Assembly (NCBI GenBank): GCA_965200895.1
Contig: CBDAVM010000002.1
Span: 741,028-805,027, forward strand
Source: Vicinamibacterales bacterium
GTDB taxonomy: Bacteria; Acidobacteriota; Vicinamibacteria; Vicinamibacterales; UBA8438
Length of the DNA stretch: 64,000 bases
Reading direction: 5' to 3'
Positions 1 through 64,000 of this stretch are shown one piece after another. The stretch's first letter is position 1; each line of letters starts with the position of its first letter. The position numbers were made by a program, and so were the translations under genes. The notes under the pieces are model-generated. The model saw nothing but the letters and a program-made list of their open reading frames with translations. It was not told the origin of the DNA and searched no databases.

Positions 1-230
1 GCGGGCAGGATCACCGGCCGCGGAACGAGCGCCACCATGCAGTGGCAGGTGCGGGCAGCGCCAGCGCACCGCTCCGGAGCGACGAACACCGTGGGCCGGA
101 AGGCTCGCCGGGAGTCTGGCATCGGGCGCCCGGCGAGCCGAGACGCCCTCGCGCGGCCGCAAGCGGCGAGGCGCCGGCGGCCTCCAGGGCCGGCCGCGGG
201 CACCTCGCCGAGCATCTCCCGACTCGGGCC

Positions 231-2093
231 TCAGTCGCCGGACGGTGGGAGCGCGAACACGTAGAGCGCGCTGCCCGCCCGTCGGAAGCGGTCAACCGCG
301 TCCGGCTCCGCGTCCGGCGTGATCTGCACGCTCCCCGGGCGCTGGCTGCCGATGATGGCCACGTACTGCCGCCCGTCGGGCCCGAGGTAGGTGATGGGCG
401 AGGCCCGGAAGTTGCTCCCGGTCCGGAACGTCCAAACGATGTCGCCGGTCCGGGCGTCGAACGCCCGCACCACGCCCTCGTTGGGGCCGCCCTGGAAGAG
501 CAGGTCCCCGCCGGTGGCCATGACCGGGGCGTTGTTGGCGGTCGTCCACTGAATCCGCCAGACGGTCTCGCCCGCCACCGGGTCGTTGGCCTGCAGCTCG
601 TTGACGACCTCCGCGTTGGGCGGGTCCGGGGCGCGCCCGCCGCGCTCGCGCAGCGTGTAGTCGTTCCCGGGCACGTACTCGCCCTCGACCATTCTCAGAC
701 GGTCGCAACTGTTCGAGGTCGGGGTGTACACGAGTCCGGTACGCGGCGAGTACGCGTCGTTCTGCCAGTTCCGGGCGGCGATGCCGGGGCACCAGCCGAT
801 GGCGACGTTCGCGGCGTCGGGCAGGTACCGCTGCCGATCCTCGATGTCGGTGAACATCATCTTCGTCATGTCGTAGCGCGGACGGCCGGTTTCCATGTTG
901 ATGCCGTCGAAGATGTCGTTGTAGACGAACATCCAGGGCTCGAGAAGCATCTCGCCCGTCGCGCGATCGAACACGTAGAAGTAGCCGTTCCGGGCCGGGC
1001 GGACCAGCGCCTTGCGCGTCTCGCCGTTGATCTCCAGGTCGACGAGGAGGTTCACGTTGGGCTCGTCGAGGTCCCACTGATCCTGGGGAGTCATGTTGTA
1101 GGCCCAGATCAGGTCGCCGGTATCGGCGTCGCGGGCCAGGATCGACGCGCAGTAGTTGTTCCGGTAGCCGGTGAGGCCGCCGTCCTCGTCGAGCTCGACC
1201 ACGCCCCACTCCCGGCGATAGTCGGGGTTCCAGGGGGCGCAGTTGCTCGTGCCGTAGTAGAAGAGATTGAGCTCGGCGTCGTAGGTGAACCAGCCCCAGA
1301 CGGCGCCGCCGCCGCGCCGCCACGAGTCGCCCGACCAGGTGTCGAGCGCGGGGTTGTCGATCCGGTCGTCGGGATAGAAGGGAGCGAAGCGGGACCCGAT
1401 GCCCACCTCGTTGTTCGGCCCCATGCTGTAGTACCGCCAACGGAACCGGCCGTCGTCGATGTTGTAGGCGGTGACGTGACCGCGGACGCCGCGCTCGCCG
1501 CCGGCCACGCCCACGATGACCTTGTCACCGACCACCAGGGGCATGCCGGGGACCGTCTCCCCCGTCGCCACGGTCGCGTTCTCGGCCTGCCAGATCTCCT
1601 CTCCGGTCTCCGCGTCGAGCGCGAACACCTGTCCATCGAGCGTGGAGTAGAAGATCCGGCCGTCGGCGTAGCCGAGGCCGCGGGTCTGCGCGCCGCAGCA
1701 GGCGCTGCGCCTCGTCAGCTCCGGGTCGGCGATCTCGGGCCGAAACTCCCACTTGATGAAGCCGTCCCGGGCGAGGTCGAGCGCGTAGACGTAGTTCGGC
1801 TCGGGGGTGACGATGTACATCGTGTCGCCGATCACGAGCGGCGACGCCTCGTACGAATCGTGGACGCCGAGCTGCATCGTCCACGCCATCGTGAGCTGCC
1901 CGACGTTGTCGACGTTGATCTGATCGAGGGGACTGTAGTTCCAGCCCGCGTAGTTGGCGTTCGGCATGACCCACTGCGAGGGGTCGTCCGCCGAACCCTC
2001 CTGGGCGGCCGCGGCCCCCGGCACGCCGAGAACACCGAGCAGCGGCAGGAAGGGAATCCACATCCAGCCCCGCCGCCTGATTGACAGCCTCAT
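231..2093 (-). CDS. PQQ-dependent dehydrogenase, methanol/ethanol family (periplasmic quinoprotein, Asp-x-Asp metal-site variant)
   Basis: Internal ATG at 2093 of ORF 231..2543 gives the signal peptide MRLSIRRRGWMWIPFLPLLGVLGVPGAAAAQE. Quinoprotein hallmarks: NYAGWNYSPLDQI, vicinal Cys-Cys in SACCGAQTRG, recurring Trp-docking blades, WDLDE at the metal site, ARNGYFYVFDRATGE. Confidence 0.85.
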   Translation of the reverse strand: MRLSIRRRGWMWIPFLPLLGVLGVPGAAAAQEGSADDPSQWVMPNANYAGWNYSPLDQINVDNVGQLTMAWTMQLGVHDSYEASPLVIGDTMYIVTPEPNYVYALDLARDGFIKWEFRPEIADPELTRRSACCGAQTRGLGYADGRIFYSTLDGQVFALDAETGEEIWQAENATVATGETVPGMPLVVGDKVIVGVAGGERGVRGHVTAYNIDDGRFRWRYYSMGPNNEVGIGSRFAPFYPDDRIDNPALDTWSGDSWRRGGGAVWGWFTYDAELNLFYYGTSNCAPWNPDYRREWGVVELDEDGGLTGYRNNYCASILARDADTGDLIWAYNMTPQDQWDLDEPNVNLLVDLEINGETRKALVRPARNGYFYVFDRATGEMLLEPWMFVYNDIFDGINMETGRPRYDMTKMMFTDIEDRQRYLPDAANVAIGWCPGIAARNWQNDAYSPRTGLVYTPTSNSCDRLRMVEGEYVPGNDYTLRERGGRAPDPPNAEVVNELQANDPVAGETVWRIQWTTANNAPVMATGGDLLFQGGPNEGVVRAFDARTGDIVWTFRTGSNFRASPITYLGPDGRQYVAIIGSQRPGSVQITPDAEPDAVDRFRRAGSALYVFALPPSGD

Positions 2094-2176
2094 GCCGCAC
2101 TCCTTCCGCTCGGGGCACGCGCCCCGGGTTTGCGCCGTCCATCGGCGCCGTCTACTGACAACTGGAACGTCACTCC

Positions 2177-2830
2177 TCAGAACGGGTAACCCGGAAGCCT
2201 CGGCGACCGCGGCTGCCACTCGGGCAGCGGCGCCCAACCGTCGCGGTTGGGCATCTCGATCTTCGGCAGACTCTCGGCGTCGAGCACCAGGTCCTCCGGG
2301 ATGACCTCGTTCCGGTACAGCAGGAAGGCCGTCAGCGCGTACACCTCGTCGGCGCTCAGCGTTCCCTCCTGGTAGAGCGGCATGCCGCGATTGATGTAGT
2401 CCCAGACCGTCGTCGCATAGGGCGATCGGTACGGCAGGATGCGCCCCGCCGCCCACGGGTCGACGTCGGTCCCCGGCTCGGCCTTCACCAACCGGGGCGC
2501 GCGCCGGGGGGCCCGGCCGCCCTCCAGCGCCCTCCCGTGGCATCCCGCGCAGCGCACCCGGTAGATCCGCTCCCCTTCCCCGGCCGTGCCGTTGCCCGGC
2601 GGCAGCTCCTCACCCGAGGGACCGATGGAGATGTCCCAGGCGCGGATTTCCTCCGGGGTGGGGTTCCGTCCCACGCCGTAGGTGGGCCCCTGCGCGAGCG
2701 CGGCGCCCCCCATCAGCATCGCCAGCGCGAAGACCCCGACACCGGTCAGGCGCGCGCCTCGGCGGCCTGCTGGCGCCCGCCGGGCGCAGTGCAACGCCGG
2801 GTTTCGCCCCGGGCGGTCAGGCGCGCCCAT
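2177..2830 (-). CDS. monoheme c-type cytochrome, SoxD/SorB-like partner of the upstream Mo-enzyme
   Basis: CAGCH heme motif and a hydrophobic signal-like N-terminus. WDYINRGMPLYQEGTLSADEVYALTAFLLY and MPNRDGW resemble SoxD-type cytochromes. The ATG at 2830 overlaps the upstream stop by 14 nt. Confidence 0.7.
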   Translation of the reverse strand: MGAPDRPGRNPALHCARRAPAGRRGARLTGVGVFALAMLMGGAALAQGPTYGVGRNPTPEEIRAWDISIGPSGEELPPGNGTAGEGERIYRVRCAGCHGRALEGGRAPRRAPRLVKAEPGTDVDPWAAGRILPYRSPYATTVWDYINRGMPLYQEGTLSADEVYALTAFLLYRNEVIPEDLVLDAESLPKIEMPNRDGWAPLPEWQPRSPRLPGYPF

Positions 2831-4070
2831 TGTGAACGCTCCCGTCGCCGGCGACCCGCCACGGCTGGATTGTGTTGTCGAGACCGGGCACCCCGACCCT
2901 CGGATTGCCGGGCTCGCCGAAGTGCGCGGCGACCTGGGCCTGCGTCGGTTGCACCTGACCCACTTCGTCCGTGCAGCGCGACATGAGCACGGTCTCCTGC
3001 CCGTCCCAGGTCCAGGGGAGGCGGAACCGGGTGTGGGCCATGCGGTGCGCCGTCCCCTGAATCTCGGCCTCGCTCCAGCTCCGGCCGCCGTCGGTGGACA
3101 CGTCCACCCGGCTGACGGCGCCCCCGCCGGACCACGCCAGGCCGGAGACCTCGTAGAAGCCGCGGCCGGGCAGCCGCTGTCCCCCGGAAGGCCGCGTGAT
3201 GACCGACTTGGGCCCGACCTGGTAGCCCAGCGCGGCGCGCGTCGCGTTCCGGCTGAGGTGCCCGTAGTCGTTGTAGTTCATGTAGTACTCGTCGGTCACC
3301 TTGATTCGCCGGAGGTACTTCGTGTTGAAGATGCCCTCGAAGCCGGGAATCAGCAGCCGCAGCGGGAACCCGTTCTGCGGACGCACCGCCTCGCCGTTCA
3401 TGCCGTAGGCCACGATGCAGTCGTCCATGGCCTTGGCCAGCGGGAAGCTCGACGCGCCCTTCACGTTCTCGGTCCCTTCCGCGACGACCCAGGCCGCTCC
3501 CTCCTTGACGCCCGCCTCCTTCAGCAGGGTGGACAGGAGCACGCCCGTCCACTCGGCGCAACTCGTCATCCCGTGCGTCTCCTGCACGTCCTTGTGCGTG
3601 CTTCTCGCCCGGTTGCCCGCGCACTCGATGAAATGCAGGCGGGTCACCGACGGGAGGCGCTTCAGGTCCTCCATGGTGAAGACCAGCGGGCGCTCCACCA
3701 TGCCGTGAATCATCAGGCGATGCTCGCTCGGGTCGATCTCCGGCATGAGGGAGCCGCGCGTCGTGCCCACGAAGTGGAGCGACGACGGCGTGATCGTGCC
3801 CACCGAATCCTGGAGCGGCGCCGCCACGTGGAACACGAGCCCGAACGCGTCGGGCGACTCCCGGCCGCCCGGCGGGTGCGGTATGCGCACCGAGGTCACG
3901 AAACGCGAGCGCTCGCCGTAGGCGATGGTGTCCGCATCGCCCCTGACGAACCGCTCCGGCTCCGGCGCCGCCTGCCCGAGCGCGGGCTCCGCCGCGCCCA
4001 CCGTCAAGCCGCCCGCCAGCGCCGCGCCGCCTCGCAGGAATTCCCGTCTGTCGGGTCTCTTCGCACCCAT
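2817..4070 (-). CDS. sulfite-oxidase-family molybdopterin oxidoreductase (SoxC / sulfite dehydrogenase-like), Tat-exported
   Basis: Tat motif DRREFLRGGAALAG. Moco-domain motifs HFIECAGN and GFPLRLLIPGFEGIFNTKYLRRIKV, plus a C-terminal Ig-like dimerisation region. GGAGGAG RBS before the ATG at 4070. Confidence 0.8.
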   Translation of the reverse strand: MGAKRPDRREFLRGGAALAGGLTVGAAEPALGQAAPEPERFVRGDADTIAYGERSRFVTSVRIPHPPGGRESPDAFGLVFHVAAPLQDSVGTITPSSLHFVGTTRGSLMPEIDPSEHRLMIHGMVERPLVFTMEDLKRLPSVTRLHFIECAGNRARSTHKDVQETHGMTSCAEWTGVLLSTLLKEAGVKEGAAWVVAEGTENVKGASSFPLAKAMDDCIVAYGMNGEAVRPQNGFPLRLLIPGFEGIFNTKYLRRIKVTDEYYMNYNDYGHLSRNATRAALGYQVGPKSVITRPSGGQRLPGRGFYEVSGLAWSGGGAVSRVDVSTDGGRSWSEAEIQGTAHRMAHTRFRLPWTWDGQETVLMSRCTDEVGQVQPTQAQVAAHFGEPGNPRVGVPGLDNTIQPWRVAGDGSVHNGRA

Positions 4071-4210
4071 GGCCTCTCCTCCGGCAGCCTGAGGTCACTC
4101 GCCGGGTCGGCTGCCGCCATCGGCAGTATACACCCGCGCCCGCCCGGCCTCGCCGAGCGAATCGGCCGCCGGATCGGGCCGGGAGGTCATCGTCCACGCG
4201 GTCGCCGGGC

Positions 4211-5086
4211 CTACCCGGAAGCCGGCCGATGCGCCCGGAGGAAGGACCGTATCTGACGCACCGCCAGGGGAATCCGCTCCACCGGCCGCTTCCACGGGAA
4301 CAGGCTCAGCTCGGACCGCGGCGCGAGCATGGCGGCCTCGATGGCGACGTCGTAGGGATGCGCCGGGATGTCGTCGGGCAGGATGAGGATCGGCGTCTGC
4401 AACTCGCGCACGAAGTCCCGGGTCACCGTGAAGACGAAGTCCGCATCGGTGCGGTACATCCGGGTCAGGAACCGGTCGACCATGTCCATCGTGATGTCGG
4501 GCCGGCGCGCCACGAGATCCGGCCCCCACCCCGCCATGTTGTTGTCGTAGAACAGGGTGGGGTGCTCCGGGCTCCACGCACTCGGCTGCGCCAGCACCGC
4601 GGCGACCACGCGATCGGGGGCCCGCCGCAGCAGGTTCCAGATGAAGGGGCCGCCGATGCAGAACCCGAGCACCATGAACCGGTCGATGCCCAGGTGATCC
4701 ATCACGCCGAGATGGTCGTCGGTGTGGGCGTCCCACGGCCGGTCGATCTCCAGCGGGCCCGACGACCGGCCGCGGTTGGCGTTGCGCAGGTCGGCCGCGA
4801 TGCAGCGGTACTCGCCCTTGAACTCCTCCATCGGGTCGAAGGGGTGGGTCGCGAGGCCGGCGACGACCGAGTTCAGCCCGCCGCCCGGGATGACGAGCAG
4901 GGGGAAGCCCGAGCCGACCTCCTCGTAGCGGATGCGGACGGGGCCGTTCTCGTAGAAGGACGGGGCCCCTCCGTCCTGGCCGGCCTGCTCCGCGAACGCC
5001 CGCGTGGCGGCGAGAACCGTCGCCGCCGCGCCCGTCTTGAGTATCGTGCGTCTGGTCGGATCCACCATCTCGTCCTCCTCGCCCAT
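4211..5086 (-). CDS. alpha/beta-hydrolase-fold protein, Tat signal, Cys in the nucleophile elbow (GFCIGG)
   Basis: Internal ATG at 5086 gives MGEEDEMVDPTRRTILKTGAAATVLA (twin-Arg). PLLVIPGGG oxyanion-like motif and a GFCIGG elbow. The longer ORF start at 5383 has no signal logic. Confidence 0.7.
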   Translation of the reverse strand: MGEEDEMVDPTRRTILKTGAAATVLAATRAFAEQAGQDGGAPSFYENGPVRIRYEEVGSGFPLLVIPGGGLNSVVAGLATHPFDPMEEFKGEYRCIAADLRNANRGRSSGPLEIDRPWDAHTDDHLGVMDHLGIDRFMVLGFCIGGPFIWNLLRRAPDRVVAAVLAQPSAWSPEHPTLFYDNNMAGWGPDLVARRPDITMDMVDRFLTRMYRTDADFVFTVTRDFVRELQTPILILPDDIPAHPYDVAIEAAMLAPRSELSLFPWKRPVERIPLAVRQIRSFLRAHRPASG

Positions 5087-5292
5087 CGTCGCCTGCGGCC
5101 GCCGGGGCCCAATCCCCCGGGAGTCCGCGCCGTTCTGCGGCGCAGGCTCCTGGCCGCAGCCCCTGATGGTTCGCGACGCCCGTGCTGAATCGTCCGCACG
5201 GCGGCGGCTCCAAGCTATCACCGCCCGGTGGCGCTGACAACCATGCTGGCCCTCGATGACGGCAGGCGGTAATATGCGGCCGGAGGTGAGCG

Positions 5293-7296
5293 ATGCGTTC
5301 ACGACACCATCTGCTGACGGTCGTACTGGGGATTGGGCTGGGCACGTCCCACGGCGTCGGCGAGGCGCAGGAATCGGCGACATCGGCGCTGGAGGGTTCG
5401 CGCGTCACCCGGCTCGACATCACCAGCCGCGAGCCCGCGTTCGGCGGCCGGTCGTTCGGCGCCGCGGGCCCGTACGAGATTCTGCTCGGAACGGCCACCG
5501 CCGTCGCCGATCCAGCCGCCCCCTTCGACGCGCGCATCGTGGATCTCGAGAACGCCCCGCGCAATGCGGACGGGCTGGTCGAGTACACCTTCGAGGTCGA
5601 TATCCTCAAGCCGGTCGACATCACCAGGGGCAACGGCGTCCTCGTGTACGAGGTCAACAACCGCGGCCGCAACATCGTCCTCGGCTACTTCCACGAGGCG
5701 GGGCGGGGCTACGCGGCCGAGAACGCCGGCAACGCCCTTCTCATGAACCAGGGCTACACCTATGTGTCGAGCGGCTGGCTCCACGGCGCGCCGGGGGCCG
5801 GCGACCCGCGCCCGGTGCTGGCGAACTTCCCGCTCGCCACCGACGACGGCCGCACCATCACCGGCGCCTCGATGGAGGAGTGGCAGGACCCGGCGAGCGC
5901 CGCGTTCGGGCGGCTGACCTACCCGGCGGCGACGCTCGACGAGAGCGCCGCGACCCTCACCCACCGGCAGCTCCAGGACGATCCGCGCCAGGCGGTTCCG
6001 GCCGACGGGTGGCGCTACGTCGACGACAGGACGGTGGCGGTCACGCCCCCCGCGGGCACCGACGCGGGCACCATCTACGAGTTCGTGTACGAGGCCCGGG
6101 ACCCCATCGTCCACGGCCTGGGCTTCAGCGCCATCCGCGATCTCGTGTCGTTCGCGCGCTACCGTCCCGCCGACGATCGGGGCGTCGCCAACCCGCTCTT
6201 CGTGGACGGCATGCCGGTGCTCGACCACGTGGTGGCCGTCGGCTCCTCGCAGAGCGGCCGGATGATCAGGGACCTGGTCTACCAGGGCTTCAACGAGGAC
6301 CCGGCTGGTCGCCGCGTCTTCGACGGCATGACGCCGTACGTCGCGGGCGCCCGCCGCACGTGGGTCAACGCCCGTTTCGCGCAGACGGGCCGCTACACGC
6401 GCCAGCACGAGGACCACAACTACCCGATGGACGAGTTCCCGTTCACGTTCGCGACGACCACCGATGCGCTGACGGGCCGGACCGACGGGCTGCTGGCCGC
6501 CTGCACGGCCTCCGGCACCTGCCCCCGCATCATCCAGGTGGACGCCGACTCCGAGTACTACGGCGCCCATGCCTCGCTCATCGTCACCGACACGAGGGGC
6601 CGCGGGCTGGAGCTGCCGCCGAACGCGCGCTACTGGATGCTCGGGACCGCGCACCTGCAGGGCGACGCCGGGTGCCGCGACCCCGCCAACCCGGTGCGGC
6701 CGTGGCCGTATTACCGGGCCGCGTTCGACGCGACGGTGCGATGGGTGCGCGACGGCGTCGAGCCGCCGGCGACGCGCGCGCCGTCGGTGGCCGACGGCAC
6801 GGCGGTGACGGTCGAGAGGCAAGGCGAGCAGTATCCGACCATCCCGGACCGCCCGTACAACGGCGCGATCAGCACGCTCGGCGTGCGCGACTTCTCCGTC
6901 TGGCCGCCGAAGGAGAGCGACGAGCGATACCCGTTGTTCGTGCCGAGCCTGGACGCCGACGGCAACCTCGTGGCGGGCGTGCTCGTACCGGAGGTCGCGG
7001 CCCCGCTCTCCACGATGGGCAAGGCGGTTCGCGCGGCGGGCTTTGCCGAGGGCGACCTGTGCGGCGTGAACGGCTCCACGATTCCGTTCCCGCGGACGAA
7101 GGACGAGCGGACGGCGTCGGGCGATTCGCGGCTCTCCCTGGAAGAGCGCTATCCCGGCGGCGAGGCGGAGTACGTGCAGCGCTACGGCGAGGCGGCGGAC
7201 GCGCTGGCCGCCGAGGGGTACCTGCTGGCCGCCGACGCCGAGCAGCTCAAGGCATCTGCCGCCGCCGCGTGGCGCGCGGCCGTCGCGGCGCCCTGA
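5293..7296 (+). CDS. secreted hypothetical protein, possible alpha/beta-hydrolase-like domain
   Basis: GGAGGTGAG RBS before the ATG. Signal peptide MRSRHHLLTVVLGIGLGTSHGVGEAQE. 667-aa ORF with coding-like composition and a VGSSQSGR elbow-like motif. I recognise no confident family. Confidence 0.65.
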   Translation: MRSRHHLLTVVLGIGLGTSHGVGEAQESATSALEGSRVTRLDITSREPAFGGRSFGAAGPYEILLGTATAVADPAAPFDARIVDLENAPRNADGLVEYTFEVDILKPVDITRGNGVLVYEVNNRGRNIVLGYFHEAGRGYAAENAGNALLMNQGYTYVSSGWLHGAPGAGDPRPVLANFPLATDDGRTITGASMEEWQDPASAAFGRLTYPAATLDESAATLTHRQLQDDPRQAVPADGWRYVDDRTVAVTPPAGTDAGTIYEFVYEARDPIVHGLGFSAIRDLVSFARYRPADDRGVANPLFVDGMPVLDHVVAVGSSQSGRMIRDLVYQGFNEDPAGRRVFDGMTPYVAGARRTWVNARFAQTGRYTRQHEDHNYPMDEFPFTFATTTDALTGRTDGLLAACTASGTCPRIIQVDADSEYYGAHASLIVTDTRGRGLELPPNARYWMLGTAHLQGDAGCRDPANPVRPWPYYRAAFDATVRWVRDGVEPPATRAPSVADGTAVTVERQGEQYPTIPDRPYNGAISTLGVRDFSVWPPKESDERYPLFVPSLDADGNLVAGVLVPEVAAPLSTMGKAVRAAGFAEGDLCGVNGSTIPFPRTKDERTASGDSRLSLEERYPGGEAEYVQRYGEAADALAAEGYLLAADAEQLKASAAAAWRAAVAAP

Positions 7297-7465
7297 TGGC
7301 GTGGAGATTCGTCGCTCTCGCTCCGCTCGCTCCCTGGCAGACCACGGTGAAAACGCCGTGTGGCGCTGGAGAGCGCCGATCGAATGCAGCGGGACTGTCG
7401 CCCCGCGCTGACAGGTCGCGCCGGGGATTGGGACAACCGGTATGATGCGCTGGAAGGAGACTTGC

Positions 7466-8623
7466 ATGTCCACAATCCGTTTCTGTCTGCTGCTCGTCAT
7501 CGGCCTGGGCCTGGCCGTCGCCGGCGCCCGGTCGGCGGCCAACTCGGAGGCGACCACCGGCGTCACGCCAGAGTTCCAGCACATCAACAAGCTGGCGTTC
7601 GGGCCCGAAGGCGTCCTCTTCGCGGCCGACGCCCAGGAGGTGTCCATCACCGCCCTGCATCTCGGCGAGGAGATGGCCGGCGGGGTGCCCGGAACGCAGG
7701 ACGTCCCCGCGATCGATCGGAAGGTCGCCGCCCTGCTCGGCATCGACGCCGCCAACCTGCTGATCACCGACATGGTGGTCGACCCGCGGACGCGCAACAC
7801 CTGGCTCTCGGTGATGCGCGGGCTCGGCGCCGGGGCGGTGCCGGTCCTCCTGCGCGTGGACGGCGCGGGCGAGATGGAGGTCGTCTCCCTCGACGAGGTC
7901 CGCTACACGCGCATCGGGGTGCCCAATCCGCCGCCGGCCGAGACGCCGCTGGTGCTCGCCGGCGGACGGGAGATCCCCATCGCCAACTACCCCGACCAGG
8001 TCGACCCCGCGGGGCTGATCGGCGTGCAGACCATCACCCACATGGCCTTCATCGACGGCAATCTCTTCGTCTCGGGCCTGTCGAACGAGGAGTTCGCGTC
8101 CAAGATGCGCGTCATCCCGTATCCGTTCCGGGTGGCGGACGCGGGGACGAGCGTCGAGATCTACCACGGCTCGCACGGCCAGCTCGAGACGTTCTCGCCC
8201 GTGTTCACGTTCGTGCCGTACGAGATTGACGGCGAGCCGTCGATCGTCGCCAGCTACCTGTGCACGCCGCTCGTGAAGTTCCCCATCGCGGCGCTCGAGC
8301 CGGGCAGCAAGATTCAGGGGACGACGATCGCCGAGTTCGGCAACCGCAACCGGCCCATCGACATGATCGTCTACGAGAAGGACGGGCAGGACTACATCCT
8401 GCTATCGAACAACCAGCGCGGGGTGATGAAGGTGCCGACGGAGCCGTTCGGCGCCGCCGACGCCATCGCCGACCCGATTCCCGATACGGCCGGCGTGCCG
8501 TTCGAGACCATCGAGTCGCTCGAAGGCGTGCGGCAGCTCGATCGGCTGGATGCCTCCCGGGCGATGCTGCTCGTCGACGCCGCCGGCGGCGGGCTGAACC
8601 TCGAAGCCGCCGCGCTGCCGTAG
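7466..8623 (+). CDS. secreted hypothetical protein
   Basis: ATG at 7466 preceded by GGAAGGAGA. Signal peptide MSTIRFCLLLVIGLGLAVAGARSA. Uninterrupted 385-aa frame. Confidence 0.65.
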   Translation: MSTIRFCLLLVIGLGLAVAGARSAANSEATTGVTPEFQHINKLAFGPEGVLFAADAQEVSITALHLGEEMAGGVPGTQDVPAIDRKVAALLGIDAANLLITDMVVDPRTRNTWLSVMRGLGAGAVPVLLRVDGAGEMEVVSLDEVRYTRIGVPNPPPAETPLVLAGGREIPIANYPDQVDPAGLIGVQTITHMAFIDGNLFVSGLSNEEFASKMRVIPYPFRVADAGTSVEIYHGSHGQLETFSPVFTFVPYEIDGEPSIVASYLCTPLVKFPIAALEPGSKIQGTTIAEFGNRNRPIDMIVYEKDGQDYILLSNNQRGVMKVPTEPFGAADAIADPIPDTAGVPFETIESLEGVRQLDRLDASRAMLLVDAAGGGLNLEAAALP

Positions 8624-8637
8624 GCGCCTGCAATCCG

Positions 8638-9894
8638 ATGACGCAGGCGGCGAGGGCGGCCGCGGTGATGGCGGCGGCCCTCGCGTTCGCGGCCGGATGC
8701 TCGCAGACAAGCGGCCAGGCGCCGGAACGCGCCGCCGGCGCGCCGCGCATCCTGTTGGTCGCCTCACCCTCCGGGCAGCGGACCATTGACGTCGCGGGGC
8801 TGGCGGCCGCCGACCTCGCGCACCTCGAACGCACCGCCCTGTCGCGCGACGCGTGGCAGGCCATCCTGCGCGTCCAGGTCGCGCAGGCGGGTCCGGCCCC
8901 CGCGGAGCTGCCGCCGGTCCTCGGCGACTACGCCGTGCACGCCGGCGCGCTGCGCTTCACGCCGCGTTTTCCGTTCGACGCGGGTCAACGCTACGAGGTG
9001 GTGTTCGATCCGTCATCCCTCCCGTCCGCGCGCGGCGGTTCCGCGCCCACCCCGCCGCGCGCAATCCGCGCGACGGTCGAGGCGCCCGCGCCCGACCGCG
9101 AGCCGTCGACCCGCGTGGTCGCCGTCTACCCGACCGGCCCCGAGGTGCCGGAGAACCACCTCCGCCTGTACGTCGTCTTCTCGGCTCCGATGGGGCTGGG
9201 CGCGGGCGGCGCGCACGTCCGGCTGCTCGACGAGCGCGGGCAGCCGGTCGCCGACCCGTTCCTGCCGCTGGACGTCGACCTGTGGAACGCGGACCGCACG
9301 CGCTTCACCGTCCTCTACGACCCCGGGCGGGTCAAGCGCGGCATCCGGCCGAACGCCGAGCTGGGCCGCCCGCTGGCGGCGGAGCGCCGGTACACCCTGG
9401 TGATCGACGCCGACTGGCGCGACGCCGCCGGTCAGCGGCTGGCGCAGCCGTTCCGCCGGGAGTACCGGGTGGGTGCGCCCCGGGAGCGCGCCCTCGATCC
9501 CGACACCTGGCGCCTCGACCTCCCGGCCCACGGCACACGGGACCCTCTCGCGGTGCGCTTTCCGGTCCCGCTGGACTACGGCCTGTTGCAACGCGCGCTC
9601 CACGTAGCCACCGGGGAGGGCCGGCCGCTGGCCGGGGAGATTCGGGTGGAGCAGGGCGAGACGCGCTGGACGTTCACGCCGCGCGCGCCGTGGCGGCCGG
9701 GCGAGTACCAGCTCGTCGCGGCGGCGACCCTCGAGGATGCCGCCGGCAACCGCATCGGGCGGCCGTTCGAGGTCGACGCGGCCGAGGCCCGGAGCTCGGA
9801 ACACCCCCGCGGCGCCGTGGTGCCGTTCCGGATCGGCCAACCTCTCGCGCGAATCCGGCCCCGCGAATCGAGCCCGGACCCGAAGGGCGGGTAA
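8638..9894 (+). CDS. lipoprotein with bacterial Ig-like (SbsA/Big_5-type) domains
   Basis: ATG at 8638 and lipobox LAFAAGC. VVAVYPTGPEVPENHLRLYVVFSAPM is typical of SbsA-type Ig-like domains. Its last about 270 nt are duplicated at 23325-23610. Confidence 0.7.
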   Translation: MTQAARAAAVMAAALAFAAGCSQTSGQAPERAAGAPRILLVASPSGQRTIDVAGLAAADLAHLERTALSRDAWQAILRVQVAQAGPAPAELPPVLGDYAVHAGALRFTPRFPFDAGQRYEVVFDPSSLPSARGGSAPTPPRAIRATVEAPAPDREPSTRVVAVYPTGPEVPENHLRLYVVFSAPMGLGAGGAHVRLLDERGQPVADPFLPLDVDLWNADRTRFTVLYDPGRVKRGIRPNAELGRPLAAERRYTLVIDADWRDAAGQRLAQPFRREYRVGAPRERALDPDTWRLDLPAHGTRDPLAVRFPVPLDYGLLQRALHVATGEGRPLAGEIRVEQGETRWTFTPRAPWRPGEYQLVAAATLEDAAGNRIGRPFEVDAAEARSSEHPRGAVVPFRIGQPLARIRPRESSPDPKGG

Positions 9895-9912
9895 CGCGAC
9901 TCCCGCTTTTCG
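9627..9912 (+). repeat. direct repeat copy 1 (3' end of the lipoprotein gene plus 18 nt downstream)
   Basis: 286 bp aligning without gaps to 23325..23610, with about 6 mismatches counted by eye. Confidence 0.9.
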
Positions 9913-9959
9913 CGTGGTCGGCCTATCGGCCCCGTCCGACGGCGCGGGCGGCGGGTTTC

Positions 9960-10806
9960 GGTAGAATCACCGGCGACGGAAGACACCGCCCACGGAGGAG
10001 AAACGCGGCAAGATCCGCCTGCCGACGAGCACCTCTCCCAATAGGCCTCCGAGGCTCGTACGATGACTCTCCGGCCGCCGATTCGGCCGCCGTCCGGACG
10101 CCAAGTGAGATGGTCATAGGATCCGAACGTCAGACCACCCCCGACGTTCACCTCCAGTGCCTGGGTGAGGGCGCGCCGATACCTCAGCGTCGTCGTCCAG
10201 TGGCGGAAGTAGCTGCCCCCCGGTGCGAACGCCGTTACCGTAGTCGTACGACGACTTGTGCTCCCCGACTGTCATGGAACGGCGTATCGCCATCCCCCAC
10301 GAGTCACTCCACCACCCGGCGACGCCGACCTCGATGCTCGGCAAGAACGACATGTCGCCCTCTCGGAAGAGATACCCGCCGCCGAACAGCATCTCAAGCG
10401 CCTTGCGGGACTGTGGAGGCGCCGGCCGGGGCGTCGGGCTCTCCTGCCGCGCCATCACCTCGCCCCGGCGCTCCGACGCCCACGGCTGGAAGGGGATGCG
10501 GCCGTCGGGCGGGTCGATGACCATCGGCCTCGCGATGCGTCCCGGGCGCGGCGGCGCGGCGGGGTCCGGCTCGAAGGACCGGGAGAACGCGGCTCCCTGC
10601 CTGCGGTTGACGCCCTCCGCCGGCCGCCACGAGTCGTTGGCAGCGGTCTCCATCGGCTGGGACGCGCCGGGCAGGTAGTAGCCACGGAAGTCAGGGTCGC
10701 CCCACGGGGTGCGCGGCGGCTCGTAGTCGCCGTCCTGGCCCGCCGCCATGGGCGCCGTCAGGGCGACGAACAACGCCGCGCCGAAGGCTCGTCGAACGCT
10801 CATCAT
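9960..10806 (-). pseudogene. decayed chimeric gene: signal peptide plus N-terminal fragment of a secreted protein family, fused to a frameshifted beta-barrel-like remnant
   Basis: ATG at 10806 gives MMSVRRAFGAALFVALTAPMAAGQDGDYEPPRTPWGDPDFRG. After about 130 aa the frame reads GGGYLFREGDMSFLPSIEVGVAGWW. The sense then continues only after a frameshift at a G-run (about 10235) as YFRHWTTTLRYRRALTQALEVNVGGGLTFGSY. Confidence 0.5.
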
Positions 10807-11690
10807 CGTGCTCCCTCTCCCTGCTCGACCGCCATCTGCAGGAGATGGTCGACGCAGTCGTAGTCGAGTATCTGCAGCCCCTCGTCCATGCGGCGGTAGA
10901 GCGTCATGCGCATCGTCCACGGACGGGTGAACACGTTCGGGTCCTCGAGGGTGACCTCGTAGTCGATGTGGTACGGCGTGGTCGGGGTGTAGCGCTCGAC
11001 CACGTGCAGGGCGTCGCTGTGGAAGTTGCCGGCCGCGTCGAGCCAGGTGCGCCCGTTGAAGTGGGTGGTGTCGACCACCAGAGTGTCGCCCTCCCAGTGC
11101 CCCCGCGAGTCGCCCATCCAGAAGTCGTTGGGCAGGGGGTGCGGGCTGCCGTCGGTGTAGATGATGCGGACGGCGTGGGCGAACTCGTAGGTGACGACGA
11201 CGTGGTCGGGCGTCTGCAGGATGCGGAACGGAACGGCATGTAGGTGATGCGCGGCACCCCCGGCAGGAAGCACTGCCGCACGGGGTCTGCGGTGAGCCGG
11301 TTGGCGTGTTCTCCTGCTGCTGCTCGGCCGCCCACGGCTGGTAGGGAATCTCGCCGCCCACCACCACCCCGAGGCCGGCGGGAATGCCATCCTGGGCGTT
11401 GTGGGGACGGATGTCCCAGGCCGCCGAGTTCAGCACCTGCCAGAAGCCGCTCAGATCGGGGTAGCCCTCCGGGGTCCGGGGGCCGTCGTGGCCGGACGCG
11501 GCGGCGGCCGGGGTCTGCCCCGCCCCGGCCCCGGACGGCGAGGAGCCGGCCGAGGGCGCGGGAACGGCCGCCGCCGCAGCGGCAGCGGCAGGCGCCGGCG
11601 GGCCGGACAGCGCGTCGAGGTAGCCGACGACCTGCCGGACCTCGTCGTCGCTCAGCTCCCGGGTGGATGCGCGCCGAGCAGATCGACCCC
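10803..11690 (-). pseudogene. frameshifted gene of the same secreted family as 38528..39277, with a cytochrome-c-like C-terminal remnant upstream
   Basis: Sense is spread over three frames: LSDDEVRQVVGYLDALSG...GPRTPEGYPDLSGFWQ, then CFLPGVPRITYMPF, then FRILQTPDHVVVTYEF...GDSRGHWEGDTLVVDTTHFNGRTWLD...ERYT. Confidence 0.6.
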
Positions 11691-11699
11691 GAGGCGTGG

Positions 11700-13284
11700 T
11701 CCATACGCTGCGGCGGGCGAACGGCCAAGAGGACCTGTTCGCCAGCTTCAACGAGTACCGCCGCCCGGCCGCGCCGCCTTGGAGTGGTACGAGCATGCCG
11801 GCAACTGGTCTAACCGCCTGATCCACGCCGACGCGCGGCGCGCGATGGCCTCGCTGCTCGAACACGAACACCTCGGCGGCGCCGTCCAGATGGTCTACTT
11901 CGATCCGCCCTACGGCATGGACTTCGACGCCCGCTACGGCAACGACAACATCCAGCGGCGGGCGTTCGTCGACACCTACGAGAAGGGCATCCACTCGTAC
12001 CTGGACGGCATCCGCCAGACCGCTCTGCTCGCCCGCGAGCTGCTGAGCGAGTCGGGCAGCCTGTTCATGCAGATCGGCGACGTGAACGTCCACCGCTGCG
12101 CGATAGTGCTCGACGAGGTGTTCGGGCCCGAGAACCGGGTCAGCACGATCACGTTCCCGACCACCGGCGGCGGCAGCAGCAGCAGGTCCATCGCCCAGTG
12201 TGCCGACTACATCCTGTGGTATGCGAAGAACCGCGACGAGATGGCGTTCCAGGCGCTCTACGAGGAGCAAGACATCGAAACTTGGTGCGATAGCAACGCA
12301 ACCTACACAGGGAGGAGACTTCCCCGACGGAACGCGCCGTGCCCTCAAGACTGAGGAACGCCGCGATCCGAAACGGAACATCCCGGACGGGACCGTTGTT
12401 CTCTGGTGCAGGGCCGGTTGCTCTCCCAGGGACCCTCCAAGGGTGAACAGGGCCAGCCGTTCACCTGGAACGCATCCGGTTCGGTCCCGATGGACTCGAA
12501 AACCAGCAGTGGAGAGTTGACCGCAAGGTCTCGACACACTCGCAAGTGCCGATAGACTCTGGACGAACGTATCCGAGACCAAGACGGCGAACGCCAACAA
12601 GCTTCGCCTTCGCGTCCTCCGATCCGAGACGCCGGGGAAGCGCCTCAACAACCTCTGGGAGAACAGATCTCGCCCAGCGACAAGCGCTACCCCGTGCAGA
12701 CCGGCGACCTCGCCATCCAGCGCTGCATGCTGATGACCACGCGGCCCGGCGACCTCGTGCTCGACCCGACCTGCGGCAGCGGCACCACACCCGTCGTAGC
12801 GGAGACGTGGGGCCGGCGCTGGATCGCCGTCGACGGCTCGCGCGAAAGCCTCGCCGTCGCGCGTGAGCGCATCCTCGTCCGCGACTACCCGGCGCACCTG
12901 CTCGTCGGCAGCGCTGTCGGATTCGCCAAGGAGAACGCGCTGCGCGAAGCGGCCGGACAGGAACCGCTGGCCGAGAGGCCCGCCGGCAGCGAACGCGACC
13001 CCGCCACGGGCCTCGTCGTCGAACGCATGCCCTACGTCAGCGCCGCGACCCTTGCCTACAAGGATCGCCGCGACAAGCGGGCGAACCGCGACATCACCTG
13101 GTTCGTCGACCGCCCTGTCGGCGGCAAGAAGAATGGCCGCATCGCCAGCCGCTTCACCGTCGAGACCGAACACCTTGAACAGTACCACAGCCCCGACGAA
13201 CTGCTCCGTCACTGGCGAGGCCGACTTCGTGCCTGCCGACAGCATCCGTACCCGCCGTCCCGCCGTCCCGCATCACCGGTGTAG
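11700..13284 (+). pseudogene. N6-adenine/N4-cytosine DNA methyltransferase (beta-class order: DPPY first, then AdoMet motif), heavily frameshifted and truncated
   Basis: Motifs LEWYEHAGNWSNRLIHADA, VYFDPPYG and LVLDPTCGSGTTPVVAETWGRRWIAVD. The central region (12300-12700) reads sensibly only by switching frames at least 3 times and has in-frame stops. There is also a 5' frameshift near 11770. Confidence 0.75.
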
Positions 13285-13812
13285 AATCACGTCAAGGGAG
13301 ACATGCACGACATGGCCGACAACACTGCGCCCGCCGCCGAGCACGCTGACAGCCCCGCGAAGCCGAGACTCTCGGCCGACGCCAAGTGGATCGTCGCCAC
13401 CGGCGTGGCCCTTGGACTCCTGCTGATTACCCTCATCAGCACGATGCTCCTGCAGAACGCCACCATCAACGCCCGGATCGACGACACCAACAACAACGTG
13501 CGCGGATTGCAGACCGAGATCCGCGAACGCCACGCAGACACACAGACCGACATCCGCGAACTCCGCGGCCTGCTGCTCCAGCTGCTCGAACGGTCCGCAC
13601 CAGCCAACCCGGTCAACTGAACACCCTGTTGCGCCCCGGCGCCGTCGGGCGCCGCCCGCGAATCAAACGCCGTCAGCCGCGTGCGCCTGCCCCGTTCCGG
13701 GCGTGGAATCTTGTACAGTGCGTCGTGATCAACCGCCGGTTGAAGCAGGATCATCCGCGGGAAAGAAACGGACACGACGCCGTAAGCCATTGTGTTTACA
13801 GGACTTACGTCA
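13246..13812 (+). repeat. inverted-repeat module, left copy
   Basis: Homologous in reverse complement to 24059..24684. Shared strings include ccgtacccgccgtcccgcc..catcaccggtgtagaatcacgtcaagggagacatgcacgacatggccgac and ttgaagcaggatcatccg..tgtgtttacaggacttacgtca. Confidence 0.85.
13303..13620 (+). CDS. small single-TM protein with coiled-coil-like DIRELR repeats (paralog of 24255..24626)
   Basis: GGGAGA RBS before the ATG. N-terminus MHDMADNTAPAAEHAD, TM segment WIVATGVALGLLLITLISTML, then heptad-like IRERHADTQTDIRELRGLLLQLLER. It is conserved as a protein in the second copy. Confidence 0.6.
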   Translation: MHDMADNTAPAAEHADSPAKPRLSADAKWIVATGVALGLLLITLISTMLLQNATINARIDDTNNNVRGLQTEIRERHADTQTDIRELRGLLLQLLERSAPANPVN

Positions 13813-15321
13813 AGGTCAGACGAAACACTGAGTCATGGCGATGGGCAAGAAACCTGCGGCGCGGCAGGCGTCGCCGATGTGGGTGAGCACGGCGGACCTT
13901 CCGACAAGCCCTGGACATCCCTTCTTCGAGCGGCTGAACCGGCTGCTGGACGACTTCGGATTCGACGCCTTCGTGGAGGGGCTTTGCGCGCCGTTCTACG
14001 CGGAGCGGTTGGGCCGTCCGAGCCTGCGTCCTGGTCGGTATTTTCGCTTGCTGCTGATCGGCTTCTTCGAGGGTCTGTCTTCGGAGCGTGGGATTGCGTG
14101 GCGTGTTTCGGATTCTCTGAGTCTTCGGGCGTTTCTGGACCTGGATCCGACCGATGCGGTTCCGGAACACTCGACGCTGTCGCGCACGCGTCGGCGTATC
14201 GACGACGAGACGCACGCTGCGGTTTTCACGTGGGTTCTGTCCCGTCTGTCGGATTCGGGTCTTGTGGAGGGGAAGACGGTCGGGATTGACGCGACGACGC
14301 TTGAGGCGAACGCGGCGCTGCGGAGCATCGAGCGTCGGGACACTGGCGAATCGCACGAGGCGTTCCTGCGTCGGCTGGCGGAGGCATCGGGTATTCCGAC
14401 GCCGACTCGTGCGGAGTTGGGGCGCTTCGACCGTTCTCGGAAGGACCGGAAGACGTCGAACCAGGAATGGCGTTCTCCGCAGGATCCTGACGCGAAGGTG
14501 GCGAAGATGAAGGACGGTCGTACGCACCTGGCGCACAAGACCGAACAGGCGGTGGTGGACCTGGAGACGGGCGCCATCGTGGCGGTGACGGTGCAGGATG
14601 CGTCTGCGGGCGACACGGCGACACTGCCTTTGACGGCGACATTGGCTGCCGAGCAGGTGGAGGCGGTTCGGCCGGACGGTGGGGGTGTTGAGGAGATTGT
14701 GGCCGACAAGGGCTACCACAGCGACGCGACGCGGGTTGCGCTCGACGAGATTGGGGTTCGCAGCTACATTTCGGAGCCGTCGCGTGGTCGTCGCCGCTGG
14801 CGGGACAAGAAGACGGGCGCGACGCCGCCGGAGAAGCGGGCTGCGCAGCGTGCGTTGTATGGGAACCGTCGTCGCAATCGCGGCGAGCGCGGTCGTCGTC
14901 TCCACCGCCGGCGCGGAGAGTTGGTGGAGCGGCCATTCGCGCACCAGTATGAGACGGGTGGTCTGCGGCGGGTGTGGGTGCGCGGTCATGGGAACGTGCG
15001 CAAGCGTGTGCTCATTCAGGCGGCGGGCTGCAATCTCGGGCTGCTGCTGCGCCGTCTGACGGGCGTCGGCACGCCCCGGAGCCTGCAGGGGCGGGCTTGT
15101 TCGGCGATTTGGCGTCTGATCGGGCGTCTGATCGACCACTACGGGCGTCTGACACGCGTTTGGGCGTCGGTCTGGACGCCGATGGCGCTCGGCGACTCGA
15201 TCGCGCATCGCCGAGTTGCCTGAACACGCCGGCTCAGCAAGGGACTTCTTCCACGGGCTGCAAGGCGGCCAGCACGGCCAGCCCCGCGGCGAGCATCCGA
15301 TGGTTCGAATTCTCCTCCTGA
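13812..15321 (+). mobile_element. IS5/IS1182-family insertion sequence (boundaries approximate)
   Basis: Homology of the inverted-repeat module stops at about 13812-13830, immediately before the transposase gene. The right side abuts the IS21-like element. I could not identify terminal inverted repeats. Confidence 0.5.
13835..15223 (+). CDS. IS5/IS1182-family DDE transposase
   Basis: 462 aa. GRPSLRPGRYFRLLLIGFFEGLSSERGIAWRVSDSLSLRAFL, EHSTLSRTRRRI, GIDATTLEANAA, ADKGYHS and ERPFAH match the DDE_Tnp_1 / IS1182 pattern. Confidence 0.85.
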   Translation: MAMGKKPAARQASPMWVSTADLPTSPGHPFFERLNRLLDDFGFDAFVEGLCAPFYAERLGRPSLRPGRYFRLLLIGFFEGLSSERGIAWRVSDSLSLRAFLDLDPTDAVPEHSTLSRTRRRIDDETHAAVFTWVLSRLSDSGLVEGKTVGIDATTLEANAALRSIERRDTGESHEAFLRRLAEASGIPTPTRAELGRFDRSRKDRKTSNQEWRSPQDPDAKVAKMKDGRTHLAHKTEQAVVDLETGAIVAVTVQDASAGDTATLPLTATLAAEQVEAVRPDGGGVEEIVADKGYHSDATRVALDEIGVRSYISEPSRGRRRWRDKKTGATPPEKRAAQRALYGNRRRNRGERGRRLHRRRGELVERPFAHQYETGGLRRVWVRGHGNVRKRVLIQAAGCNLGLLLRRLTGVGTPRSLQGRACSAIWRLIGRLIDHYGRLTRVWASVWTPMALGDSIAHRRVA

Positions 15322-15507
15322 TGTGTGTCAATGGCAACCGAAAACTGCACACTTTTGGCAACTGAAAACTGCACACTTTCAGCGAGGCCGGCGCGGTCGG
15401 ATCTGACGTTCTCCCGTTGGTGTCCACCGCGCGTTTCGGGTCGGACGTAGGGAGCGGAGCGACCGGAGTCCGGCCCGAAACGCGTCGCGAGACCGTCGGC
15501 CTGGTGG

Positions 15508-16305
15508 TCACGTCGCGACTCCCTCGCGGCGCTTGTCTGCCGCGGCCCGCAGCCACTCCTGCTGTTCCCGCAGCCGGTAGCTGTTGCCGCGGATGTTGAC
15601 CACGTGGCAGTGGTGCAACAGCCGGTCGATGAGCGCTGCTGCCATCACCTCGTCGCCAAGCACGCTGCCCCATTCCTCGAAGCCCTTGTTCGAGGTCAGC
15701 ACCGTCGACGCCCGCTCGTGCCGGGCGTTGATCAACTGGAAGAAGAGCACGGCGCCGTCCTGCGTCACCGGCAGGTAGCCGATCTCGTCGACGACCAACA
15801 ACGCCGGATGCGTCAGCACCCGCAGCCGCCGGGTCAACTCGCCTGCGGCCCTCGCTTCGCTGAGCGAGTTGATCAGGCTCGCCAGCGTGCCGTAGTAGAC
15901 GCGGCGGCCGGCCTCGGCGGCCGTCACCGCGAGGCTGATCGCCAAGTGCGTCTTGCCTACGCCGGGCGGACCCAGCAGGATCACGTTCTCGGCGCGGTCA
16001 ACGAATCCCAGCTCGTGCAGGCTCTCGACCTGCTCGCGCTTGACGCTCGGCTGGAAGCTGAAGTCGAACTGCGCCAGCGTCTTGACGGCCGGTAGACGCG
16101 AGGAGCGCATCGCCGCCTGCAGCCGCCGGTTGTTGCGCAACGCGATCTGCGCGTTGCGCATCAACTCGATCGCTTCGCCGGCGGTCACCGCGCCGCTGTC
16201 GACCTGGGCCAACACGCCATCGACCGCTTCAAGCGCGCCCGGCATCTTCAGGTCCGCCAGCATCGCCCGCAGCCGGTCGCGCCGGTTGCCTTCCGCGGCC
16301 TTCAT
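15508..16305 (-). CDS. istB: IS21-family helper ATPase IstB
   Basis: Walker A GPPGVGKTHL and Walker B LLVVDEIGY. The ATG at 16305 overlaps the istA stop. Confidence 0.9.
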   Translation of the reverse strand: MKAAEGNRRDRLRAMLADLKMPGALEAVDGVLAQVDSGAVTAGEAIELMRNAQIALRNNRRLQAAMRSSRLPAVKTLAQFDFSFQPSVKREQVESLHELGFVDRAENVILLGPPGVGKTHLAISLAVTAAEAGRRVYYGTLASLINSLSEARAAGELTRRLRVLTHPALLVVDEIGYLPVTQDGAVLFFQLINARHERASTVLTSNKGFEEWGSVLGDEVMAAALIDRLLHHCHVVNIRGNSYRLREQQEWLRAAADKRREGVAT

Positions 16306-17324
16306 CGCGCCGCCTCCGCGTAGACGCGCAACGCGCGGCGCTCGACCTTGACCGTCTCGGCCACGAGCCGCGGGACCGGCGCCGGTGTGGAGCGCACGCC
16401 GACGCGCCGGTAGGGACACGCCGCCAGGGGCCGCAGCTCCTCACGCTCGGCCCGCGTGAAGCGGTCCACCGGACGCTCGCCCGTCGTGCCGTGCCGGCGC
16501 ACGTTGGCCGTCTGCTCCAGCCAGTGCGCTGCCTGCGCGTTGAGGTCGTCGTCGTTGAGGAACGTGCGGCCGTAGAAGAAGCCGTCCCGGATATAGCGGA
16601 TCGGCCGCTCCACCTTGCCCTTCGTCTGCGCTCGATACGGCCGGCAGGCCCGCGGATGAAACCCCCAGTGCGCGGCAAAGCGCAGAAACTCCGCGTTGAG
16701 CACCAACTCGCCGCCGCCCACCCGGCCGTCCGACAGCACCACCGCACGCATCTGGTCGAACAACAGCTCGCGGGGCACGCCGCCGAAGCGCGCGAACGCG
16801 CGCTCCAGCCCCGCGGTCAGCACCGCCATCGTCTGCCGCTGGTAGAAGTGCAGCCACAGCAGCCGTGAGTGGCTCAGAACCACCACCAGGGCATGCCGGC
16901 GGCCCCAGGGTAGCGCGAACGTCCCGAAGTCCACCGGGCCCTGATGTCCCGGCGGTGTCTCGAACCGCACTACCCGCTCGGCCGCCGGACGTGGGCGCAC
17001 CGTCCGGACGTAGTCCCGCACGCGGCTGTAGCCGCCAGGGTAGCCGGACGCCCGAATTTCGTCGAACAAGCGCTTGGCCGACAACTCCGGGAACTCCTCC
17101 AGGCGCGCCGTAATGATCCCCATGTAGGGCGCCAGCTTCTGCGGCGCCGCTGGCCGCGGCGCGTAGCGCGAGTGGCCCGACGACAGGTCGCGGTCGAGCT
17201 GGCCCGTCTCAACCCACGCGTGGATCGTGCGCCGGCTCACTCCGAAGCGTCTCGCCAACGCCGCCTTCGAGACGCCCCGCTCCAGGTAGTGCTTCAGCAG
17301 CATCCTCGTCTCCCATCCATGCAT
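16302..17324 (-). CDS. istA: IS21-family transposase IstA
   Basis: N-terminal HTH (GVSKAALARRFGVSRRTIHAWV). Integrase-core motifs VDFGTF, RAVVLSD and RPYRAQTKGKVER. Confidence 0.85.
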   Translation of the reverse strand: MHGWETRMLLKHYLERGVSKAALARRFGVSRRTIHAWVETGQLDRDLSSGHSRYAPRPAAPQKLAPYMGIITARLEEFPELSAKRLFDEIRASGYPGGYSRVRDYVRTVRPRPAAERVVRFETPPGHQGPVDFGTFALPWGRRHALVVVLSHSRLLWLHFYQRQTMAVLTAGLERAFARFGGVPRELLFDQMRAVVLSDGRVGGGELVLNAEFLRFAAHWGFHPRACRPYRAQTKGKVERPIRYIRDGFFYGRTFLNDDDLNAQAAHWLEQTANVRRHGTTGERPVDRFTRAEREELRPLAACPYRRVGVRSTPAPVPRLVAETVKVERRALRVYAEAAR

Positions 17325-17593
17325 CTGCGCCCCGCCCCCTCGCTGTGGGATTCCCCAACATCGTGGGACGCAAACCGGCTCCCGACCACCAGCAATGTGT
17401 GCAGTTTTCGGTTGCCATAAATGGGAGATTTACACTTGCCGCCAACAATGTGACGCGAGCCCGATTACAGCCCGCCTGCCCGACCTCCGCGCATCCCGGC
17501 TCCCCCGTGAATCCCGCGCCGCGGCCGCCCGAGACGGCGCCGCCCCCCGCTCGTGACACCGCCGCCAAACGCGCGGCCACAGGCGTTTGACGG

Positions 17594-17624
17594 CACACTG
17601 CGACTGAATCTCAGTCGCAGTGTG
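17594..17624. promoter_or_regulatory. perfect 14-bp palindrome with a 3-nt loop (cacactgcgactga atc tcagtcgcagtgtg), upstream of the GD-repeat gene
   Basis: Read directly. It is preceded by TTGACG at 17586-17591 and lies about 125 nt upstream of the ATG at 17748. No U-tract follows. Confidence 0.5.
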
Positions 17625-17747
17625 TTGCCCTCGTGTCTTACCGAACTTGAATCTCACTTGCAGGTTTGGGCCTGTTCCGCCTTTCGTGATAAACGTCGAG
17701 TCCACCAGGGAGGTGGCGCCTGTCACACCCCAATTGCGGAGTATCTG

Positions 17748-19241
<1,494 letters not shown>

Positions 19242-19427
19242 CCGCTACGCCGTGCCGACGCAGGCCGCGATCTGTCGTTCGTCCTCGCACTCCACCCGCG
19301 ACCGGCGCTATCGAACTCGCCGACACGCCGCGCACGGCTGCCGCCTGGCGAAACGGCGTGGCGGCTTCGCCGGCTCTTACTTCGTGTGTTGCCCGGAAAC
19401 GGGCGAAATCGGGGAAGGAACGACAGC

Positions 19428-20075
19428 ATGAGCATCTTTCGGCGCCAAACCGCAAGTGCCGAGGAAAACACCTCTTTTCCGGCAACCACCGATGTGACGT
19501 CTCGCTTTACCCGCATCGCCGAGAAGGTCGACGTCGAGCCGTTTCGCTCCGAGTTGGACGCTGCGTCCGATCTCTGGCTCGCCGACACCAGTCGCCAGCG
19601 CAAGGTCCGTTGCCAACGCGACACCCTCAACATATTTCTTCGTGTCGCCAGAAAGCCTCTACCGGCCGGGGCGACCAACGCCAACGACGTGCACGAGAGC
19701 CGCAACGCGCGGTTCGCGGGCCGTTTTCCGCACGCGTTGAAGTTCTGCCAGAAAATCGCCTCTCTGCGGGAAGGCGAGCTCGGACGCGCCGCCCTCGTCG
19801 CCCTCCAGCCGCGCGGCTGGGTCCGCCCCCATGTCGACGCCGGTGCGTACTACCGCATACGCGACCGCTTCCACCTCGTGCTGCACAGCCCTGGGGGCAG
19901 TCCCCTGACCTGCGGAGACGAGACCATCGTGATGCGAACTGGGGAACTCTGGGCTTTCGACAACAAGACCAGGCACGACGCCCGGAACCCGACCGACGAA
20001 CCCCGCGTACATCTGATATTCGATGTGCTACCCGGCGACGGCCGGGGGTATTACGTCCTGCCTCCGGCGGACTGA
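19428..20075 (+). CDS. aspartyl/asparaginyl beta-hydroxylase-family Fe(II)/2-oxoglutarate oxygenase (cupin)
   Basis: ATG at 19428 after GGGGAAGGAA. LQPRGWVRPHVDAG...YRIRDRFHLVLHSP...GELWAFDNKTRHDARNPTDEPRVHLIFD matches the H-x-D...H facial triad and flanking pattern of this family (LpxO/AspH-type). Confidence 0.75.
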   Translation: MSIFRRQTASAEENTSFPATTDVTSRFTRIAEKVDVEPFRSELDAASDLWLADTSRQRKVRCQRDTLNIFLRVARKPLPAGATNANDVHESRNARFAGRFPHALKFCQKIASLREGELGRAALVALQPRGWVRPHVDAGAYYRIRDRFHLVLHSPGGSPLTCGDETIVMRTGELWAFDNKTRHDARNPTDEPRVHLIFDVLPGDGRGYYVLPPAD

Positions 20076-21610
20076 AGTCCGAGCCCGGAGATCTTCACCA
20101 CCGCCACCAGAGCATGGGCCGCCGAATCGATCCGCACCGTGTTGTCGTACACCTCCGTGCGGAGCGCGCCCATGACCCGGGCCTTCCTGGCGATGTAGAA
20201 CGCGTCCCATTCGTTACGAAACTGCAACTGTCGCAACGACCTCAGGCCCCGCGCGATCGCGCGCTCGAAAGCGGCCGACCGCCTCTCGTCCCCGACCGTC
20301 CGGGCGACCCTCACCGCATCCACGAGCCCCTCCAGATACACGCCCGTCGAAGCCGCGTGCGGCGGTCCGAACTCCGGCCGCCGTGGATCGTAGAAGCGCC
20401 CGCGCAGATCGTCCGTCAGCCCGTCCCACTGCTGCAGCGACAGGAGCCCGTCGTTCATCTCGAGCACGAAGTCCGCGAGCTCCCGGCGCCCCGTCTGATC
20501 GAGCATGGAGGCGCAAGCCTGCGTGTGCCATGGCACGAACGCCGGGTTCCTGGCCTCCAGGTGCCGAGCCCGGCAACGCGTGAAGGTCGCCGCCCAACGC
20601 TCGAGGGTGGGCGCCCACGCCGTTCTGCGCCGTACCGCCTCCGCCCAGAACAACATCGCCTCTCCGGCATAGAAGTTCCAGTTCTGGCCATCGCGCGCAG
20701 CGGGAAAGAAGAAAGTGCGGAATCCGCGTTCCTCGTCCGCCAGGGACTCCACTCCGGCCGCCAGCATTTCCAGCTCCCCTGTGAACTCTTCCGCTCCCGG
20801 GGTCTCCAGAATCGCGAGACCGGCCAACGCGGCCGCGCCGAGCTTCGCGCCCGTACGTTCCACGATGGCGCCGCGCCCGCCCCCGATGGGCCGAAAGTAC
20901 CGCGACAAATTGGCGCGCAGGTTACGCAGGGCCGCTTCGCGCACGACTGCGCCGCCCCGCAACCGCGCCCAGCGCGCAAGGGCGAGGGTTGCGAGAAGAC
21001 GCCGGATCGCATTGTCGGAAGGGGCGTTCACGCCACGGCTCGGCCAGTACTTGTAGGGCAGCGAACCGTCGGCCGACTGGTTGCGAAGCATCCATCCCGC
21101 GATGCCCGCCGCCAAGTCTCCGGCGCGGTCCTCGCCGGCGGCTTCCGACGCAGGCACCAGCGAGCTGCCGCGAAACAGCTTCGTGACCTCGGCGCCGCCC
21201 CTGCTAGTCAGCAGGAACTGCCGGGCAGAAAAGACACGCAGACCGCCGTCCGCGGCGAAGTCGGCGACGTCGGCTTTCCGCCGCGCCAGGAACTTCGACA
21301 GCGCCCGCGGAAACCCCAGGTTCGCGGCGAGCATCCGGGTCGGAGCGAGGCGGAGAATCTCTCCCCGGTATTCGATTTCCATGCCGGCCACGCCCCGCGC
21401 GCGATTACAGAACACGCGACTGACCCGTTCGGGCGCGACGGCCCGATAGTCACTCGATACGCAGACCTCCACGACGTCGCCCTCGCGAGCGCCGAGCATG
21501 TCTGGCAGCCGTTGGAGCGAAGCGTCGGCAATCCACCCGCGGCGTTGAGCAACGCCGTCCCGCCGCAGGCAGTACCAGGTCGACTCGTGCGGTCCGGGAT
21601 CGGCTTCCAC
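20051..21610 (-). CDS. hypothetical protein; C-terminal about 350 aa look like an alpha/alpha-toroid (prenyltransferase/terpene-cyclase- or six-hairpin-like) repeat domain
   Basis: 519-aa uninterrupted ORF. Motifs SADGSLPYKYWP, NWNFYAGEAMLFW and GVYLEGLVDA. No LanC Zn ligands were recognised. Convergent with the hydroxylase gene, overlapping it by 25 nt. Confidence 0.55.
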   Translation of the reverse strand: MEADPGPHESTWYCLRRDGVAQRRGWIADASLQRLPDMLGAREGDVVEVCVSSDYRAVAPERVSRVFCNRARGVAGMEIEYRGEILRLAPTRMLAANLGFPRALSKFLARRKADVADFAADGGLRVFSARQFLLTSRGGAEVTKLFRGSSLVPASEAAGEDRAGDLAAGIAGWMLRNQSADGSLPYKYWPSRGVNAPSDNAIRRLLATLALARWARLRGGAVVREAALRNLRANLSRYFRPIGGGRGAIVERTGAKLGAAALAGLAILETPGAEEFTGELEMLAAGVESLADEERGFRTFFFPAARDGQNWNFYAGEAMLFWAEAVRRRTAWAPTLERWAATFTRCRARHLEARNPAFVPWHTQACASMLDQTGRRELADFVLEMNDGLLSLQQWDGLTDDLRGRFYDPRRPEFGPPHAASTGVYLEGLVDAVRVARTVGDERRSAAFERAIARGLRSLRQLQFRNEWDAFYIARKARVMGALRTEVYDNTVRIDSAAHALVAVVKISGLGLQSAGGRT

Positions 21611-21770
21611 TGTTGTCGCGAAGGCACCGCTGCGCGGCAGGCGTTCATTCAGCCCGACAACGTCTCTGCACTCGCGCCGGGCATGTTACCGCGGACGGAC
21701 ACGGGCGGACCATTGCCCGCTCATGCCTGTGGCGCCCCCGTCCACATGGCCCGGCCACCGGAGGAACGCC

Positions 21771-22739
21771 ATGACACATCCAAGCCTGCGCTTCGTGGTC
21801 GGCGGCATGCTCGCCGCCACTCTGGGCTGCGGCCAGGACGGCAATCCTGTCGCGCCGACGACGCCCACGACACCGACCAACCAGGCGCCGCAGGCGTCCG
21901 CCATCATTCCTGACCAGACAGTGGCCGCAGGCGGCGACCTGCAGCTCGACGTGCAGGGTCACTTCGCAGATCCCGACGGCGACCTTCTGGCCTTCCGGGC
22001 GGCCTCCAGCGACCCGGACGTCGCGACGGCGAGCGTTGCCGGGAGCATCGTCACCATCTGGGCCATGAGTCCCGGCATGGCCGAGATCACGGTCACCGCG
22101 GCCGACCCCGCCGGCCTGACCGCCTCGCAGCACTTCACCGCGACCACCGAACCACCGACCAACCGCGCCCCCCGGGTTGCCGCCCCCATACTCGGCCGGA
22201 CGCTGAAGCTGAACCAGAGCGAGAAGGCGACCATCGACCTGAACAACTACTTCACCGATCCAGACGGCGACCCCCTGACCTTCGAGGTGTCCTCGGGCGA
22301 CAACGCCGTCGCGACGGCGAGCGTCTCGAACGGCACGGCCACGCTGCTGGCGGTCGCCCTCGGCACGACGGCCGTCACCGTCGCCGCCCGCGATCTCGAA
22401 GGCCTGAGCGCCACCCACGCGTTCTCGGTCACCGTCGAACAGGGAACGCTCTCCGCGGAACTCGAAGTCACGAACTGTCACGCCGAAGGCGTGGGATTCG
22501 TCGACGTCACGGTGGAAGGTACGGTCCGAGCGGTCACGCCCTTGTCATCCGCGCGCGTCACCGCGTACATGGACACCCAGACGCTGGGCGAGCAGGTCCT
22601 CGGCGACCTCGGGACCGGCGAGACCCGGGCCTTCCTGATTCGAGGCTCGGCGACGGTCACCGCGTCTTCTCGCTGCCGAGTCGAGCTCTCGGCCGCCGGG
22701 AGCAGCATGACCGCCGTCGCGACGGTGTCGTTTCGTTGA
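21771..22739 (+). CDS. lipoprotein with two Ig-like/cadherin-like repeats carrying DPDGD motifs
   Basis: GGAGGA RBS, ATG at 21771, lipobox LAATLGC. Two about 95-aa repeats (HFADPDGDLLAFRAASSDPDVATASV.., YFTDPDGDPLTFEVSSGDNAVATASV..). Confidence 0.75.
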   Translation: MTHPSLRFVVGGMLAATLGCGQDGNPVAPTTPTTPTNQAPQASAIIPDQTVAAGGDLQLDVQGHFADPDGDLLAFRAASSDPDVATASVAGSIVTIWAMSPGMAEITVTAADPAGLTASQHFTATTEPPTNRAPRVAAPILGRTLKLNQSEKATIDLNNYFTDPDGDPLTFEVSSGDNAVATASVSNGTATLLAVALGTTAVTVAARDLEGLSATHAFSVTVEQGTLSAELEVTNCHAEGVGFVDVTVEGTVRAVTPLSSARVTAYMDTQTLGEQVLGDLGTGETRAFLIRGSATVTASSRCRVELSAAGSSMTAVATVSFR

Positions 22740-22866
22740 GGGAACGCTTGTGGGGGCTGCGGGGCCGAGGAGGGCGGGACGAAGCGACGCGCGCGGCCCG
22801 CGACCGCGCCGCCGCGGGGTTCGAAGGGCCGCCCGAACCCCGCCGGCCGCCATGCATCGACGACGG

Positions 22867-23320
22867 CTACAGCGGCCGGTCCGGATTGATGATCGACCGC
22901 CACATGTGGGCGACGGGCTGTTGTCGTACCCCAGCCCCTCCTTCGGCTGCTTGAACTGCCGGCCGATGACGTCGGTGAACTCCTCGATGCGGATCTTGCG
23001 CTGGTTCTCGTCGAACACACTGATCGTTGACGGTGACGAGCCGCGCCTCCATGTAGTAGCGATGGTTCCGCGCGAACTCGTAGTCCTTCTTGATGTACTC
23101 GTCCGGCTCGTAGTCCACCCCGAAGATGCGGTTGTACATGTCGGGATACGCGTAGCCGACCGACGAGTCGGGGAAGAAGCGCAGCGCCTGGTGATACTTG
23201 ATGCCCCAGCTCACGCGCTCGTCCACGTACGGGGCGAAGAGCTGCGCGCCCCAGTAACCGTGGTCCGCCTTGATCAGATTCTGGGTCACGTCGTGCAGCG
23301 GGCATGCGAACACCGTGCGC
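22867..23320 (-). pseudogene. 5'-truncated, doubly frameshifted remnant of an unidentified gene
   Basis: Reads LIKADHGYWGAQLFAPYVDERVSWGIKYHQALRFFPDSSVGYAYPDMYNRIFGVDYEPDEYIKKDYEFARNHRYYMEARLVTVND. It then makes sense in another frame (VFDENQRKIRIEEFTDVIGRQFKQPKEGLGYDN) and returns to the first frame (PVAHMWRSIINPDRPL-stop). It ends abruptly at the repeat boundary. Confidence 0.55.
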
Positions 23321-23324
23321 TCGG

Positions 23325-23610
23325 GCTGGCCGGGGAGATCCGGGTGGAGCAGGGCGAGACGCGCTGGACGTTCACGCCGCGTGCGCCGTGGCGGCCGGGC
23401 GAGTACCAGCTCGTCGCGGCAGCGACCCTCGAGGATGTCGCCGGCAACCGCATCGGGCGGCCGTTCGAGGTCGACGCGGCCGAGGCCCGGAGCTCGGAAC
23501 GCCCCCGCGGCACCGTGGTGCCGTTCCGGATCGGCCAACCTCTCGCGCGAATCCGGCCCCGCGAATCGAGCCCGGACCCGAAGGGCGGGTAACGCGACTC
23601 CCGCTTTTCG
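23325..23610 (+). repeat. direct repeat copy 2 (orphan 3' end of the lipoprotein gene)
   Basis: See 9627..9912. It encodes GEIRVEQGETRWTFTPRAPWRPGEYQLVAAATLEDVAGNRIGRPFEVD...PKGG-stop with no upstream gene body. Confidence 0.9.
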
Positions 23611-23774
23611 AGTAGTCGTCCCACCGGTTCTGCCGATGGGTGCAAGAGGACAGTCTGGAGCTCGACCCCGGCGCCCCCGCGGCGCTCCAACGTGGACCGG
23701 ATATCGGGTCCGTGACGGTTCGTCCGGCCACCGTTACGCGGTCAATCCGGTGACGACCAGCAGCAGGAGCATCG

Positions 23775-24041
23775 TCACCAGTCCGGCGGCAGGTCCTCGA
23801 CCGTCCAGCACTCCCGGGGGAGGTCCCCCACCAGATCGTAGGCGCCCAGTCGGTAGCCGGCCGGCACCAGTCGTGGCGAGGGCAGATAGTTCGCCATCTC
23901 CAGCATCGCGACGCCCGCCGTCTCGGCGAAACAGAGTACGGGAGTGCCCGGTTCGTTCCAACGCCCACCACCCCGGTAGCTGGCTCCAAGGCCCCGAAAG
24001 TCTTCGAGATGGTCGGCATGGCAGATCCGGAACAGGCGCAT
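23775..24041 (-). pseudogene. RES-domain toxin, 3'-truncated (88 aa; lacks the Ser-containing C-terminal half)
   Basis: MRLFRICHADHLEDFRGLGASYRGGGRWNEPGTPVLCFAETAGVAMLEMANYL..LPPDW-stop. The conserved Arg (GGRWN) and Glu (MLE) are present. The VPS motif region is absent. Confidence 0.7.
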
Positions 24042-24058
24042 CAGGGGTTCCTCTGACT

Positions 24059-24684
24059 GTGACGTAAGTCCTGTAAACACAATGGTTTACGGCGTCGGAT
24101 CTGTTTCGTTCCCACGGATGATCCTGCTTCAACCGACGGTTGATCACGACGCACTGTACAAGATCGCACCCGTGGAACGGGCGGGCGCAGGCGGCTGACG
24201 GCGCTTGATCTCGCGCGCGGGCAGCGGGTTGCGCCCGCGGTGCAACTGGGTGGTTCAGTCGGCCGGTGTGGCCGGGGCGGTGCGTTCGAGGAGCTGGAGC
24301 AGCAGGCTGCGCATCTCACGGATCTCGGTGCGGAGATCGCGGATGTCGGTGTGCATCTCGGTGCGGAGCTCGCGCATGTCGGTTTGCATTTGGTCCATGC
24401 GGGCGTTGACGCTCGTGTTGGTGTCGTCGATCCGGGCGTTGACGGTCGCATACTGCTGCATCAGCATGGCGTTCTGCTGGAACATCATCCCGACGAGCGT
24501 GAGTTGAAGCAGGCCGATGCCGATGACGGTGGTGACGATCCACTTGGCGTCGATCGAGAGTCTCGGCTTCGCGGGTCTGTCTGCGTGCTCGGCGGCCGGC
24601 GCGGTGGTGTCGGCCATGTCGTGCATGTCTCCCTTGACGTGATTCTACACCGGTGATGCGGGACGGGCGGGACGGCGGGTACGG
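24059..24684 (-). repeat. inverted-repeat module, right copy
   Basis: Reverse-complement homolog of 13246..13812, diverged and with indels (it encodes a 123-aa versus a 105-aa paralog). Confidence 0.85.
24255..24626 (-). CDS. small single-TM coiled-coil protein (paralog of 13303..13620)
   Basis: MHDMADTTAPAAEHADRPAKPRLSIDAKWIV.. with repeated MRELRTEMHTDIRDLRTEIREMRSLLLQLLER. Same RBS context as the left copy. Confidence 0.6.
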   Translation of the reverse strand: MHDMADTTAPAAEHADRPAKPRLSIDAKWIVTTVIGIGLLQLTLVGMMFQQNAMLMQQYATVNARIDDTNTSVNARMDQMQTDMRELRTEMHTDIRDLRTEIREMRSLLLQLLERTAPATPAD

Positions 24685-25041
24685 CGGCGACCGTATCGCT
24701 CGGGCCGGCGCGCCTGGGCAGGTGGATTCAGACGCCGCCGTGCCAGCTCAGGATGCTCCCGTTGCCGATGATCATGCGGACGGCGATCCCGCTCTCCGGT
24801 CGTGCGGATCCACTGGCGATGGCGCCCTGCTTCAAGAGCTTCTCCCCCTGGACGCCACAAGGACAGCATCCTCTTGACGTTTCCAGCACATCAGAACGAC
24901 GCAAGGGCTTCGTGTGGTCCGTTCCCGGCTCAGTGACGTGGCGCACGTCGGGGCGTCGAACGCGTGACGGCGGCCATGCGCCGCCGGGCTGGAGCCGGCT
25001 GCACCGCGCCCAGCCGCCGCGGACCCGCGCCGTCCCAGACG

Positions 25042-26544
25042 CTATCGGGCGGGCCCCTCCTCGGCGCCGAGCGCGAGCAGCAGCGCCTCGGTCACCGGGG
25101 CGGCCTCCAGGTTGCCGCGCCCCCGCCGGACCACCGCCAGCGGGGTCTGCCCGCGGTGGTTCGCCACGTTCAGCGTGGCGCCGTGCTCGACGAGCAGCTC
25201 GACGACCCGCGGGAAGCCCTTGTCGGCGACATGGTGGAGCGCGGTGCTGCCGGTCTCGTCGACGGCGTTGACGTCGCCGCCCGCGTCCAGGGCCACCCGC
25301 ACGGCGTCGAGCGTGCCCTCTTCGTCGGCGTGCTCCGCCTGGAACGCGAAGTCCCGATGGAGCGCCCGGTCGCGCCGGTCCCAGACGTTGTAGCGCCAGC
25401 TTGCGCCCGACGCCAGCATCAGGGGCGTCCAGCCGTTGCGCAGGGGCAGCATGCCGTCGGCGCCCGCGGCCAGCAGGGCGCGCATGATGTCGCCCTCGGC
25501 GAACTTGGCGGCCAGGGCGAACGGCGTGGCGCCGAGCAGATGGTCGCCGATCATCAGCACCTGGCCGTTGCGGGTGACGCGCGTCGCCTCGATCACCTGC
25601 GCGTCCGGCCGGGCGCCGGCGGCGAGCAGGGCTTCCACCATGCCGAGGTCGCCCTGCAGCACGGCGGCTTGCAGCGCCGTGTAGCCGGCGGCGGATGCGT
25701 TGGGGTTGGCGCCCTCTTCCAGCAGAAACTGAACGAACGCGCGGTGACCGCTGTGCGCGGCCAGCAGCAGCGCGCTGCGACCGTCCGGTGCGGTGTCGTT
25801 GACACCGGCCCCGGCCGCGAGCAGCAGGCGCGCCGAATCGACCGCACCCTGCCGCGCCGCGAAGAGCAGCGCCGTATAGCCGCCGAGGTCGGTCTCCTCG
25901 GCGTCGGTACCGTAGCGCCGGCCCAGCTCGCCGTAGCGAAGGTTCGACTGCAGCCGCCGGCTGATGACGAATCGCTGCACGCGGGACCGCCGGTGCACAT
26001 CGGCGCCGTTGTCGAGCAGCACCCGCACCACCGCGGGATGCCGCTGGGCGGCGGCCCACATCAGCGCCGTCTGGTCCTCGGTGGACTCGGCGGCGTTCAC
26101 CTCGGCGCCGGCCGCGAGCAACGCGGCGACGGCCGCAGCGTTGCCCGTTCGCGCGCAGCTCATCAGGACGGTTTCACCCGTCCCCACGGCGGCCCTGGCA
26201 TCGGCGCCTGCGGCCAGCAGCAGATCCACCATCGCCGCGTTGGCGTTGGTGCAGGCCAGCGCCAGCGGCACGACGCCGTGCGTGTTGGCGACCCCTGCGT
26301 CGGCGCCTGCCTCCAACAGCAGGCGCGCCGTCTCGACATCGTCGAGATAAGCCGCCCAGTGCAGCGCCGTGGCGCCGTCGGCCTGCGCGGCGTTGACATC
26401 CACGGACGCGTCCAGCAACCGCGCCACCACCGCGGTGTCCTGCAGCTTGACGGCGCTGATCAGGCGCAGATCGAGAGATTGTGCGCTCGCGTCGACCGAT
26501 CCGAGCGCCAACGTACCGATGACGACCGACAGCCGGAGACGCAT
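25042..26544 (-). CDS. secreted ankyrin-repeat protein
   Basis: Signal peptide MRLRLSVVIGTLALGSVDASAQ, then more than 10 ankyrin-like repeats (G-TALHWAA....VV..LL.AGADVNA). Confidence 0.85.
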   Translation of the reverse strand: MRLRLSVVIGTLALGSVDASAQSLDLRLISAVKLQDTAVVARLLDASVDVNAAQADGATALHWAAYLDDVETARLLLEAGADAGVANTHGVVPLALACTNANAAMVDLLLAAGADARAAVGTGETVLMSCARTGNAAAVAALLAAGAEVNAAESTEDQTALMWAAAQRHPAVVRVLLDNGADVHRRSRVQRFVISRRLQSNLRYGELGRRYGTDAEETDLGGYTALLFAARQGAVDSARLLLAAGAGVNDTAPDGRSALLLAAHSGHRAFVQFLLEEGANPNASAAGYTALQAAVLQGDLGMVEALLAAGARPDAQVIEATRVTRNGQVLMIGDHLLGATPFALAAKFAEGDIMRALLAAGADGMLPLRNGWTPLMLASGASWRYNVWDRRDRALHRDFAFQAEHADEEGTLDAVRVALDAGGDVNAVDETGSTALHHVADKGFPRVVELLVEHGATLNVANHRGQTPLAVVRRGRGNLEAAPVTEALLLALGAEEGPAR

Positions 26545-26551
26545 CGGACCG

Positions 26552-27919
26552 CTACACTCCCGTCAGCCGCTCCGCCGGCCCGGCCGGTCTGCCCAGCCGG
26601 GGCAGCGCGCCCGTGCTGTCGCCGATCCGGTCGATGTCCACGCCCAGCTTGTCGAGCAGCGAGACGTGCAGGTTCGCCAGCGGCGTCCGCGCCGGGTAGA
26701 CCAGGTGCCGGCCGCCCGCAAGCTGGCCCGCGCCGCTGCCGACCAGCAGGATCGGCAGGTCGTAGGGCGAATGCCGGTTGCTGTCGCTCATCCCGGCGCC
26801 GTACATGATCATCGCGTGGTCGAGCAGCGAGCCGTCGCCGTCCGGCGTCGCGGCCAGCTTATCGAGGAACGACGAGAACAGCGTCGTATGGTACGTGTTG
26901 ATCTTCGTCAACTTCGCCAGCGCCTCCGGCACGTTGCGGTGGTGCGACAGCGGGTGGTGCGCGTCGGGCACCCCGATCTCGCGGTAGGTGCGGCCGCTCA
27001 GCTCGTGTCCGGCCATGAACGTGCAGACGCGGGTGCGGTCGGTCTGCCAGGCCAGAAGCTGCAGGTCGTACATCAGCCCGGCGTGCTCGGCCAGCGTCGC
27101 GGGCACGCCGCGCGGCCGCTCCAGCAGCGGCACATCCTGCTCGCCCTGGATCTCGGCGATCTCGATGCGCCGTTCCACATCGCGCACGGCGTCGAGGTAG
27201 GCCCCCACCTTGACGCGGTCGCCGGCGCCGAGCTCCCGCTGCAGCCGGGCGACATCCTCGCCGACCGAGTCGAGGATGCTGCGCTGCGCCTTCCGGCGGG
27301 CGCGCCGGGCCGCCGGATCGGTGCTGTCGTTGTCGCCGAACAGCCGCTCGAACACGGCGCGCGGGTTGTGCTCCATCGGCAGCGGCGTCGAGCCGCTGGC
27401 CCACGAGATGGTGTAGGAGAACGCGCAACTGAAGCCGCCGCTGTCGCACGAGCCGGCGAAGTTGGCGCCCTCGAGGCCGAGCTCCAGAGACGCCAGCGGC
27501 GTCTGCTTCCGCAGTTCCTGCGCCGCGATCTGATCCATCGAGACGGCGTCCGGAATCCACTTGCCGGGATGCTCGGCGGTCAGGAACTTGGTGGCGGCGC
27601 GCGAATGCGAACCGCCGCTGATGTTCGGCGGCGGCGTGCTGTTGAGCCCGGAGAGCACGAGCAGGCGGTCACGGTACGGCGCGAGCGGCTGCAGGATGGG
27701 CGTCATCTCGAACCCGGCGCCGGTGGTCGCCGGCGTGAAGTTCTGCATGACCATGCCGTTGGGCACGTAGACCGCGCCGAAGCGGACCGCCGGCTTCGCG
27801 GCCGTCTTGCGCAGGGCGCTGAGCGCCGGCACCATGCCGTCCAGCAACGGCAGGGCGACCGCCGCGCCGACTCCGCGAAGCACCGCCCGGCGCGAGATCG
27901 ACTTCTTCGTGATCATCAT
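26552..27919 (-). CDS. DUF1552-family protein (Tat signal, HHPLSHH motif)
   Basis: The ATG at 27919 overlaps the upstream stop (ATGA). SRRAVLRGVGAAVALPLL twin-Arg signal and VPDAHHPLSHH. The 1165-aa ORF in the track is an upstream read-through artefact. Confidence 0.8.
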   Translation of the reverse strand: MMITKKSISRRAVLRGVGAAVALPLLDGMVPALSALRKTAAKPAVRFGAVYVPNGMVMQNFTPATTGAGFEMTPILQPLAPYRDRLLVLSGLNSTPPPNISGGSHSRAATKFLTAEHPGKWIPDAVSMDQIAAQELRKQTPLASLELGLEGANFAGSCDSGGFSCAFSYTISWASGSTPLPMEHNPRAVFERLFGDNDSTDPAARRARRKAQRSILDSVGEDVARLQRELGAGDRVKVGAYLDAVRDVERRIEIAEIQGEQDVPLLERPRGVPATLAEHAGLMYDLQLLAWQTDRTRVCTFMAGHELSGRTYREIGVPDAHHPLSHHRNVPEALAKLTKINTYHTTLFSSFLDKLAATPDGDGSLLDHAMIMYGAGMSDSNRHSPYDLPILLVGSGAGQLAGGRHLVYPARTPLANLHVSLLDKLGVDIDRIGDSTGALPRLGRPAGPAERLTGV

Positions 27920-30387
27920 GACTCCGCACTCCTCATCTGGAACGGCATGCTGTTGACGATGCCCAGGATTATCGACGACCAGCGGTAGCCGTCCGCCTCG
28001 GCCTCGGCGACAATCCGTCGAATGGTCGGTTGATCGTGATGCTCCATCGTGCGCCCGACGGCGTAGCCGAGCAGCTTCTCGGTGATGGTCCGCACGATGC
28101 TGACGTCGTAGGCCAGCAGCGCCTCGCGGAACCCCGCGGGGGTCTCGACCTCGGTGCCGTCGGCCAGCGCGCCCGCCGTGTCGACCGGCGCCCCCGCCTC
28201 GTCGGTGGCTCGCCAGCGGCCGATGGCGTCGTAGTTCTCCAGCACGAAACCGGGCGGGTCCATCACGCGGTGGCACGACGCGCAGGCGGGATTGGCGCGG
28301 TGCTGCTCCATCAGGTCGCGCATCGACAGCACCTTGCGCCCGCCGTGGTTCTCTTCGAGGGCCGGCACGTCGGCCGGCGGCTCCGGCGGCGGCATGCCGA
28401 GCACGTTGTCGAGCACCCACTTGCCGCGCAGCACCGGCGAGGTCCGGTTGGGATAGGCGGTCAGCGTCAGCAGGCTGGCGTGGCCCAGCAGCCCGCCGCG
28501 CTGCCCCGCATCGACCGGCACCCGCCGGAAGCGTTCGCCGTAGACCCCGGGGATGCCGTAGTGGCGGGCGAGCCGCTCGTTGGCGAACGTGTAGTCGGCG
28601 GTCAGCAGCTCCAGCAGGCCGCGGTCGGCGCGGAGCTGGCTCTCCAGGAACAGGGTGGTTTCCCGCTCCATGTCCGCCCGCAGGTTCTCGTCGAAGTCGA
28701 AGAAGATGTCGGCGTCCGGCACCACCCCCCGGATGCGGCGGAGCTGCAGCCACTGGCTGGCGAAGTTCTCGACCAGCGCGGAAGCCCGCCGGTCGGCCAG
28801 CATCCGCCGCACCTGCCGCTCCAGCACGCCGGGCGCGCTCAGCCGCCCCTGCTCGGCCACCCGCAGCAGCTCGTCGTCGGGGATCCCGCTCCACAGGAAG
28901 AACGCCAGGCGCGACGCCAGCTCCAGGTCGGTCAGGCGGTACGCAGCCCCCGCCGGGATGTCGACCGGGTCGCGCTCGATCCGGAACAGGAACTCCGGCG
29001 CCACCAGCAGCCGCTCGAGCGCCTTCTGGATGCCCCCCTCGAAGCCGCGCTCGGCGTGACCCGCCGCGTAGAAGCGCATCAGCGTGTCGACGTCGGCGCC
29101 GGTGACCGGCCGGCGGTAGGCGCGGCGGGCCAGCGTGGCGAGGATGTCCCGCGCGCACTGCTCCGCCTCGGCGTCGGCATCGGTCGCGGGCCGGCACGTG
29201 AACAGCTTCCGGCGGCTCGGCGTGTCGCCCGGGCCGGTGGCGTCGTGCGGACCGGTGATCTCGACGCGCTCGACCGCAGCGTTCCCGTGGTAAAACCCAA
29301 GGCCGCTCAGCGAGAACCCGGACAGGCGACGCTCCAGCACGCCGGTCGGCTCGCTGCGCGCGTCGACGAACGAGACGCCGACCACGTGCGGACCGGCCGG
29401 CGCCGGGAAGCGGACCACCAGGTTGGCGTCCGCCTCGTTCGAGACGTACTCCTCCCAGGCGGGGTCGCCGCGGATGGTCCCGAAGAAGCTGTAGGCCGAA
29501 GGATAGCCGTGCCGGTCGGCGTCGCCGACGGTGAAACTCCCCACGAGCGCGCCGTCCAGACGCACCTCGATGGTGTGCGAGCGCCCCATCCCGACGATGT
29601 AGTCGTAGATCATCCGCCGCAGGCGGATGCGGACCTCGTAGTCGCCGTCGAGCGGAAAGTAGTGGCGGATCGCCATCCCGCCGCGCGAGCCGAACGGCAG
29701 CTCCTCGCTCGCCCGGTCGTTCTGGTACCGCAACCGCGGTGTGCTGTAGGTGGCGGCCACATAGCCTGGCCCGATCGTCGGATCGCCGACCGCGAGGCGG
29801 CTCACCCGGTTGGCCGCGGCCAGGTAGCGCTCGAACAGCGCCGGCGAGACCGAGAGGACCTCGCTGTTGGTGTCGAAGCCCTGCTGGTCGACATCGTCGG
29901 CCGGAAAGAGCAGCCAGCTCTCGTCGACGTCGAGATCGATCAGGCTGCGGACGGCGTTGACGTACTCCGCCGACGTCATCCGCCGCACCGCGGGGCGGCC
30001 CGGATAGGGCTCGGCCGCTGCCGTGCGGTCGAGCTCGGTCTCCAGCCACGTCACGAAGCCGTCGTGCGCCGCCCGGTCCGGCCGGGGCCGCCCCGACGGC
30101 GGCATCATGCCGAGCCGCAGCTTGCGGACCACCTTCTCCCAGGTCTCGGCGCCGGCGCCGACGTCAGCCAAGTCGAGCCCGTCGAAGGCGAAGGGGATCG
30201 TTCCGCGGGCCGCCATCCGCTCGTTGTGGCAGGTGACGCAGTAGCGGTCGAGCAGCGCTTGGTGCGCTGCAACCGGCGCGTTCGGCTCCTCGGCCGCCGC
30301 CGGATCGGGAGCGGCCGTCTGGCCCGCCGCCGGACTCACGACCGCGAGGGCGACCAGCACGGTCGCCGGAACGCGCTGGATCTTCAT
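27916..30387 (-). CDS. DUF1592/DUF1588/DUF1595-type multidomain protein with an N-terminal CxxCH motif
   Basis: Signal peptide MKIQRVPATVLVALAVVSPAAGQ and CVTCHN heme-like motif. The 823-aa architecture is typical of the partner of DUF1552 proteins. Confidence 0.8.
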   Translation of the reverse strand: MKIQRVPATVLVALAVVSPAAGQTAAPDPAAAEEPNAPVAAHQALLDRYCVTCHNERMAARGTIPFAFDGLDLADVGAGAETWEKVVRKLRLGMMPPSGRPRPDRAAHDGFVTWLETELDRTAAAEPYPGRPAVRRMTSAEYVNAVRSLIDLDVDESWLLFPADDVDQQGFDTNSEVLSVSPALFERYLAAANRVSRLAVGDPTIGPGYVAATYSTPRLRYQNDRASEELPFGSRGGMAIRHYFPLDGDYEVRIRLRRMIYDYIVGMGRSHTIEVRLDGALVGSFTVGDADRHGYPSAYSFFGTIRGDPAWEEYVSNEADANLVVRFPAPAGPHVVGVSFVDARSEPTGVLERRLSGFSLSGLGFYHGNAAVERVEITGPHDATGPGDTPSRRKLFTCRPATDADAEAEQCARDILATLARRAYRRPVTGADVDTLMRFYAAGHAERGFEGGIQKALERLLVAPEFLFRIERDPVDIPAGAAYRLTDLELASRLAFFLWSGIPDDELLRVAEQGRLSAPGVLERQVRRMLADRRASALVENFASQWLQLRRIRGVVPDADIFFDFDENLRADMERETTLFLESQLRADRGLLELLTADYTFANERLARHYGIPGVYGERFRRVPVDAGQRGGLLGHASLLTLTAYPNRTSPVLRGKWVLDNVLGMPPPEPPADVPALEENHGGRKVLSMRDLMEQHRANPACASCHRVMDPPGFVLENYDAIGRWRATDEAGAPVDTAGALADGTEVETPAGFREALLAYDVSIVRTITEKLLGYAVGRTMEHHDQPTIRRIVAEAEADGYRWSSIILGIVNSMPFQMRSAES

Positions 30388-30727
30388 GATGGCTCATTCT
30401 AGGAGCTTCCGCCGCAGGAACGCAATGAAATGCGTTGCGGCGCAAGTTCCCGGGGCGGTGGGGGCTGGGGCCGAACACGGCGTCTTGCGACGGGCTTGGC
30501 GGCGCCGGCGAGGCGACCGGGCGCTGTCAACGACCTTTCGCAGCCCCTCCAAGTCGCGCCAATCGGATCGTCAGCCCATTCCTCCCGCATTGTAGGTGAC
30601 GTCAAGTCACGGCGGCAGCTCGCGGGCGCCAGCGACGAACGGTCGCTGCCGAGGAACTTCCGCATGCGGGACTCCACCACACCGCTCCATCCTGTCTCTC
30701 GTCCCCGCCGCGACCGGTCCGGGGCCG

Positions 30728-31237
30728 TCAACGAACGATCCAGTACCCGACGACGGACCACCCGCCGGCTTCCGACACGGCCGTGACACGCTCGACGGTG
30801 TCCGGCCGCATCGCGTAGTCGGTGTCGAACTCGAAGACGAAGTAGTCCCCCGGCGGCGCCGTCGCAGAGGTCCCGTCGGGCAGCGTGTACGGCACGGTCG
30901 TCGCGCGCCTCGTGCTGCCGAGCGTGCGGGACTCGACCACGCCGAGCTGCGCCCGCCCCTCCTGCAACGCGTTCCTGAACTCGTCGGCAGTCACCTGTTC
31001 CCGGAGAAAGCTCCCCGCGGCCGCGTAGGCAGCCGCGTAGTCGCCGGCATCGACCAGCACCAGCCACGCATCCATAGACCGTTGCGCGGCGGCTGCGTCC
31101 GCCTGCGCCGCGGTCGTAGGCGCGACGGTCGTGGGCGCGACGGGGCCTCCCCCGCCGTCGTCGCCGCACGCCGCGGATCCTGCCGCCACGATGGCGAACA
31201 GCACGACGACGCCCGTCCGCGAACTCGCCGATCTCAT
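30728..31237 (-). CDS. DUF4019-like lipoprotein
   Basis: The ATG at 31237 overlaps the upstream stop (ATGA). Lipobox AAGSAAC. AWLVLVDAGDYAAAYAAAGSFLREQVTADEFRNALQEGRAQLG is typical of DUF4019. Confidence 0.65.
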   Translation of the reverse strand: MRSASSRTGVVVLFAIVAAGSAACGDDGGGGPVAPTTVAPTTAAQADAAAAQRSMDAWLVLVDAGDYAAAYAAAGSFLREQVTADEFRNALQEGRAQLGVVESRTLGSTRRATTVPYTLPDGTSATAPPGDYFVFEFDTDYAMRPDTVERVTAVSEAGGWSVVGYWIVR

Positions 31238-31473
31238 TTCCAAGCCTCCACAGAACAGGGCGGCAGCCCCGGTCCGGGGTTGAAGTCGAGCAGTCCCGGG
31301 GAATGCATGCCGGCGGCGACGGCGGCCAGACCGGTCGCGACGACGCCCGCCAACCCGATGGCCAGCGCCTGTCCGCCGGCGATGCGAAGGAACGGGTTGA
31401 ACAGCCAGCGGGCGGTGGTCATCTCGTGCGGGACCGGCGGGCTATCGGTCGTCTCCTGCGGCATCGGTGTCAC
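31234..31473 (-). CDS. small membrane protein (start ambiguous: GTG 31473 or ATG 31464)
   Basis: One hydrophobic span, GQALAIGLAGVVATGLAAVAAG. Lies between two genes with overlapping stop/start codons. Confidence 0.45.
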   Translation of the reverse strand: MTPMPQETTDSPPVPHEMTTARWLFNPFLRIAGGQALAIGLAGVVATGLAAVAAGMHSPGLLDFNPGPGLPPCSVEAWK

Positions 31474-31825
31474 CTCCTGCGGCGGCGCCGATCGCCCCGC
31501 CTGCGGCGGCGCCGATCGCCCCGCCCGGTGTCGCGGCCGATTCCTGCGCCTCGACGAGTGCGCGCAGGCGGGCGCTCAGGTCGTCGAGTCGGTTGCGGAC
31601 CGTCGGATACGAGACGCCGTAGAGCCTCGCCATCTCCTTCAGGCTGCCGCTGTGCAGGATGAAGGCGAGGGCGAACTGCCGATCCTCGGCGTCGAGCCGC
31701 GCCAGGGCCGGCAGCAGATAGTCGCCGTGAACCGCGGTCCCGCAGCCGGGGCACGCGAGCCGGACCACCCGCAGATCGCCGCCGCAGCTCGGGCACGACG
31801 TCGGCAGCCGGCCTCGGCGCGCCAC
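31442..31825 (-). CDS. DUF2089-family protein (zinc ribbon plus HTH)
   Basis: GTG start with a GAGGA RBS. CPSCGG..CPGCG zinc ribbon, then LKEMARLYGVSYPTVRNRLDDL HTH. The C-terminal tail contains a 24-bp tandem duplication. Confidence 0.7.
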   Translation of the reverse strand: MARRGRLPTSCPSCGGDLRVVRLACPGCGTAVHGDYLLPALARLDAEDRQFALAFILHSGSLKEMARLYGVSYPTVRNRLDDLSARLRALVEAQESAATPGGAIGAAAGGAIGAAAGGDTDAAGDDR

Positions 31826-31842
31826 GTGTCATCCTCGCACGG

Positions 31843-31900
31843 AAAGAAATATTATTCAACCAGAACTTAATAAAAAGAATATGCAGGTGAATTTTAAGAT
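31843..31900 (-). promoter_or_regulatory. AT-rich island (putative promoter/UP region of the DUF2089 operon)
   Basis: gaaagaaatattattcaaccagaacttaataaaaagaatatgcaggtgaattttaagat stands out against a high-GC background. It lies immediately 5' of the 31825 start. No clean -35/-10 pair was assigned. Confidence 0.4.
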
Positions 31901-32170
31901 CCGTGGCCCCTGACGCCGATGCCGCCGGTGTCGCGCATCACCGTGTTCCCCGACCCGGCCCACAAGCGGGAGAACTGCTGACGGGCGACGACGCCGCGGC
32001 ACCGCGCATCAGCGATTCGGCCGGCGCCCGGCGGGACCGGTTCGCGGCGCGACCGGGGGCGACATGCACCTGTCGCGCATCGTGAGCACCCCTCGCCGCC
32101 GGGCGACCGTCGGGACACGGGTTGCCGACGCCGTACGCGGAACGGGTATCCTGAACCGGGAACGTGACGC

Positions 32171-32731
32171 ATGACCCACTTGTCCCGCTGGAAGTCGCGC
32201 GCGACCGCGCTGTTCGGGGGCGTCGCCCTGATCTGGGCCGTGTCGCTGTTCGCCCTCTACGTGAACCCGAACCTGATCTCCGCGCTGGCGCTCGTCCCGC
32301 GGCGGATCGACAGGCTGGCCGGCATCCTGACCTCGCCGCTCGTGCACGGCTCCTTCACCCACCTGGCCGCCAACACCGTCCCGTTGCTGATCCTGGGCGG
32401 CATGGTCGCGACGCGCGGGGCCCGCTACCACCTGACGGTGACGCTCGCCATCGTCGTGCTCGGCGGCTTGGCGCTGTGGGTCCTCGGACGCGACGCGGCG
32501 CACATCGGCGCGAGCGGGCTGGTCTTCGGCTACTTCGGCTTCCTGATCGCCCGCGGCTACTACGAACGCCGGCTGACGTCGATCGCCGTCTCCGTCGTGG
32601 TGGTCGTCGTCTACGGCGGGATGATCGCCGGCGTGCTGCCGCAGGGCGGCCATGTCTCGTGGGAGGGACACCTGTTCGGGCTGCTCGCCGGAGGCGCGTG
32701 CGCCCGGACGGCGCTCGCCCGGAGGCGGTGA
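32171..32731 (+). CDS. rhomboid-family intramembrane serine protease
   Basis: Six hydrophobic spans, HxxxN-type HLAANTVP, catalytic GASG and downstream HLFGLLAG. Confidence 0.8.
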   Translation: MTHLSRWKSRATALFGGVALIWAVSLFALYVNPNLISALALVPRRIDRLAGILTSPLVHGSFTHLAANTVPLLILGGMVATRGARYHLTVTLAIVVLGGLALWVLGRDAAHIGASGLVFGYFGFLIARGYYERRLTSIAVSVVVVVVYGGMIAGVLPQGGHVSWEGHLFGLLAGGACARTALARRR

Positions 32732-33132
32732 CTGGCGGTGACCGCGTCGGCCGCGGATCGGAACGCCGCAAGAGATCGTCGCCCGTGCCGCCGGGCTTGC
32801 CGAGATTCACGTGCCGGGACGAAACCGGCAACATGTGACATAACCCGGCACGTGTAGAGTTGATGCAGGCATCACCGGACCCGTGTCGCCTCGATAGACA
32901 AGGCCGAGCTTCCGGTCGACGGCTCGGCGCGACTGCCTTGATCACGCTCACGTCGCCGTTCGTACCGGTGCCGAGCAGCACATCGGCACAGCCCTGCAGG
33001 ATCATCTTCCGCCTGTACGGAGATCAGACAGGTCGGATGGATGTTTCCTGACGCCGCCTCCGGGCGGCCGGAACCGATGGACCACCGATCGACAGCCCCT
33101 CGGTGCGCCGAGTACGTCGGAAGGAGACAGCG

Positions 33133-34128
33133 ATGACGGCGTTCCGCGCGTTCCGGGTCGAGAAGACCGCAGACGGGCAGTTCCGTCGCAGCATCGTCGA
33201 GCGAGACATCGCCGACCTGCCCGCCGGCGACCTGCTGATCGACGTGGCCTGGTCGTCGCTCAACTACAAGGACGCGCTGTCGGCGACGGGGAACCCGGGC
33301 GTCACCCGCCGCTACCCCCACACGCCGGGCATCGACGCGGCGGGCACGGTGGTCGAGTCGTCGTCGGACGCCTTTGCACCGGGGGATGCGGTCATCGCCA
33401 TCGGCTTCGACCTCGGCATGAACACGCCCGGCGGGTTCGGTCGGAAGATCCGCATTCCGGCCGGCTGGGCCGTCCCGCTGCCGGACGGCCTCGACGCGCG
33501 CACCAGCATGATCCTCGGCACCGCCGGCTTCACCGCCGCACTGTCGGTGCACAAGCTCGAAGGGGCCGGCATGCGGCCGGACGGTGGCCCCGTGCTGGTC
33601 ACCGGCGCCACCGGCGGGGTCGGATGCATCGCCGTCAGGCTGCTCGCGCATCTCGGCTACGAGGTCCACGCGGTCACCGGCAAGCCGGCGCGCCACGACT
33701 TCCTGCGCGGACTGGGCGCGCGCGAGGTCCTCTCGCGCGAGGAGGCGCTGGCGGGCGCCGACCGGCCGCTGCTGAAACCGCGCTGGGGCGGCGCCGTCGA
33801 CACCGTCGGCGGCCCCCTTCTGTTCAACGCGGTCAAGGCGCTGCGCTACGGCGCCAGCCTCGCCGCCTGCGGCCTGGTCGCCTCGCCCGAGATCCCCGCC
33901 ACCGTCTTCCCGTTCATCCTGCGCGGCGTGAACCTGCTCGGTATCGATTCGGTGGAGCTGCCGCTGGCGCAGAAGACGGAGATCTGGAACCGGCTGGCCG
34001 GGCCGTGGAAGCTCGACGGCCTCGACGCGCTCGCCGTGCCGCTCACCCTCGACAGGCTGTCGGACGCCATCGACCGCATCCTCGCCGGCGGGATGGTGGG
34101 CCGGGGGGTGGTCGACCTCGACGGGTGA
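33133..34128 (+). CDS. YhdH/YhfP (AcuI-like) family NADPH-dependent quinone/acrylyl-CoA oxidoreductase
   Basis: AAGGAGA RBS and ATG at 33133. LIDVAWSSLNYKDALSATGNPGVTRRYPHTPGIDAAGTVV, VLVTGATGGVG. Confidence 0.8.
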   Translation: MTAFRAFRVEKTADGQFRRSIVERDIADLPAGDLLIDVAWSSLNYKDALSATGNPGVTRRYPHTPGIDAAGTVVESSSDAFAPGDAVIAIGFDLGMNTPGGFGRKIRIPAGWAVPLPDGLDARTSMILGTAGFTAALSVHKLEGAGMRPDGGPVLVTGATGGVGCIAVRLLAHLGYEVHAVTGKPARHDFLRGLGAREVLSREEALAGADRPLLKPRWGGAVDTVGGPLLFNAVKALRYGASLAACGLVASPEIPATVFPFILRGVNLLGIDSVELPLAQKTEIWNRLAGPWKLDGLDALAVPLTLDRLSDAIDRILAGGMVGRGVVDLDG

Positions 34129-34245
34129 GGACGAACGTCCCGACCCTCTGCGCGGTGAACCGCAGGTCGCTCCCGAATCCTTCCGTCCGGTATCGAGGGC
34201 GGCGAGTCGGTTCGTGCCCGGTGCGCGACAACCGCGGGTCGCGCC

Positions 34246-34941
34246 TCAGTCCTCCTTCCAGGGGTTGTTGGCGAAGAGGGCGAACTCCGGCCACAGCGCG
34301 CGCGGGTGCAGGCTGAGCGCCGCCATGATGGCCTCGGCGATGTCGATGGCGTACAGCTTGTTCGGGTTGTTGCGCCCGGTGCGGCCCATCCAGTCCGTCT
34401 GGACCTCGGACGGGCAGACGCAGGTGACGTGCACGCCGTGCGGCCGGAGCTCGGTCTGCCAGCACTGGCTGATGCCGCGCACCGCCCACTTGCTGGCGGC
34501 GTAGACGGTGCCCGCCCCGCCGCCCTTCATGCCGGAGGTCGAGGCGATGTTGAAGATCCAGCCGCGCTGCTGCGCCCTGAGCAGCGGTGCGACGCGGTTG
34601 GTCAGGTCGACCAGACCGAACACGTTGATGTCGAACAGGGCCCGCATGCGCTCCATGTCGATCTCGCCCACCTCGGCGAGATAGCCGACGCCGGCGTTGT
34701 TGACCAGCACGTCGATGCCGCCCATCCGGTCGACGCACGTCTCCACCGTGCGCTGGTTGTCCCCGGCGCGCGCCACGTCGGCCCGGATGCCGTGGGCGCC
34801 GCTCTCCGCCGCGACGCTGTCGATGCGCCCCGGGTCGCGGCCGGTGAAGACGACCTCGTGCCCCTGCCTGCGGGCGAGCGAGACGAGCGCGGCGCCGATG
34901 CCCTGGCTGGCGCCGGTGACGAGAAACCTCTGCTTGTCCAT
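34246..34941 (-). CDS. short-chain dehydrogenase/reductase (SDR)
   Basis: ATG at 34941. TGASQGIGAAL cofactor motif, NNAG, catalytic YAASKWAV. Confidence 0.85.
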   Translation of the reverse strand: MDKQRFLVTGASQGIGAALVSLARRQGHEVVFTGRDPGRIDSVAAESGAHGIRADVARAGDNQRTVETCVDRMGGIDVLVNNAGVGYLAEVGEIDMERMRALFDINVFGLVDLTNRVAPLLRAQQRGWIFNIASTSGMKGGGAGTVYAASKWAVRGISQCWQTELRPHGVHVTCVCPSEVQTDWMGRTGRNNPNKLYAIDIAEAIMAALSLHPRALWPEFALFANNPWKED

Positions 34942-35205
34942 CTGACGAATGCCTCCCAACCTGCCGTGCGGAGAATGTCTCCAGCCAAGCCTTGACCTCG
35001 GACGCACCGTGCGCCCGGGTTGCGTGCGGCAATCCTACCCGCTCCGGAGCGGGTCTCGTCGAGCGCCCGCAGCGGGCCGGCGCCGTCAGGGTCTCGGCGT
35101 CGGGGGCGCGGGCGCCCGCTCGGGCGGTCCGCGATGGCGGCGATGCGGGTTCCACCTGCCGACGCCATCTCTCCGGATGCCGTAAGCTTGTCGCGCAGAA
35201 TCGCC

Positions 35206-36270
35206 ATGGAGACGATGAAGGCTGTCCGCTGCCACCGCTACGCCGGCCTCGACGAGGCCGGCCGACCCGTACCGAAGCCCGATCCGCTGCGGGAGGTCCT
35301 GTCGCTGGACGAGACACCCGCACCGGTGTGCGAGCCCGGCCACGTCGTGGTTCGGACGCACTTCGCCGGCGTGCAGTATCCCGACGCCCTGCAGGCGCAG
35401 GGGCTGTACCAGCACAAGCCGGACCTGCCCTACGTCCCGGGCATGGATGCGGCGGGAACGGTGCTGGCGGTCGGAGACGGCGTCGATCACGTGCAGGTCG
35501 GCGATCGGGTGATCGCCCAGATGAACCTGGGCGGCCTCGCCGAGGCCGTCGCCGTCCCGGCCGCGTCCGCGTGGAAGGCGCCGGACGAGGTGTCGCTGGA
35601 GCGCTGCGCCAACCTGGGCCGGAACTACTTCCCCGCCTACCACTCGCTGAAGGTCCTGGGCGAGGTGGGCCCCGGCAGTCTCGTGCTGGTCGACGGCGCA
35701 TCGGGCGGGGTCGGCATGGCCGCGGTGGAGCTGGCCAGGGCGATGGGCGCACAGGTCATCGCCGGTGTGAGCGTCCCCGAGAAGCAGGAACTGCCGGCCG
35801 CGGCCGGAGCCGATCGCGTGCTGTGCTACGGCCGCGACCGGCAGAGCTACCGGCGGTTCAAGAACGACGTTCGACAGGCAGCGACCGAACTCGGTCATCC
35901 GGACGGGGTCGACGTGGTGGTGGACATGGTTCAGGGCGAGCTGTTCGAGGCGGCCCTGGTCTCGTCCATCCGTCCGCTCGGACGGATCTGCCTGGTCGGG
36001 TTCACGGCGGGACAGAGACCGATCCGCCCCGGCCTGCTGCTCATCAAGGCGGCCGTCGTCATGGGCAGCATGTGGGCGGGCTGGGCCGCGCGAAATCCGG
36101 AGGCGCACCAGCGGAACGTCGCGCGGATCCTCGACTACCTGGCGACCGGCGCGATCCGGCCGCGCGCCGATCGGGTCTACGCACTCGACGACTTCATCGC
36201 GGCCTTCGAGCTCTTCGAGCGCAACGAGGGCCGCGGCAACACCGTGGTCCGCTTCCCCGCCGGCGAGTAG
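35206..36270 (+). CDS. zinc-type alcohol dehydrogenase-like / NADPH:quinone oxidoreductase (MDR family)
   Basis: ATG at 35206 (METMKAVR). PYVPGMDAAGTVLAVGDGV, VLVDGASGGVGMAAVELA. Confidence 0.8.
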   Translation: METMKAVRCHRYAGLDEAGRPVPKPDPLREVLSLDETPAPVCEPGHVVVRTHFAGVQYPDALQAQGLYQHKPDLPYVPGMDAAGTVLAVGDGVDHVQVGDRVIAQMNLGGLAEAVAVPAASAWKAPDEVSLERCANLGRNYFPAYHSLKVLGEVGPGSLVLVDGASGGVGMAAVELARAMGAQVIAGVSVPEKQELPAAAGADRVLCYGRDRQSYRRFKNDVRQAATELGHPDGVDVVVDMVQGELFEAALVSSIRPLGRICLVGFTAGQRPIRPGLLLIKAAVVMGSMWAGWAARNPEAHQRNVARILDYLATGAIRPRADRVYALDDFIAAFELFERNEGRGNTVVRFPAGE

Positions 36271-36418
36271 CCGCACCGCCGGACCGGCTGCGCAGATCGC
36301 GGATGTCGATCCGCAGGCAGGCGAACAACCCCGGGAGCAGGGCAGGCGTCAGCCAGGGCGTGATTCCATCATCCTCACGATCCTACCGCCGGAGCCGACG
36401 TGCGGGTATAGTAGGACC

Positions 36419-37327
36419 ATGCTGACGAGAAGATCGATGCTGTTGACTCCCCTGGCCGCTTCCCTGGCGCGCGTGGCCACCGCGCAGTCCGCCGCTCCCG
36501 GAAAGATGCTGCTCGCGATGCACCAGAACACGTCGAGCGGCGCCGGTTTCCGCGGCTCGCTCGAAGGCTGGTCGCGGGCCGGCATCCGCTACGTCGAGCT
36601 GGGCTCGCCGCTGCTGCAGGGATTCCTCGAGAACGACACCCTGCCGGCCGCCCGGCGCCTGCTCGAGGACCTCGATCTGACGCCGGTGTCCGCCGCGGTG
36701 GTACTGCAGGACATCTGGCTGCCGGGTCCGGCGCGGGCGGAGTCGCTGGAGGCGTGGCGGCGCGGCTGTGATCAGTTCGCGAACCTGGGCCTGCAGAGGA
36801 TCTACTCGCCGTCGGTCACCGGCCGGCCGGTAACCGCCGACGACTTCGCGGCGACTCCGGACTGCATCCGCGAGGCGGGCGACATCGCGGCCGAGTACGG
36901 CCTGACCGCGATGATCGAGTTCACCCGCACGTCGACGCATCTGGCCACGCTGACCTCGTCGCTGCAGGTCATCCGCGCGGCGGCGCACCCCAACGTGCGT
37001 CCGATGCTCGACTTCTTCCACTTCTGGTCGGGCCTGAGCAAGTTCGAGGACCTCGACCTGCTCGAGCCGGGCGAGCTGGCCCACGCACACTTCCAGGACC
37101 TGCTCGATACTCCGCGTGAGCTGATCGACAACGACTCGCGGATCATTCCCGGCGACGGCATCGCGCCGGTGGTCCGCATCCTGCGGAAGCTGGCCGAGAA
37201 GGAGTTCACCGGGGCCCTCTCGGTGGAGCTGTTCCGCGCGGAGTACCAGCAGGGAGACCCGTTCGAGGTCGCGACCGAAATCCGCGGCAAGTGCGAGGCC
37301 GTCATGGCGGAGGCGGAGGTCCTGTAG
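36419..37327 (+). CDS. xylose-isomerase-like TIM-barrel protein (sugar phosphate isomerase/epimerase family), exported
   Basis: Signal MLTRRSMLLTPLAASLARVATAQSA. Core IRYVEL, MIEF, DFFHFW typical of the AP-endonuclease-2/TIM family. Confidence 0.7.
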   Translation: MLTRRSMLLTPLAASLARVATAQSAAPGKMLLAMHQNTSSGAGFRGSLEGWSRAGIRYVELGSPLLQGFLENDTLPAARRLLEDLDLTPVSAAVVLQDIWLPGPARAESLEAWRRGCDQFANLGLQRIYSPSVTGRPVTADDFAATPDCIREAGDIAAEYGLTAMIEFTRTSTHLATLTSSLQVIRAAAHPNVRPMLDFFHFWSGLSKFEDLDLLEPGELAHAHFQDLLDTPRELIDNDSRIIPGDGIAPVVRILRKLAEKEFTGALSVELFRAEYQQGDPFEVATEIRGKCEAVMAEAEVL

Positions 37328-37353
37328 CCGCCCGGCTGCCGCCCCGAGGACGC

Positions 37354-37980
37354 ATGGCGGACATGGCGGACGTTCGGGGCCTGCCCCGCACCTGGCGGGT
37401 GCCCAGGCGGCCGGCGCGCCGGGAGAGTACTCTCACGCTGTTGCTCCTGGCCGCGGCGGCCGGCGTTGCGGCCTGCACGAGCGCTCCGGCGGCGGACATG
37501 CGACCGACCGCGACGGTCGAGGAACTGATGCGGTCGATGATCGACCCGGCCGCCGACGCGGTCTGGGACGCGGTGGTCATCGAAGCCACCGCGGACGGCA
37601 TCGTGGAGACGCGGCCCGAGACCGCGGGCGACTGGATTCGCCTGCGCGGCCACGCGGTCACGCTGGCCGAGGCGTCGAACCTGCTGCAGATCGAGGGCCG
37701 CCGGATCGCAGCGCCGGAATCGCGCTCCGATCTGCCGGGGATCGACCTGCACCCGGACGCCATCCAGGAACTCGTCGCCGACGACTGGCGCGCGTGGGCG
37801 GCGTCGGCGCAGGGACTCCGCGAAACGAGCGCCGTCGTGCTCGACGCGGTGGAGGCCCGCGACGTCGACGCGCTGCTGGTGGCCGGGACCGAACTCGACC
37901 TCGCCTGCGAGGACTGCCACGCGCGTTTCTGGTACCCCGGCCACGCCGACCCGCGGCCGGCGGCGCCGGAGAACGACTGA
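37354..37980 (+). CDS. class II (cytochrome c-prime/c556-like) c-type cytochrome lipoprotein
   Basis: Lipobox AAAGVAAC. Helical protein with a single CEDCH heme motif close to the C-terminus. Confidence 0.6.
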   Translation: MADMADVRGLPRTWRVPRRPARRESTLTLLLLAAAAGVAACTSAPAADMRPTATVEELMRSMIDPAADAVWDAVVIEATADGIVETRPETAGDWIRLRGHAVTLAEASNLLQIEGRRIAAPESRSDLPGIDLHPDAIQELVADDWRAWAASAQGLRETSAVVLDAVEARDVDALLVAGTELDLACEDCHARFWYPGHADPRPAAPEND

Positions 37981-38059
37981 ACGCGGATCCCGCCCGCGCG
38001 CGCCGCCAGACAGGTGGAAGCGGCGGGACCCGGACCCCCGCCGCTCGTCAGCGACGGGG

Positions 38060-38488
38060 CTAGTCGGCGGGCTGGATGGGACCGCCGTCCGCCCGCAGGA
38101 TCTCCGCGCAGCAGATGCCGTACGTGCCGGGGGCGCGGGACGGCTGGCCGACCACGCGGATCCGATCGCCCACGCGGATGGTCTGCGGCGTCCAGCCGCG
38201 GCGGCTCATCGAGACGGCGGTGCCCATCTCGACCTCCCAATTGATCACGCCGCCGTTCCCGTCCTCACCGTCGAGGAACAGGAACGAGTGCGGGTTGCGG
38301 AAAAGAAACCGGGTGACGACACCCTCCGCCGTGACGCTCTTCGTGTTGTCATAGAACGGGGCGCTTGCATGATGCGCGTCCGCCGGCGCACCGGTCCACA
38401 CCGCCAACGCCGCGATCACCACTGCGGCCGCCGCCGTCCAGAGCAGGATTCTCACCGAACTACCCTCCTTCCGCCCGCTTCCAGCCAT
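38060..38488 (-). CDS. DUF6152-like small exported protein
   Basis: Signal/TM ILLWTAAAAVVIAALAVWTGAPADAHH, then HHASAPFYD..VTAEGVVTRFLFRNPHSFLFLD..WEVEMG. The start is uncertain. Confidence 0.6.
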   Translation of the reverse strand: MAGSGRKEGSSVRILLWTAAAAVVIAALAVWTGAPADAHHASAPFYDNTKSVTAEGVVTRFLFRNPHSFLFLDGEDGNGGVINWEVEMGTAVSMSRRGWTPQTIRVGDRIRVVGQPSRAPGTYGICCAEILRADGGPIQPAD

Positions 38489-38527
38489 CTCGTATCCTTT
38501 CGAGGCGCGCCGCATTCGAACGGCCGC

Positions 38528-39277
38528 CTACCGATACTTCGGCACCATGAACTTCACCGGCATCCGCGCGATCTCCGGATCGCAGCCGTAAGACTGCAGC
38601 TTGTAGCCCTCCGGCGCGGGCAGCCAGCGCGTAGTGTACGACGCCGGCTCGCGCAGGAAGAGCTCGTCCTCGACGGTCACCGTCGCCTTCAGCTCGTCGC
38701 CCTCGCGCCAGTAGCGCTCGGTCACCTTCTTGAGCTGCGACGAGGGGATGCCGTTGTAGTCGTCGAACCCGCTGACGTCGAAGGTGTAGTGGGTGGTGGT
38801 CACGTGCAGCGAGCCGCCCGCGTAGTGGCCCACCGAGATGCCCTGCAGGCTGTAGTCCATCGGCGTCGGCTCGCGCCCGTCGAGCCACACGGTGCGAAGC
38901 TGGTCGTCCTTCTCGTAGCGGAACAGGACGCGGTCCGGCCACTGCACGACCTCCATCATGTAGGGGTCGTACTGCAGCGCCGGCGGCGTCGACGGCACGC
39001 AGTCGTACTTCGCCGCGATCGCCTCGTCGAACACCGCCTGGTAGGCAAGGCCGCGCTCGTTCAGCACGGGGAAGTTCTCGCCCGGCACCCAGGGCATGTT
39101 CGGACCGTTCACCGGGCGCACCCGGGCGCCGCCGTCCCAGACACCCGACAGCTCCGGGATCTCCGCCGCCCCGTCCTGCGCCTGCAACGGCGCGCCGATC
39201 ATGCCCCACGCCAGCGCCGCGCACGCGGCCAGCGCGGCCACGCGCCCCATCGACTTCCCGTTGATCTTCTGCGTCAT
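38528..39277 (-). CDS. secreted hypothetical protein (same family as the pseudogene at 10803..11690)
   Basis: ATG at 39277 and signal GRVAALAACAALAWGMIGAPLQAQ. SVGHYAGGSLHVTTTHYTFD...VTERYW parallels GDSRGHWEGDTLVVDTTHFNG...VVERYT. Confidence 0.65.
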   Translation of the reverse strand: MTQKINGKSMGRVAALAACAALAWGMIGAPLQAQDGAAEIPELSGVWDGGARVRPVNGPNMPWVPGENFPVLNERGLAYQAVFDEAIAAKYDCVPSTPPALQYDPYMMEVVQWPDRVLFRYEKDDQLRTVWLDGREPTPMDYSLQGISVGHYAGGSLHVTTTHYTFDVSGFDDYNGIPSSQLKKVTERYWREGDELKATVTVEDELFLREPASYTTRWLPAPEGYKLQSYGCDPEIARMPVKFMVPKYR

Positions 39278-39339
39278 GGTCCTGCCTCTCGTCTTCGGAG
39301 ACGGCGCGGCACGCGACCCGCGCCCGGCTACGGGCGATT

Positions 39340-40563
39340 CTACACCCGTTCCGGCAACCGCAGGCCGGCGTCGGCATCCCGGACGCCTGCGCGCGGCGGA
39401 ACCGCCTGCGTGGCCCGGGTCCTGCGCCCTCCCGGTCCGGCGCCGTGGCGGCCCGCGGGCGAGCGGCCGGGCGCGGAGTCGAGCGCCTCCAGCTCGCGGC
39501 CCAGGCATTCGGCGAGCGCCCGCATGCCGAAGCGTCCCGCTTCCGCCTCCGCCCGGCTGTTGTAGTTGGTGTTGGTGTTGACGTCGTAGGTCCAGGCGAC
39601 GCCGGCCCGGTCGACGATGAACTCGATGCCGGCGACGTGGATCCGGTTGGCGGCCAGGAACCGCTCGTAGCGGGCGACGAGCTCAGGGTCGACGCCGTCG
39701 ACGATACGGAAGCGGGGTCCCGTCGATACGGGCGCCGTCCCGGGCGGCTCCGATCCCGAAGGCCTGGATCTGCTCGCCCCCGCCACTCGGGACTCCGACC
39801 CCGAAGGCTCGGGGCGCCCCGTCCCCGATCCGGGCGCCTCCGACCCGGAAGACTCCGATCCTGTCGCCCCCGATCCTGAAGGCTCCGGTCCCGCCGGACA
39901 GAACGCGTCGTCCACCAGGCAGGCGTCGGCCGGGCAGAGCTCGAAACCCTGGCTCGTATCGACCCGCACGGCGTAGAAGTAGCGCCCGCCGATGAACTCG
40001 ACGCGCGTGATGTACGGCTCGGGCGCCTCGATGTACTGCTGGATGAGGGTGATGCCGTCGACCGCAGGCTCGAACGCGTCGCTGTCGACGTAGCGCGCCA
40101 GCCCCTCCCGGTCACGGAACAGCCGGACCCCGAGCCCCTTGCCGGCGCGGTTGTGCTTGGTGATGAACGGCGGCTCGAACTCGCCCGCCGCCTCCACGAT
40201 CCGCTCGCGGCCGACCGCCGCCACGGTGGCCGGCGTGCGGATGCCGCAGGCTTCGAGCGCGGCGTACTGCGCCACCTTGCTCACCTCGAGCTGCAGGGCG
40301 CGGCCCGAGTTCAGCACGCGCCGGTCGTGCCGCTCCAGCCAGGCGAGCACGGCCGCGGCGTACTCCGGCCCGTAGCGGTGGCCGCGGGTGTGCGACGATG
40401 CGCTCATCCGGTTGTAGAAGACGCCGGCCGGCGGCGGCTCCCGCAGGTCGAGCACCCCGGTGTCGAGGAACCACTCGGTGTACGGCAGCCGGAGTTCGTC
40501 GAACGCGGCGCGCAGCGGCTCGACCCAGGCGTCGTTCTCGTGCAGGACGTGGATGCGGCTCAT
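39340..40563 (-). CDS. ATP-grasp-fold protein (RimK/glutathione-synthetase-like) with a low-complexity Pro/Ser/Gly/Glu insertion
   Basis: ATG at 40563. PFITKHNRAGKGLGVRLF, ITLIQQYIE, VAGIEFIVD. The about 55-aa insert is PEPSGSGATGSESSGSEAPGSGTGRPEPSGSES... Confidence 0.7.
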   Translation of the reverse strand: MSRIHVLHENDAWVEPLRAAFDELRLPYTEWFLDTGVLDLREPPPAGVFYNRMSASSHTRGHRYGPEYAAAVLAWLERHDRRVLNSGRALQLEVSKVAQYAALEACGIRTPATVAAVGRERIVEAAGEFEPPFITKHNRAGKGLGVRLFRDREGLARYVDSDAFEPAVDGITLIQQYIEAPEPYITRVEFIGGRYFYAVRVDTSQGFELCPADACLVDDAFCPAGPEPSGSGATGSESSGSEAPGSGTGRPEPSGSESRVAGASRSRPSGSEPPGTAPVSTGPRFRIVDGVDPELVARYERFLAANRIHVAGIEFIVDRAGVAWTYDVNTNTNYNSRAEAEAGRFGMRALAECLGRELEALDSAPGRSPAGRHGAGPGGRRTRATQAVPPRAGVRDADAGLRLPERV

Positions 40564-40806
40564 GAGTTCAACAGCCCGTGGCGACAGCCCCCGCGGCATT
40601 TCGAGCGACGATCCCGCCTGGACTGCGTTGTTCGTGGGTCACAGATGCCCGATTTGCGCCCTCCTCACGCCTTGTCAGGCGGGCGCCTCGCCACTCCCGG
40701 TGCTCGCGAGGATTCCACCACGGACTGCCAACGCAGCCTGCCCGGAACCCATGCCGGGTCGGCAATCATCGCGACACGCGTCCACCTCGCTGTCCCGGCC
40801 CGGCGC

Positions 40807-42537
40807 TCAATCCTGCTTCGGCAGCGCGAAGCTCAGGATGAGATCGCCGCCGCGCCGGCCCCGGTCGCCGCCGCCCGACGCCACGGTGACGAACTGCTCG
40901 CCGTTGACCATGTAGACCGCCGGCGACGAGAAGACCCCGGCCCCGGTATTGAAGCGCCACAGCTCCTCGCCGGTCCGCGCGTCGAAGGCGAAGAAGTAGC
41001 CGGCGATGTTGCTGCCGGTGCCGACGAAGACCACGCCGCCCGAGGTCACGACCGGGCCGGCCTGTCCGTAGCCCTCGCGGATCTGCCGCCAGACGAGCTC
41101 GCCGGTGGTCGGGTCGTAGGCCGAGAAGAACATGCGCGGCCCGCGGCCGGCGTCGAACGGGCGGTCGATGGCGTTCACATACAGCAGGCCGCTGTCGGGG
41201 CTGTAGGCCATCGGTCCGTAGCTGGCCCCGCCGCCGAAGCCGGGCGCGAAGATCTGGTTGGGCGCGATCGGTGTGAAGATCGGCACCAGCGTCTTCCCCT
41301 CCGCGTGCTCCGGCGGGATCAGCTCGGGGAAGATCGGCGAGACCGGCTCCATCCGCTCGCCGTCCGCCTTGTGCGGGATGGGCTGCGTCGGCCACGGCTC
41401 CTCGCCCTCGCGGTCGGTCTCGGTGGGCACCGGCGTCTCGATGATCGAGTGGATCGGCGCCCCCGTCTCCCGGTTCAGCAGGTAGAGGAAGCCGTTCTTG
41501 TTGGCCTGTCCGAGCGCGCGCACCGGCTCGCCGTCCACCTCCATGTCGAAGAGGATCGGCTGGCTGCCGTTGTCGTAGTCCCAGACGTCGTGGTGGACAA
41601 GCTGGTAGTACCAGCGCAACTGGCCGTTCTCGATGTCGAGCGCGAGGACCGAATCGGTGAACAGGTTCATGCCGTCCCGCCGGGTGCTGTCGCCGAACGG
41701 ATTGCCGACCGCGACGTACAGCAGGCCGAGCTCGGGGTCGAGCGACGGCGTCTCCCAGATGCCGCCGCCGTTGCGGACGCCGCCCACCCAGGTCGGCCCG
41801 GCGATGTCCCAGCCCTGATCGTTCTCGTCCTGCGGGATCGTGTTGAAGTGCCAGATCACCTCTCCGGTCGCCGCATCCACCGCCAGCACGTGCCCGCCCG
41901 GAATCAGGCTCTCGCTGCGCGTCGATCCGATGTAGAGCACGCCCTCGTGGATCTGCGGCGCGGTCGTGAACCAGTAGCCCATCGAGATGGCGGTCTCCAC
42001 GTCCGGATAGCGGAGTCGCAACACGTCCAGGATGACGCTGGCCTGCCCGTTGTCGCCGAAGGTCTCGATCGGCTGGCCGGTCTCGGCGTCGAGCGCGAAG
42101 ATGAACGAGCCGGCGGCGCTGTATACCACGCCGTTCTCGTAGGTAACGCCGCGGTGGCGGAAGATGTAGCCCTCGCGCCGCCCCCCGCCGAGCAGATCCG
42201 TCACGTCGTAGGTCCACAGATGATGCCCGTCGTAGGCGTCGACCGCGTAGACGCTGCCCCGCGAGTCGGTGAGGTACATGACCCCGTCGACGACTACCGG
42301 CGTGGTCTGGTTGCTCACCCCGTCGATGACGCCGTGCTGGAAGAGCCAGCGCGGGGTCAGCCGGTGGGCGTTCTCCGGCGTGATCCGGTCGATCTCCGCG
42401 TAGCGGCTGCCGTGAAGATCGAGGTTGTGCAGGCGCCAGTCGACGTTCTGGGCCGCCGCCGGGGCCGCGAGAACCACCGCCACAATCGGGCCCCAGGACG
42501 CCACCCGCAGAACCGCCCGTGCGCGCATCAAGTTCAT
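40807..42537 (-). CDS. PQQ-dependent dehydrogenase (second copy; Asp-Tyr-Asp metal site, no vicinal Cys-Cys)
   Basis: ATG at 42537 gives MNLMRARAVLRVASWGPIVAVVLAAPAAAQ. HHDVWDYDNGSQPILFD, NKNGFLYLLNRETG, propeller blade repeats to the C-terminus. Confidence 0.85.
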   Translation of the reverse strand: MNLMRARAVLRVASWGPIVAVVLAAPAAAQNVDWRLHNLDLHGSRYAEIDRITPENAHRLTPRWLFQHGVIDGVSNQTTPVVVDGVMYLTDSRGSVYAVDAYDGHHLWTYDVTDLLGGGRREGYIFRHRGVTYENGVVYSAAGSFIFALDAETGQPIETFGDNGQASVILDVLRLRYPDVETAISMGYWFTTAPQIHEGVLYIGSTRSESLIPGGHVLAVDAATGEVIWHFNTIPQDENDQGWDIAGPTWVGGVRNGGGIWETPSLDPELGLLYVAVGNPFGDSTRRDGMNLFTDSVLALDIENGQLRWYYQLVHHDVWDYDNGSQPILFDMEVDGEPVRALGQANKNGFLYLLNRETGAPIHSIIETPVPTETDREGEEPWPTQPIPHKADGERMEPVSPIFPELIPPEHAEGKTLVPIFTPIAPNQIFAPGFGGGASYGPMAYSPDSGLLYVNAIDRPFDAGRGPRMFFSAYDPTTGELVWRQIREGYGQAGPVVTSGGVVFVGTGSNIAGYFFAFDARTGEELWRFNTGAGVFSSPAVYMVNGEQFVTVASGGGDRGRRGGDLILSFALPKQD

Positions 42538-42683
42538 TGCGTAAGCCTCCCGGATTGCGTAAGCCTCCCGGAGAGAGCATAACAGCCCGCAGCAAGAAGC
42601 CCGGTGACGTTTCGGACGGCGATGATCCCGGTGTGACACGGACGCCCCAACGGAAGCTACAATTGATGCTACGATCAAGGGTC

Positions 42684-42986
42684 ATGGCCATCAACATCGC
42701 ACATCGTCGCGATCTCGACGAGCGCGTCGAACGCCTGGCCGACCGGCTCGACCTGCGCGGGCGCGGCCGCAAGACCGCCGTCATCGAACGGGCGTTACAC
42801 GCGCTGGAGGAGAAGGTCGAGCAGGCCCGGCCGGATCGGAACGCCATCCTGGCTGCGCTCGACCGTCTCACCCAGGCCGGCGATCGGTACCGCGAGCGGC
42901 ATCGCAGGCTGCGAGAGGGAGAGTGCGGGCCGCTGTCGCGGGTCTGGCAGGAAGAACTCTACGACGAACATGGGTTGCCGAGATGA
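42684..42986 (+). CDS. vapB: VapB-type antitoxin
   Basis: MAINIAHRRDLDERVERLADRLDL..KTAVIERAL. The stop overlaps the vapC ATG (ATGA). Confidence 0.75.
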   Translation: MAINIAHRRDLDERVERLADRLDLRGRGRKTAVIERALHALEEKVEQARPDRNAILAALDRLTQAGDRYRERHRRLREGECGPLSRVWQEELYDEHGLPR

Positions 42987-43396
42987 TCGTGGTCGATACG
43001 TCCGCCATCTGCGCCATCCTCCTGCGAGAGCCCGAGCAACCGGTGTTCCGACTGGCAATCGCCGATGCCGGCCGCGCGTTGATCTCCGCCGTCTCGATGG
43101 TGGAACTGGCAGCCGTGACGGGGCGGGACGACGCACTGTTCCAAGCGGCCGGCGCGTTCCTGCGCCAACCCTTCGTGGTGGTCGAGTCGGTCGACGTGGC
43201 GCAGGCAGCCATCGCGGTGGCCGCGTACCGACGCTTCGGCAGGGGGCGCCATGCCGCCGGCCTCAATCTCGGGGACGTCTTCTCGTATGCGCTGGCCCGG
43301 CAGCGCGGCCTGCCCCTGCTGTTCAAGGGCAGCGATTTCTCGCGAACCGACATCCGCAGCGCCATCCAGCAGCCCGTCATGGATTCCTCGTGGTGA
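42983..43396 (+). CDS. vapC: PIN-domain ribonuclease toxin VapC
   Basis: MIVVDTSAICAILLREPE (first acidic residue), SMVELAAV, and GDVFSYALA..LLFKGSDF typical of VapC. Confidence 0.85.
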   Translation: MIVVDTSAICAILLREPEQPVFRLAIADAGRALISAVSMVELAAVTGRDDALFQAAGAFLRQPFVVVESVDVAQAAIAVAAYRRFGRGRHAAGLNLGDVFSYALARQRGLPLLFKGSDFSRTDIRSAIQQPVMDSSW

Positions 43397-43534
43397 CCAC
43401 CGGCATCGGTCGTCATGGACTCTCGTGCGACCGCCGGCACGGGTCATGGTGGAACCCGTGCGAACATCGAGAGCGGCGCAGCGGCCGGGCAGGACGCGAC
43501 GGAGCATCGGGGACGGTGGGAAGGAGTGACGAAC

Positions 43535-44707
43535 ATGTCCGACATCAAAAGGCGGCGATTTCTGACGCTCGGCGCGCTCGGCGTGGGGTTCGGCGCGGTG
43601 GCAACCGCCCCGTATTCGGCGTTTGCACGGACGGCATCGGGTGCGGCGGGCGCGGTGGTGGCCGCAGACCGCAGCGTCCGCATGAGCGGCGACGGGCTGG
43701 GTCTGACGCCGGAGGAGACGGCGCGGCTGTGGACCGCGCTGGCTGATGGCGGCGGCATCCGGCGCGACTCCTACTCCAACGGCGGGGCGGTCGAGCGGCT
43801 CGAAAATGCCTTCGCCGAGCTGCTCGGCAAGGAGCGGGCGGTCTTCCTGCCGACCGGCACGCTGGCCAACCACCTCGCGGTGCGAGCGCTCGCCGGCGGG
43901 ACGGGGCGCGCCATCGTGCAGGCCGACAGCCACCTGTACAACGACTCGGGCGACTGCGTGCAGACGCTCAGCGGCATCACGCTCATCCCGCTCGGCGCCG
44001 GCCGCCCCGGTTTCACGCTCGACGAGGTGGAGGCGACCCTCGACCGCACCGCGAGCGGGCGGGTGCGCACGCCGGTCCGGGTCATCTCGATCGAGACGCC
44101 GGTCCGCCGTCACTTCGGCGCCACGTTCGACCGGCGCGAGCTCGACCGCATCGCCGCCCTGGCGCGGCGCGAGGGGATCGGTCTCCATCTCGACGGGGCG
44201 CGCATCTTTCTGCAGGCGGCCTGCGAGGGCCGCGATATCGCCGACTACACCGCGCCCTTCGACACCGTGTACGTGTCGCTCTACAAGTACTTCAACGCGC
44301 CTTCCGGCGCGATTCTCGCCGGCCCGCGCGCCCTGCTCGACGGCATGTACCACACCCGGCGCATGTTCGGAGCGGGCCTGCCGGCGGCGTGGCCTTTCGC
44401 CGTGATCGCGCACCACCACCTGCCAGGCTTCGTCGAGCGCTTCCGGCAGGCCGTCAACGTGGCCGCGTCGTGGGCCGCCGGGATCGCTCGCCACGACGCG
44501 TTCTCGGTCGAGCGGATTCCGACCGGCACCAACCTGTCCTGGCTGCGGGTGATGACCGGCGACGTCGACGGGTTCCGGCGGCGGCTGCAGATCCGGGGCG
44601 TGCACCTGGCCGCGCCGCGCGAGGGCCGCGTCCTCGTCGGGATCAACGAGACCTGGAACCGGCGGCCGGCCGACGAACTGGCAGCGGCGTTCATCGAGTC
44701 GCTGTGA
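43535..44707 (+). CDS. threonine-aldolase / beta-eliminating-lyase-family PLP enzyme with a Tat signal
   Basis: GGGAAGGAG RBS. MSDIKRRRFLTLGALGVGFG twin-Arg signal. FLPTGTLANHLA, HLDGARIF, SLYKYFNAP (PLP Lys). Confidence 0.7.
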   Translation: MSDIKRRRFLTLGALGVGFGAVATAPYSAFARTASGAAGAVVAADRSVRMSGDGLGLTPEETARLWTALADGGGIRRDSYSNGGAVERLENAFAELLGKERAVFLPTGTLANHLAVRALAGGTGRAIVQADSHLYNDSGDCVQTLSGITLIPLGAGRPGFTLDEVEATLDRTASGRVRTPVRVISIETPVRRHFGATFDRRELDRIAALARREGIGLHLDGARIFLQAACEGRDIADYTAPFDTVYVSLYKYFNAPSGAILAGPRALLDGMYHTRRMFGAGLPAAWPFAVIAHHHLPGFVERFRQAVNVAASWAAGIARHDAFSVERIPTGTNLSWLRVMTGDVDGFRRRLQIRGVHLAAPREGRVLVGINETWNRRPADELAAAFIESL

Positions 44708-44809
44708 TGCGCCGGAAGCGCGGACACGACGGCACGGCACCGGAGCAGCACATACCGCTGCCGGGGACCGACGGTCGGCCCGCGGCGCCCCGGTGCGCGG
44801 CAGCGGGAA

Positions 44810-45181
44810 TCAGGACGCGCGCAGGGCGACGACGGCCAGCAGCGCCCAACCGACGATCATGCACAGGCCGCCGATGGGCGTGATGGCGCCCAGCCAGCGG
44901 ATGCCGCTGATCGAGAGCAGGTAGAGGCTGCCCGAGAAGATCAGGATGCCGGCCACGAAGAGCCAGCCGGCCGCGCCGACGAGCGGGCCCGACCAGCGCG
45001 ACGCGGCCCAGGCGACCGCGAACAGCCCCAACGCGTGGATGAAGTGGTAGCGGACGCCGGTCTCGAACACGGCCAGCATCTCCGGCGTCAGCCGCTCGCG
45101 CAGTCCGTGCGCGCCGAATGCGCCCAGCACGACGCCGAGTCCGCACAGCACCGCCGCCGCCGCGAACCAGTTTGCTGCCAT
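44810..45181 (-). CDS. DUF423-family membrane protein
   Basis: ATG at 45181. GAFGAHGL, YHFIHALGL, FSGSLYLL; four TM spans. Confidence 0.8.
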   Translation of the reverse strand: MAANWFAAAAVLCGLGVVLGAFGAHGLRERLTPEMLAVFETGVRYHFIHALGLFAVAWAASRWSGPLVGAAGWLFVAGILIFSGSLYLLSISGIRWLGAITPIGGLCMIVGWALLAVVALRAS

Positions 45182-45200
45182 CGCTCTGTATGATACAGCG

Positions 45201-46349
45201 GTGCCACCGGATTGGACGGCGTTCACCGAATTCCTGGATGCGCAGCTCGTCGAGTTGCTGGAGACCGACTTCGCGCAGGTGCGCTACGGTGACGCCGGCA
45301 CGGCCACCCTGGCCGCCCTGCTCGTAACGGCAGCGGCGCTGTTCACCGCCGGGCGCCTCGTCCTGCTGCGCCGGCGCCACGCCCGGCAGCATTCCGGGCA
45401 CGACGTTCCGCGCCGCTACCGGCGCGGCGTCTTCGGCCGCACCTGCTGCGCGCTCCCCAAGGTCATCCTGGGTCTGGCAATCGCCACGGGTCTGCTGGCC
45501 CTTTCCGACCCCTTCCTGACGTCCACCGAACAGATCACCGGCAACGTCGAGTCGCGCGTGCGGATCGATCTCGTCGACACGTCGCTCTCGATGGCCTGGG
45601 AGTTCAACAACACCGAGCGCTCGCGCGCCGAGGTGGCCCGCGAGGCCCACCTCGAGTTCCTGCGGATGCGGCAGGACAAGAACGACCGCGTATCGCTGTG
45701 GCTGTTCTCGTCGTATCCCTACATGGTCGACGACTTCGTGCTCGACGACGAGCTGTACTACTTCCAGGTGCTCGACGCGCCGTGGGTCACCGTCAAGATT
45801 CTCGCCACCGAGCCGGGCACGCGGCGCGACCGCTACTTCGTGCCGGAGGACAAGGTCCGGATCATCGAATCGGAGGGAACGACCAACATCACCGGGGCTC
45901 TGCAGTCCATCGTCAGGCACTTCGACATCGACGCATCGGTGGTCAACCGCGGGGCGAACCGCAACCGCGCGCTGCTCATCATCACCGACGCCGATGTGGA
46001 CGAGATTCCGGAGGCGGAGCTCGGGGCGCTGGCGGCGCGCAACGTGGTGCCCTACGTCATCTACATCAACACGGACCGGGGGCGCACGACGCTGCCCGGG
46101 GTGGAGCAGCCGTCGCTGATCGAGAGCATCCGCGAGTACGGCGGCGACTATTTCGACGTATCGACCGAGGACGGGTTGCAACAGGCGTACCGGGCGATCG
46201 ACGAGCGCGAGACGGTGGCGGTCCCGCTGAGCCACCGCGCGCTGAAGGTGCCCATCTATTCGCGCTTCCTGCTGGTCAGTCTGGCGCTGCTCGTGGTCGG
46301 CATCCCGGCCGGGTTCCTCGCCGAGCTAGTCTGGGGCATCCACCCGTAG
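45201..46349 (+). CDS. membrane-anchored von Willebrand factor type A (VWA) domain protein (BatA-like)
   Basis: GTG start, two N-terminal TM spans, MIDAS DTSLS, LLIITDAD, C-terminal TM. Confidence 0.7.
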   Translation: MPPDWTAFTEFLDAQLVELLETDFAQVRYGDAGTATLAALLVTAAALFTAGRLVLLRRRHARQHSGHDVPRRYRRGVFGRTCCALPKVILGLAIATGLLALSDPFLTSTEQITGNVESRVRIDLVDTSLSMAWEFNNTERSRAEVAREAHLEFLRMRQDKNDRVSLWLFSSYPYMVDDFVLDDELYYFQVLDAPWVTVKILATEPGTRRDRYFVPEDKVRIIESEGTTNITGALQSIVRHFDIDASVVNRGANRNRALLIITDADVDEIPEAELGALAARNVVPYVIYINTDRGRTTLPGVEQPSLIESIREYGGDYFDVSTEDGLQQAYRAIDERETVAVPLSHRALKVPIYSRFLLVSLALLVVGIPAGFLAELVWGIHP

Positions 46350-46404
46350 GGAAAGCGGCTCGCTGATCGGCTACTCCACGCACCGCAACCCGGATTTCGG
46401 CTCG

Positions 46405-47532
46405 ATGGGCGACATCGCCTTCACCTGCAGCGGCACCGAGTACACGATCACCGAGTTCGTGGCCTACACCGGCTCCACCACCCTCCGGCAGTTCTGCATA
46501 CGGACGACCCCCAGTCGGATTTCGGCGGCCAACCTCATGGCGCTTGAGGTGACCGTCGGCGACCGGACCTTCATCGACGACGACACGACCACGGACGACG
46601 ACCGGGTGTTGCAAGGCGGCGGGGATGTCTGCCGCGCCCGCGACTACGCGGACGGCACGGACTGGAATCTGGCCAAGGACACGACCGTCACCGTGGTGAT
46701 CGAGTCGCCCACCAGCGACGGCCCGGACGCCCCGACGGGTTTTACGGCCTCGGCGTCGGACGCCACCAGCGTGAAACGCGCCTGGGACGACCCGTCCGAC
46801 AGCGACATCACCAAGTACCAGTACCGCCGCAAGGCCGGTTCCGGCAGCTACGGCAACTGGACCGACATGGGCGGCAGCGGCAGCTCCACCACCAGCTACA
46901 TCGTGACGGGCCTCACCCACGGCACGGAATACACCTTCCAGGTCCGCGCCTATACCACCGCGCGAGGCTCCTCCTCGGTTGAACGGTCGGCGACGGGCGG
47001 CGGGCAGAGCGCGCTGTGGAACGACAGGCGGTTGCAGTCGTTCGCGGGCGCCGACAGCAGCGGCGGTGCGTTCCACGCCAACACGCTCAACATGGACACG
47101 CGGCGGTCGTACAACGTGCTCCGCGACAGCGGACTGAAGATCCAGCCCTGGGCTTCGCAGCGGACGGCGGCGCTGTCGCGCCAACTGAGCCTGGGCGTGG
47201 AGCTCGCCGGCCCGTGGACGCTGCAACTCGCAGCGACGCGGGACTCGGCGCCGATGCTGTCCGCAGCGTCGCTCGCAACATCGCCGGCAAATGTTTCTCG
47301 GAGCGTCTCCAGCAACGCGACCGCCGAGCTGGGGCTTCCAGATCCTGTTCCAGATGATTCCGCAGGTGAACCGGCAGCGCGCGCAGGCGCCGGCAGGGAG
47401 AGATGTCAGGACGGTAGCGCCGAGCGGATCCGTCTGACCTGCGACACCGCGACCAGTTCGTCGAACTCTCGCAGGTCGTCGGGCTTGAAGCCGCCATCGC
47501 GGGACCGGGGGCCGCGGCCGGACAGACGCTGA
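46405..47532 (+). CDS. fibronectin type III domain protein, probably a 5'-truncated fragment; the distal half is doubtfully coding
   Basis: The open frame already reads sensibly from 46330 (SGSLIGYSTHRNPDFGS) with no start codon. FN3: PDAPTGFTASASDATSVKRAWDDP..YQYRRK..YIVTGLTHGTEYTFQVRAYT. Confidence 0.45.
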   Translation: MGDIAFTCSGTEYTITEFVAYTGSTTLRQFCIRTTPSRISAANLMALEVTVGDRTFIDDDTTTDDDRVLQGGGDVCRARDYADGTDWNLAKDTTVTVVIESPTSDGPDAPTGFTASASDATSVKRAWDDPSDSDITKYQYRRKAGSGSYGNWTDMGGSGSSTTSYIVTGLTHGTEYTFQVRAYTTARGSSSVERSATGGGQSALWNDRRLQSFAGADSSGGAFHANTLNMDTRRSYNVLRDSGLKIQPWASQRTAALSRQLSLGVELAGPWTLQLAATRDSAPMLSAASLATSPANVSRSVSSNATAELGLPDPVPDDSAGEPAARAGAGRERCQDGSAERIRLTCDTATSSSNSRRSSGLKPPSRDRGPRPDRR

Positions 47533-47543
47533 TACCGATCCCG

Positions 47544-47864
47544 ATGCTCGGCGCGTTGCTCGGCAGCCTGACCGGCAAGCTCGTCGGGTCAGTTCTCCAA
47601 GACACGCTGGGCGCATCCGCGGCGGCGCTGGCGGACGAGCTTGCCCGGTACGAGCGCTACGCCTTCTCCCGGCTCGACGAGGAGTTCCGCGCCCTCATCG
47701 GGCAGTTGGACGCGTGGTTCGGCAACCTGGAGCGCCTCACCGAGAAGGCCTTCGACCAGCACGCGAACACGGCGCTCCGACTGGCGTCCAGCGTCCGTAT
47801 CGGCGTGCCGGACGCGAAGATACTGCGCACGACCGACGATCTCGACGCCTTCATGCAGGAGTAA
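47544..47864 (+). CDS. hypothetical helical protein (possibly N-terminally truncated)
   Basis: 106-aa ORF. The frame is open upstream to 47418 with no start codon. Ends 3 nt before the next ORF. Confidence 0.35.
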   Translation: MLGALLGSLTGKLVGSVLQDTLGASAAALADELARYERYAFSRLDEEFRALIGQLDAWFGNLERLTEKAFDQHANTALRLASSVRIGVPDAKILRTTDDLDAFMQE

Positions 47865-47867
47865 CCG

Positions 47868-48164
47868 ATGGAGCCGCTGCACAATCCGCTTGAAGGCCTG
47901 TCGCCGCCGCTTGAAGGCCTGTCGCCGGCGCTGTACGTCGCCACCCTGTCAGAGATCGCGCACGCGGACGGCCTGCATCCGGCCGAGCGCGAGCTCATCG
48001 AACAGCACGCTGAGCACTTCGGTGTGGATCTCGACAACTTGCCGGCCGTGCCGCACGACCTGTCGTCGCTCCCGCGCGCGACGCGCGTCCATGCAGGACC
48101 AGCAAGCACCTTGACTGAATTCAGATGTCGCCATAAAATTAGCGTTCACGCTCATTCGCAATAA
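47868..48164 (+). CDS. TerB-like domain fragment
   Basis: YVATLSEIAHADGLHPAERELIEQHAEHFGVD resembles the TerB/DjlA-N helical module. The distal part of the ORF runs through promoter-like AT-rich DNA, so it is probably truncated. Contains a 21-bp tandem duplication. Confidence 0.4.
   Translation: MEPLHNPLEGLSPPLEGLSPALYVATLSEIAHADGLHPAERELIEQHAEHFGVDLDNLPAVPHDLSSLPRATRVHAGPASTLTEFRCRHKISVHAHSQ
48111..48139 (+). promoter_or_regulatory. near-consensus sigma70-type promoter (TTGACT-17 nt-TAAAAT)
   Basis: TTGACT at 48111-48116, a 17-nt spacer, TAAAAT at 48134-48139. It lies 33 nt upstream of the ATPase ATG in locally AT-rich DNA. Confidence 0.55.
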
Positions 48165-48171
48165 AGACGAC

Positions 48172-49374
48172 ATGGCCGAGTTCTCGAACCCGTTTCGCCC
48201 CGGCGCCGGACACGCACCGCCGTACCTGGCCGGCCGTCACGTCGAGCGCGAGGAATTCGTGCAACTGCTGGAGCAGCGCACGATCCTGGACAACCTCGTC
48301 CTGACGGGGCTTCGAGGCATCGGCAAGACCGTGCTGCTCGACTCGTTGAAGCAGCTCGCGCTCGATCGCGGCTGGCTGTGGGTCGGAACCGACCTCTCGG
48401 AAGCGACCAGCGTGAGCGAGGACCACATGGCCACGCGGTTCTGCACGGACCTGTCGCCGCTCACGACCAGCATCGTCGTGGCTACCGAGGAGCGGCGCCG
48501 GGCAGGGTTCGGGACCGAGACCGACGCCATCACGCACACCCTCGGGTACGAGGCCCTGTTCGGCCTCTACCGCCGCACACCCGGCCTCCCGCTCGACAAG
48601 CTCAAGTCGGTTCTTCAGCACGCCTGGAGCGCGCTGTCACAGACGCCGCGCGTCCGCGGCATCGTCTTCGCCTACGACGAGGCGCAGAACCTTGCCGATC
48701 AGCCCACGAAAGACCAGTATCCCCTGTCTCTCGTGCTCGACACCTTCCAGTCGCTGCAGAAGATCGGCCTCCCGCTGCTGCTCGTGCTGACCGGTCTTCC
48801 GACGCTGTTCCCGAAGCTGGTCGACGCCCGGACGTTCTCCGAGAGGATGTTCAGGGTCGTGTTCCTGAAGAGCCTGAACGACAGCGAGAGCGAAGACGCC
48901 ATTCGGAGACCGATCGACGACGCGGCATCTCCTGTGCGTCTGTCCGACGATTCCGTGCAGACGATCATCAAGACGTCCGGGGGTTACCCGTACTTCCTCC
49001 AGTTCATCTGCCGCGAGGTCTACGACGCGTTCATCCAACGGATCGACAAGGGCGAGCGGGCATCCGTTCCCATCGCGGCGATCGAGCGGAAGCTCGACAC
49101 GGACTTCTTTGCCGGGCGCTGGGCGCGCGCCACCGACCGGCAACGGGATCTGCTGTCGGTGATCGCCAGACTCAAGAACTGCGACGACGAGTTCACCGTC
49201 CAGGATGTGGTCGAGGAGTCCAGGCGGTGTCTGGACAAACCGTTCAGCAGCAGCCACGTCAGCCAGATGCTCGTCACGCTGGCCGCCCGAGGCCTGGTGT
49301 ACAAGAACCGCCATGGAAAGTACTCGTTTGCAGTTCCCCTGCTGGGCCGATTCATCACCCGGCAGGCTGCGTAG
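48172..49374 (+). CDS. P-loop NTPase of the AAA_16/Arch_ATPase type with a C-terminal winged-helix
   Basis: NPFRPGAGHAPPYLAGRHVEREEF, Walker A GLRGIGKT, Walker B IVFAYDEAQ, C-terminal LVTLAARGLVYKNRHGKYSFAVPLL. Confidence 0.8.
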   Translation: MAEFSNPFRPGAGHAPPYLAGRHVEREEFVQLLEQRTILDNLVLTGLRGIGKTVLLDSLKQLALDRGWLWVGTDLSEATSVSEDHMATRFCTDLSPLTTSIVVATEERRRAGFGTETDAITHTLGYEALFGLYRRTPGLPLDKLKSVLQHAWSALSQTPRVRGIVFAYDEAQNLADQPTKDQYPLSLVLDTFQSLQKIGLPLLLVLTGLPTLFPKLVDARTFSERMFRVVFLKSLNDSESEDAIRRPIDDAASPVRLSDDSVQTIIKTSGGYPYFLQFICREVYDAFIQRIDKGERASVPIAAIERKLDTDFFAGRWARATDRQRDLLSVIARLKNCDDEFTVQDVVEESRRCLDKPFSSSHVSQMLVTLAARGLVYKNRHGKYSFAVPLLGRFITRQAA

Positions 49375-49419
49375 CAGCATGCCTCGCTGTACATCTTCCG
49401 CCGGTCGAGACCGATCCTC

Positions 49420-49960
49420 ATAACCAAGACCGACACGCTGACCGAGACCCTGATCGAGATCCGCGACGCCATCGCGGACAACGCCTACCCGAACGAGGCC
49501 GCAGTCCGTTCACAGATCGTCAACCGCATCCTCGAACACCTCGACTGGCCCGTCTGCGACCCGAACCTGATCCGCAACGAGTTCCCGCTGCAGAATCGCC
49601 GGGTCGACATCGCGCTGTGTGCGCCCAGCGGCAAGCCGCGCTGCATCATCGAGCTGAAGACGCCCAGCTACGACCTCCGCAGAATCGGCTGCTCGGCGGG
49701 CGACCGGCAACGCTTCGAGTACGCGTTCCACGCCGGCGCGCCGCTCGCCCTCATCACCAACGGCGCGAGCTTCCGCTTCTACTCCGCCCCTGCGGCCGGC
49801 GACTACGAAGAACGCCTCGGCGCCGCCCTCGACATCCCGGACCGACGAACCGGCCGGGATCTCCGCAGCCCTCGACCGGTACCTGTCGTACCAGAACACC
49901 GTGTCGGGACGCGCCGGCGATCACGCCAAGCAGGATGCCTGTGGGTCGTGTGGGCGGCGC
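49420..49960 (+). pseudogene. PD-(D/E)xK nuclease-like protein (HsdR-N-terminal-domain type), start codon lost and frameshifted
   Basis: Same frame as the ATPase, directly after its stop. Reads (ATA)TKTDTLTETLIEIRDAIADNAYPNEAAVRSQIVNRILEHLDWP...RRVDIAL...CIIELK...LITNG. There is no ATG/GTG/TTG start. Sense shifts frame near 49840 (AGISAALDRYLSYQNTVSGRA). Confidence 0.55.
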
Positions 49961-50367
49961 TTGCGGCGTCCAAAGCAGGGTGGAACGCACTGCCTCGACG
50001 GTGACACATTGGCGCAGTGCTCGTGCGCGGTGCATGCCGCTGGCGCGGTCCACGGGCTGCTCGGCTGCCGGACGCCGGAACGTTCACGAGGTCAAGCGGC
50101 GGTGGGCTCGGGGCACCAGCGGACCGGGAGCAGCCCGCGGGGAGCAGTCGCCGCCAGCGATTCCGCCGAGAGTGGTCCGTTCGGCAGACTGACGTTGGCA
50201 ATGGCTTCAGCAAGGGGAACGGCCGGGCGCGCCGACGCCGACTGCAACCCATTACGGCGTTCCGGTCCGCCGCACCCTCCGGACTCCTGGCTGGGCATTC
50301 CGGTGAAATCGATCACCTGTTCCGGCGCAAACCGATCACCTGTCGGAGCGAAGCGACGCGGGATTCA

Positions 50368-50655
50368 TCATGCCTCGTCGCAGTTCCCCGTTCGCGTCGG
50401 CGGTCGGCTCCGCTTTCGCATGGACTCTCCTTTCAGCTCCAGCTTGTAGGCATTGTGCACGAGCCGGTCAAGAATCGCGTCGGCAAGGGTCGGGTCGCCG
50501 ACGACACCGTGCCACTTGTCGACGGGAAGCTGGCCGGTGACGACCGTCGAGCGGACGCCGTGTCAGTCCTCGAGGACTTCGAGCAGGTCGTGTCGGTTCT
50601 CGGCGGTGCAGGGGTCCAATCCCCAGTCGTCGACGACGAGGACCTCGGTCCCCGC
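50368..50655 (-). pseudogene. IstB (IS21 helper) C-terminal fragment with an in-frame TGA
   Basis: EVLVVDDWGLDP..NRHDLLEVLED[55 protein letters not shown]. The Walker A part is absent. It is a different IstB lineage from 15508..16305. Confidence 0.8.
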
Positions 50656-50659
50656 ATCC

Positions 50660-50930
50660 GCTGCCGGAAGCCACCGGCGGGAATCCGCCGCTCACCTACA
50701 CGCTGTCAACCCTGCCGGCCGGCCTGACGTTCAACGCCGCCGACTCCGGCAACACGATCACGGGCGCGCCGACGAACACGCAGACCGCGACCGACTACAC
50801 CTACACGGTCACCGACCACAACAACGACAGTGACTCCGAGACCTTCGATTATCATCGAGACCGACACCGAACCGTCAATCCCCCCGAACCTTCCCAGCCC
50901 GTCGGACCTGACCTTCGTCGTCGAGGCTCC
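50660..50930 (+). pseudogene. fragment of a cadherin-like/putative-Ig (He_PIG-type) adhesin repeat, frameshifted
   Basis: LPEATGGNPPLTYTLSTLPAGLTFNAADSGNTITGAPTNTQTATDYTYTVTDHNNDSDSETF, then a frame change to IIIETDTEPSIPPNLPSPSDLTFVVEAP. Confidence 0.55.
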
Positions 50931-51243
50931 CCGTGCTCGGGAAGGGCGCCATCACGCCGTTCGTGAGAATCCGGCGCTACGGACCCAACCGCCACGCGTT
51001 GCGCACCGGCCTGCGCTTCTCCAAACGAGAGAACGGCCACCGCCGCATGTTCTTCGAGATCTACGGGCGTCACAGAACCCACCCGCTGTACGGCATCGAC
51101 AACTCGATCATCTTCCGCGGCGCGATTCGCCCGAAATCCGTGCTCTCTGAACGACGAGGACGACTCCGCCCTCGTCTTGACACCCCAACTGCCACCGACC
51201 ACAATCCACAGGTCACACGATCGGAAGCAGCTACGTCCCGCCA

Positions 51244-51714
51244 ATGACCGCTGACGAGCAAAAACGCTACGAAGCACGCTTCGCGGCCGAGATGAACGAA
51301 CGACGCGAACGTGAAAACCGGTTCCGGCCGCGCCCGGAACTCGTGCCGCCGGAGTTCTGCAGGAACGACCAGCCGACTCCTGAAGACATCCGCCGTCTGC
51401 GGCCGCGCCTGGATCCAACCCGCACTGGCCCACGAAGTGCGACCGTTGCAGAACGACTCGCCAGCAGCTGTGCCGGGTGGGCCGAACGCCCGACATCAGA
51501 AGAGTTCCACGCTGCAATTCACGCCGCCGAGCCGACCCCGCGACAACGCACCCTGCTTCGCACCTGGACAAGCGAGGCTACCTGGCAAGAACTGATGCAC
51601 GCCTGGGCCGAACACGCGTACACGCTGCGAGAGCTTGTCGCCGCGTTGCACCGCGCGGGAATCACCCGCCCCCGTTGTGCAAGGGTCCTCAACGGGTGGA
51701 CCCTACGCCGATGA
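51244..51714 (+). CDS. hypothetical protein, candidate antitoxin/regulator translationally coupled to the AbiEii-like gene
   Basis: The stop overlaps the downstream ATG (ATGA at 51711). C-terminal HTH-like AYTLRELVAALHRAGITRPRCARVLNGW. Lower GC than the backbone. Confidence 0.5.
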   Translation: MTADEQKRYEARFAAEMNERRERENRFRPRPELVPPEFCRNDQPTPEDIRRLRPRLDPTRTGPRSATVAERLASSCAGWAERPTSEEFHAAIHAAEPTPRQRTLLRTWTSEATWQELMHAWAEHAYTLRELVAALHRAGITRPRCARVLNGWTLRR

Positions 51715-52772
51715 CACGCCAGCCGACCCTGAGCATGCCGGAACCGGCACGACAACTATGGTTGCGAACCCGGGAAACCATCAGGACACACCTCAACCAA
51801 CTGCAAGACGGCCACACGGAATACCGCATCGGAGGCGGTACTGTTCTCGCCTCCCGCTGGAACCATCGCCAAAGCTTCGACATCGACATCACCGTCGATG
51901 AAGGAACCCCGCTTGCCAATCTCGCGGCGACAGGACCAACCACCTTCACAACCGACATCGCACAACTGGGCGGACAGGCCAGATACAACCCGGAACGGAA
52001 CAAGTTCATCATCCAGTTCCACAACGGCGCCATCGACATCTGGGCACGCTCCCCGATACTGAAAAAAGGTCACGAGAAGGAAACGATCGAGGATAAGCCG
52101 GAGATACTCCTGTCAACCGCACAGATCATTCGCGGCAAGCTCGAACGCGCAGACGAGCCGCTCGTGCGCGACGCGTACGACATCCTCAAAGCCGCCGAAT
52201 ACGATCCCGGAAGCCTCGAGGCCGCAATCAACTCGATCCCCGCGACCACTGTCGAGTCCATCGCCAATACCTGGCACTGGCACGGACCGCAACTCGCGGC
52301 CGACGCCGCAACACAACTGCTCGGCACACCCCGACACGAAATCGACGATGCCCGAACACTGGGGCAACGAACCACAATCGCCACAAGAAACGCCCTGTAC
52401 GTCAAGCTGACGATACGCACACAAGACGGAGCACTCGTCATTGAAACCGCAACTGCAGGAGGTCGCCGCGAGACAGGCCAACTACAACCAGGAACCATCG
52501 ACGACACCTTCGAGGCCCGTGGTCTCAACGCCCACCTTTCGACAATGCCGCCCGGCGCCGACGCAATACGCGAGTACGCCAAACAGAGTTGCGGCGAGCA
52601 TCGCAACCACCTCATCTTCAGCGAGACGAACCACACCCCCACCTGCTGGCGGACACGCACAGCATCATTCAACCTGTCTCCCGACACACCCGAGCCACCA
52701 CGTCCTTCATCCGCCTCGACCTTGCCGACAACCCGCCGCCGATCAACGGATCCCCCGAACCACGGCCGCTGA
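51711..52772 (+). CDS. nucleotidyltransferase AbiEii/AbiGii-type toxin family protein
   Basis: YRIGGGTVLASRWNHRQSFDIDITV matches the GGTAL...R.S.DiD signature of AbiEii (DUF1814). 353 aa. Confidence 0.65.
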   Translation: MTRQPTLSMPEPARQLWLRTRETIRTHLNQLQDGHTEYRIGGGTVLASRWNHRQSFDIDITVDEGTPLANLAATGPTTFTTDIAQLGGQARYNPERNKFIIQFHNGAIDIWARSPILKKGHEKETIEDKPEILLSTAQIIRGKLERADEPLVRDAYDILKAAEYDPGSLEAAINSIPATTVESIANTWHWHGPQLAADAATQLLGTPRHEIDDARTLGQRTTIATRNALYVKLTIRTQDGALVIETATAGGRRETGQLQPGTIDDTFEARGLNAHLSTMPPGADAIREYAKQSCGEHRNHLIFSETNHTPTCWRTRTASFNLSPDTPEPPRPSSASTLPTTRRRSTDPPNHGR

Positions 52773-52831
52773 TCCGGTTCGTCAACCCGGCCGGCCTCGA
52801 CGTCGACCTGCTGAACAACCACGAGTGGAGG

Positions 52832-53363
52832 ATGCTCCACCCTGAATCCGGTGCTGCCATGAACTCGCGAATGGCCCCGAAGAACTCGACAGCCGAGTGG
52901 ATCGACAACGAGATCCAGCGACGACTCGTCGAAGAAGACGTGTCGAGAGATGCCCCACTGGCTCCACTCGACCGCTTCCCTGCCGAAAGCGGCTGGTTCG
53001 CCGACGACGACACCGGGCAACCGACACGCCGACCCGGACAACCGTGCGCGGCCCTCAACGCGCTGGTTCACGGCGTCTGCAACGGCTGGAAACGGAAACC
53101 GACCGCACTCGAAGTCGAGACTGCAATCAGAGCCCGCAAACGCACCCAACCGGGCCGACACCATCGCGTGGACGGTCGCCACCGAATCGTCGATCCCCTG
53201 CATCATGGACGCCGAGGCCGACCATGCCTACAGCCTCCAGGATCTCGCATGGTGGATACGCGAGCTCCGAATACCCACCCGGAGAACCATCCACTGGCTC
53301 AACGCGATGGCAGACGCGTGGACACCGAACCGCGGGACCAACCACGACGGCCAAGCGCAATGA
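52832..53363 (+). pseudogene. frameshifted paralog of 51244..51714
   Basis: CNGWKRKPTALEVETAIRARKRTQPG (one frame) followed by TIAWTVATESSIPCIMDAEADHAYSLQDLAWWIRELRIPTRRTIHWLNAM (another frame). This parallels CAGWAERPTSEEFHAAIHAAE...AEHAYTLRELVAALHRAGITRPRCARVLNGW. Confidence 0.45.
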
Positions 53364-53509
53364 ACACGCTCACGCTACCCGAACCAGCAGCTTCGCTCTG
53401 CAGCCTGTGGCAAGCGGCCAGGAATTCCGTCAGTCTCCGGCGGACAATCGCTGCCCTCCGGAGACTGGCAGATGACGGAACCTGGGCCTGACCGCAGCCC
53501 GAATGGAGG

Positions 53510-53866
53510 TCAGGAGGCCGGCGCGCTCTCGCCCGCCTTCGCTTCCGGCTGGGGCTCGGGCGGAACGACGGCTTCCAAGGGCTCCATGTCGATGGCGTCG
53601 TAGTCGGGCGGGCAGCCGAAGTCGCGCGGCTGCGGCGCCGTCGGGTTGCCGACGGTGACGCACAGGCCGCAGCCGATGCACTTGTCGACGCGGACGGCGC
53701 AGACCATGCGCCCGTAGACATCCGGCTCCTCGATGATGCAGTCCTCGACCGGACAGGCGGCCTGACAGATCGAGCAGGCGAAGGCGCCGAAGCAGCGCTC
53801 GGGATCGATGACGGCGATCTTCTTCGGCGGCCTCTTGCGAGGCCGGTTCATCATTTTGGTCCACAT
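53510..53866 (-). CDS. 4Fe-4S dicluster ferredoxin-like protein
   Basis: CSICQAACP and CIGCGLC cluster motifs. Basic N-terminus, acidic/Pro-rich tail. Confidence 0.7.
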   Translation of the reverse strand: MWTKMMNRPRKRPPKKIAVIDPERCFGAFACSICQAACPVEDCIIEEPDVYGRMVCAVRVDKCIGCGLCVTVGNPTAPQPRDFGCPPDYDAIDMEPLEAVVPPEPQPEAKAGESAPAS

Positions 53867-53950
53867 AGGCGGTCCTATTATAGCGGACTTCCGGCCACGA
53901 TCCCGCGACGGTCAGACGCGGCCGCCGGAATTCCGCGCGGCTCCGGCCGC

Positions 53951-55201
53951 CTACGTGGATTGCCCCCGCGCCGCAACGGCCCAGACCGCCTCGACGATGC
54001 CGTTGCGCACCGCGTACATCCGGTCGTACAGGTTCACCACGGGGTCGCAGTGCGAGACGATCAGCTCCAGCTTGTCGCCGACGGCGTAGGTGCGGCTGGC
54101 GTCGTCCTCGTAACGCAGCGAGCCGAACTCGTCCGACCCGGAGGTATAGGACATGCCCGTCTCGCCCTTGACCCGCGCCCAGGGACGGTTGATGGTGCAC
54201 GCCTTCGCGCCCGCGTCGGTGGTCGCGCGGCCCTCGTACTGCGCGTTGAGCACGGTGGTCAGGATGGTCAGCGCCGGCTGGAAGTCCGTGTAGACATCGG
54301 GGTCGTCCGCGCCGCCGATGTCGATGTACTGCGCATCCATGAAGACGTAGCTTCCAACCTGCACGTCGGTGAAGCCGGGCGTCTGGTGATCGATGTTGTA
54401 GGTGCCGGTGCCGCCGCCGCTGAAGATCTCCGTGTTCAGGCCGGAGCGCTGCATCCGTTCGCAGGTCTCGGCCGCCGCCGCCAGCCGTTCCAGCGTCTGC
54501 GCCTGCCGCGCCTCGAAGCCCTTGACGTGCTGCGAGCCGCCGTCGTAACAGAGCATGCCGCGGAGGCGCAGGCCGGGCAGCCGGTCGACGAGCTGCGCCA
54601 GCTCCAGCGCCGGCGGGCCGGGCGTGATGCCGGTCCGATGACCGCCCGGGTCGACGTCGACTACGACGTCAGCCACTATCCCCGCCGCCTCGGCCGCGGC
54701 GGACAGATCGCGGGCGTTCGCGGCCGTATCGGTCGCCTGGACGAAGCCGTCGCACCACTTCCGCAGATTCATCGCGCGGCGGATCTTGAGTGGCGTGACG
54801 TTGCTCGTCGTCATCAGGAGCTTTTCGATTCCGTGATCGAAGAGCACCTGCGCCTCGCTGACCTTGGCCACGCAGATCCCGACCGAACCGGTGTCGAGCT
54901 GCATCCGGGCGATGGCCGGACACTTGTGCGTCTTGGCGTGCGGCCGACTCGCGATGCCGTTGCGCGTCACGGTGCGCTGCATGGTAGCCAGATTGGCCTC
55001 CAGCGCGTCGAGGTCGACCACCAGCGCCGGTGTGTCGAGATCCCACATCGAGAGACCCAGTGGAATCAGCTCGCCCCCGGTCTGCTCGGCGCGGCGGGTC
55101 ATCTCGGCCCCGGTGTAGCCGTGCACGGACGAGGGAACCCAGACGCCGGCGCCGGCGCCGGCCGCCTGCAGGAAGTGACGACGCGTGAAAGGAATGGTCA
55201 T
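53951..55201 (-). CDS. DSD1-family PLP enzyme (alanine-racemase-fold; D-threonine aldolase / D-serine dehydratase-like) with a Tat signal
   Basis: MTIPFTRRHFLQAAGAGAGVW. RPHAKTHKCPAIARMQL (PLP Lys). C-terminal beta-domain VSHCDPVVNLYD. Confidence 0.75.
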   Translation of the reverse strand: MTIPFTRRHFLQAAGAGAGVWVPSSVHGYTGAEMTRRAEQTGGELIPLGLSMWDLDTPALVVDLDALEANLATMQRTVTRNGIASRPHAKTHKCPAIARMQLDTGSVGICVAKVSEAQVLFDHGIEKLLMTTSNVTPLKIRRAMNLRKWCDGFVQATDTAANARDLSAAAEAAGIVADVVVDVDPGGHRTGITPGPPALELAQLVDRLPGLRLRGMLCYDGGSQHVKGFEARQAQTLERLAAAAETCERMQRSGLNTEIFSGGGTGTYNIDHQTPGFTDVQVGSYVFMDAQYIDIGGADDPDVYTDFQPALTILTTVLNAQYEGRATTDAGAKACTINRPWARVKGETGMSYTSGSDEFGSLRYEDDASRTYAVGDKLELIVSHCDPVVNLYDRMYAVRNGIVEAVWAVAARGQST

Positions 55202-55210
55202 GGGGCTGTT

Positions 55211-56128
55211 TTACTCCATTTCGCGCGGCATGGCCAGATGCACGAGGACCGCCGTGACGAGGAGCACGGCGGCGGCGAGCGCCAGCTCGACCCGTGCCGA
55301 GCGCAGCAGCGCCCGCGTGCCGGCCGGGTCGCCGAGCCGCGGGGTCACCCGCCGCCAGTTGTACGCGCCGACGGCGCCGGTGGCGAGGAACAATCCGATC
55401 TTGAGCAGCAGGACGCGCCCGTAGCCGGTCGTCCGGAGGTCGGCCAGCGCGCCGACGTAGAGCACGGCCAAGACGGCGCCGGAGCTCGCGAGACCGGCGA
55501 CGGCCACGACGGCCAGCGGCGAGAACCGCTGCACGAGATCGGCGATGCGCCGGTGCCCGGCCGGCGCGGCGGCGAAGCGGAACGCGACCGCGACGACCGC
55601 CGCCAGCGCGCCGATCCACACGCCTGCCCCGATTCCGTGGACGACCTGCGCGCCCCACGGGATGGGCGTGTCGAAGCTCGCGGCGTGACCGGTCAGCGGC
55701 AGCATGACCCAGAGGCCCGCCGTCGCCGCGGCCGCAATCCACCCGCCGGTCCGCGGCCACCAGCTCCAGCCGGCGGCCGCCACAGCGGCGAGCACGGCGC
55801 AAGCGGCCTGCGGCTGCCAGCGTCCGCCCCACCGGCTGTCGAACCCGACGACCCGCACCAGCTCCAGCGTCACCGGCTCGTCCAGCCCGAAGACCGACCA
55901 GGTCTGCGCGTAGAGCCGCGCCGCCGTCCCGACCAGGAGGATCGACCCGGCGCCCGCCGCGAGGGCCGCCAGGCGCCGCTCAGCGTCCGGCGCCGGTCGG
56001 CGCTCGGCGCCGGACCCGCACGGCAGCAGCCAACGGACCGTGACGGCGCCGGTCAGACCGATCAGGCCGACGTAGGTCACCACCCTGGCGCCGGCCAGCA
56101 GCACGATCGCGAATGCCTCACCATCCAT
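55211..56128 (-). CDS. copD: copper resistance protein CopD-family membrane protein
   Basis: Eight hydrophobic spans. TGHAAS and HGIGAGVWIGAL typical of CopD. Directly downstream of copC. Confidence 0.75.
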   Translation of the reverse strand: MDGEAFAIVLLAGARVVTYVGLIGLTGAVTVRWLLPCGSGAERRPAPDAERRLAALAAGAGSILLVGTAARLYAQTWSVFGLDEPVTLELVRVVGFDSRWGGRWQPQAACAVLAAVAAAGWSWWPRTGGWIAAAATAGLWVMLPLTGHAASFDTPIPWGAQVVHGIGAGVWIGALAAVVAVAFRFAAAPAGHRRIADLVQRFSPLAVVAVAGLASSGAVLAVLYVGALADLRTTGYGRVLLLKIGLFLATGAVGAYNWRRVTPRLGDPAGTRALLRSARVELALAAAVLLVTAVLVHLAMPREME

Positions 56129-56151
56129 GGCAACGGCTCGTCCGGCGGCAT

Positions 56152-56275
56152 CATGCCGCGCGGAGCGGACATGCCGTCGTGATCGTGATCGACATCCCGC
56201 GATACGGTCGGCTCGATGCCGCGCGGAGCGGACATGTCGTCGTGGTCAACACGACTCGATACGGCTGGCGTACCG
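56152..56275. repeat. about 64-bp tandem repeat (2 diverged copies) in the copC-copD spacer
   Basis: atgccgcgcggagcggacatg(c/t)cgtcgtg(a/g)tc.. occurs at 56152 and again at 56216. Confidence 0.8.
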
Positions 56276-56298
56276 GAACAGCGGGCCGCGCTCGCCGC

Positions 56299-56664
56299 TC
56301 AGTCCGCGGCGCGGACCGTGAACGCGAAGTCGCCCCGCTGGGTGTGCCCGTCGTCGCCGGCGGTGCGCCACCGCACGGTGTAGGTCCCGGTTTCGAGCTT
56401 CGACGGCAGCGCCGCCAGCAGCGACCTGTCGTCCCGCACTTCGGTGTCACCGATGGCGACCGCGCCGCCGGGCCCTTCCAGCGTCAGCCGGCTGATGACC
56501 GGGTCCGGCGCCTGGGTGAACCAGATCCGGATCTGCTGCGGCGCCTCCGACAGGACCGCGCCGTCCTCGGGCGCCGTCTCCCGGACCGGCATGTGGGCCG
56601 CGACGACGGCGACCGACACGACGACCAGCACGAGACTCCATCCCAACGTCTGCCACTTGCGCAT
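56299..56664 (-). CDS. copC: periplasmic copper-binding protein CopC
   Basis: GGAGGGAA RBS and ATG at 56664. Signal, then mature N-terminus HMPVRETAPEDGAVL (His-first CopC motif). YTVRWRTAGDDGHTQRGDFAFTV. Confidence 0.8.
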   Translation of the reverse strand: MRKWQTLGWSLVLVVVSVAVVAAHMPVRETAPEDGAVLSEAPQQIRIWFTQAPDPVISRLTLEGPGGAVAIGDTEVRDDRSLLAALPSKLETGTYTVRWRTAGDDGHTQRGDFAFTVRAAD

Positions 56665-56951
56665 CGGTGTTCCCTCCCTGTTTTCGATGTGACTGCTCTC
56701 CCCGGGAACGTGACCTGCCTCGCCCCCGAGCCTGCCCGCCATCCGAACGCAACCTCACGCCCCGCGACCGGCCCGGAATATCGGCCGGCGCTCGTGCCGG
56801 GATGAACGTGATCCGGGACCGGCCCGTCGGCGACCGCGCGACGCCAGACAGGCTCGGCGTGACCCCGCACGCCAAGGACCGACCCTTCGCGCACGCGGCG
56901 CCACAGCGCCTCCCATGCGTGACCCCGCACGCCAGGAACCGGCCACTTGCT

Positions 56952-59507
56952 TCAGAACTCCACCTCCGCGCCGATGTAGACGCTCCGGCCCAGCTCCGCG
57001 ATCCGCTGGCGCGTGAACGGATTGAACGAGTTCAGGTGGTTGACGTAGTACTCGTCGGTCAGGTTCTGCACGCCGGCCCGCAGCGTCAGCCCCTCGTTCA
57101 TGCGCACGCCGGCGAGCAGGTCGATCGTCGTCCAGCCCGCGGTGGGCGCCTCGAACCGCGTCACGGCGACGCGATTCTGGGCCGCCGTGTTCGTCACCAG
57201 CACCTCCAGCCAGCGGGTCCGCGCCGGGTTGTGGACATCCAGCGCATACTGCTGCTCGAACGGCGGCACGCCGAACAACGGCTCGTCGAACAGCAGATCC
57301 TCGGCCCGCACGTACGACCAGCCGCCCCGCAGGTCGATCCACGGCCCGGCGGAGGAGGTCGCGGTCAGGTCGAAGCCGGCGAAGCGGGCCTGGTCGGCCT
57401 GCACGTAGCGGAAGAGCTGGTCCGGACTGAGCGGCAGGCGCCGGGCCAGGTTCGGGTCGTGCGCCACGGTGATGTAGTCGTCGACGTTGCGCAGGAAAAC
57501 GTCGAGGGTGACCGCCGCCTCGGCAAGGCGCAGCGTCGTCCCCGCGTTGAACTCCAGGCTCTTCTCGGGGACGAGGTGCGGATTGCCCACGAACTCGGCC
57601 GCCGTCTGGAACTTCACGGCCGGGAAGCGGTCGGCGTAGCGCTCCAGCGCCGACGGGTTGCGGACCGCGCGGCCTGCGCCCGCCGTGACCAGCCAGTTGT
57701 CGGTCACGCGCAGGCTGGCGCTGGCGGCGGCGCTGACGTTCGCGTTGGTCTGCGCGAACGGGTCGCCCGGGACGAGCATCGCCGCGCCGTGGCCCGCGTG
57801 GGCGTCGTGCCCCATGTCGTGACCGGCGCCATGTCCCGCGCCATGCCCGGCGTGGCTGCCGCTGCCGTGATCGTGCGTCCCCTGCCCGGACGTCGGCGTC
57901 CTGCACTGCGCGGTGACGCAGTGGAACTGCCCGTCCGCCGTGCGCAGCGCGTAGTCCGGCACGGCGTTGGCGGCGAAGAACGACGTGACCTGCCCCACCC
58001 GCGCCTGTTCGCGGTCGATGCGCACCGTCGCGCCGACCGTGCTCCGTCCCCGGTCGACGAGCACCTGGGCGTAGGCGCCGGCGTTGGTCAGCATCGCGTC
58101 CGGCCAGACCGGATGCCGGTCGTGGTGGATCGCGCCGGTCGCGCGGTCGCTGATCGTCTGCGTGGCGTTCTGCCCCAGCCGGTAGGCGTCGAACCCCAGC
58201 TTGTAGCGCAGCGGACCCGCCGCCAGCGCAGCGTGGAACCGGCCGCCGACCGTGTCCGCCGAGGTCGGCAGATCGACGCGGATGGGGAACGGCGGCGTCC
58301 GCTGCGGATCCGGCAGCGCGGTCGGCTTGTGGTGGTTGTTCATCAGGTGGTCCTTGCGGTTCACGTAGGCGCGGCCCGCGACCTCCGTCAGGACCCCGGC
58401 CGCCGGCGCGTGCGAGAACGCCAGCGCGTGCGACTGTGTCTCGAAGAACGTGGCGTCGAGCAGGCGGCCCGGATAGTCGAGGTCGTTCTGCTGCTGGAAG
58501 CCGCCGCTGTACTCCAGCAGCGTCCGCCGGCCGAGGCGCGCGCCGAGGTCCCAGCGCGTGTCGAACGACTCGTAGTCGCCCTGCACCGTGTCGCCGTTGC
58601 CGTCGGTGTAGTCGCCGCCCACGCGGGCGTTGTGCTGGAAGGTGAACCGCAGCCGTTCGGAGCTGCCGTGGAGACTGGCGAATCCGTCGTTGGCCCCGCC
58701 GTTGCCGCCGTAGTTGTAGCCGGCGCGACCCCCGAACTCGAAGCCGCCGGCGCCGAAGGCCGGCTTGAACGTCTCGGCCTGGATGGCGCTGAGCGCGCCG
58801 GCGCCCCAGGTCAGCGCATACGGCCCCCGCACCACGCGCAGCGACTGCAGCGCGTGCGGACTGATGTGGCTCAGCGCCGAGTCCATGCGGGCCGGCCCCG
58901 CCGCGAAGATGCGCGTCCCGTCGACGAAGACGCCGATCTGCTCGGCGTACAGCCCGCGGACCGACGGGTCGAGGTTGATGGACCCGCGCCGCACCGCGGT
59001 CACCCCGGCGTGGCTGCGCAGCGACTGCGCGAGGTCCTGCGCCACGCGGCGTTCGATCGCCGATGCCGGAGTGACGAGCTCGGTCGCCAGTTCCGGCATC
59101 AGGGCGGTGACGCGCACTTCCTGGGCGAAGCCCCCCACCTCGAGCGTGATCGCGGCGCGCGCGCCGCCCGGCCCGACCGTGAGCGGCTCCTCGTACGGCG
59201 CGAACCCGAGGAGGCTGGCCGCGAGCACGTACTCGCCGGCGACCACGCCCGCGATGCCGAACGCGCCGCTGCGGTCCGTGACCGCCGAGGCGACGAAGGC
59301 GCCGCCCGGCGCGCGGAGCACCACCGCAACGCCCGGCAGCGCCAGCCCCTGTGCGTCGGCCACCGATCCGCCCACCGTCGCCGCCTCCTGCGCCTGTGCG
59401 GCGGGGACCAGCAGCCCGAACAGCAACAATAGCCCGCCGACGCGCCGCCCCGTCCCGTCCCGTCGCCACGCGTCACGCTGCGTGATGCCCGGGTCAGCCC
59501 GCAGCAT
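56952..59507 (-). CDS. TonB-dependent receptor with an N-terminal carboxypeptidase-regulatory-like domain and a His-rich loop
   Basis: Start uncertain (ATG 59507 or 59588). GGSVADAQGLALPGVAVVL (CarbopepD_reg), plug domain VRRGSINLDPSVRGL, C-terminal SVYIGAEVEF. Loop GQGTHDHGSGSHAGHGAGHGAGHDMGHDAHAGHG. Confidence 0.85.
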   Translation of the reverse strand: MLRADPGITQRDAWRRDGTGRRVGGLLLLFGLLVPAAQAQEAATVGGSVADAQGLALPGVAVVLRAPGGAFVASAVTDRSGAFGIAGVVAGEYVLAASLLGFAPYEEPLTVGPGGARAAITLEVGGFAQEVRVTALMPELATELVTPASAIERRVAQDLAQSLRSHAGVTAVRRGSINLDPSVRGLYAEQIGVFVDGTRIFAAGPARMDSALSHISPHALQSLRVVRGPYALTWGAGALSAIQAETFKPAFGAGGFEFGGRAGYNYGGNGGANDGFASLHGSSERLRFTFQHNARVGGDYTDGNGDTVQGDYESFDTRWDLGARLGRRTLLEYSGGFQQQNDLDYPGRLLDATFFETQSHALAFSHAPAAGVLTEVAGRAYVNRKDHLMNNHHKPTALPDPQRTPPFPIRVDLPTSADTVGGRFHAALAAGPLRYKLGFDAYRLGQNATQTISDRATGAIHHDRHPVWPDAMLTNAGAYAQVLVDRGRSTVGATVRIDREQARVGQVTSFFAANAVPDYALRTADGQFHCVTAQCRTPTSGQGTHDHGSGSHAGHGAGHGAGHDMGHDAHAGHGAAMLVPGDPFAQTNANVSAAASASLRVTDNWLVTAGAGRAVRNPSALERYADRFPAVKFQTAAEFVGNPHLVPEKSLEFNAGTTLRLAEAAVTLDVFLRNVDDYITVAHDPNLARRLPLSPDQLFRYVQADQARFAGFDLTATSSAGPWIDLRGGWSYVRAEDLLFDEPLFGVPPFEQQYALDVHNPARTRWLEVLVTNTAAQNRVAVTRFEAPTAGWTTIDLLAGVRMNEGLTLRAGVQNLTDEYYVNHLNSFNPFTRQRIAELGRSVYIGAEVEF

Positions 59508-59723
59508 GCCCGGGTCAGCCCGCAGCCCGCCGACGCGCCGCCCCGTCCCGTCCCGTCGCCTCCTCCCGTCCCGACACCTCTGCGACATCTCGACTACCCC
59601 CCCAACCCGGACGGTCGCCCCGCTGCGGCCCGCGGCGCGCCGAAACCTCGGCACGGACGCCGCGGTCGGCGCGAGACGCCACCCGACATCGAACGAAGAG
59701 CGAATGCGGTCTGTGAAGGGAGG

Positions 59724-60143
59724 TCAGACGCGGGGGGGTGGGGGGGCGGGGGCGCCGCCGACGGTGTCAGCGGCGACGCGGAGCGCGCTGACGCGATCGA
59801 GGCTCGCAAGGTGGATGTGCGTCTCGAACGCGTCGGGCGTGAATTCGGTGAGGCCGAGCAGTCCGGTGAGCGCGTCGTCGAGCGAGCTGCACCCGATCAG
59901 GCGCGGCCGGTCATCGCCGGCGTCGGCGCGCCTAGCGGCGTCCGCGCCTTCGCCCCGGTCGGCGCGCTTCATCGGGCACATGGCCCCGTGCTCGCCGCCC
60001 TCGCAGCAGGCCGGCGCGGCGGACTCGGAAGCGACCATCACCGCCCGGCAGCAGAGCGCGGCCGGCAGCAGCGCCAGCGCGGCGAGCTTCCAGGCGATGA
60101 CAGCGACGACCGTGCCGTTGCGGAACGTGCGAACGGGACCCAT
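59724..60143 (-). CDS. small membrane-anchored Cys/Met-rich protein (possible metal-binding accessory protein)
   Basis: ATG at 60143, TM VVAVIAWKLAALALLPAALCC, then APACCEGGEHGAMCPM. Directly upstream of the TonB receptor on the same strand. Confidence 0.5.
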   Translation of the reverse strand: MGPVRTFRNGTVVAVIAWKLAALALLPAALCCRAVMVASESAAPACCEGGEHGAMCPMKRADRGEGADAARRADAGDDRPRLIGCSSLDDALTGLLGLTEFTPDAFETHIHLASLDRVSALRVAADTVGGAPAPPPPRV

Positions 60144-60269
60144 GATGTCCGGCCTGCCAAGGCGCTCAGGCGCAGACGACGGCTCCCTGGGGAACCGGTC
60201 GGTCGCCGAGCGCATCTTCTTGCCGTCATTATAGCGTCTGCATCAACGGCGTCGAGCGGCCGGTAGTGT

Positions 60270-60479
60270 GTCATTCTGACTTTCGCCGTGCTGTGGGAGA
60301 TCAACCTCGGCTCGGCGGTGACCGGCTTCCCCATCACCTACGCCGTCGACGGCCGGCAGTACGTGGCGGTGAGCACCGGCTCGGCGGCGACCGCCTCCGG
60401 TTTCCTCGGCCTGACGCGCGAGCTGCGCCCGAGCGCCGGCAACACGCTGTTCGTGTTCGCGCTCCCGGACGGCCGGTGA
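60270..60479 (+). pseudogene. orphan C-terminal blade of a PQQ-dependent dehydrogenase
   Basis: LWEINLGSAVTGFPITYAVDGRQYVAVSTGSA...NTLFVFALPDGR-stop is the typical last propeller blade. There is no upstream gene body (a stop sits just 5'). Confidence 0.65.
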
Positions 60480-60538
60480 GCGCACCGCCGGTGAGCGCAC
60501 CGCCGGTGCGGACGTCGAGACGCCGGGAGCGGATTCGG

Positions 60539-63097
60539 CTACTCCGCTCGCAGGGTGAGCAACGGCTTGCGCCGCAGCACGTCCATGCTGGAGGCCACCC
60601 CCACCACGAGCACGACGACCGCCGTAATCAGTACCCCGCCGACGTTGATGGCCGGCGCCGGCGTCCACGGCACGTCGAGCACCTGCCGCGTGAGCACCCA
60701 CGTCAGCGCCAGCGCGCCGACCGATCCGACCAACCCCGCCAGCGTCCCCAGCACGCCGTACTCGAACAGGTACATCACGGCAATCAGGCGGGTGTTCGCG
60801 CCGAGCGTCTTGAACACCGCGGCGTCGAAGAGCCGCTGGAACTTCGTCATCGCCACCGAGCCGATCAGGATCAGGCCGCCTGTGAGGACGGCGATGGCGC
60901 CGACCACGGTGACGGCCAGCGTGACGTAGTCGAGTACCCGGCGAAACGTCCGGATGATCTCCAGTCCGTCGATGACCGAAACGTTCGGATAGCGGTCGAC
61001 GAGATTTCGCTGCAGCGCGCCGCGCGCGTCCGCCTCCACCGGTCCCCGCAGGAAGCTGATGTAGGTGTGCGGCGCGCCGTCGAACGTGCCGGGGCGGAAG
61101 AGGAACATGAAGCCGCCGCTCCGTGAGTCGTCCCAGTCGACGGCGCGAACGCTCGTCACACGCGCCTCGACAGTGCGGCCGAGGACATCGAACCGCACCG
61201 TGTCGCCCAGCCGCATGCCGCGCTCCACGAGGCTGTCCTCGATGGAGACCTCGGGCGAGGTCGCAGGCGCAGCGTCCCAGAACTCGCCCGCCACTACTCG
61301 CTCGTTCTCCTCGAGCCGCTCGCGGTAGGTCACCGTGTACTCGCGCCCGAACCCTGCACGCCGCACCTCCTGCCGGCCCTGGATCGACGTGTCCGGTCCG
61401 GTCACCGCAGTCACCCGGGCGCGCAGCACCGGAATCAGGACCGGTGCCTCCGCGCCGCCGGGACCGCCGAGCCCCGCGTCCCGGAGAACACGCGTCACTC
61501 CGGCCGCCTGGTCCTGCTGTACGTCGATGAGGAACATGTCGGGCATGTCGTCGCGCAGCTCGAGCGAGAACGAGGCCAGCAGGTTCGCCTGCACCGCATG
61601 CACGCCGATGATGAAGAAGCTGCCCAGCCCCACCGCGAGCAGGACGACCCGCGTCTGGTTCCCCGGGCGACGCAGATTCAATGCGGCGTGCCGGAGCGGG
61701 AACCAGCGCGTCGCTTCCAGCGGGCGCGTCATGCGCACCAACGCCCGGCCCAGCAGATGCAGCGCGCCGGCCACACCGACAAAGCCGCCGGCCACGTAGG
61801 CGCCGACCTCCAGGGAGGCGGCCTGCCACGCCGCCACGGCGACGAGCCCCAGTCCCACGAGCGCCGTCGCGGCTATCCGTACGGGGTCGCCGGGGAGCAT
61901 GGCCGGCGTCTCACCCTGCCGCAGCAGCAGCAACGGCTTGGCGTGACGCGTATCGAGCAACGGCACAAGGGCGAACAGCAGCGACACCAGCAGCCCGACG
62001 GCCAGCCCCTGCGCCACTGCCGACAGGGTCAGCTCGGTCGAGACCACGCCGAAACCGGTGGTCGCCGCCGCCTGCGCCGCCAGGGAATCAGGCACGCCGG
62101 CCAGCACCGCCCAGGCGACGCCGATCCCGAGCAGCGCCCCGCCCAGCCCCAGCAGCGCGACCTGCACGACATAAACGGCGAGCACGCTGCCTGCGGTTGC
62201 GCCGAGGCACTTCAGAATGGCGGCACTGCGGAGCCGCTGCTGCACGAAGACCCGGGTGACGCTCCAGACGCCGATGCCGCCCAGGATGACGATGACGAAT
62301 CCGATCAGGCTGAGGTAGTTCTCCGCCCGCGAGAAGTTGCGTTCGATGCGGTTCTCCGTCCGCCGGTAGGAGCCGGTGCGGACGAACGCCTCCTGAAGGT
62401 CCTCCCGCAGAAGTCGAACCAGCGGCTCGATGGACTCTTCCGGCACCCGCAGCAGAATCTGGCGTTCCGCACGACTCGCGAAACCGAGCAGACCGGTCGC
62501 CTCCAGCGCGTCGTGCGACACCAGCACGCGGGGACCGAGGCTGAAGCCGCCGAGCTGGCGCCCCGGCTCGGTCACGATCGAGTCCCGGATCGTGAACGTC
62601 TCGTCGCCGATCAGTATCTCGTCACCGACCGCGACACCGAGCTGTGGCAGCAGTTCCCGACCCACCAGGGCGCCCCGGTCGCGGAGCAGGGCCGGCGAGT
62701 ACGCCGCGCCGCTCTCCAGCGTGAACCGGCCGTAGAACGGGAAGGCAGGCTCGACGCCACGCACCTCGACCACCTTCGTCCGGTTCCCCGCACCGGCCGG
62801 CAGGCGCGCCATCGTGACCGTGTCGACCGTCTCGGTCGACTCCGCACCGGCCACCTCGGCCACCCGCGCCTCGATCCGGCCGCGTACCGCGTCGGACCAC
62901 GGCTGGTCCGTCCGGACATAGATGTCGCCCGCGGTCAGGCCGCGCGCCTCGGCCGCCAGCGCCGTGCGGACGTTCTGCACCAGCGAGCGCAGCGCGACGA
63001 TGCCGCCGACGCCGATGGCGACGCAGCAGAAGAAGAAGATCAGGCGGCGCCACGAGGCCCGCAACTCCCGATACGCCATCCGCAGGACAAAAGCCAT
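60539..63097 (-). CDS. ABC transporter permease with two FtsX-like domains (YbbP-like)
   Basis: 852 aa. MAYRELRASWRRLIFFFCCVAIGV start and two 4-TM FtsX modules separated by a large soluble region. Confidence 0.85.
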   Translation of the reverse strand: MAFVLRMAYRELRASWRRLIFFFCCVAIGVGGIVALRSLVQNVRTALAAEARGLTAGDIYVRTDQPWSDAVRGRIEARVAEVAGAESTETVDTVTMARLPAGAGNRTKVVEVRGVEPAFPFYGRFTLESGAAYSPALLRDRGALVGRELLPQLGVAVGDEILIGDETFTIRDSIVTEPGRQLGGFSLGPRVLVSHDALEATGLLGFASRAERQILLRVPEESIEPLVRLLREDLQEAFVRTGSYRRTENRIERNFSRAENYLSLIGFVIVILGGIGVWSVTRVFVQQRLRSAAILKCLGATAGSVLAVYVVQVALLGLGGALLGIGVAWAVLAGVPDSLAAQAAATTGFGVVSTELTLSAVAQGLAVGLLVSLLFALVPLLDTRHAKPLLLLRQGETPAMLPGDPVRIAATALVGLGLVAVAAWQAASLEVGAYVAGGFVGVAGALHLLGRALVRMTRPLEATRWFPLRHAALNLRRPGNQTRVVLLAVGLGSFFIIGVHAVQANLLASFSLELRDDMPDMFLIDVQQDQAAGVTRVLRDAGLGGPGGAEAPVLIPVLRARVTAVTGPDTSIQGRQEVRRAGFGREYTVTYRERLEENERVVAGEFWDAAPATSPEVSIEDSLVERGMRLGDTVRFDVLGRTVEARVTSVRAVDWDDSRSGGFMFLFRPGTFDGAPHTYISFLRGPVEADARGALQRNLVDRYPNVSVIDGLEIIRTFRRVLDYVTLAVTVVGAIAVLTGGLILIGSVAMTKFQRLFDAAVFKTLGANTRLIAVMYLFEYGVLGTLAGLVGSVGALALTWVLTRQVLDVPWTPAPAINVGGVLITAVVVLVVGVASSMDVLRRKPLLTLRAE

Positions 63098-63115
63098 GAT
63101 TATGGGGGCAGACCG

Positions 63116-63823
<708 letters not shown>

Positions 63824-63896
63824 CGGATGCAAGGGACCTCCCTGCCGGCCCTGCGCGTATGGAATCGGAACCCGGAACGCGCGGTTCGAGCGGAAC

Positions 63897-64000
63897 TCAA
63901 CGGCTCTCCCGCCCGGCCGCGACATCCCGCAGCAGCGGCGCCAGCGACGGCCAGAGATGTTCGGCGACGCGAGCGGCGCCGGCCTCGTTCGGATGGATGC
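63897..64000 (-). CDS. SGNH/GDSL arylesterase (TesA-like), C-terminal part only (5' end outside the window)
   Basis: Reverse strand reads ..IHPNEAGAARVAEHLWPSLAPLLRDVAAGRESR-stop. The (D)xxHPN block V of SGNH hydrolases is present. tesA-ybbA-ybbP linkage is known from enterobacteria. Confidence 0.55.
   Translation of the reverse strand, partial: IHPNEAGAARVAEHLWPSLAPLLRDVAAGRESR

Follow-up and report, generated by a model that had tools for sequence, protein, structure and literature searches.

Genomic islands and integrative elements that occupy the 3' ends of tRNA or protein genes are flanked by att direct repeats. Tandem duplications that arise by microhomology-mediated illegitimate recombination have a head-to-tail joint at which a few bases are shared, and their flanking repeats are unstable via RecA. 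Homology-facilitated illegitimate recombination (HFIR) is known from the competent Acinetobacter, Pseudomonas stutzeri and Streptococcus pneumoniae. [quoted passage not shown]

The locus described here lies in a 64-kb window, the whole stretch of DNA that was analysed, from a Vicinamibacterales bacterium. Its main value is corrective: a repeated gene 3' end around IS-rich, decayed DNA mimics an immobilised island, and the relatives show rearranged native DNA. The repeat was left behind by a single event of illegitimate recombination; it is not an attachment site. As to how that event came about, the explanation favoured here, tentatively and at a little under an even chance, is HFIR, in which homologous recombination on one side and illegitimate recombination on the other would have joined two haplotypes of a variable locus.

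A repeated gene end and the DNA it encloses

The 286-bp direct repeat of a lipoprotein gene's 3' end, first proposed in a sequence-only reading of the window, is present as described: 9627-9912 and 23325-23610 align without gaps over 286 nt with 280/286 identities (mismatches, n=6, at 9642, 9684, 9723, 9740, 9803 and 9814), the copies lying 13,698 nt apart start to start with 13,412 nt between them. Copy A comprises the final 268 nt of the lipoprotein gene, stop codon counted, and 18 nt 3' of it; copy B, in agreement with the same reading, has no gene body and adjoins a truncated minus-strand pseudogene, here identified as that of an HD-domain phosphohydrolase. The left edge of the repeat is sharp (preceding bases match at 3/20) and the right edge fades (following bases match at 13/20, with background after that). 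Single-gene arrays aside, no other dispersed direct repeat in the window reaches 60 nt, so the repeat is far beyond chance.

The lipoprotein gene, with 1806 homologues, is the second member of a conserved pair whose partner is a 385-aa gene at 7466-8623, and the pair is kept in at least 39 Vicinamibacterales loci. Downstream of the lipoprotein gene, the relatives carry variable cassettes of ordinary metabolic genes in which Pfam detected no integrase, and no second copy of the lipoprotein 3' end was found in the 39 loci or in a self-comparison of the related locus L023.

The contents listed for the space between the copies (two IS elements, decayed genes and a GD-repeat/hydroxylase cluster) are all there, and their designation as an accessory segment has to be abandoned: 10488-23333 is collinear with the relatives' chromosome, as in L068 (74-90% nt identity). 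In one relative genome, to which loci L028 and L070 were assigned as a single contig on an overlap of 3675/3675, the order is lipoprotein, PQQ, DUF6152, 316, cytochrome, 329, GD, hydroxylase, 489-aa, Big_9, HD and aminotransferase, with the HD gene natively ~19.5 kb downstream of the lipoprotein gene. Judged gene by gene against these relatives, the 13.4 kb between the copies is the lipoprotein gene's normal downstream neighbourhood, three insertions aside (Table 1).

The remnants at 10438-11667 retain the order and orientation relative to the lipoprotein gene seen in L008, L009, L019, L028, L051 and L068, and the '329-aa' gene whose first codons follow comes after the cytochrome gene in relatives. 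Among the insertions, the methylase-cc' module, not found at the corresponding point in the relatives compared, forms an inverted repeat with 24041-24666, and the left flank of the IS1182-like element is unrelated to its right flank. A composite transposon was considered and rejected, as the IS1182-like and IS21 elements differ, are single-copy and lie internally. The HD fragment, cc, cc', the 482-aa protein and the chimeric ORF at 10114-10803 matched no Pfam family.

Table 1. Features of the locus (positions in the window; identities are to related loci, designated L)
Feature	Position	Strand	Remarks
Intact lipoprotein gene, 418 aa	8638-9894	+	lipobox signal, Big_5 Ig-like domain
Direct repeat copy A	9627-9912	+	lipoprotein codons 330-418, stop codon, 18 nt downstream
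A flank: upstream region and ribosome-binding site remnant of cyclase gene	9911-10002	+	85% to L023 15690-15778, 93% to L026 5957-6014
Native remnants	10438-11667	-	88-90% nt identity to L008, L009, L019, L028, L051, L068
'316-aa' gene remnant	10438-10803	-	N-terminal 123 aa; native remnant
Frameshifted cytochrome c gene (Cytochrome_CBB3)	10806-11667	-	lacks ~76 or more N-terminal residues
Insertion 1: frameshifted N6/N4 DNA methylase and cc' with downstream spacer	11668-13831	+	Pfam PF01555
cc', small membrane coiled-coil protein	13303-13620	+	part of insertion 1
Insertion 2: IS1182/IS5-like transposase gene	13832-15263	+	DUF772, DDE_Tnp_1
Native remnant: first codons and upstream region of '329-aa' gene	15264-15325	-	87-93% identity to L019 17125-17167, L028 21021-21083
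Insertion 3: IS21-family element	15331-17418	-	25-nt terminal inverted repeats
istB	15508-16305	-	IS21-family element; named from its cluster
istA	16302-17324	-	IS21-family element
Native cluster, four genes	17553-22739	mixed	74-80% nt, 68-84% aa identity to L068, collinear; also in L070
GD-repeat lipoprotein	17553-19241	+	native cluster
Asp/Asn beta-hydroxylase	19428-20075	+	native cluster
Conserved 482-aa protein	20051-21499	-	native cluster
Big_9 lipoprotein	21771-22739	+	native cluster
HD-domain phosphohydrolase pseudogene	22810-23333	-	90% nt identity to L068 5180-5703
Junction microhomology GCTGGCCGG	23325-23333	.	in both HD gene and lipoprotein gene
Direct repeat copy B	23325-23610	+	no gene body
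B flank: native intergenic flank and last 15 codons of DUF3667 gene	23611-23781	.	77.6% identity to L009 11438-11560
DUF3667 gene 3' end	23737-23781	-	C-terminal 15 aa, 80% identical
RES-domain gene, C-terminally truncated, 88 aa	23775-24041	-	profile positions 1-51 of 157
cc, paralogue of cc'	24255-24626	-	57% aa identity; with 24041-24254, second inverted-repeat arm

The flanks beyond the two copies are likewise native and belong to different cassettes. Homology of the A flank, recovered by blastn against an enlarged set of relatives, ends just 5' of the start codon of the cyclase gene, which has been lost; in L026 the cyclase lies directly 3' of the lipoprotein gene. A tblastn search of the first 525 nt of the A flank for remnants of PQQ or other genes gave noise only. 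On the other side, 23326-23780 aligns to L051 as one HSP of 470 nt, and the B flank matches the flank and DUF3667 3' end of L051, L053 and L027. Among the 39 loci, the cyclase and DUF3667 cassettes were not found together in any one relative; they are alternatives.

The copy-B junction and what could have produced it

The HD pseudogene, identified through a homologue search, lacks ~105 N-terminal residues and carries two compensating frameshifts, full-length relatives measuring 228-259 aa. Its break is joined to lipoprotein codon 330 within GCTGGCCGG, a GC-rich run of at most 9 bp that occurs in the lipoprotein gene at 9627-9635 (context ...GGCC GCTGGCCGG GGAG...) and in HD orthologues (context ...CTCGG GCTGGCCGG TCTCG...; 9/9 positions in L068, 8/9 in L070, 6/9 in L069); as the microhomology is deduced from orthologues ~90% identical, the true overlap may be 7-9 bp. 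Since the joint falls within a stretch common to both genes, it points to illegitimate recombination rather than to an att crossover, and the left edge of copy B is, on this comparison with orthologues, a microhomology-based join to the truncated HD gene and not a site-specific crossover. Illegitimate joints in HFIR form at short (~3-10 nt), usually GC-rich microhomologies, as this one does.

These observations bear directly on the proposal that the repeats are the scar of an element integrated in the gene's 3' end, which would have carried a replacement 3' end, left the repeats as attL/attR and lost its integrase. Direct repeats at both ends, with copy A completing the target gene, do bracket a segment with IS elements and pseudogenes, yet they are not diagnostic alone, and the GC content of the interval is slightly below that of the flanks (68.1% vs 70-71%). 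The bracketed DNA is not foreign and non-syntenic, however, being collinear with relatives at core-gene identity; the outer flanks of both repeats are native too; the edges of the repeat do not correspond to a recombinase crossover, that of copy B being a microhomology joint inside an unrelated truncated gene; and 0/39 relatives have an element or a second repeat at the site. The statement that no integrase survives in the window held up in Pfam scans that took in the ORFs at 9.9-24.7 kb and the majority of the remaining large ORFs: the former gave IS transposases only (the rve domain of IstA and DDE_Tnp_1), with no Phage_integrase or Recombinase, and nearly the whole interval is assigned to features other than an integrase. 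No excisionase was found in the scans either, and ARAGORN found no tRNA in the whole window, so a tRNA as integration target was discarded. With a native interval, a microhomology joint at copy B and no integrase, the proposed integration scar is contradicted, and as an explanation extremely improbable.

The other possibility raised from sequence, a duplication-mediated rearrangement, is supported in kind, as the novel joint sets the distal HD gene head-to-tail onto the 3' end of the proximal lipoprotein gene. Its simplest form, and the main rival explanation, is an in-genome tandem duplication, in which microhomology-mediated unequal exchange or template switching between sister chromosomes, from the HD gene to the lipoprotein 3' end, would have duplicated ~14-20 kb head to tail, unit 2 being later cut to 286 nt plus flank and unit 1 losing its original flank. 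A distal-to-proximal junction with microhomology is the classical signature of such an event, the DNA between the copies is all native and in native order, and the locus has many more deletions or illegitimate joints (10002/10003, ~10437, 11667 and a further one at ~23781). Tandem units should, however, share the same sequence beyond the short repeat and hence their first flank, whereas here they diverge 18 nt past the stop codon, each entering a native cassette of its own, and the 39 relatives have these cassettes as alternatives. Later allelic replacement of unit 2 is itself improbable, because copy B already departs from copy A at a SNP 15 nt from its left edge. Nor do derived changes accumulate mainly in the non-functional copy. 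All six differences are transitions, of which three are synonymous and the other three non-synonymous, and polarisation against the 39 relatives places the derived state in copy A at 9642, 9740 and 9803 and in copy B at 9684, 9723 and 9814, a 3:3 split that, with only six SNPs, is weak evidence. Taken together, tandem duplication is regarded as rather unlikely.

Proposed one-sided homologous recombination, and single-repeat contigs

Under the favoured HFIR explanation, the two parts of the locus would come from two conspecific haplotypes. DNA of one haplotype would have entered a cell carrying the other, with homologous recombination on one side, anchored in the conserved gene pair, and illegitimate recombination on the other; this combination makes the outcome additive rather than a replacement. 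The product reads in the order full gene, its own native neighbourhood, truncated HD gene and second 3' end of the gene. The donor/recipient step is one that we infer only, as a genome fit to be the second parent, with B-type SNPs and the B flank in single copy, was not found. Later decay of the locus would have brought deletions, the IS21 and IS1182-like insertions and the methylase module, and the 286-bp repeats may now serve as substrates for RecA-type deletion and gene conversion, which would account for contigs with a single hybrid repeat.

Such contigs occur in conspecific metagenome samples (ENA/Logan). Of the short-read samples, three give an uninterrupted path between the gene and the A flank, six lead on to the B flank instead, and in two the sequence ends where the repeat does. 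In contigs L003-5 and L011-14, copy A leads into the B flank, 467 nt of which align with 0 mismatches; the pattern at the six SNPs is AAAAAA, except in L012, where it is AAAABB, the change to B-type coming after SNP 4 and before SNP 5, ahead of the B flank. The crossovers that single-repeat contigs imply lie within the two longest identity blocks, of 98 and 62 nt. These hybrids fit later RecA-type deletion between the repeats; the same patterns could be de Bruijn graph collapse, and the mosaics ABAAAA (L006) and AAAABB (L012) are exactly those of the k=31 bubble structure. Recovery of interval genes in the short contigs is uninformative on absence of the interval, since these contigs end at recurrent points; the upstream core genes, too, turn up on no contigs but the source contig and a single long-read one. 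No k-mers shared within the window lie behind the recurrent contig end at 24077.

For the integrative-element proposal, these contigs appeared to supply the empty site that the sequence-only reading had suggested looking for, and conspecific contigs with one repeat do exist. Their repeat is hybrid, however, combining copy-A SNPs with the B flank; they are hence recombinants that resemble a deletion product or graph collapse, and not a pristine, pre-integration state.

The same samples bear on an assembly artefact, in which the metagenome-assembled contig would thread two co-occurring strain haplotypes (gene plus A flank, gene plus B flank) in series. The junction between the HD gene and copy B was seen on the source contig only and in no other data set; the division of samples among A flank, B flank and repeat end is the pattern expected of separate haplotypes; and the compensating frameshifts nearby could be long-read indel errors. 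Against this, such a chimera would need reads bridging the HD gene and the lipoprotein 3' end, which have only 9 bp in common; the joint falls exactly in the 9-bp microhomology (chance ~1e-5, a rough estimate), which is typical of in vivo illegitimate recombination; and copy B's six transitions are absent from the common short-read haplotype, so that it was not copied from that haplotype. An artefact is accordingly considered very unlikely.

A broader and doubtful extension of the HFIR explanation is that the 385-aa/lipoprotein pair may act as a recurrent recombination anchor that swaps downstream DUF3667, cyclase, aconitase and amidohydrolase cassettes in soil Vicinamibacterales, the present locus being an additive intermediate of integrase-free exchange whose parental and deletion haplotypes still segregate in one natural population. 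If true, the locus would directly document gene flow of the HFIR type within an acidobacterial lineage that has not been cultured.

Significance and relation to known systems

From an uncultured lineage of soil Acidobacteriota, the locus offers a microhomology joint resolved in full and, beside a conserved gene pair, a hypervariable site for cassettes; it may also provide evidence, at the population level, of deletion between repeats. The rearrangement is of an ordinary kind and implies no new mechanism.

With islands in gene 3' ends, the locus shares direct repeats of a gene's 3' end that bracket a multi-kb segment and the existence of a single-repeat variant; unlike them, it has no recombinase, its cargo is native, its junction is microhomology-mediated, and its 286-nt repeat greatly exceeds the usual att identity block in length. 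As at tandem-duplication junctions, distal and proximal sequences meet head to tail with a few shared bases, but the second unit here is only 286 nt and is followed by a different flank haplotype, so that simple duplication is insufficient.

Displacement arrays resemble the locus in that a complete gene has, some way downstream, a partial 3' copy sharing a stretch of homology, in that the repeated stretch allows later homologous deletion or switching, and in that HFIR is the proposed origin. In contrast to those arrays, what is duplicated here is the constant 3' end with its stop codon, variation lies in the downstream cassette and not in a toxin tip, and a single orphan is present, with no toxin-immunity logic. 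Compared with described HFIR cases, the event is here only inferred from one natural product, and the inserted DNA would be a haplotype of the homologous locus rather than foreign; in common with them, the locus has an end at a short GC-rich microhomology and an additive outcome, with the 385-aa/lipoprotein pair as its one presumed conserved anchor and a donor and recipient that would be only a few per cent diverged.

Sequence and polarity of the 286-nt repeat

The direct repeat described in the sequence-only reading is present precisely where that reading placed it: positions 9627-9912 (copy A) and 23325-23610 (copy B) align without gaps over 286 nt, with six mismatches (copy-A positions 9642, 9684, 9723, 9740, 9803 and 9814). 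Copy A comprises the final 268 nt, stop codon included, of a lipoprotein gene (8638-9894; its 418-aa product carries a lipobox and a Big_5 Ig-like domain) together with 18 nt 3' of it; copy B, as also claimed, lacks a gene body and abuts a truncated minus-strand pseudogene, identified as an HD-domain phosphohydrolase. The left edge of the repeat is abrupt; beyond the right edge, 13 identities remain in the first 20 bases, after which similarity falls to background. No other dispersed direct repeat of at least 60 nt occurs within the window, whose G+C content is 70%. Every one of the six SNPs is a transition (three synonymous, three non-synonymous); polarized against 39 relatives, three sites are derived in copy A and three in copy B, a balance that fits two alleles diverged in separate lineages better than a single decaying relic, six sites being few.

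Native gene order between the copies

Lipoprotein orthologues with 84-89% amino-acid identity occur in many complete Vicinamibacterales genomes, conserved along with the upstream Abhydrolase_1, Abhydrolase_10 and 385-aa genes, and the downstream order in several relatives is lipoprotein, a cassette, PQQ dehydrogenase, DUF6152, 316-aa gene, cytochrome and 329-aa gene. Window positions 10416-11667 match the relatives' 316/cytochrome stretch at 88-90% nucleotide identity and in identical orientation. Furthermore, a relative's locus reached by way of the HD fragment (L068) is collinear with window 10488-23333 at 74-90% nucleotide identity, in the order 316, cytochrome, 328, GD protein, hydroxylase, 485-aa, Big_9, HD. 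A single relative genome, represented by two perfectly overlapping loci (L028 and L070; 3675/3675), reads lipoprotein ... PQQ, DUF6152, 316, cytochrome, 329 ... GD, hydroxylase, 489-aa, Big_9, HD, aminotransferase, with about 19.5 kb from lipoprotein stop codon to HD gene. Because gene order matches these relatives, the 13.4 kb between the copies is the lipoprotein gene's usual neighbourhood, shortened by deletion and carrying three insertions; this collinearity with the relatives' chromosome overturns the proposal of an accessory segment. The decayed genes, two IS elements and GD/hydroxylase cluster reported there are all present (see table), and the reported lack of a surviving integrase held, with no integrase domain in any sizeable ORF examined; the whole window contains no tRNA gene.

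Features located between the two repeat copies
Feature	Position	Strand	Remark
Cyclase gene upstream-region remnant	9911-10002
316-aa gene, first 123 codons	10438-10803	-
Cytochrome c gene, frameshifted, N-terminus missing	10806-11667	-	Cytochrome_CBB3 domain
N6/N4 methylase (frameshifted) and cc' (small membrane coiled-coil gene)	11668-13831
IS1182/IS5-like transposase	13832-15263
329-aa gene start	15264-15325
IS21 element	15331-17418		25-nt terminal inverted repeats
GD-repeat lipoprotein	17553-19241	+
Asp/Asn beta-hydroxylase	19428-20075	+
Conserved 482-aa protein	20051-21499	-
Big_9 lipoprotein	21771-22739	+
HD-domain phosphohydrolase pseudogene	22810-23333	-

The gene cluster at 17553-22739 is kept in L068 and L070. 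Its GD lipoprotein has an uninterrupted run of about 150 Gly-Asp dipeptides as well as a poly-Asp tail, and the gene contains an internal 198-nt tandem duplication (17878-18273); the Asp-rich repeat may be a substrate of the neighbouring hydroxylase. The 482-aa protein belongs to no Pfam family. Frameshifts lie in the HD pseudogene (two compensating, about 100 nt apart, 22880-23020), the cytochrome gene (11231-11311) and the methylase gene (12354-12556), and some may be indel errors of the long-read MAG instead of true decay. At 10114-10803 (minus strand) the 123 N-terminal codons of the 316-aa gene continue without a frame change into an unrelated tail (about 100 aa) for which no homologue was detected, making this either a chimeric ORF or the remnant of an additional rearrangement.

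Additionally, 13263-13831 and 24041-24666 form an inverted repeat (80-88% identity), each arm holding a small membrane coiled-coil gene (cc' and cc, 57% amino-acid identity) and a spacer; in the first arm the IS1182-like element starts exactly at the would-be RES start codon, and the second lies ahead of a RES toxin gene truncated at its C-terminus (23775-24041). A paralogous DUF6152/cytochrome c/PQQ dehydrogenase cluster (38060-42681, minus strand), about 30% identical to the decayed one beside the lipoprotein gene, may compensate for its loss. A second accessory-looking patch (45000-53500) encodes VWA and fn3 proteins, an AAA_16 ATPase, an HSDR_N fragment and an AbiEi/AbiEii-like pair (51340-52685).

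Flanks, junction and possible origins

The flank of copy A (9911-10002) is 85-93% identical to a cyclase gene's promoter and ribosome-binding region; this gene directly follows the lipoprotein gene in L026, and in L023 it follows at a distance of 4.5 kb, with other genes in between. For copy B, the flank (23611-23781) finds its match in the intergenic flank of a DUF3667 gene and that gene's last 15 codons; the gene lies after the lipoprotein gene in L009/L053, L051 and L027. Across 39 relatives, the cassettes at the post-lipoprotein position (DUF3667, cyclase, aconitase, amidohydrolase) are alternatives to one another; none of the 39 has DUF3667 and cyclase together, a second lipoprotein 3' end, or an integrase at that site. 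The DNA right after the conserved 385-aa/lipoprotein pair (loci L016-L054, from locus position about 11150) varies among close relatives, comprising DUF3667, cyclase, aconitase subunits plus deaminase, amidohydrolases, an AAA_22 protein, or PQQ directly; it is a variable cassette site without integrases. That the pair anchors integrase-free cassette exchange, with the present locus a captured intermediate, is a speculation to which we attach little probability.

The break in the HD gene falls at about residue 105 of 259. The window's plus strand at the junction is ...GCGCTCGG-GCTGGCCGG-GGAGATCC..., the corresponding site being ...GCGCTCGGGCTGGCCGGTCTCGAC... in L068, the closest HD orthologue, and ...GGCCGGCCGCTGGCCGGGGAGATT... 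in the lipoprotein gene. The nine bases GCTGGCCGG are common to both parent genes (9/9 in the L068 HD orthologue, 8/9 in that of L070). Judged from these alignments, the junction appears to lie within a short GC-rich microhomology of two unrelated genes, a hallmark of illegitimate recombination, and it is unlike the product of a site-specific recombinase. An assembler or ligation chimera is very unlikely to have made such a junction; an assembly chimera is hard to square with the microhomology and with copy B's six private SNPs, and keeps a slim chance because the junction occurs in no other data set. An integrative island is scarcely credible, the locus offering no recombinase, foreign cargo or crossover-type edges, the features that define one.

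One microhomology junction connects the distal native gene to the proximal gene's 3' end, and the two lipoprotein 3' ends carry different flank haplotypes. We tentatively favour, at somewhat under even chances, homology-facilitated illegitimate recombination (described in PMC3240628 and proposed as the origin of additive arrays, PMC5361080), by which two conspecific haplotypes would have been combined through homologous recombination on one side and illegitimate recombination on the other. The main rival is a tandem duplication within the genome, after which most of the second unit would have been lost and the first would have changed its flank; it accounts for the junction equally well but leaves the two flank types unexplained, and we consider it unlikely, albeit a serious contender. 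Of the two origins first suggested, an integration scar is contradicted by the native interval, the microhomology junction and the lack of an integrase, and a duplication-type rearrangement is borne out in kind, a distal gene being linked head-to-tail with the 3' end of a proximal one.

Single-repeat contigs and comparison with known arrays

Exact look-up of the lipoprotein and the truncated RES protein retrieved short-read contigs (run series SRR339910xx) and low-coverage long-read contigs. Two (L001, L002) match the window at 100% identity over the gene and on into the copy-A flank. Others (L003-5, L011-14) join the full gene to the copy-B flank, so that copy A precedes that flank, with 0 mismatches in 467 nt; L012 changes from A-type to B-type between SNPs 4 and 5. 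The implied crossovers sit in the two longest identity blocks (98 and 62 nt), as predicted for RecA-type deletion between repeats. Each of the five contigs anchored on RES extends into the gene body and none into the HD fragment; four are purely A-type, an argument for a real single-repeat haplotype in those samples. However, the mosaics ABAAAA (L006) and AAAABB (states at the six SNPs in order) match the bubble structure of a k=31 graph exactly, and recovery of neighbouring genes was too poor for calibration, so the variant is supported but not proven. The empty-site prediction would hold in a limited sense, through the single repeat; the variant is no pristine pre-insertion state, since copy-A SNPs are combined with the copy-B flank.

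The five short-read contigs reaching the RES gene all stop at 24077 and a long-read contig (L015) starts at 24091; a palindrome, GTAAAC-N6-GTTTAC, lies at this point (24073-24091), and none of the 31-mers at that place recurs in the window. These ends may reflect further structural polymorphism or a repeat elsewhere in the genome.

Altogether, the locus behaves as a product of homology-facilitated illegitimate recombination or duplication with secondary repeat-mediated instability. It is similar to the arrays of orphan fragments that lie downstream of rhs/CDI and T6SS genes (PMC5361080), and represents a genuine feature of known type from a phylum that has received little study.

What the first reader, a model, noticed from the sequence alone, without database searches (positions are those of the whole stretch)
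47544..49960. Defence-like module: TerB-like fragment, P-loop ATPase with winged helix, and a decayed PD-(D/E)xK nuclease behind a strong promoter
Seen: a near-consensus TTGACT-17-TAAAAT promoter in locally AT-rich DNA drives a 400-aa AAA_16/Arch_ATPase-type NTPase. Directly after its stop, in the same frame, comes an HsdR-N-like PD-(D/E)xK domain (VDIAL ... IIELK). Its expected start codon reads ATA and it shifts frame near 49840. Upstream lie a helical ORF and a TerB-like fragment. Established: NTPase plus nuclease pairs and TerB-domain proteins are recurrent components of anti-phage and conflict systems. Inference: this is a two-gene ATPase-nuclease defence cassette, inserted into or next to a TerB-containing locus, whose effector is now degenerating. 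The exact family is not one I can name.
Basis: partly seen in the sequence, partly recalled or inferred. Interest (0 to 1): 0.6.

Follow-up and report, generated by a model that had tools for sequence, protein, structure and literature searches.

The report
Solo ORC-like ATPase amid gene wreckage
The sequence features are real, but the ATPase and the broken nuclease are not a pair: the ATPase is a self-contained, widely transferred single gene of unknown role that carries its own promoter and operator, and it sits among unrelated decayed genes.

Summary
These are the TTGACT-17-TAAAAT promoter, the 400-aa AAA_16 ATPase with a winged helix, and an in-frame HsdR-N-type PD-(D/E)xK remnant. The remnant's start reads ATA where relatives have ATG, and it shifts frame at 49836/49841. 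Upstream lie a helical ORF and a weakly TerB-like ORF.

The functional reading fails its own refutation test. In 83 homologous ATPase loci from more than 15 bacterial lineages, and in 20 viral contigs, the nuclease never lies nearby. The two nuclease homolog loci examined lack the ATPase. No neighbouring gene family is enriched.

The ATPase is an autonomous unit. Nucleotide homology to relatives begins at the -35 box and ends at the stop codon. Two 10-bp palindromes (yTAAATTTAr), exactly 18 bp apart, overlap the -35 and -10 elements in nearly all relatives. This points to autorepression through the protein's invariant C-terminal winged helix. The predicted fold is Orc1/Cdc6-like.

In phages the gene sits like a moron: between portal and protease genes, or between antiterminator Q and terminase. 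Here it truncates a TerB/DUF533-like gene. Everything around it is a pseudogene. Its biological role is unproven; accessory defence or exclusion is plausible.

The parts
47403..47864 (+). Decayed copy of a 158-aa helical protein family. The family corresponds to the C-terminal third of PADLOC candidate PDC-M09B. The ancestral ATG at 47403 is followed by an in-frame TAG at 47415-47417. The only intact ORF restarts at 47544 (106 aa).
   Evidence: PADLOC PDC-M09B at E 1.6e-20, matching profile positions 372-479 of 480 only. Homologs are about 158 aa. The upstream frame is homologous but interrupted by the stop. The intact ortholog L093:6001-6477 matches PDC-M09B positions 323-479 at E 4e-46.
47868..48164 (+). 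The 5' two-thirds of a TerB/DUF533-like gene, the partner of the 158-aa gene. Homology to the intact 127-aa ortholog ends at about 48090. The last ~24 codons are read from junction DNA and ATPase-promoter DNA. It contains a perfect 21-bp tandem duplication at 47886-47927.
   Evidence: Pairwise alignment with L093:6480-6863. The missing C-terminal 52 aa are found nowhere in the window. Pfam TerB E 0.18. Ortholog DUF533 E 2.1e-5, below cutoff. Duplication reported as D13.
48091..48110 (.). Left junction between the truncated TerB-like gene and the ATPase cassette.
   Evidence: Homology to L093 stops at about 48090. Homology to other ATPase loci starts at the TTGACT box at 48111.
48111..48142 (+). 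Cassette promoter and operators. The -35 box TTGACT is at 48111-48116 and the -10 box TAAAAT at 48134-48139. Palindrome 1, CTGAATTCAG, is at 48115-48124. Palindrome 2, ATAAAATTAG, is at 48133-48142. The two start exactly 18 bp apart.
   Evidence: Promoter scan. The element is conserved upstream of relatives across phyla. Of 81 loci, 77 have at least one and 61 at least two TAAATTTA-like sites within 150 nt upstream. Spacing is 18 bp in 56 cases. Background is 0.026 sites per 162 nt.
48172..49374 (+). Intact 400-aa Orc1/Cdc6-like AAA+ ATPase with a C-terminal winged helix. It has Walker A GLRGIGKT and Walker B FAYDEAQ. It belongs to PHROG_6841.
   Evidence: AAA_16. PHROG_6841 at E 1.2e-60. AF2 pLDDT 81. 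Top Foldseek PDB hits are Orc1/Cdc6 and the archaeal AAA+ protein 2fna. More than 7,600 homologs; the best 120 are mostly ~400 aa (352-410) and 72-100% identical. There are 3,485 50%-identity representatives, and almost all full-length ones are 380-420 aa.
49420..49969 (+). Pseudogene of a small standalone HsdR-N-type PD-(D/E)xK nuclease. The start codon is ATA instead of ATG. There is a +1 frameshift at about 49840, and the C-terminus has diverged or been lost.
   Evidence: Pfam HSDR_N_2 and HSDR_N. Nine homologs at 52-64% identity. ATA aligns with ATG. Frame 1 to frame 2 jump at 49836/49841. The same lesions occur in L001-L004.
50420..50690 (-). The 3' remnant of an IS21-family istB gene with an in-frame stop. 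It bounds the nuclease remnant.
   Evidence: The minus-strand translation reads ...VLVVDDWGLD...[25 protein letters not shown]...[24 protein letters not shown]. tblastn hits lie under annotated istB genes on 845 plasmids.

Best explanation
The region is a patchwork of unrelated accessory genes. Only one of them is still intact.

The intact part is a self-contained single-gene cassette spanning 48111-49374. It consists of a sigma-70-type promoter, two 10-bp palindromic operators that overlap the -35 and -10 elements, and a 400-aa Orc1/Cdc6-like AAA+ ATPase ending in a winged helix.

Proposed mechanism (inferred, not shown): the protein binds the two palindromes through its winged helix, as a dimer or ATP-dependent oligomer. 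This occludes RNA polymerase and holds its own expression low, which is negative autoregulation. ATP binding and hydrolysis (Walker A, Walker B and conserved arginines are all invariant) switch its DNA-bound oligomeric state.

The unit spreads horizontally as one gene across many bacterial phyla, plasmids and temperate phages. In phages it sits as a moron. Its most likely role is therefore an accessory, host- or prophage-beneficial function such as exclusion of or defence against invading DNA. That role is unproven.

In this Acidobacteriota (sponge-symbiont-type) genome, the cassette landed in or replaced the 3' end of a TerB/DUF533-like gene. That gene belongs to a conserved two-gene pair, the 158-aa PDC-M09B-C-terminal-like gene plus the 127-aa TerB-like gene, which is itself decayed here. 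The HsdR-N nuclease remnant downstream is an independent dead gene, followed by an IS21 istB remnant. It is not the ATPase's effector.
For: Cassette boundaries: the DNA alignment of the window with three loci from two other phyla is conserved only from the -35 box to the stop codon.

Operators: sites are present in 77 of 81 loci. Spacing is exactly 18 bp in 56 cases, about 70-fold (≈2 sites vs 0.026 per 162 nt) over background. The window's only TAAATTTA-like site in 64 kb is at this promoter. The same pair occurs upstream of copies in viral contigs with GC from 0.38 to 0.69. The window's site 1 differs from the consensus by a symmetric change (CTAAATTTAG to CTGAATTCAG) that keeps the palindrome. 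Both palindromes lie upstream of the expected transcription start, so they act as DNA rather than RNA.

DNA-binding domain: residues in the predicted recognition helix (S361, H362, Q365, M366) and wing (K378-G382) are invariant in 42 sequences. A distant relative's C-terminus hits the ArsR and MarR HTH families.

Fold: top PDB hits are Orc1/Cdc6 bound to origin DNA and the archaeal AAA+ protein 2fna.

Solo status: no conserved neighbour. Architecture stays at about 400 aa down to 30% identity, with no effector fusions.

Mobility: relatives at 58-88% identity occur in Vicinamibacterales, Binatia, Spirochaetia, Dehalococcoidia, Gammaproteobacteria, Planctomycetota, Omnitrophota and others. Distant homologs occur on 103 plasmids.

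Phage placement: in L098 the gene lies on the opposite strand between the portal and head-protease genes. In Acinetobacter baumannii prophages it lies between the early region and HNH/terminase. 57 related Acinetobacter phages matching this terminase region, none detected in the ATPase tblastn.

Decay of the flanks.
Against: No experiment or direct computation shows that the protein binds the palindromes. The second palindrome contains the -10 hexamer, so part of its conservation could reflect promoter function alone.

No effector domain or partner was found, so how a 400-aa ATPase would exclude invaders is unknown.

Immediate neighbours are mostly metabolic genes rather than defence islands. 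PADLOC has no model for the family. Both weaken the defence reading.

No terminal repeats or target-site duplications flank the cassette, so the means of insertion is unknown.

Gene calls for the neighbour survey were heuristic.
Confidence: 0.6

Rival explanations
1. The ATPase and the HsdR-N nuclease form one two-gene defence operon, with an ATPase sensor or motor and a PD-(D/E)xK effector. The effector is now decaying.
For: The two are adjacent, on the same strand and even in the same frame, downstream of one promoter. No terminator is predicted between them. NTPase-nuclease pairs are common in defence systems (general knowledge).
Against: None of the 83 ATPase loci or 20 viral loci has the nuclease. 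The two nuclease homolog loci examined lack the ATPase. Cassette homology ends at the stop codon. Only nine nuclease homologs were found, against thousands of ATPases. The region upstream of the nuclease start shows no homology to the upstream regions of its relatives.
Confidence: 0.04
2. The ATPase is a replication initiator and the palindromes are its origin. This would be an Orc1/Cdc6-plus-ORB-type module left behind by an integrated plasmid or virus.
For: The fold matches Orc1/Cdc6 bound to origin DNA. Repeats lie next to its own gene, as in archaeal origins. Distant homologs lie near parAB or a Rep gene on actinobacterial plasmids.
Against: Chromosomal copies sit alone between metabolic genes with no other replicon or mobile-element genes. 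The repeats are only two 10-bp sites placed exactly on the -35 and -10 elements, with no extended AT-rich unwinding region. Plasmid pCPRO01 has a separate annotated replication initiation protein. The prophages carrying the gene have their own primosomal and helicase-loader genes.
Confidence: 0.08
3. The ATPase is an ATP-dependent transcription factor with a cellular regulon, analogous to archaeal Orc1-2 in the DNA-damage response. It would have no role in conflict with mobile elements.
For: It has a wHTH, an AAA+ domain and an operator at its own promoter. There is precedent for an Orc1/Cdc6 paralog acting as a global regulator (PMC6061795, abstract). Its neighbours are mostly housekeeping genes.
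Against: No other TAAATTTA-like site occurs in the 64-kb window. Patchy cross-phylum distribution at 60-88% identity, plus presence as an accessory gene in phages and plasmids, is unusual for a regulator tied to a host regulon.
Confidence: 0.2
4. The conserved upstream element is only a strong promoter. There is no operator and no autoregulation.
For: The -35 box overlaps palindrome 1 and the -10 hexamer lies inside palindrome 2.
Against: Palindrome 1 extends into the spacer, where sigma-70 promoters are not constrained. The two sites are copies of the same palindrome (for example GACTAAATTTAGT twice in L050) at a fixed 18-bp offset. The window's variant keeps dyad symmetry through a double change. 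Some loci carry three or more copies, with a separate TTGACA further upstream.
Confidence: 0.1

Closest known systems
Archaeal Orc1/Cdc6 proteins, including the Orc1-2 DNA-damage regulator (PDB 2qby, 1fnn, 2v1u)
   Same: Three-part build of AAA+ core, helical lid and C-terminal winged helix. These are the top structural matches. They bind sequence-specific repeats located next to their own gene. Orc1-2 acts as a transcription regulator (PMC6061795).
   Different: Only 11-16% sequence identity and TM-scores of 0.35-0.45. No Cdc6 or Orc family profile hit. The protein here is bacterial, phage or plasmid-borne. Its sites are two 10-bp palindromes on a sigma-70 promoter rather than ORB elements flanking an unwinding region. 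There is no MCM or replication context.
Archaeal AAA+ ATPase family PF01637 / SSO1545 (PDB 2fna)
   Same: Best TM-score (0.45-0.50) and similar size. Distant family members give sub-threshold ATPase_2 hits. Function is likewise unknown.
   Different: The window protein does not reach the PF01637 threshold. No operator architecture has been described for that family, to my knowledge.
ORC/Cdc6-clade ATPases of BREX-type systems (BrxC N-terminal ATPase-wHTH, BrxD)
   Same: An ORC/Cdc6-like AAA+ ATPase followed by a wHTH, used in anti-invader systems. BrxD is a standalone ATPase (PMC12839542).
   Different: Those act within multi-gene loci containing PglZ, a methyltransferase and other components. 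This protein has no conserved neighbours, and no PADLOC BREX model matches it.
Phage morons (autonomous promoter-gene units inserted between phage genes)
   Same: It has its own promoter. It is inserted between or opposite structural or late genes. It is present in some members of a phage group and absent in others.
   Different: 'Moron' describes a genomic placement, not a function. Most copies found here are chromosomal.
Standalone HsdR N-terminal PD-(D/E)xK proteins (PF13588, PF04313)
   Same: The downstream remnant matches both models and keeps the D...E-x-K motif.
   Different: It is inactivated by a lost start codon and a frameshift. It has no helicase or other type I restriction-modification components.
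PADLOC candidate system PDC-M09 (protein B)
   Same: The 106-aa ORF and its 158-aa orthologs match the C-terminal third of PDC-M09B.
   Different: The N-terminal ~320 residues of PDC-M09B are absent, and no PDC-M09A hit among the ORFs scanned. The local copy carries a premature stop.

Membership tests
   The nuclease is next to the ATPase in 0 of 83 ATPase loci and 0 of 20 viral loci. The two nuclease loci examined lack the ATPase.
   In PADLOC v2 the best ATPase hit is E 0.012, and the nuclease frame has no hit.
AAA_16 (PF13191) P-loop ATPases | Profile score above the gathering cutoff, with intact Walker A and Walker B motifs. | tested here: met
   34.0 bits against a cutoff of 32.6. G49, G51, K52, T53, D169 and E170 are invariant in the 42-sequence alignment.
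Orc1/Cdc6 initiator family | Sequence-profile membership in Cdc6/Orc families. | tested here: not met
   No Cdc6 or Orc family in the Pfam or NCBIfam hits. PDB sequence search finds nothing below E 0.09.
Orc1/Cdc6 initiator family | A fold of AAA+ core, lid and C-terminal winged helix. | tested here: met
   Top Foldseek PDB hits are 2qby_A, 1fnn_A and 2v1u_A at E 2e-10 to 7e-9. The model has pLDDT 81.
Orc1/Cdc6 initiator family | Acts at a replication origin together with a helicase or helicase loader. | not testable with these tools
   The context argues against it: the gene stands alone among metabolic genes.
Autoregulated repressor-operator unit | Dyad-symmetric sites overlapping the gene's own core promoter, conserved together with the gene. 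| tested here: met
   Sites are present in 77 of 81 loci, with 18-bp spacing in 56 cases, against a background of 0.026 per 162 nt. The same holds in viral copies.
Autoregulated repressor-operator unit | The protein binds the sites and represses transcription. | not testable with these tools
   Only inferred, from the invariant recognition helix and wing residues.
HSDR_N_2 / HSDR_N PD-(D/E)xK nuclease domain | Profile hits above cutoff and the catalytic D...E-x-K motif. | tested here: met
   34.5 and 29.3 bits against cutoffs of 25 and 25.1. D78, E93 and K95 fall in nearly invariant columns.
HSDR_N_2 / HSDR_N PD-(D/E)xK nuclease domain | An intact, translatable gene. | tested here: not met
   ATA replaces ATG. 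There is a frameshift at 49836/49841.
TerB domain proteins | A significant TerB-clan profile match. | tested here: inconclusive
   TerB E 0.18 at 12.5 bits against a cutoff of 24.4. The intact ortholog hits DUF533 at 24.6 bits against a cutoff of 29.6.
PADLOC PDC-M09 | Full-length protein B together with protein A. | tested here: not met
   Only profile positions 372-479 of 480 of protein B are matched, and no protein A hit was found.
Transposon, IS element or integron cassette (as the vehicle of the ATPase) | Terminal inverted repeats, target-site duplication, an attC site or a linked recombinase. | tested here: not met
   No flanking repeats. No conserved neighbouring recombinase. Homology ends at the stop codon.

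The most novel reading that the evidence does not exclude
The 400-aa Orc1/Cdc6-like ATPase, with its portable dual-palindrome operator, is a previously unrecognised single-gene immunity or exclusion module. It is kept silent by autorepression. On a trigger it would oligomerise on DNA in an ATP-dependent way to block replication or transcription of an invader. It would have spread as a moron through phages, plasmids and chromosomes of more than 15 bacterial lineages.
Probability: 0.25. Interest if true: 0.7.

Novelty: new variant of a known kind. Interest (0 to 1): 0.42.

Why it matters
As a proposed defence operon, the finding does not hold. Recording this prevents a false ATPase-nuclease system from entering catalogues.

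What remains is a very large, tightly conserved family that no model in the libraries searched (Pfam, NCBIfam, PADLOC) covers beyond AAA_16, apart from function-unknown PHROG_6841. The family has thousands of members (3,485 clusters at 50% identity). It behaves as a portable one-gene unit with a defined cis element.

This makes the family directly testable. The operator sequence, the spacing and the candidate DNA-contact residues are all specified. A cultivable host, Acinetobacter baumannii, carries a prophage-borne copy.

If the gene proves to be an exclusion or defence gene, it would add an effector-less ORC-like mechanism to bacterial immunity. If it is a regulator, it would be a bacterial counterpart of archaeal Orc1-2.

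Tried and rejected
- PADLOC, NCBIfam and PDB sequence searches gave no name for the ATPase.
- I searched for a conserved partner gene in three ways: tblastn of window proteins against loci, all-against-all clustering of flank ORFs, and Pfam plus PADLOC scans of 150 immediate neighbours. The only recurrence was synteny within Vicinamibacterales (Uma2, a dynamin-like gene, a 186-aa ORF).
- I looked for effector fusions in longer distant relatives and found none. One is a tandem ATPase duplication.
- The missing 3' end of the TerB-like gene is absent from the rest of the window.
- No terminal repeats or target-site duplications flank the cassette. The window has no Rfam hits and no tRNAs.
- An empty-site comparison in Acinetobacter phages failed. 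Only the right flank is homologous, so exact insertion ends could not be defined.
- A palindrome test on six plasmid homologs was only partly supportive. Three of six were significant, and at least one gene start is mis-annotated.
- Five literature searches found no paper on this family or on PDC-M09.
- I considered stop-codon readthrough or an ATPase-nuclease fusion and rejected it: nearly all of the best 120 relatives are ~400 aa, and the aligned loci stop at the same position.
Full report
**1. Checking the observation**

- A promoter-like site lies at 48111-48139: TTGACT, a 17-nt spacer, then TAAAAT, matching 10 of 12 consensus positions. It is one of three such sites in 6 kb, where shuffles give 0.4. 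It sits in a local GC dip, 0.585 against about 0.69.
- The ORF at 48172-49374 encodes a 400-aa protein that passes the Pfam AAA_16 threshold.
- Directly after its TAG stop, in the same frame, the translation matches HSDR_N_2 (E 2.4e-8) and HSDR_N (E 9.3e-7). The VDIAL...IIELK motif falls in nearly invariant columns of the homolog alignment.
- That frame has no ATG, GTG or TTG start. The ATA at 49420-49422 aligns with the ATG of both homolog loci.
- tblastn with four homologs jumps from frame 1, ending at 49836, to frame 2, starting at 49841.
- The same lesions are present in four independently assembled metagenome contigs of this organism, L001-L004. They are therefore not errors of a single assembly.
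- The upstream 106-aa and 98-aa ORFs exist. The TerB label for the 98-aa ORF is weak: E 0.18, below the cutoff.

**2. The ATPase and the nuclease are not a pair**

The ATPase family is very large. More than 7,600 homologs were scored, and the best 120 are mostly ~400 aa (352-410), 72-100% identical. A sensitive search found 3,485 cluster representatives. Almost all full-length ones are 380-420 aa, down to about 30% identity.

I fetched several sets of loci:

- 80 loci from species-representative genomes: Vicinamibacterales, Binatia, Spirochaetia, Dehalococcoidia, Gammaproteobacteria, Gemmatimonadota, Planctomycetota, Omnitrophota, Nitrospinales, Latescibacterota and others. Many are sponge-symbiont MAGs.
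- Three further loci by exact-protein look-up.
- 20 viral contigs.

The results all point the same way:

- tblastn of the reconstructed nuclease, the 106-aa ORF and the 98-aa ORF hits only copies of this same locus and the two nuclease homolog loci.
- Clustering of flank ORFs finds no shared neighbour apart from local synteny among closely related Vicinamibacterales.
- Pfam and PADLOC scans of 150 immediately adjacent ORFs show no enrichment. The maximum is 5 of 150, generic methyltransferases; Uma2 appears 3 times.
- The nuclease has only nine detectable homologs. The two contexts examined contain IS elements, an HNH gene and Uma2, but no ATPase.

The shared frame across the TAG stop is a coincidence, because relatives end at the same residue.

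**3. What the ATPase unit is**

*Boundaries.* Nucleotide alignment of the window with loci from two other phyla is conserved only from the -35 box to the stop codon. The gene travels with its promoter and nothing else.

*Operators.* Printing the upstream 110 nt of all loci revealed a shared element. It consists of two copies, sometimes three, of a 10-bp palindrome yTAAATTTAr.

- Of 81 loci, 77 have at least one site within one mismatch of the TAAATTTA core in the 150 nt upstream, and 61 have two or more.
- Successive sites are exactly 18 bp apart in 56 cases.
- Background in the same loci is 0.026 sites per 162 nt.
- The first palindrome starts inside the -35 box and runs into the spacer. The second contains the -10 hexamer.
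- In the window the sites are CTGAATTCAG (48115-48124) and ATAAAATTAG (48133-48142), also 18 bp apart. The first differs from the consensus by a symmetric pair of changes that keeps the dyad.
- The window has no other such site in 64 kb.
- The same pair precedes copies in viral contigs with GC from 0.38 to 0.69.
- Both sites lie upstream of the expected transcription start, so they act as DNA.

*Protein.* The AF2 model (pLDDT 81) ends in a winged helix: helices 343-353 and 360-372, then a β-hairpin at 376-386. The invariant residues include S361, H362, Q365 and M366 in the second helix and K378-G382 in the wing. A distant relative's C-terminus hits the ArsR and MarR HTH models. Structure search puts Orc1/Cdc6 bound to origin DNA and the archaeal AAA+ protein SSO1545 at the top, ahead of STAND NTPases. 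Walker A, Walker B and several arginines are invariant.

*Inference.* I infer, but have not shown, that the protein represses its own promoter by binding the two palindromes, and that ATP controls its oligomeric, DNA-bound state. Three of six distant plasmid-borne homologs have their own, different, significant palindromes upstream. This is weakly consistent with co-evolution of operator and protein.

**4. Biological role**

The family matches PHROG_6841, function unknown, at E 1.2e-60.

In viral contigs the gene sits like a moron:

- In L098 it lies on the opposite strand between the portal and head-protease genes.
- In L111 it follows the portal gene.
- In Acinetobacter baumannii prophages (L103-L110) it lies after the replication and RusA genes and before HNH/terminase.
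- Fifty-seven related Acinetobacter phages share the terminase block. The ATPase tblastn against the same phage collection found none of them. In the annotated relative vB_AbaSI_1, this is the variable region downstream of antiterminator Q.

Distant homologs at 28-30% identity are solitary 'ATP-binding protein' genes on 103 plasmids, mostly actinobacterial.

This placement suggests an accessory function useful to the carrier. Exclusion of, or defence against, other mobile DNA is the most natural guess. ORC/Cdc6-clade ATPases with a wHTH do recur in anti-invader systems (PMC12839542).

Three observations count against that guess. Chromosomal copies are mostly flanked by metabolic genes. No effector domain or partner exists. 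PADLOC has no model for the family.

A purely regulatory role, as for archaeal Orc1-2 (PMC6061795), or a relic initiator-origin module remain possible. The latter is disfavoured. The carrying elements have their own replication genes, and the repeats map exactly onto promoter elements.

**5. The surroundings are a graveyard of accessory genes**

- The 106-aa ORF is the remainder of a 158-aa gene. Its ancestral ATG at 47403 is followed by a TAG at 47415-47417. The family corresponds to the C-terminal third of PADLOC candidate PDC-M09B.
- In an intact locus (L093) this gene is followed by a 127-aa gene with a sub-threshold DUF533/TerB-like hit.
- The window's 98-aa ORF is that partner. Homology stops at about 48090, its last ~24 codons are read from junction and cassette-promoter DNA, and the missing 52 residues are nowhere in the window.
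- The ATPase cassette therefore replaced the 3' end of the TerB-like gene.
- Downstream, the nuclease pseudogene (49420-49969) is followed by an IS21 istB 3' remnant with an in-frame stop on the minus strand. After that comes an AbiEii-like gene.
- No terminal repeats or target duplications mark the cassette.
- The host is an Acidobacteriota genome of the sponge-symbiont type.

**6. Verdict**

The item of residual interest is the autonomous ORC-like ATPase with its portable dual operator. It is one more member of a very large uncharacterised family and a new variant of known kinds (ORC/Cdc6-type AAA+-wHTH proteins, autoregulated morons). I score interest as moderate at 0.42. The architecture is clean and testable, but the function is unknown and this window's copy is ordinary within its family.

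Noticed in passing
window 51244-52772: A possible two-gene module on the + strand. A 156-aa ORF with a weak HTH_62 hit (E 0.014) overlaps by 4 nt a 353-aa ORF with a near-threshold AbiEii nucleotidyltransferase-toxin hit (Pfam E 2.7e-4, 21.4 bits against a cutoff of 22.5; PADLOC AbiEii E 0.0012). It may be a divergent type IV toxin-antitoxin or Abi pair.
   Followed up: partly
window 50420-50690 (minus strand): The 3' remnant of an IS21-family istB helper ATPase with an in-frame stop (…[25 protein letters not shown]…). The plus-strand ORF there (50017-50727) is its antisense shadow.
   Followed up: yes
window 47886-47927: A perfect 21-bp tandem duplication (CCGCTTGAAGGCCTGTCGCCG twice) inside the TerB-like ORF, giving PLEGLSP twice. 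The intact ortholog in L093 has one copy.
   Followed up: partly
window 50700-53400: This stretch has lower GC (0.57-0.65 against about 0.70) and strongly negative GC skew (down to -0.40). This is consistent with foreign DNA. Together with 47400-50700 it forms a roughly 6-kb island of accessory and decayed genes between a vWA/fn3 gene block and Fer4/alanine-racemase-type genes.
   Followed up: no
window 46405-47532: A 375-aa ORF with one fn3 domain (residues 108-190, E 3e-11). Its C-terminal ~45 codons overlap, in another frame, the start of the decayed 158-aa gene, and the whole region after the fn3 domain has no family hit. The 3' part of the called gene may therefore not be genuine coding sequence.
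   Followed up: no
L007, L008, L016, L019 (Vicinamibacterales loci): In these close relatives the ATPase sits in a shuffled hotspot. The hotspot holds one or two Uma2 (PD-(D/E)xK, DUF820) genes and a dynamin-like GTPase, which hits the PADLOC LeoA and LeoBC models. The order of these genes differs between genomes.
   Followed up: partly
P0125, P0128 (homologs of the nuclease): Several of the nine small HSDR_N homologs diverge abruptly in their C-terminal halves, as if frameshifted. This family may be decaying in other genomes of the same metagenome project too.
   Followed up: no
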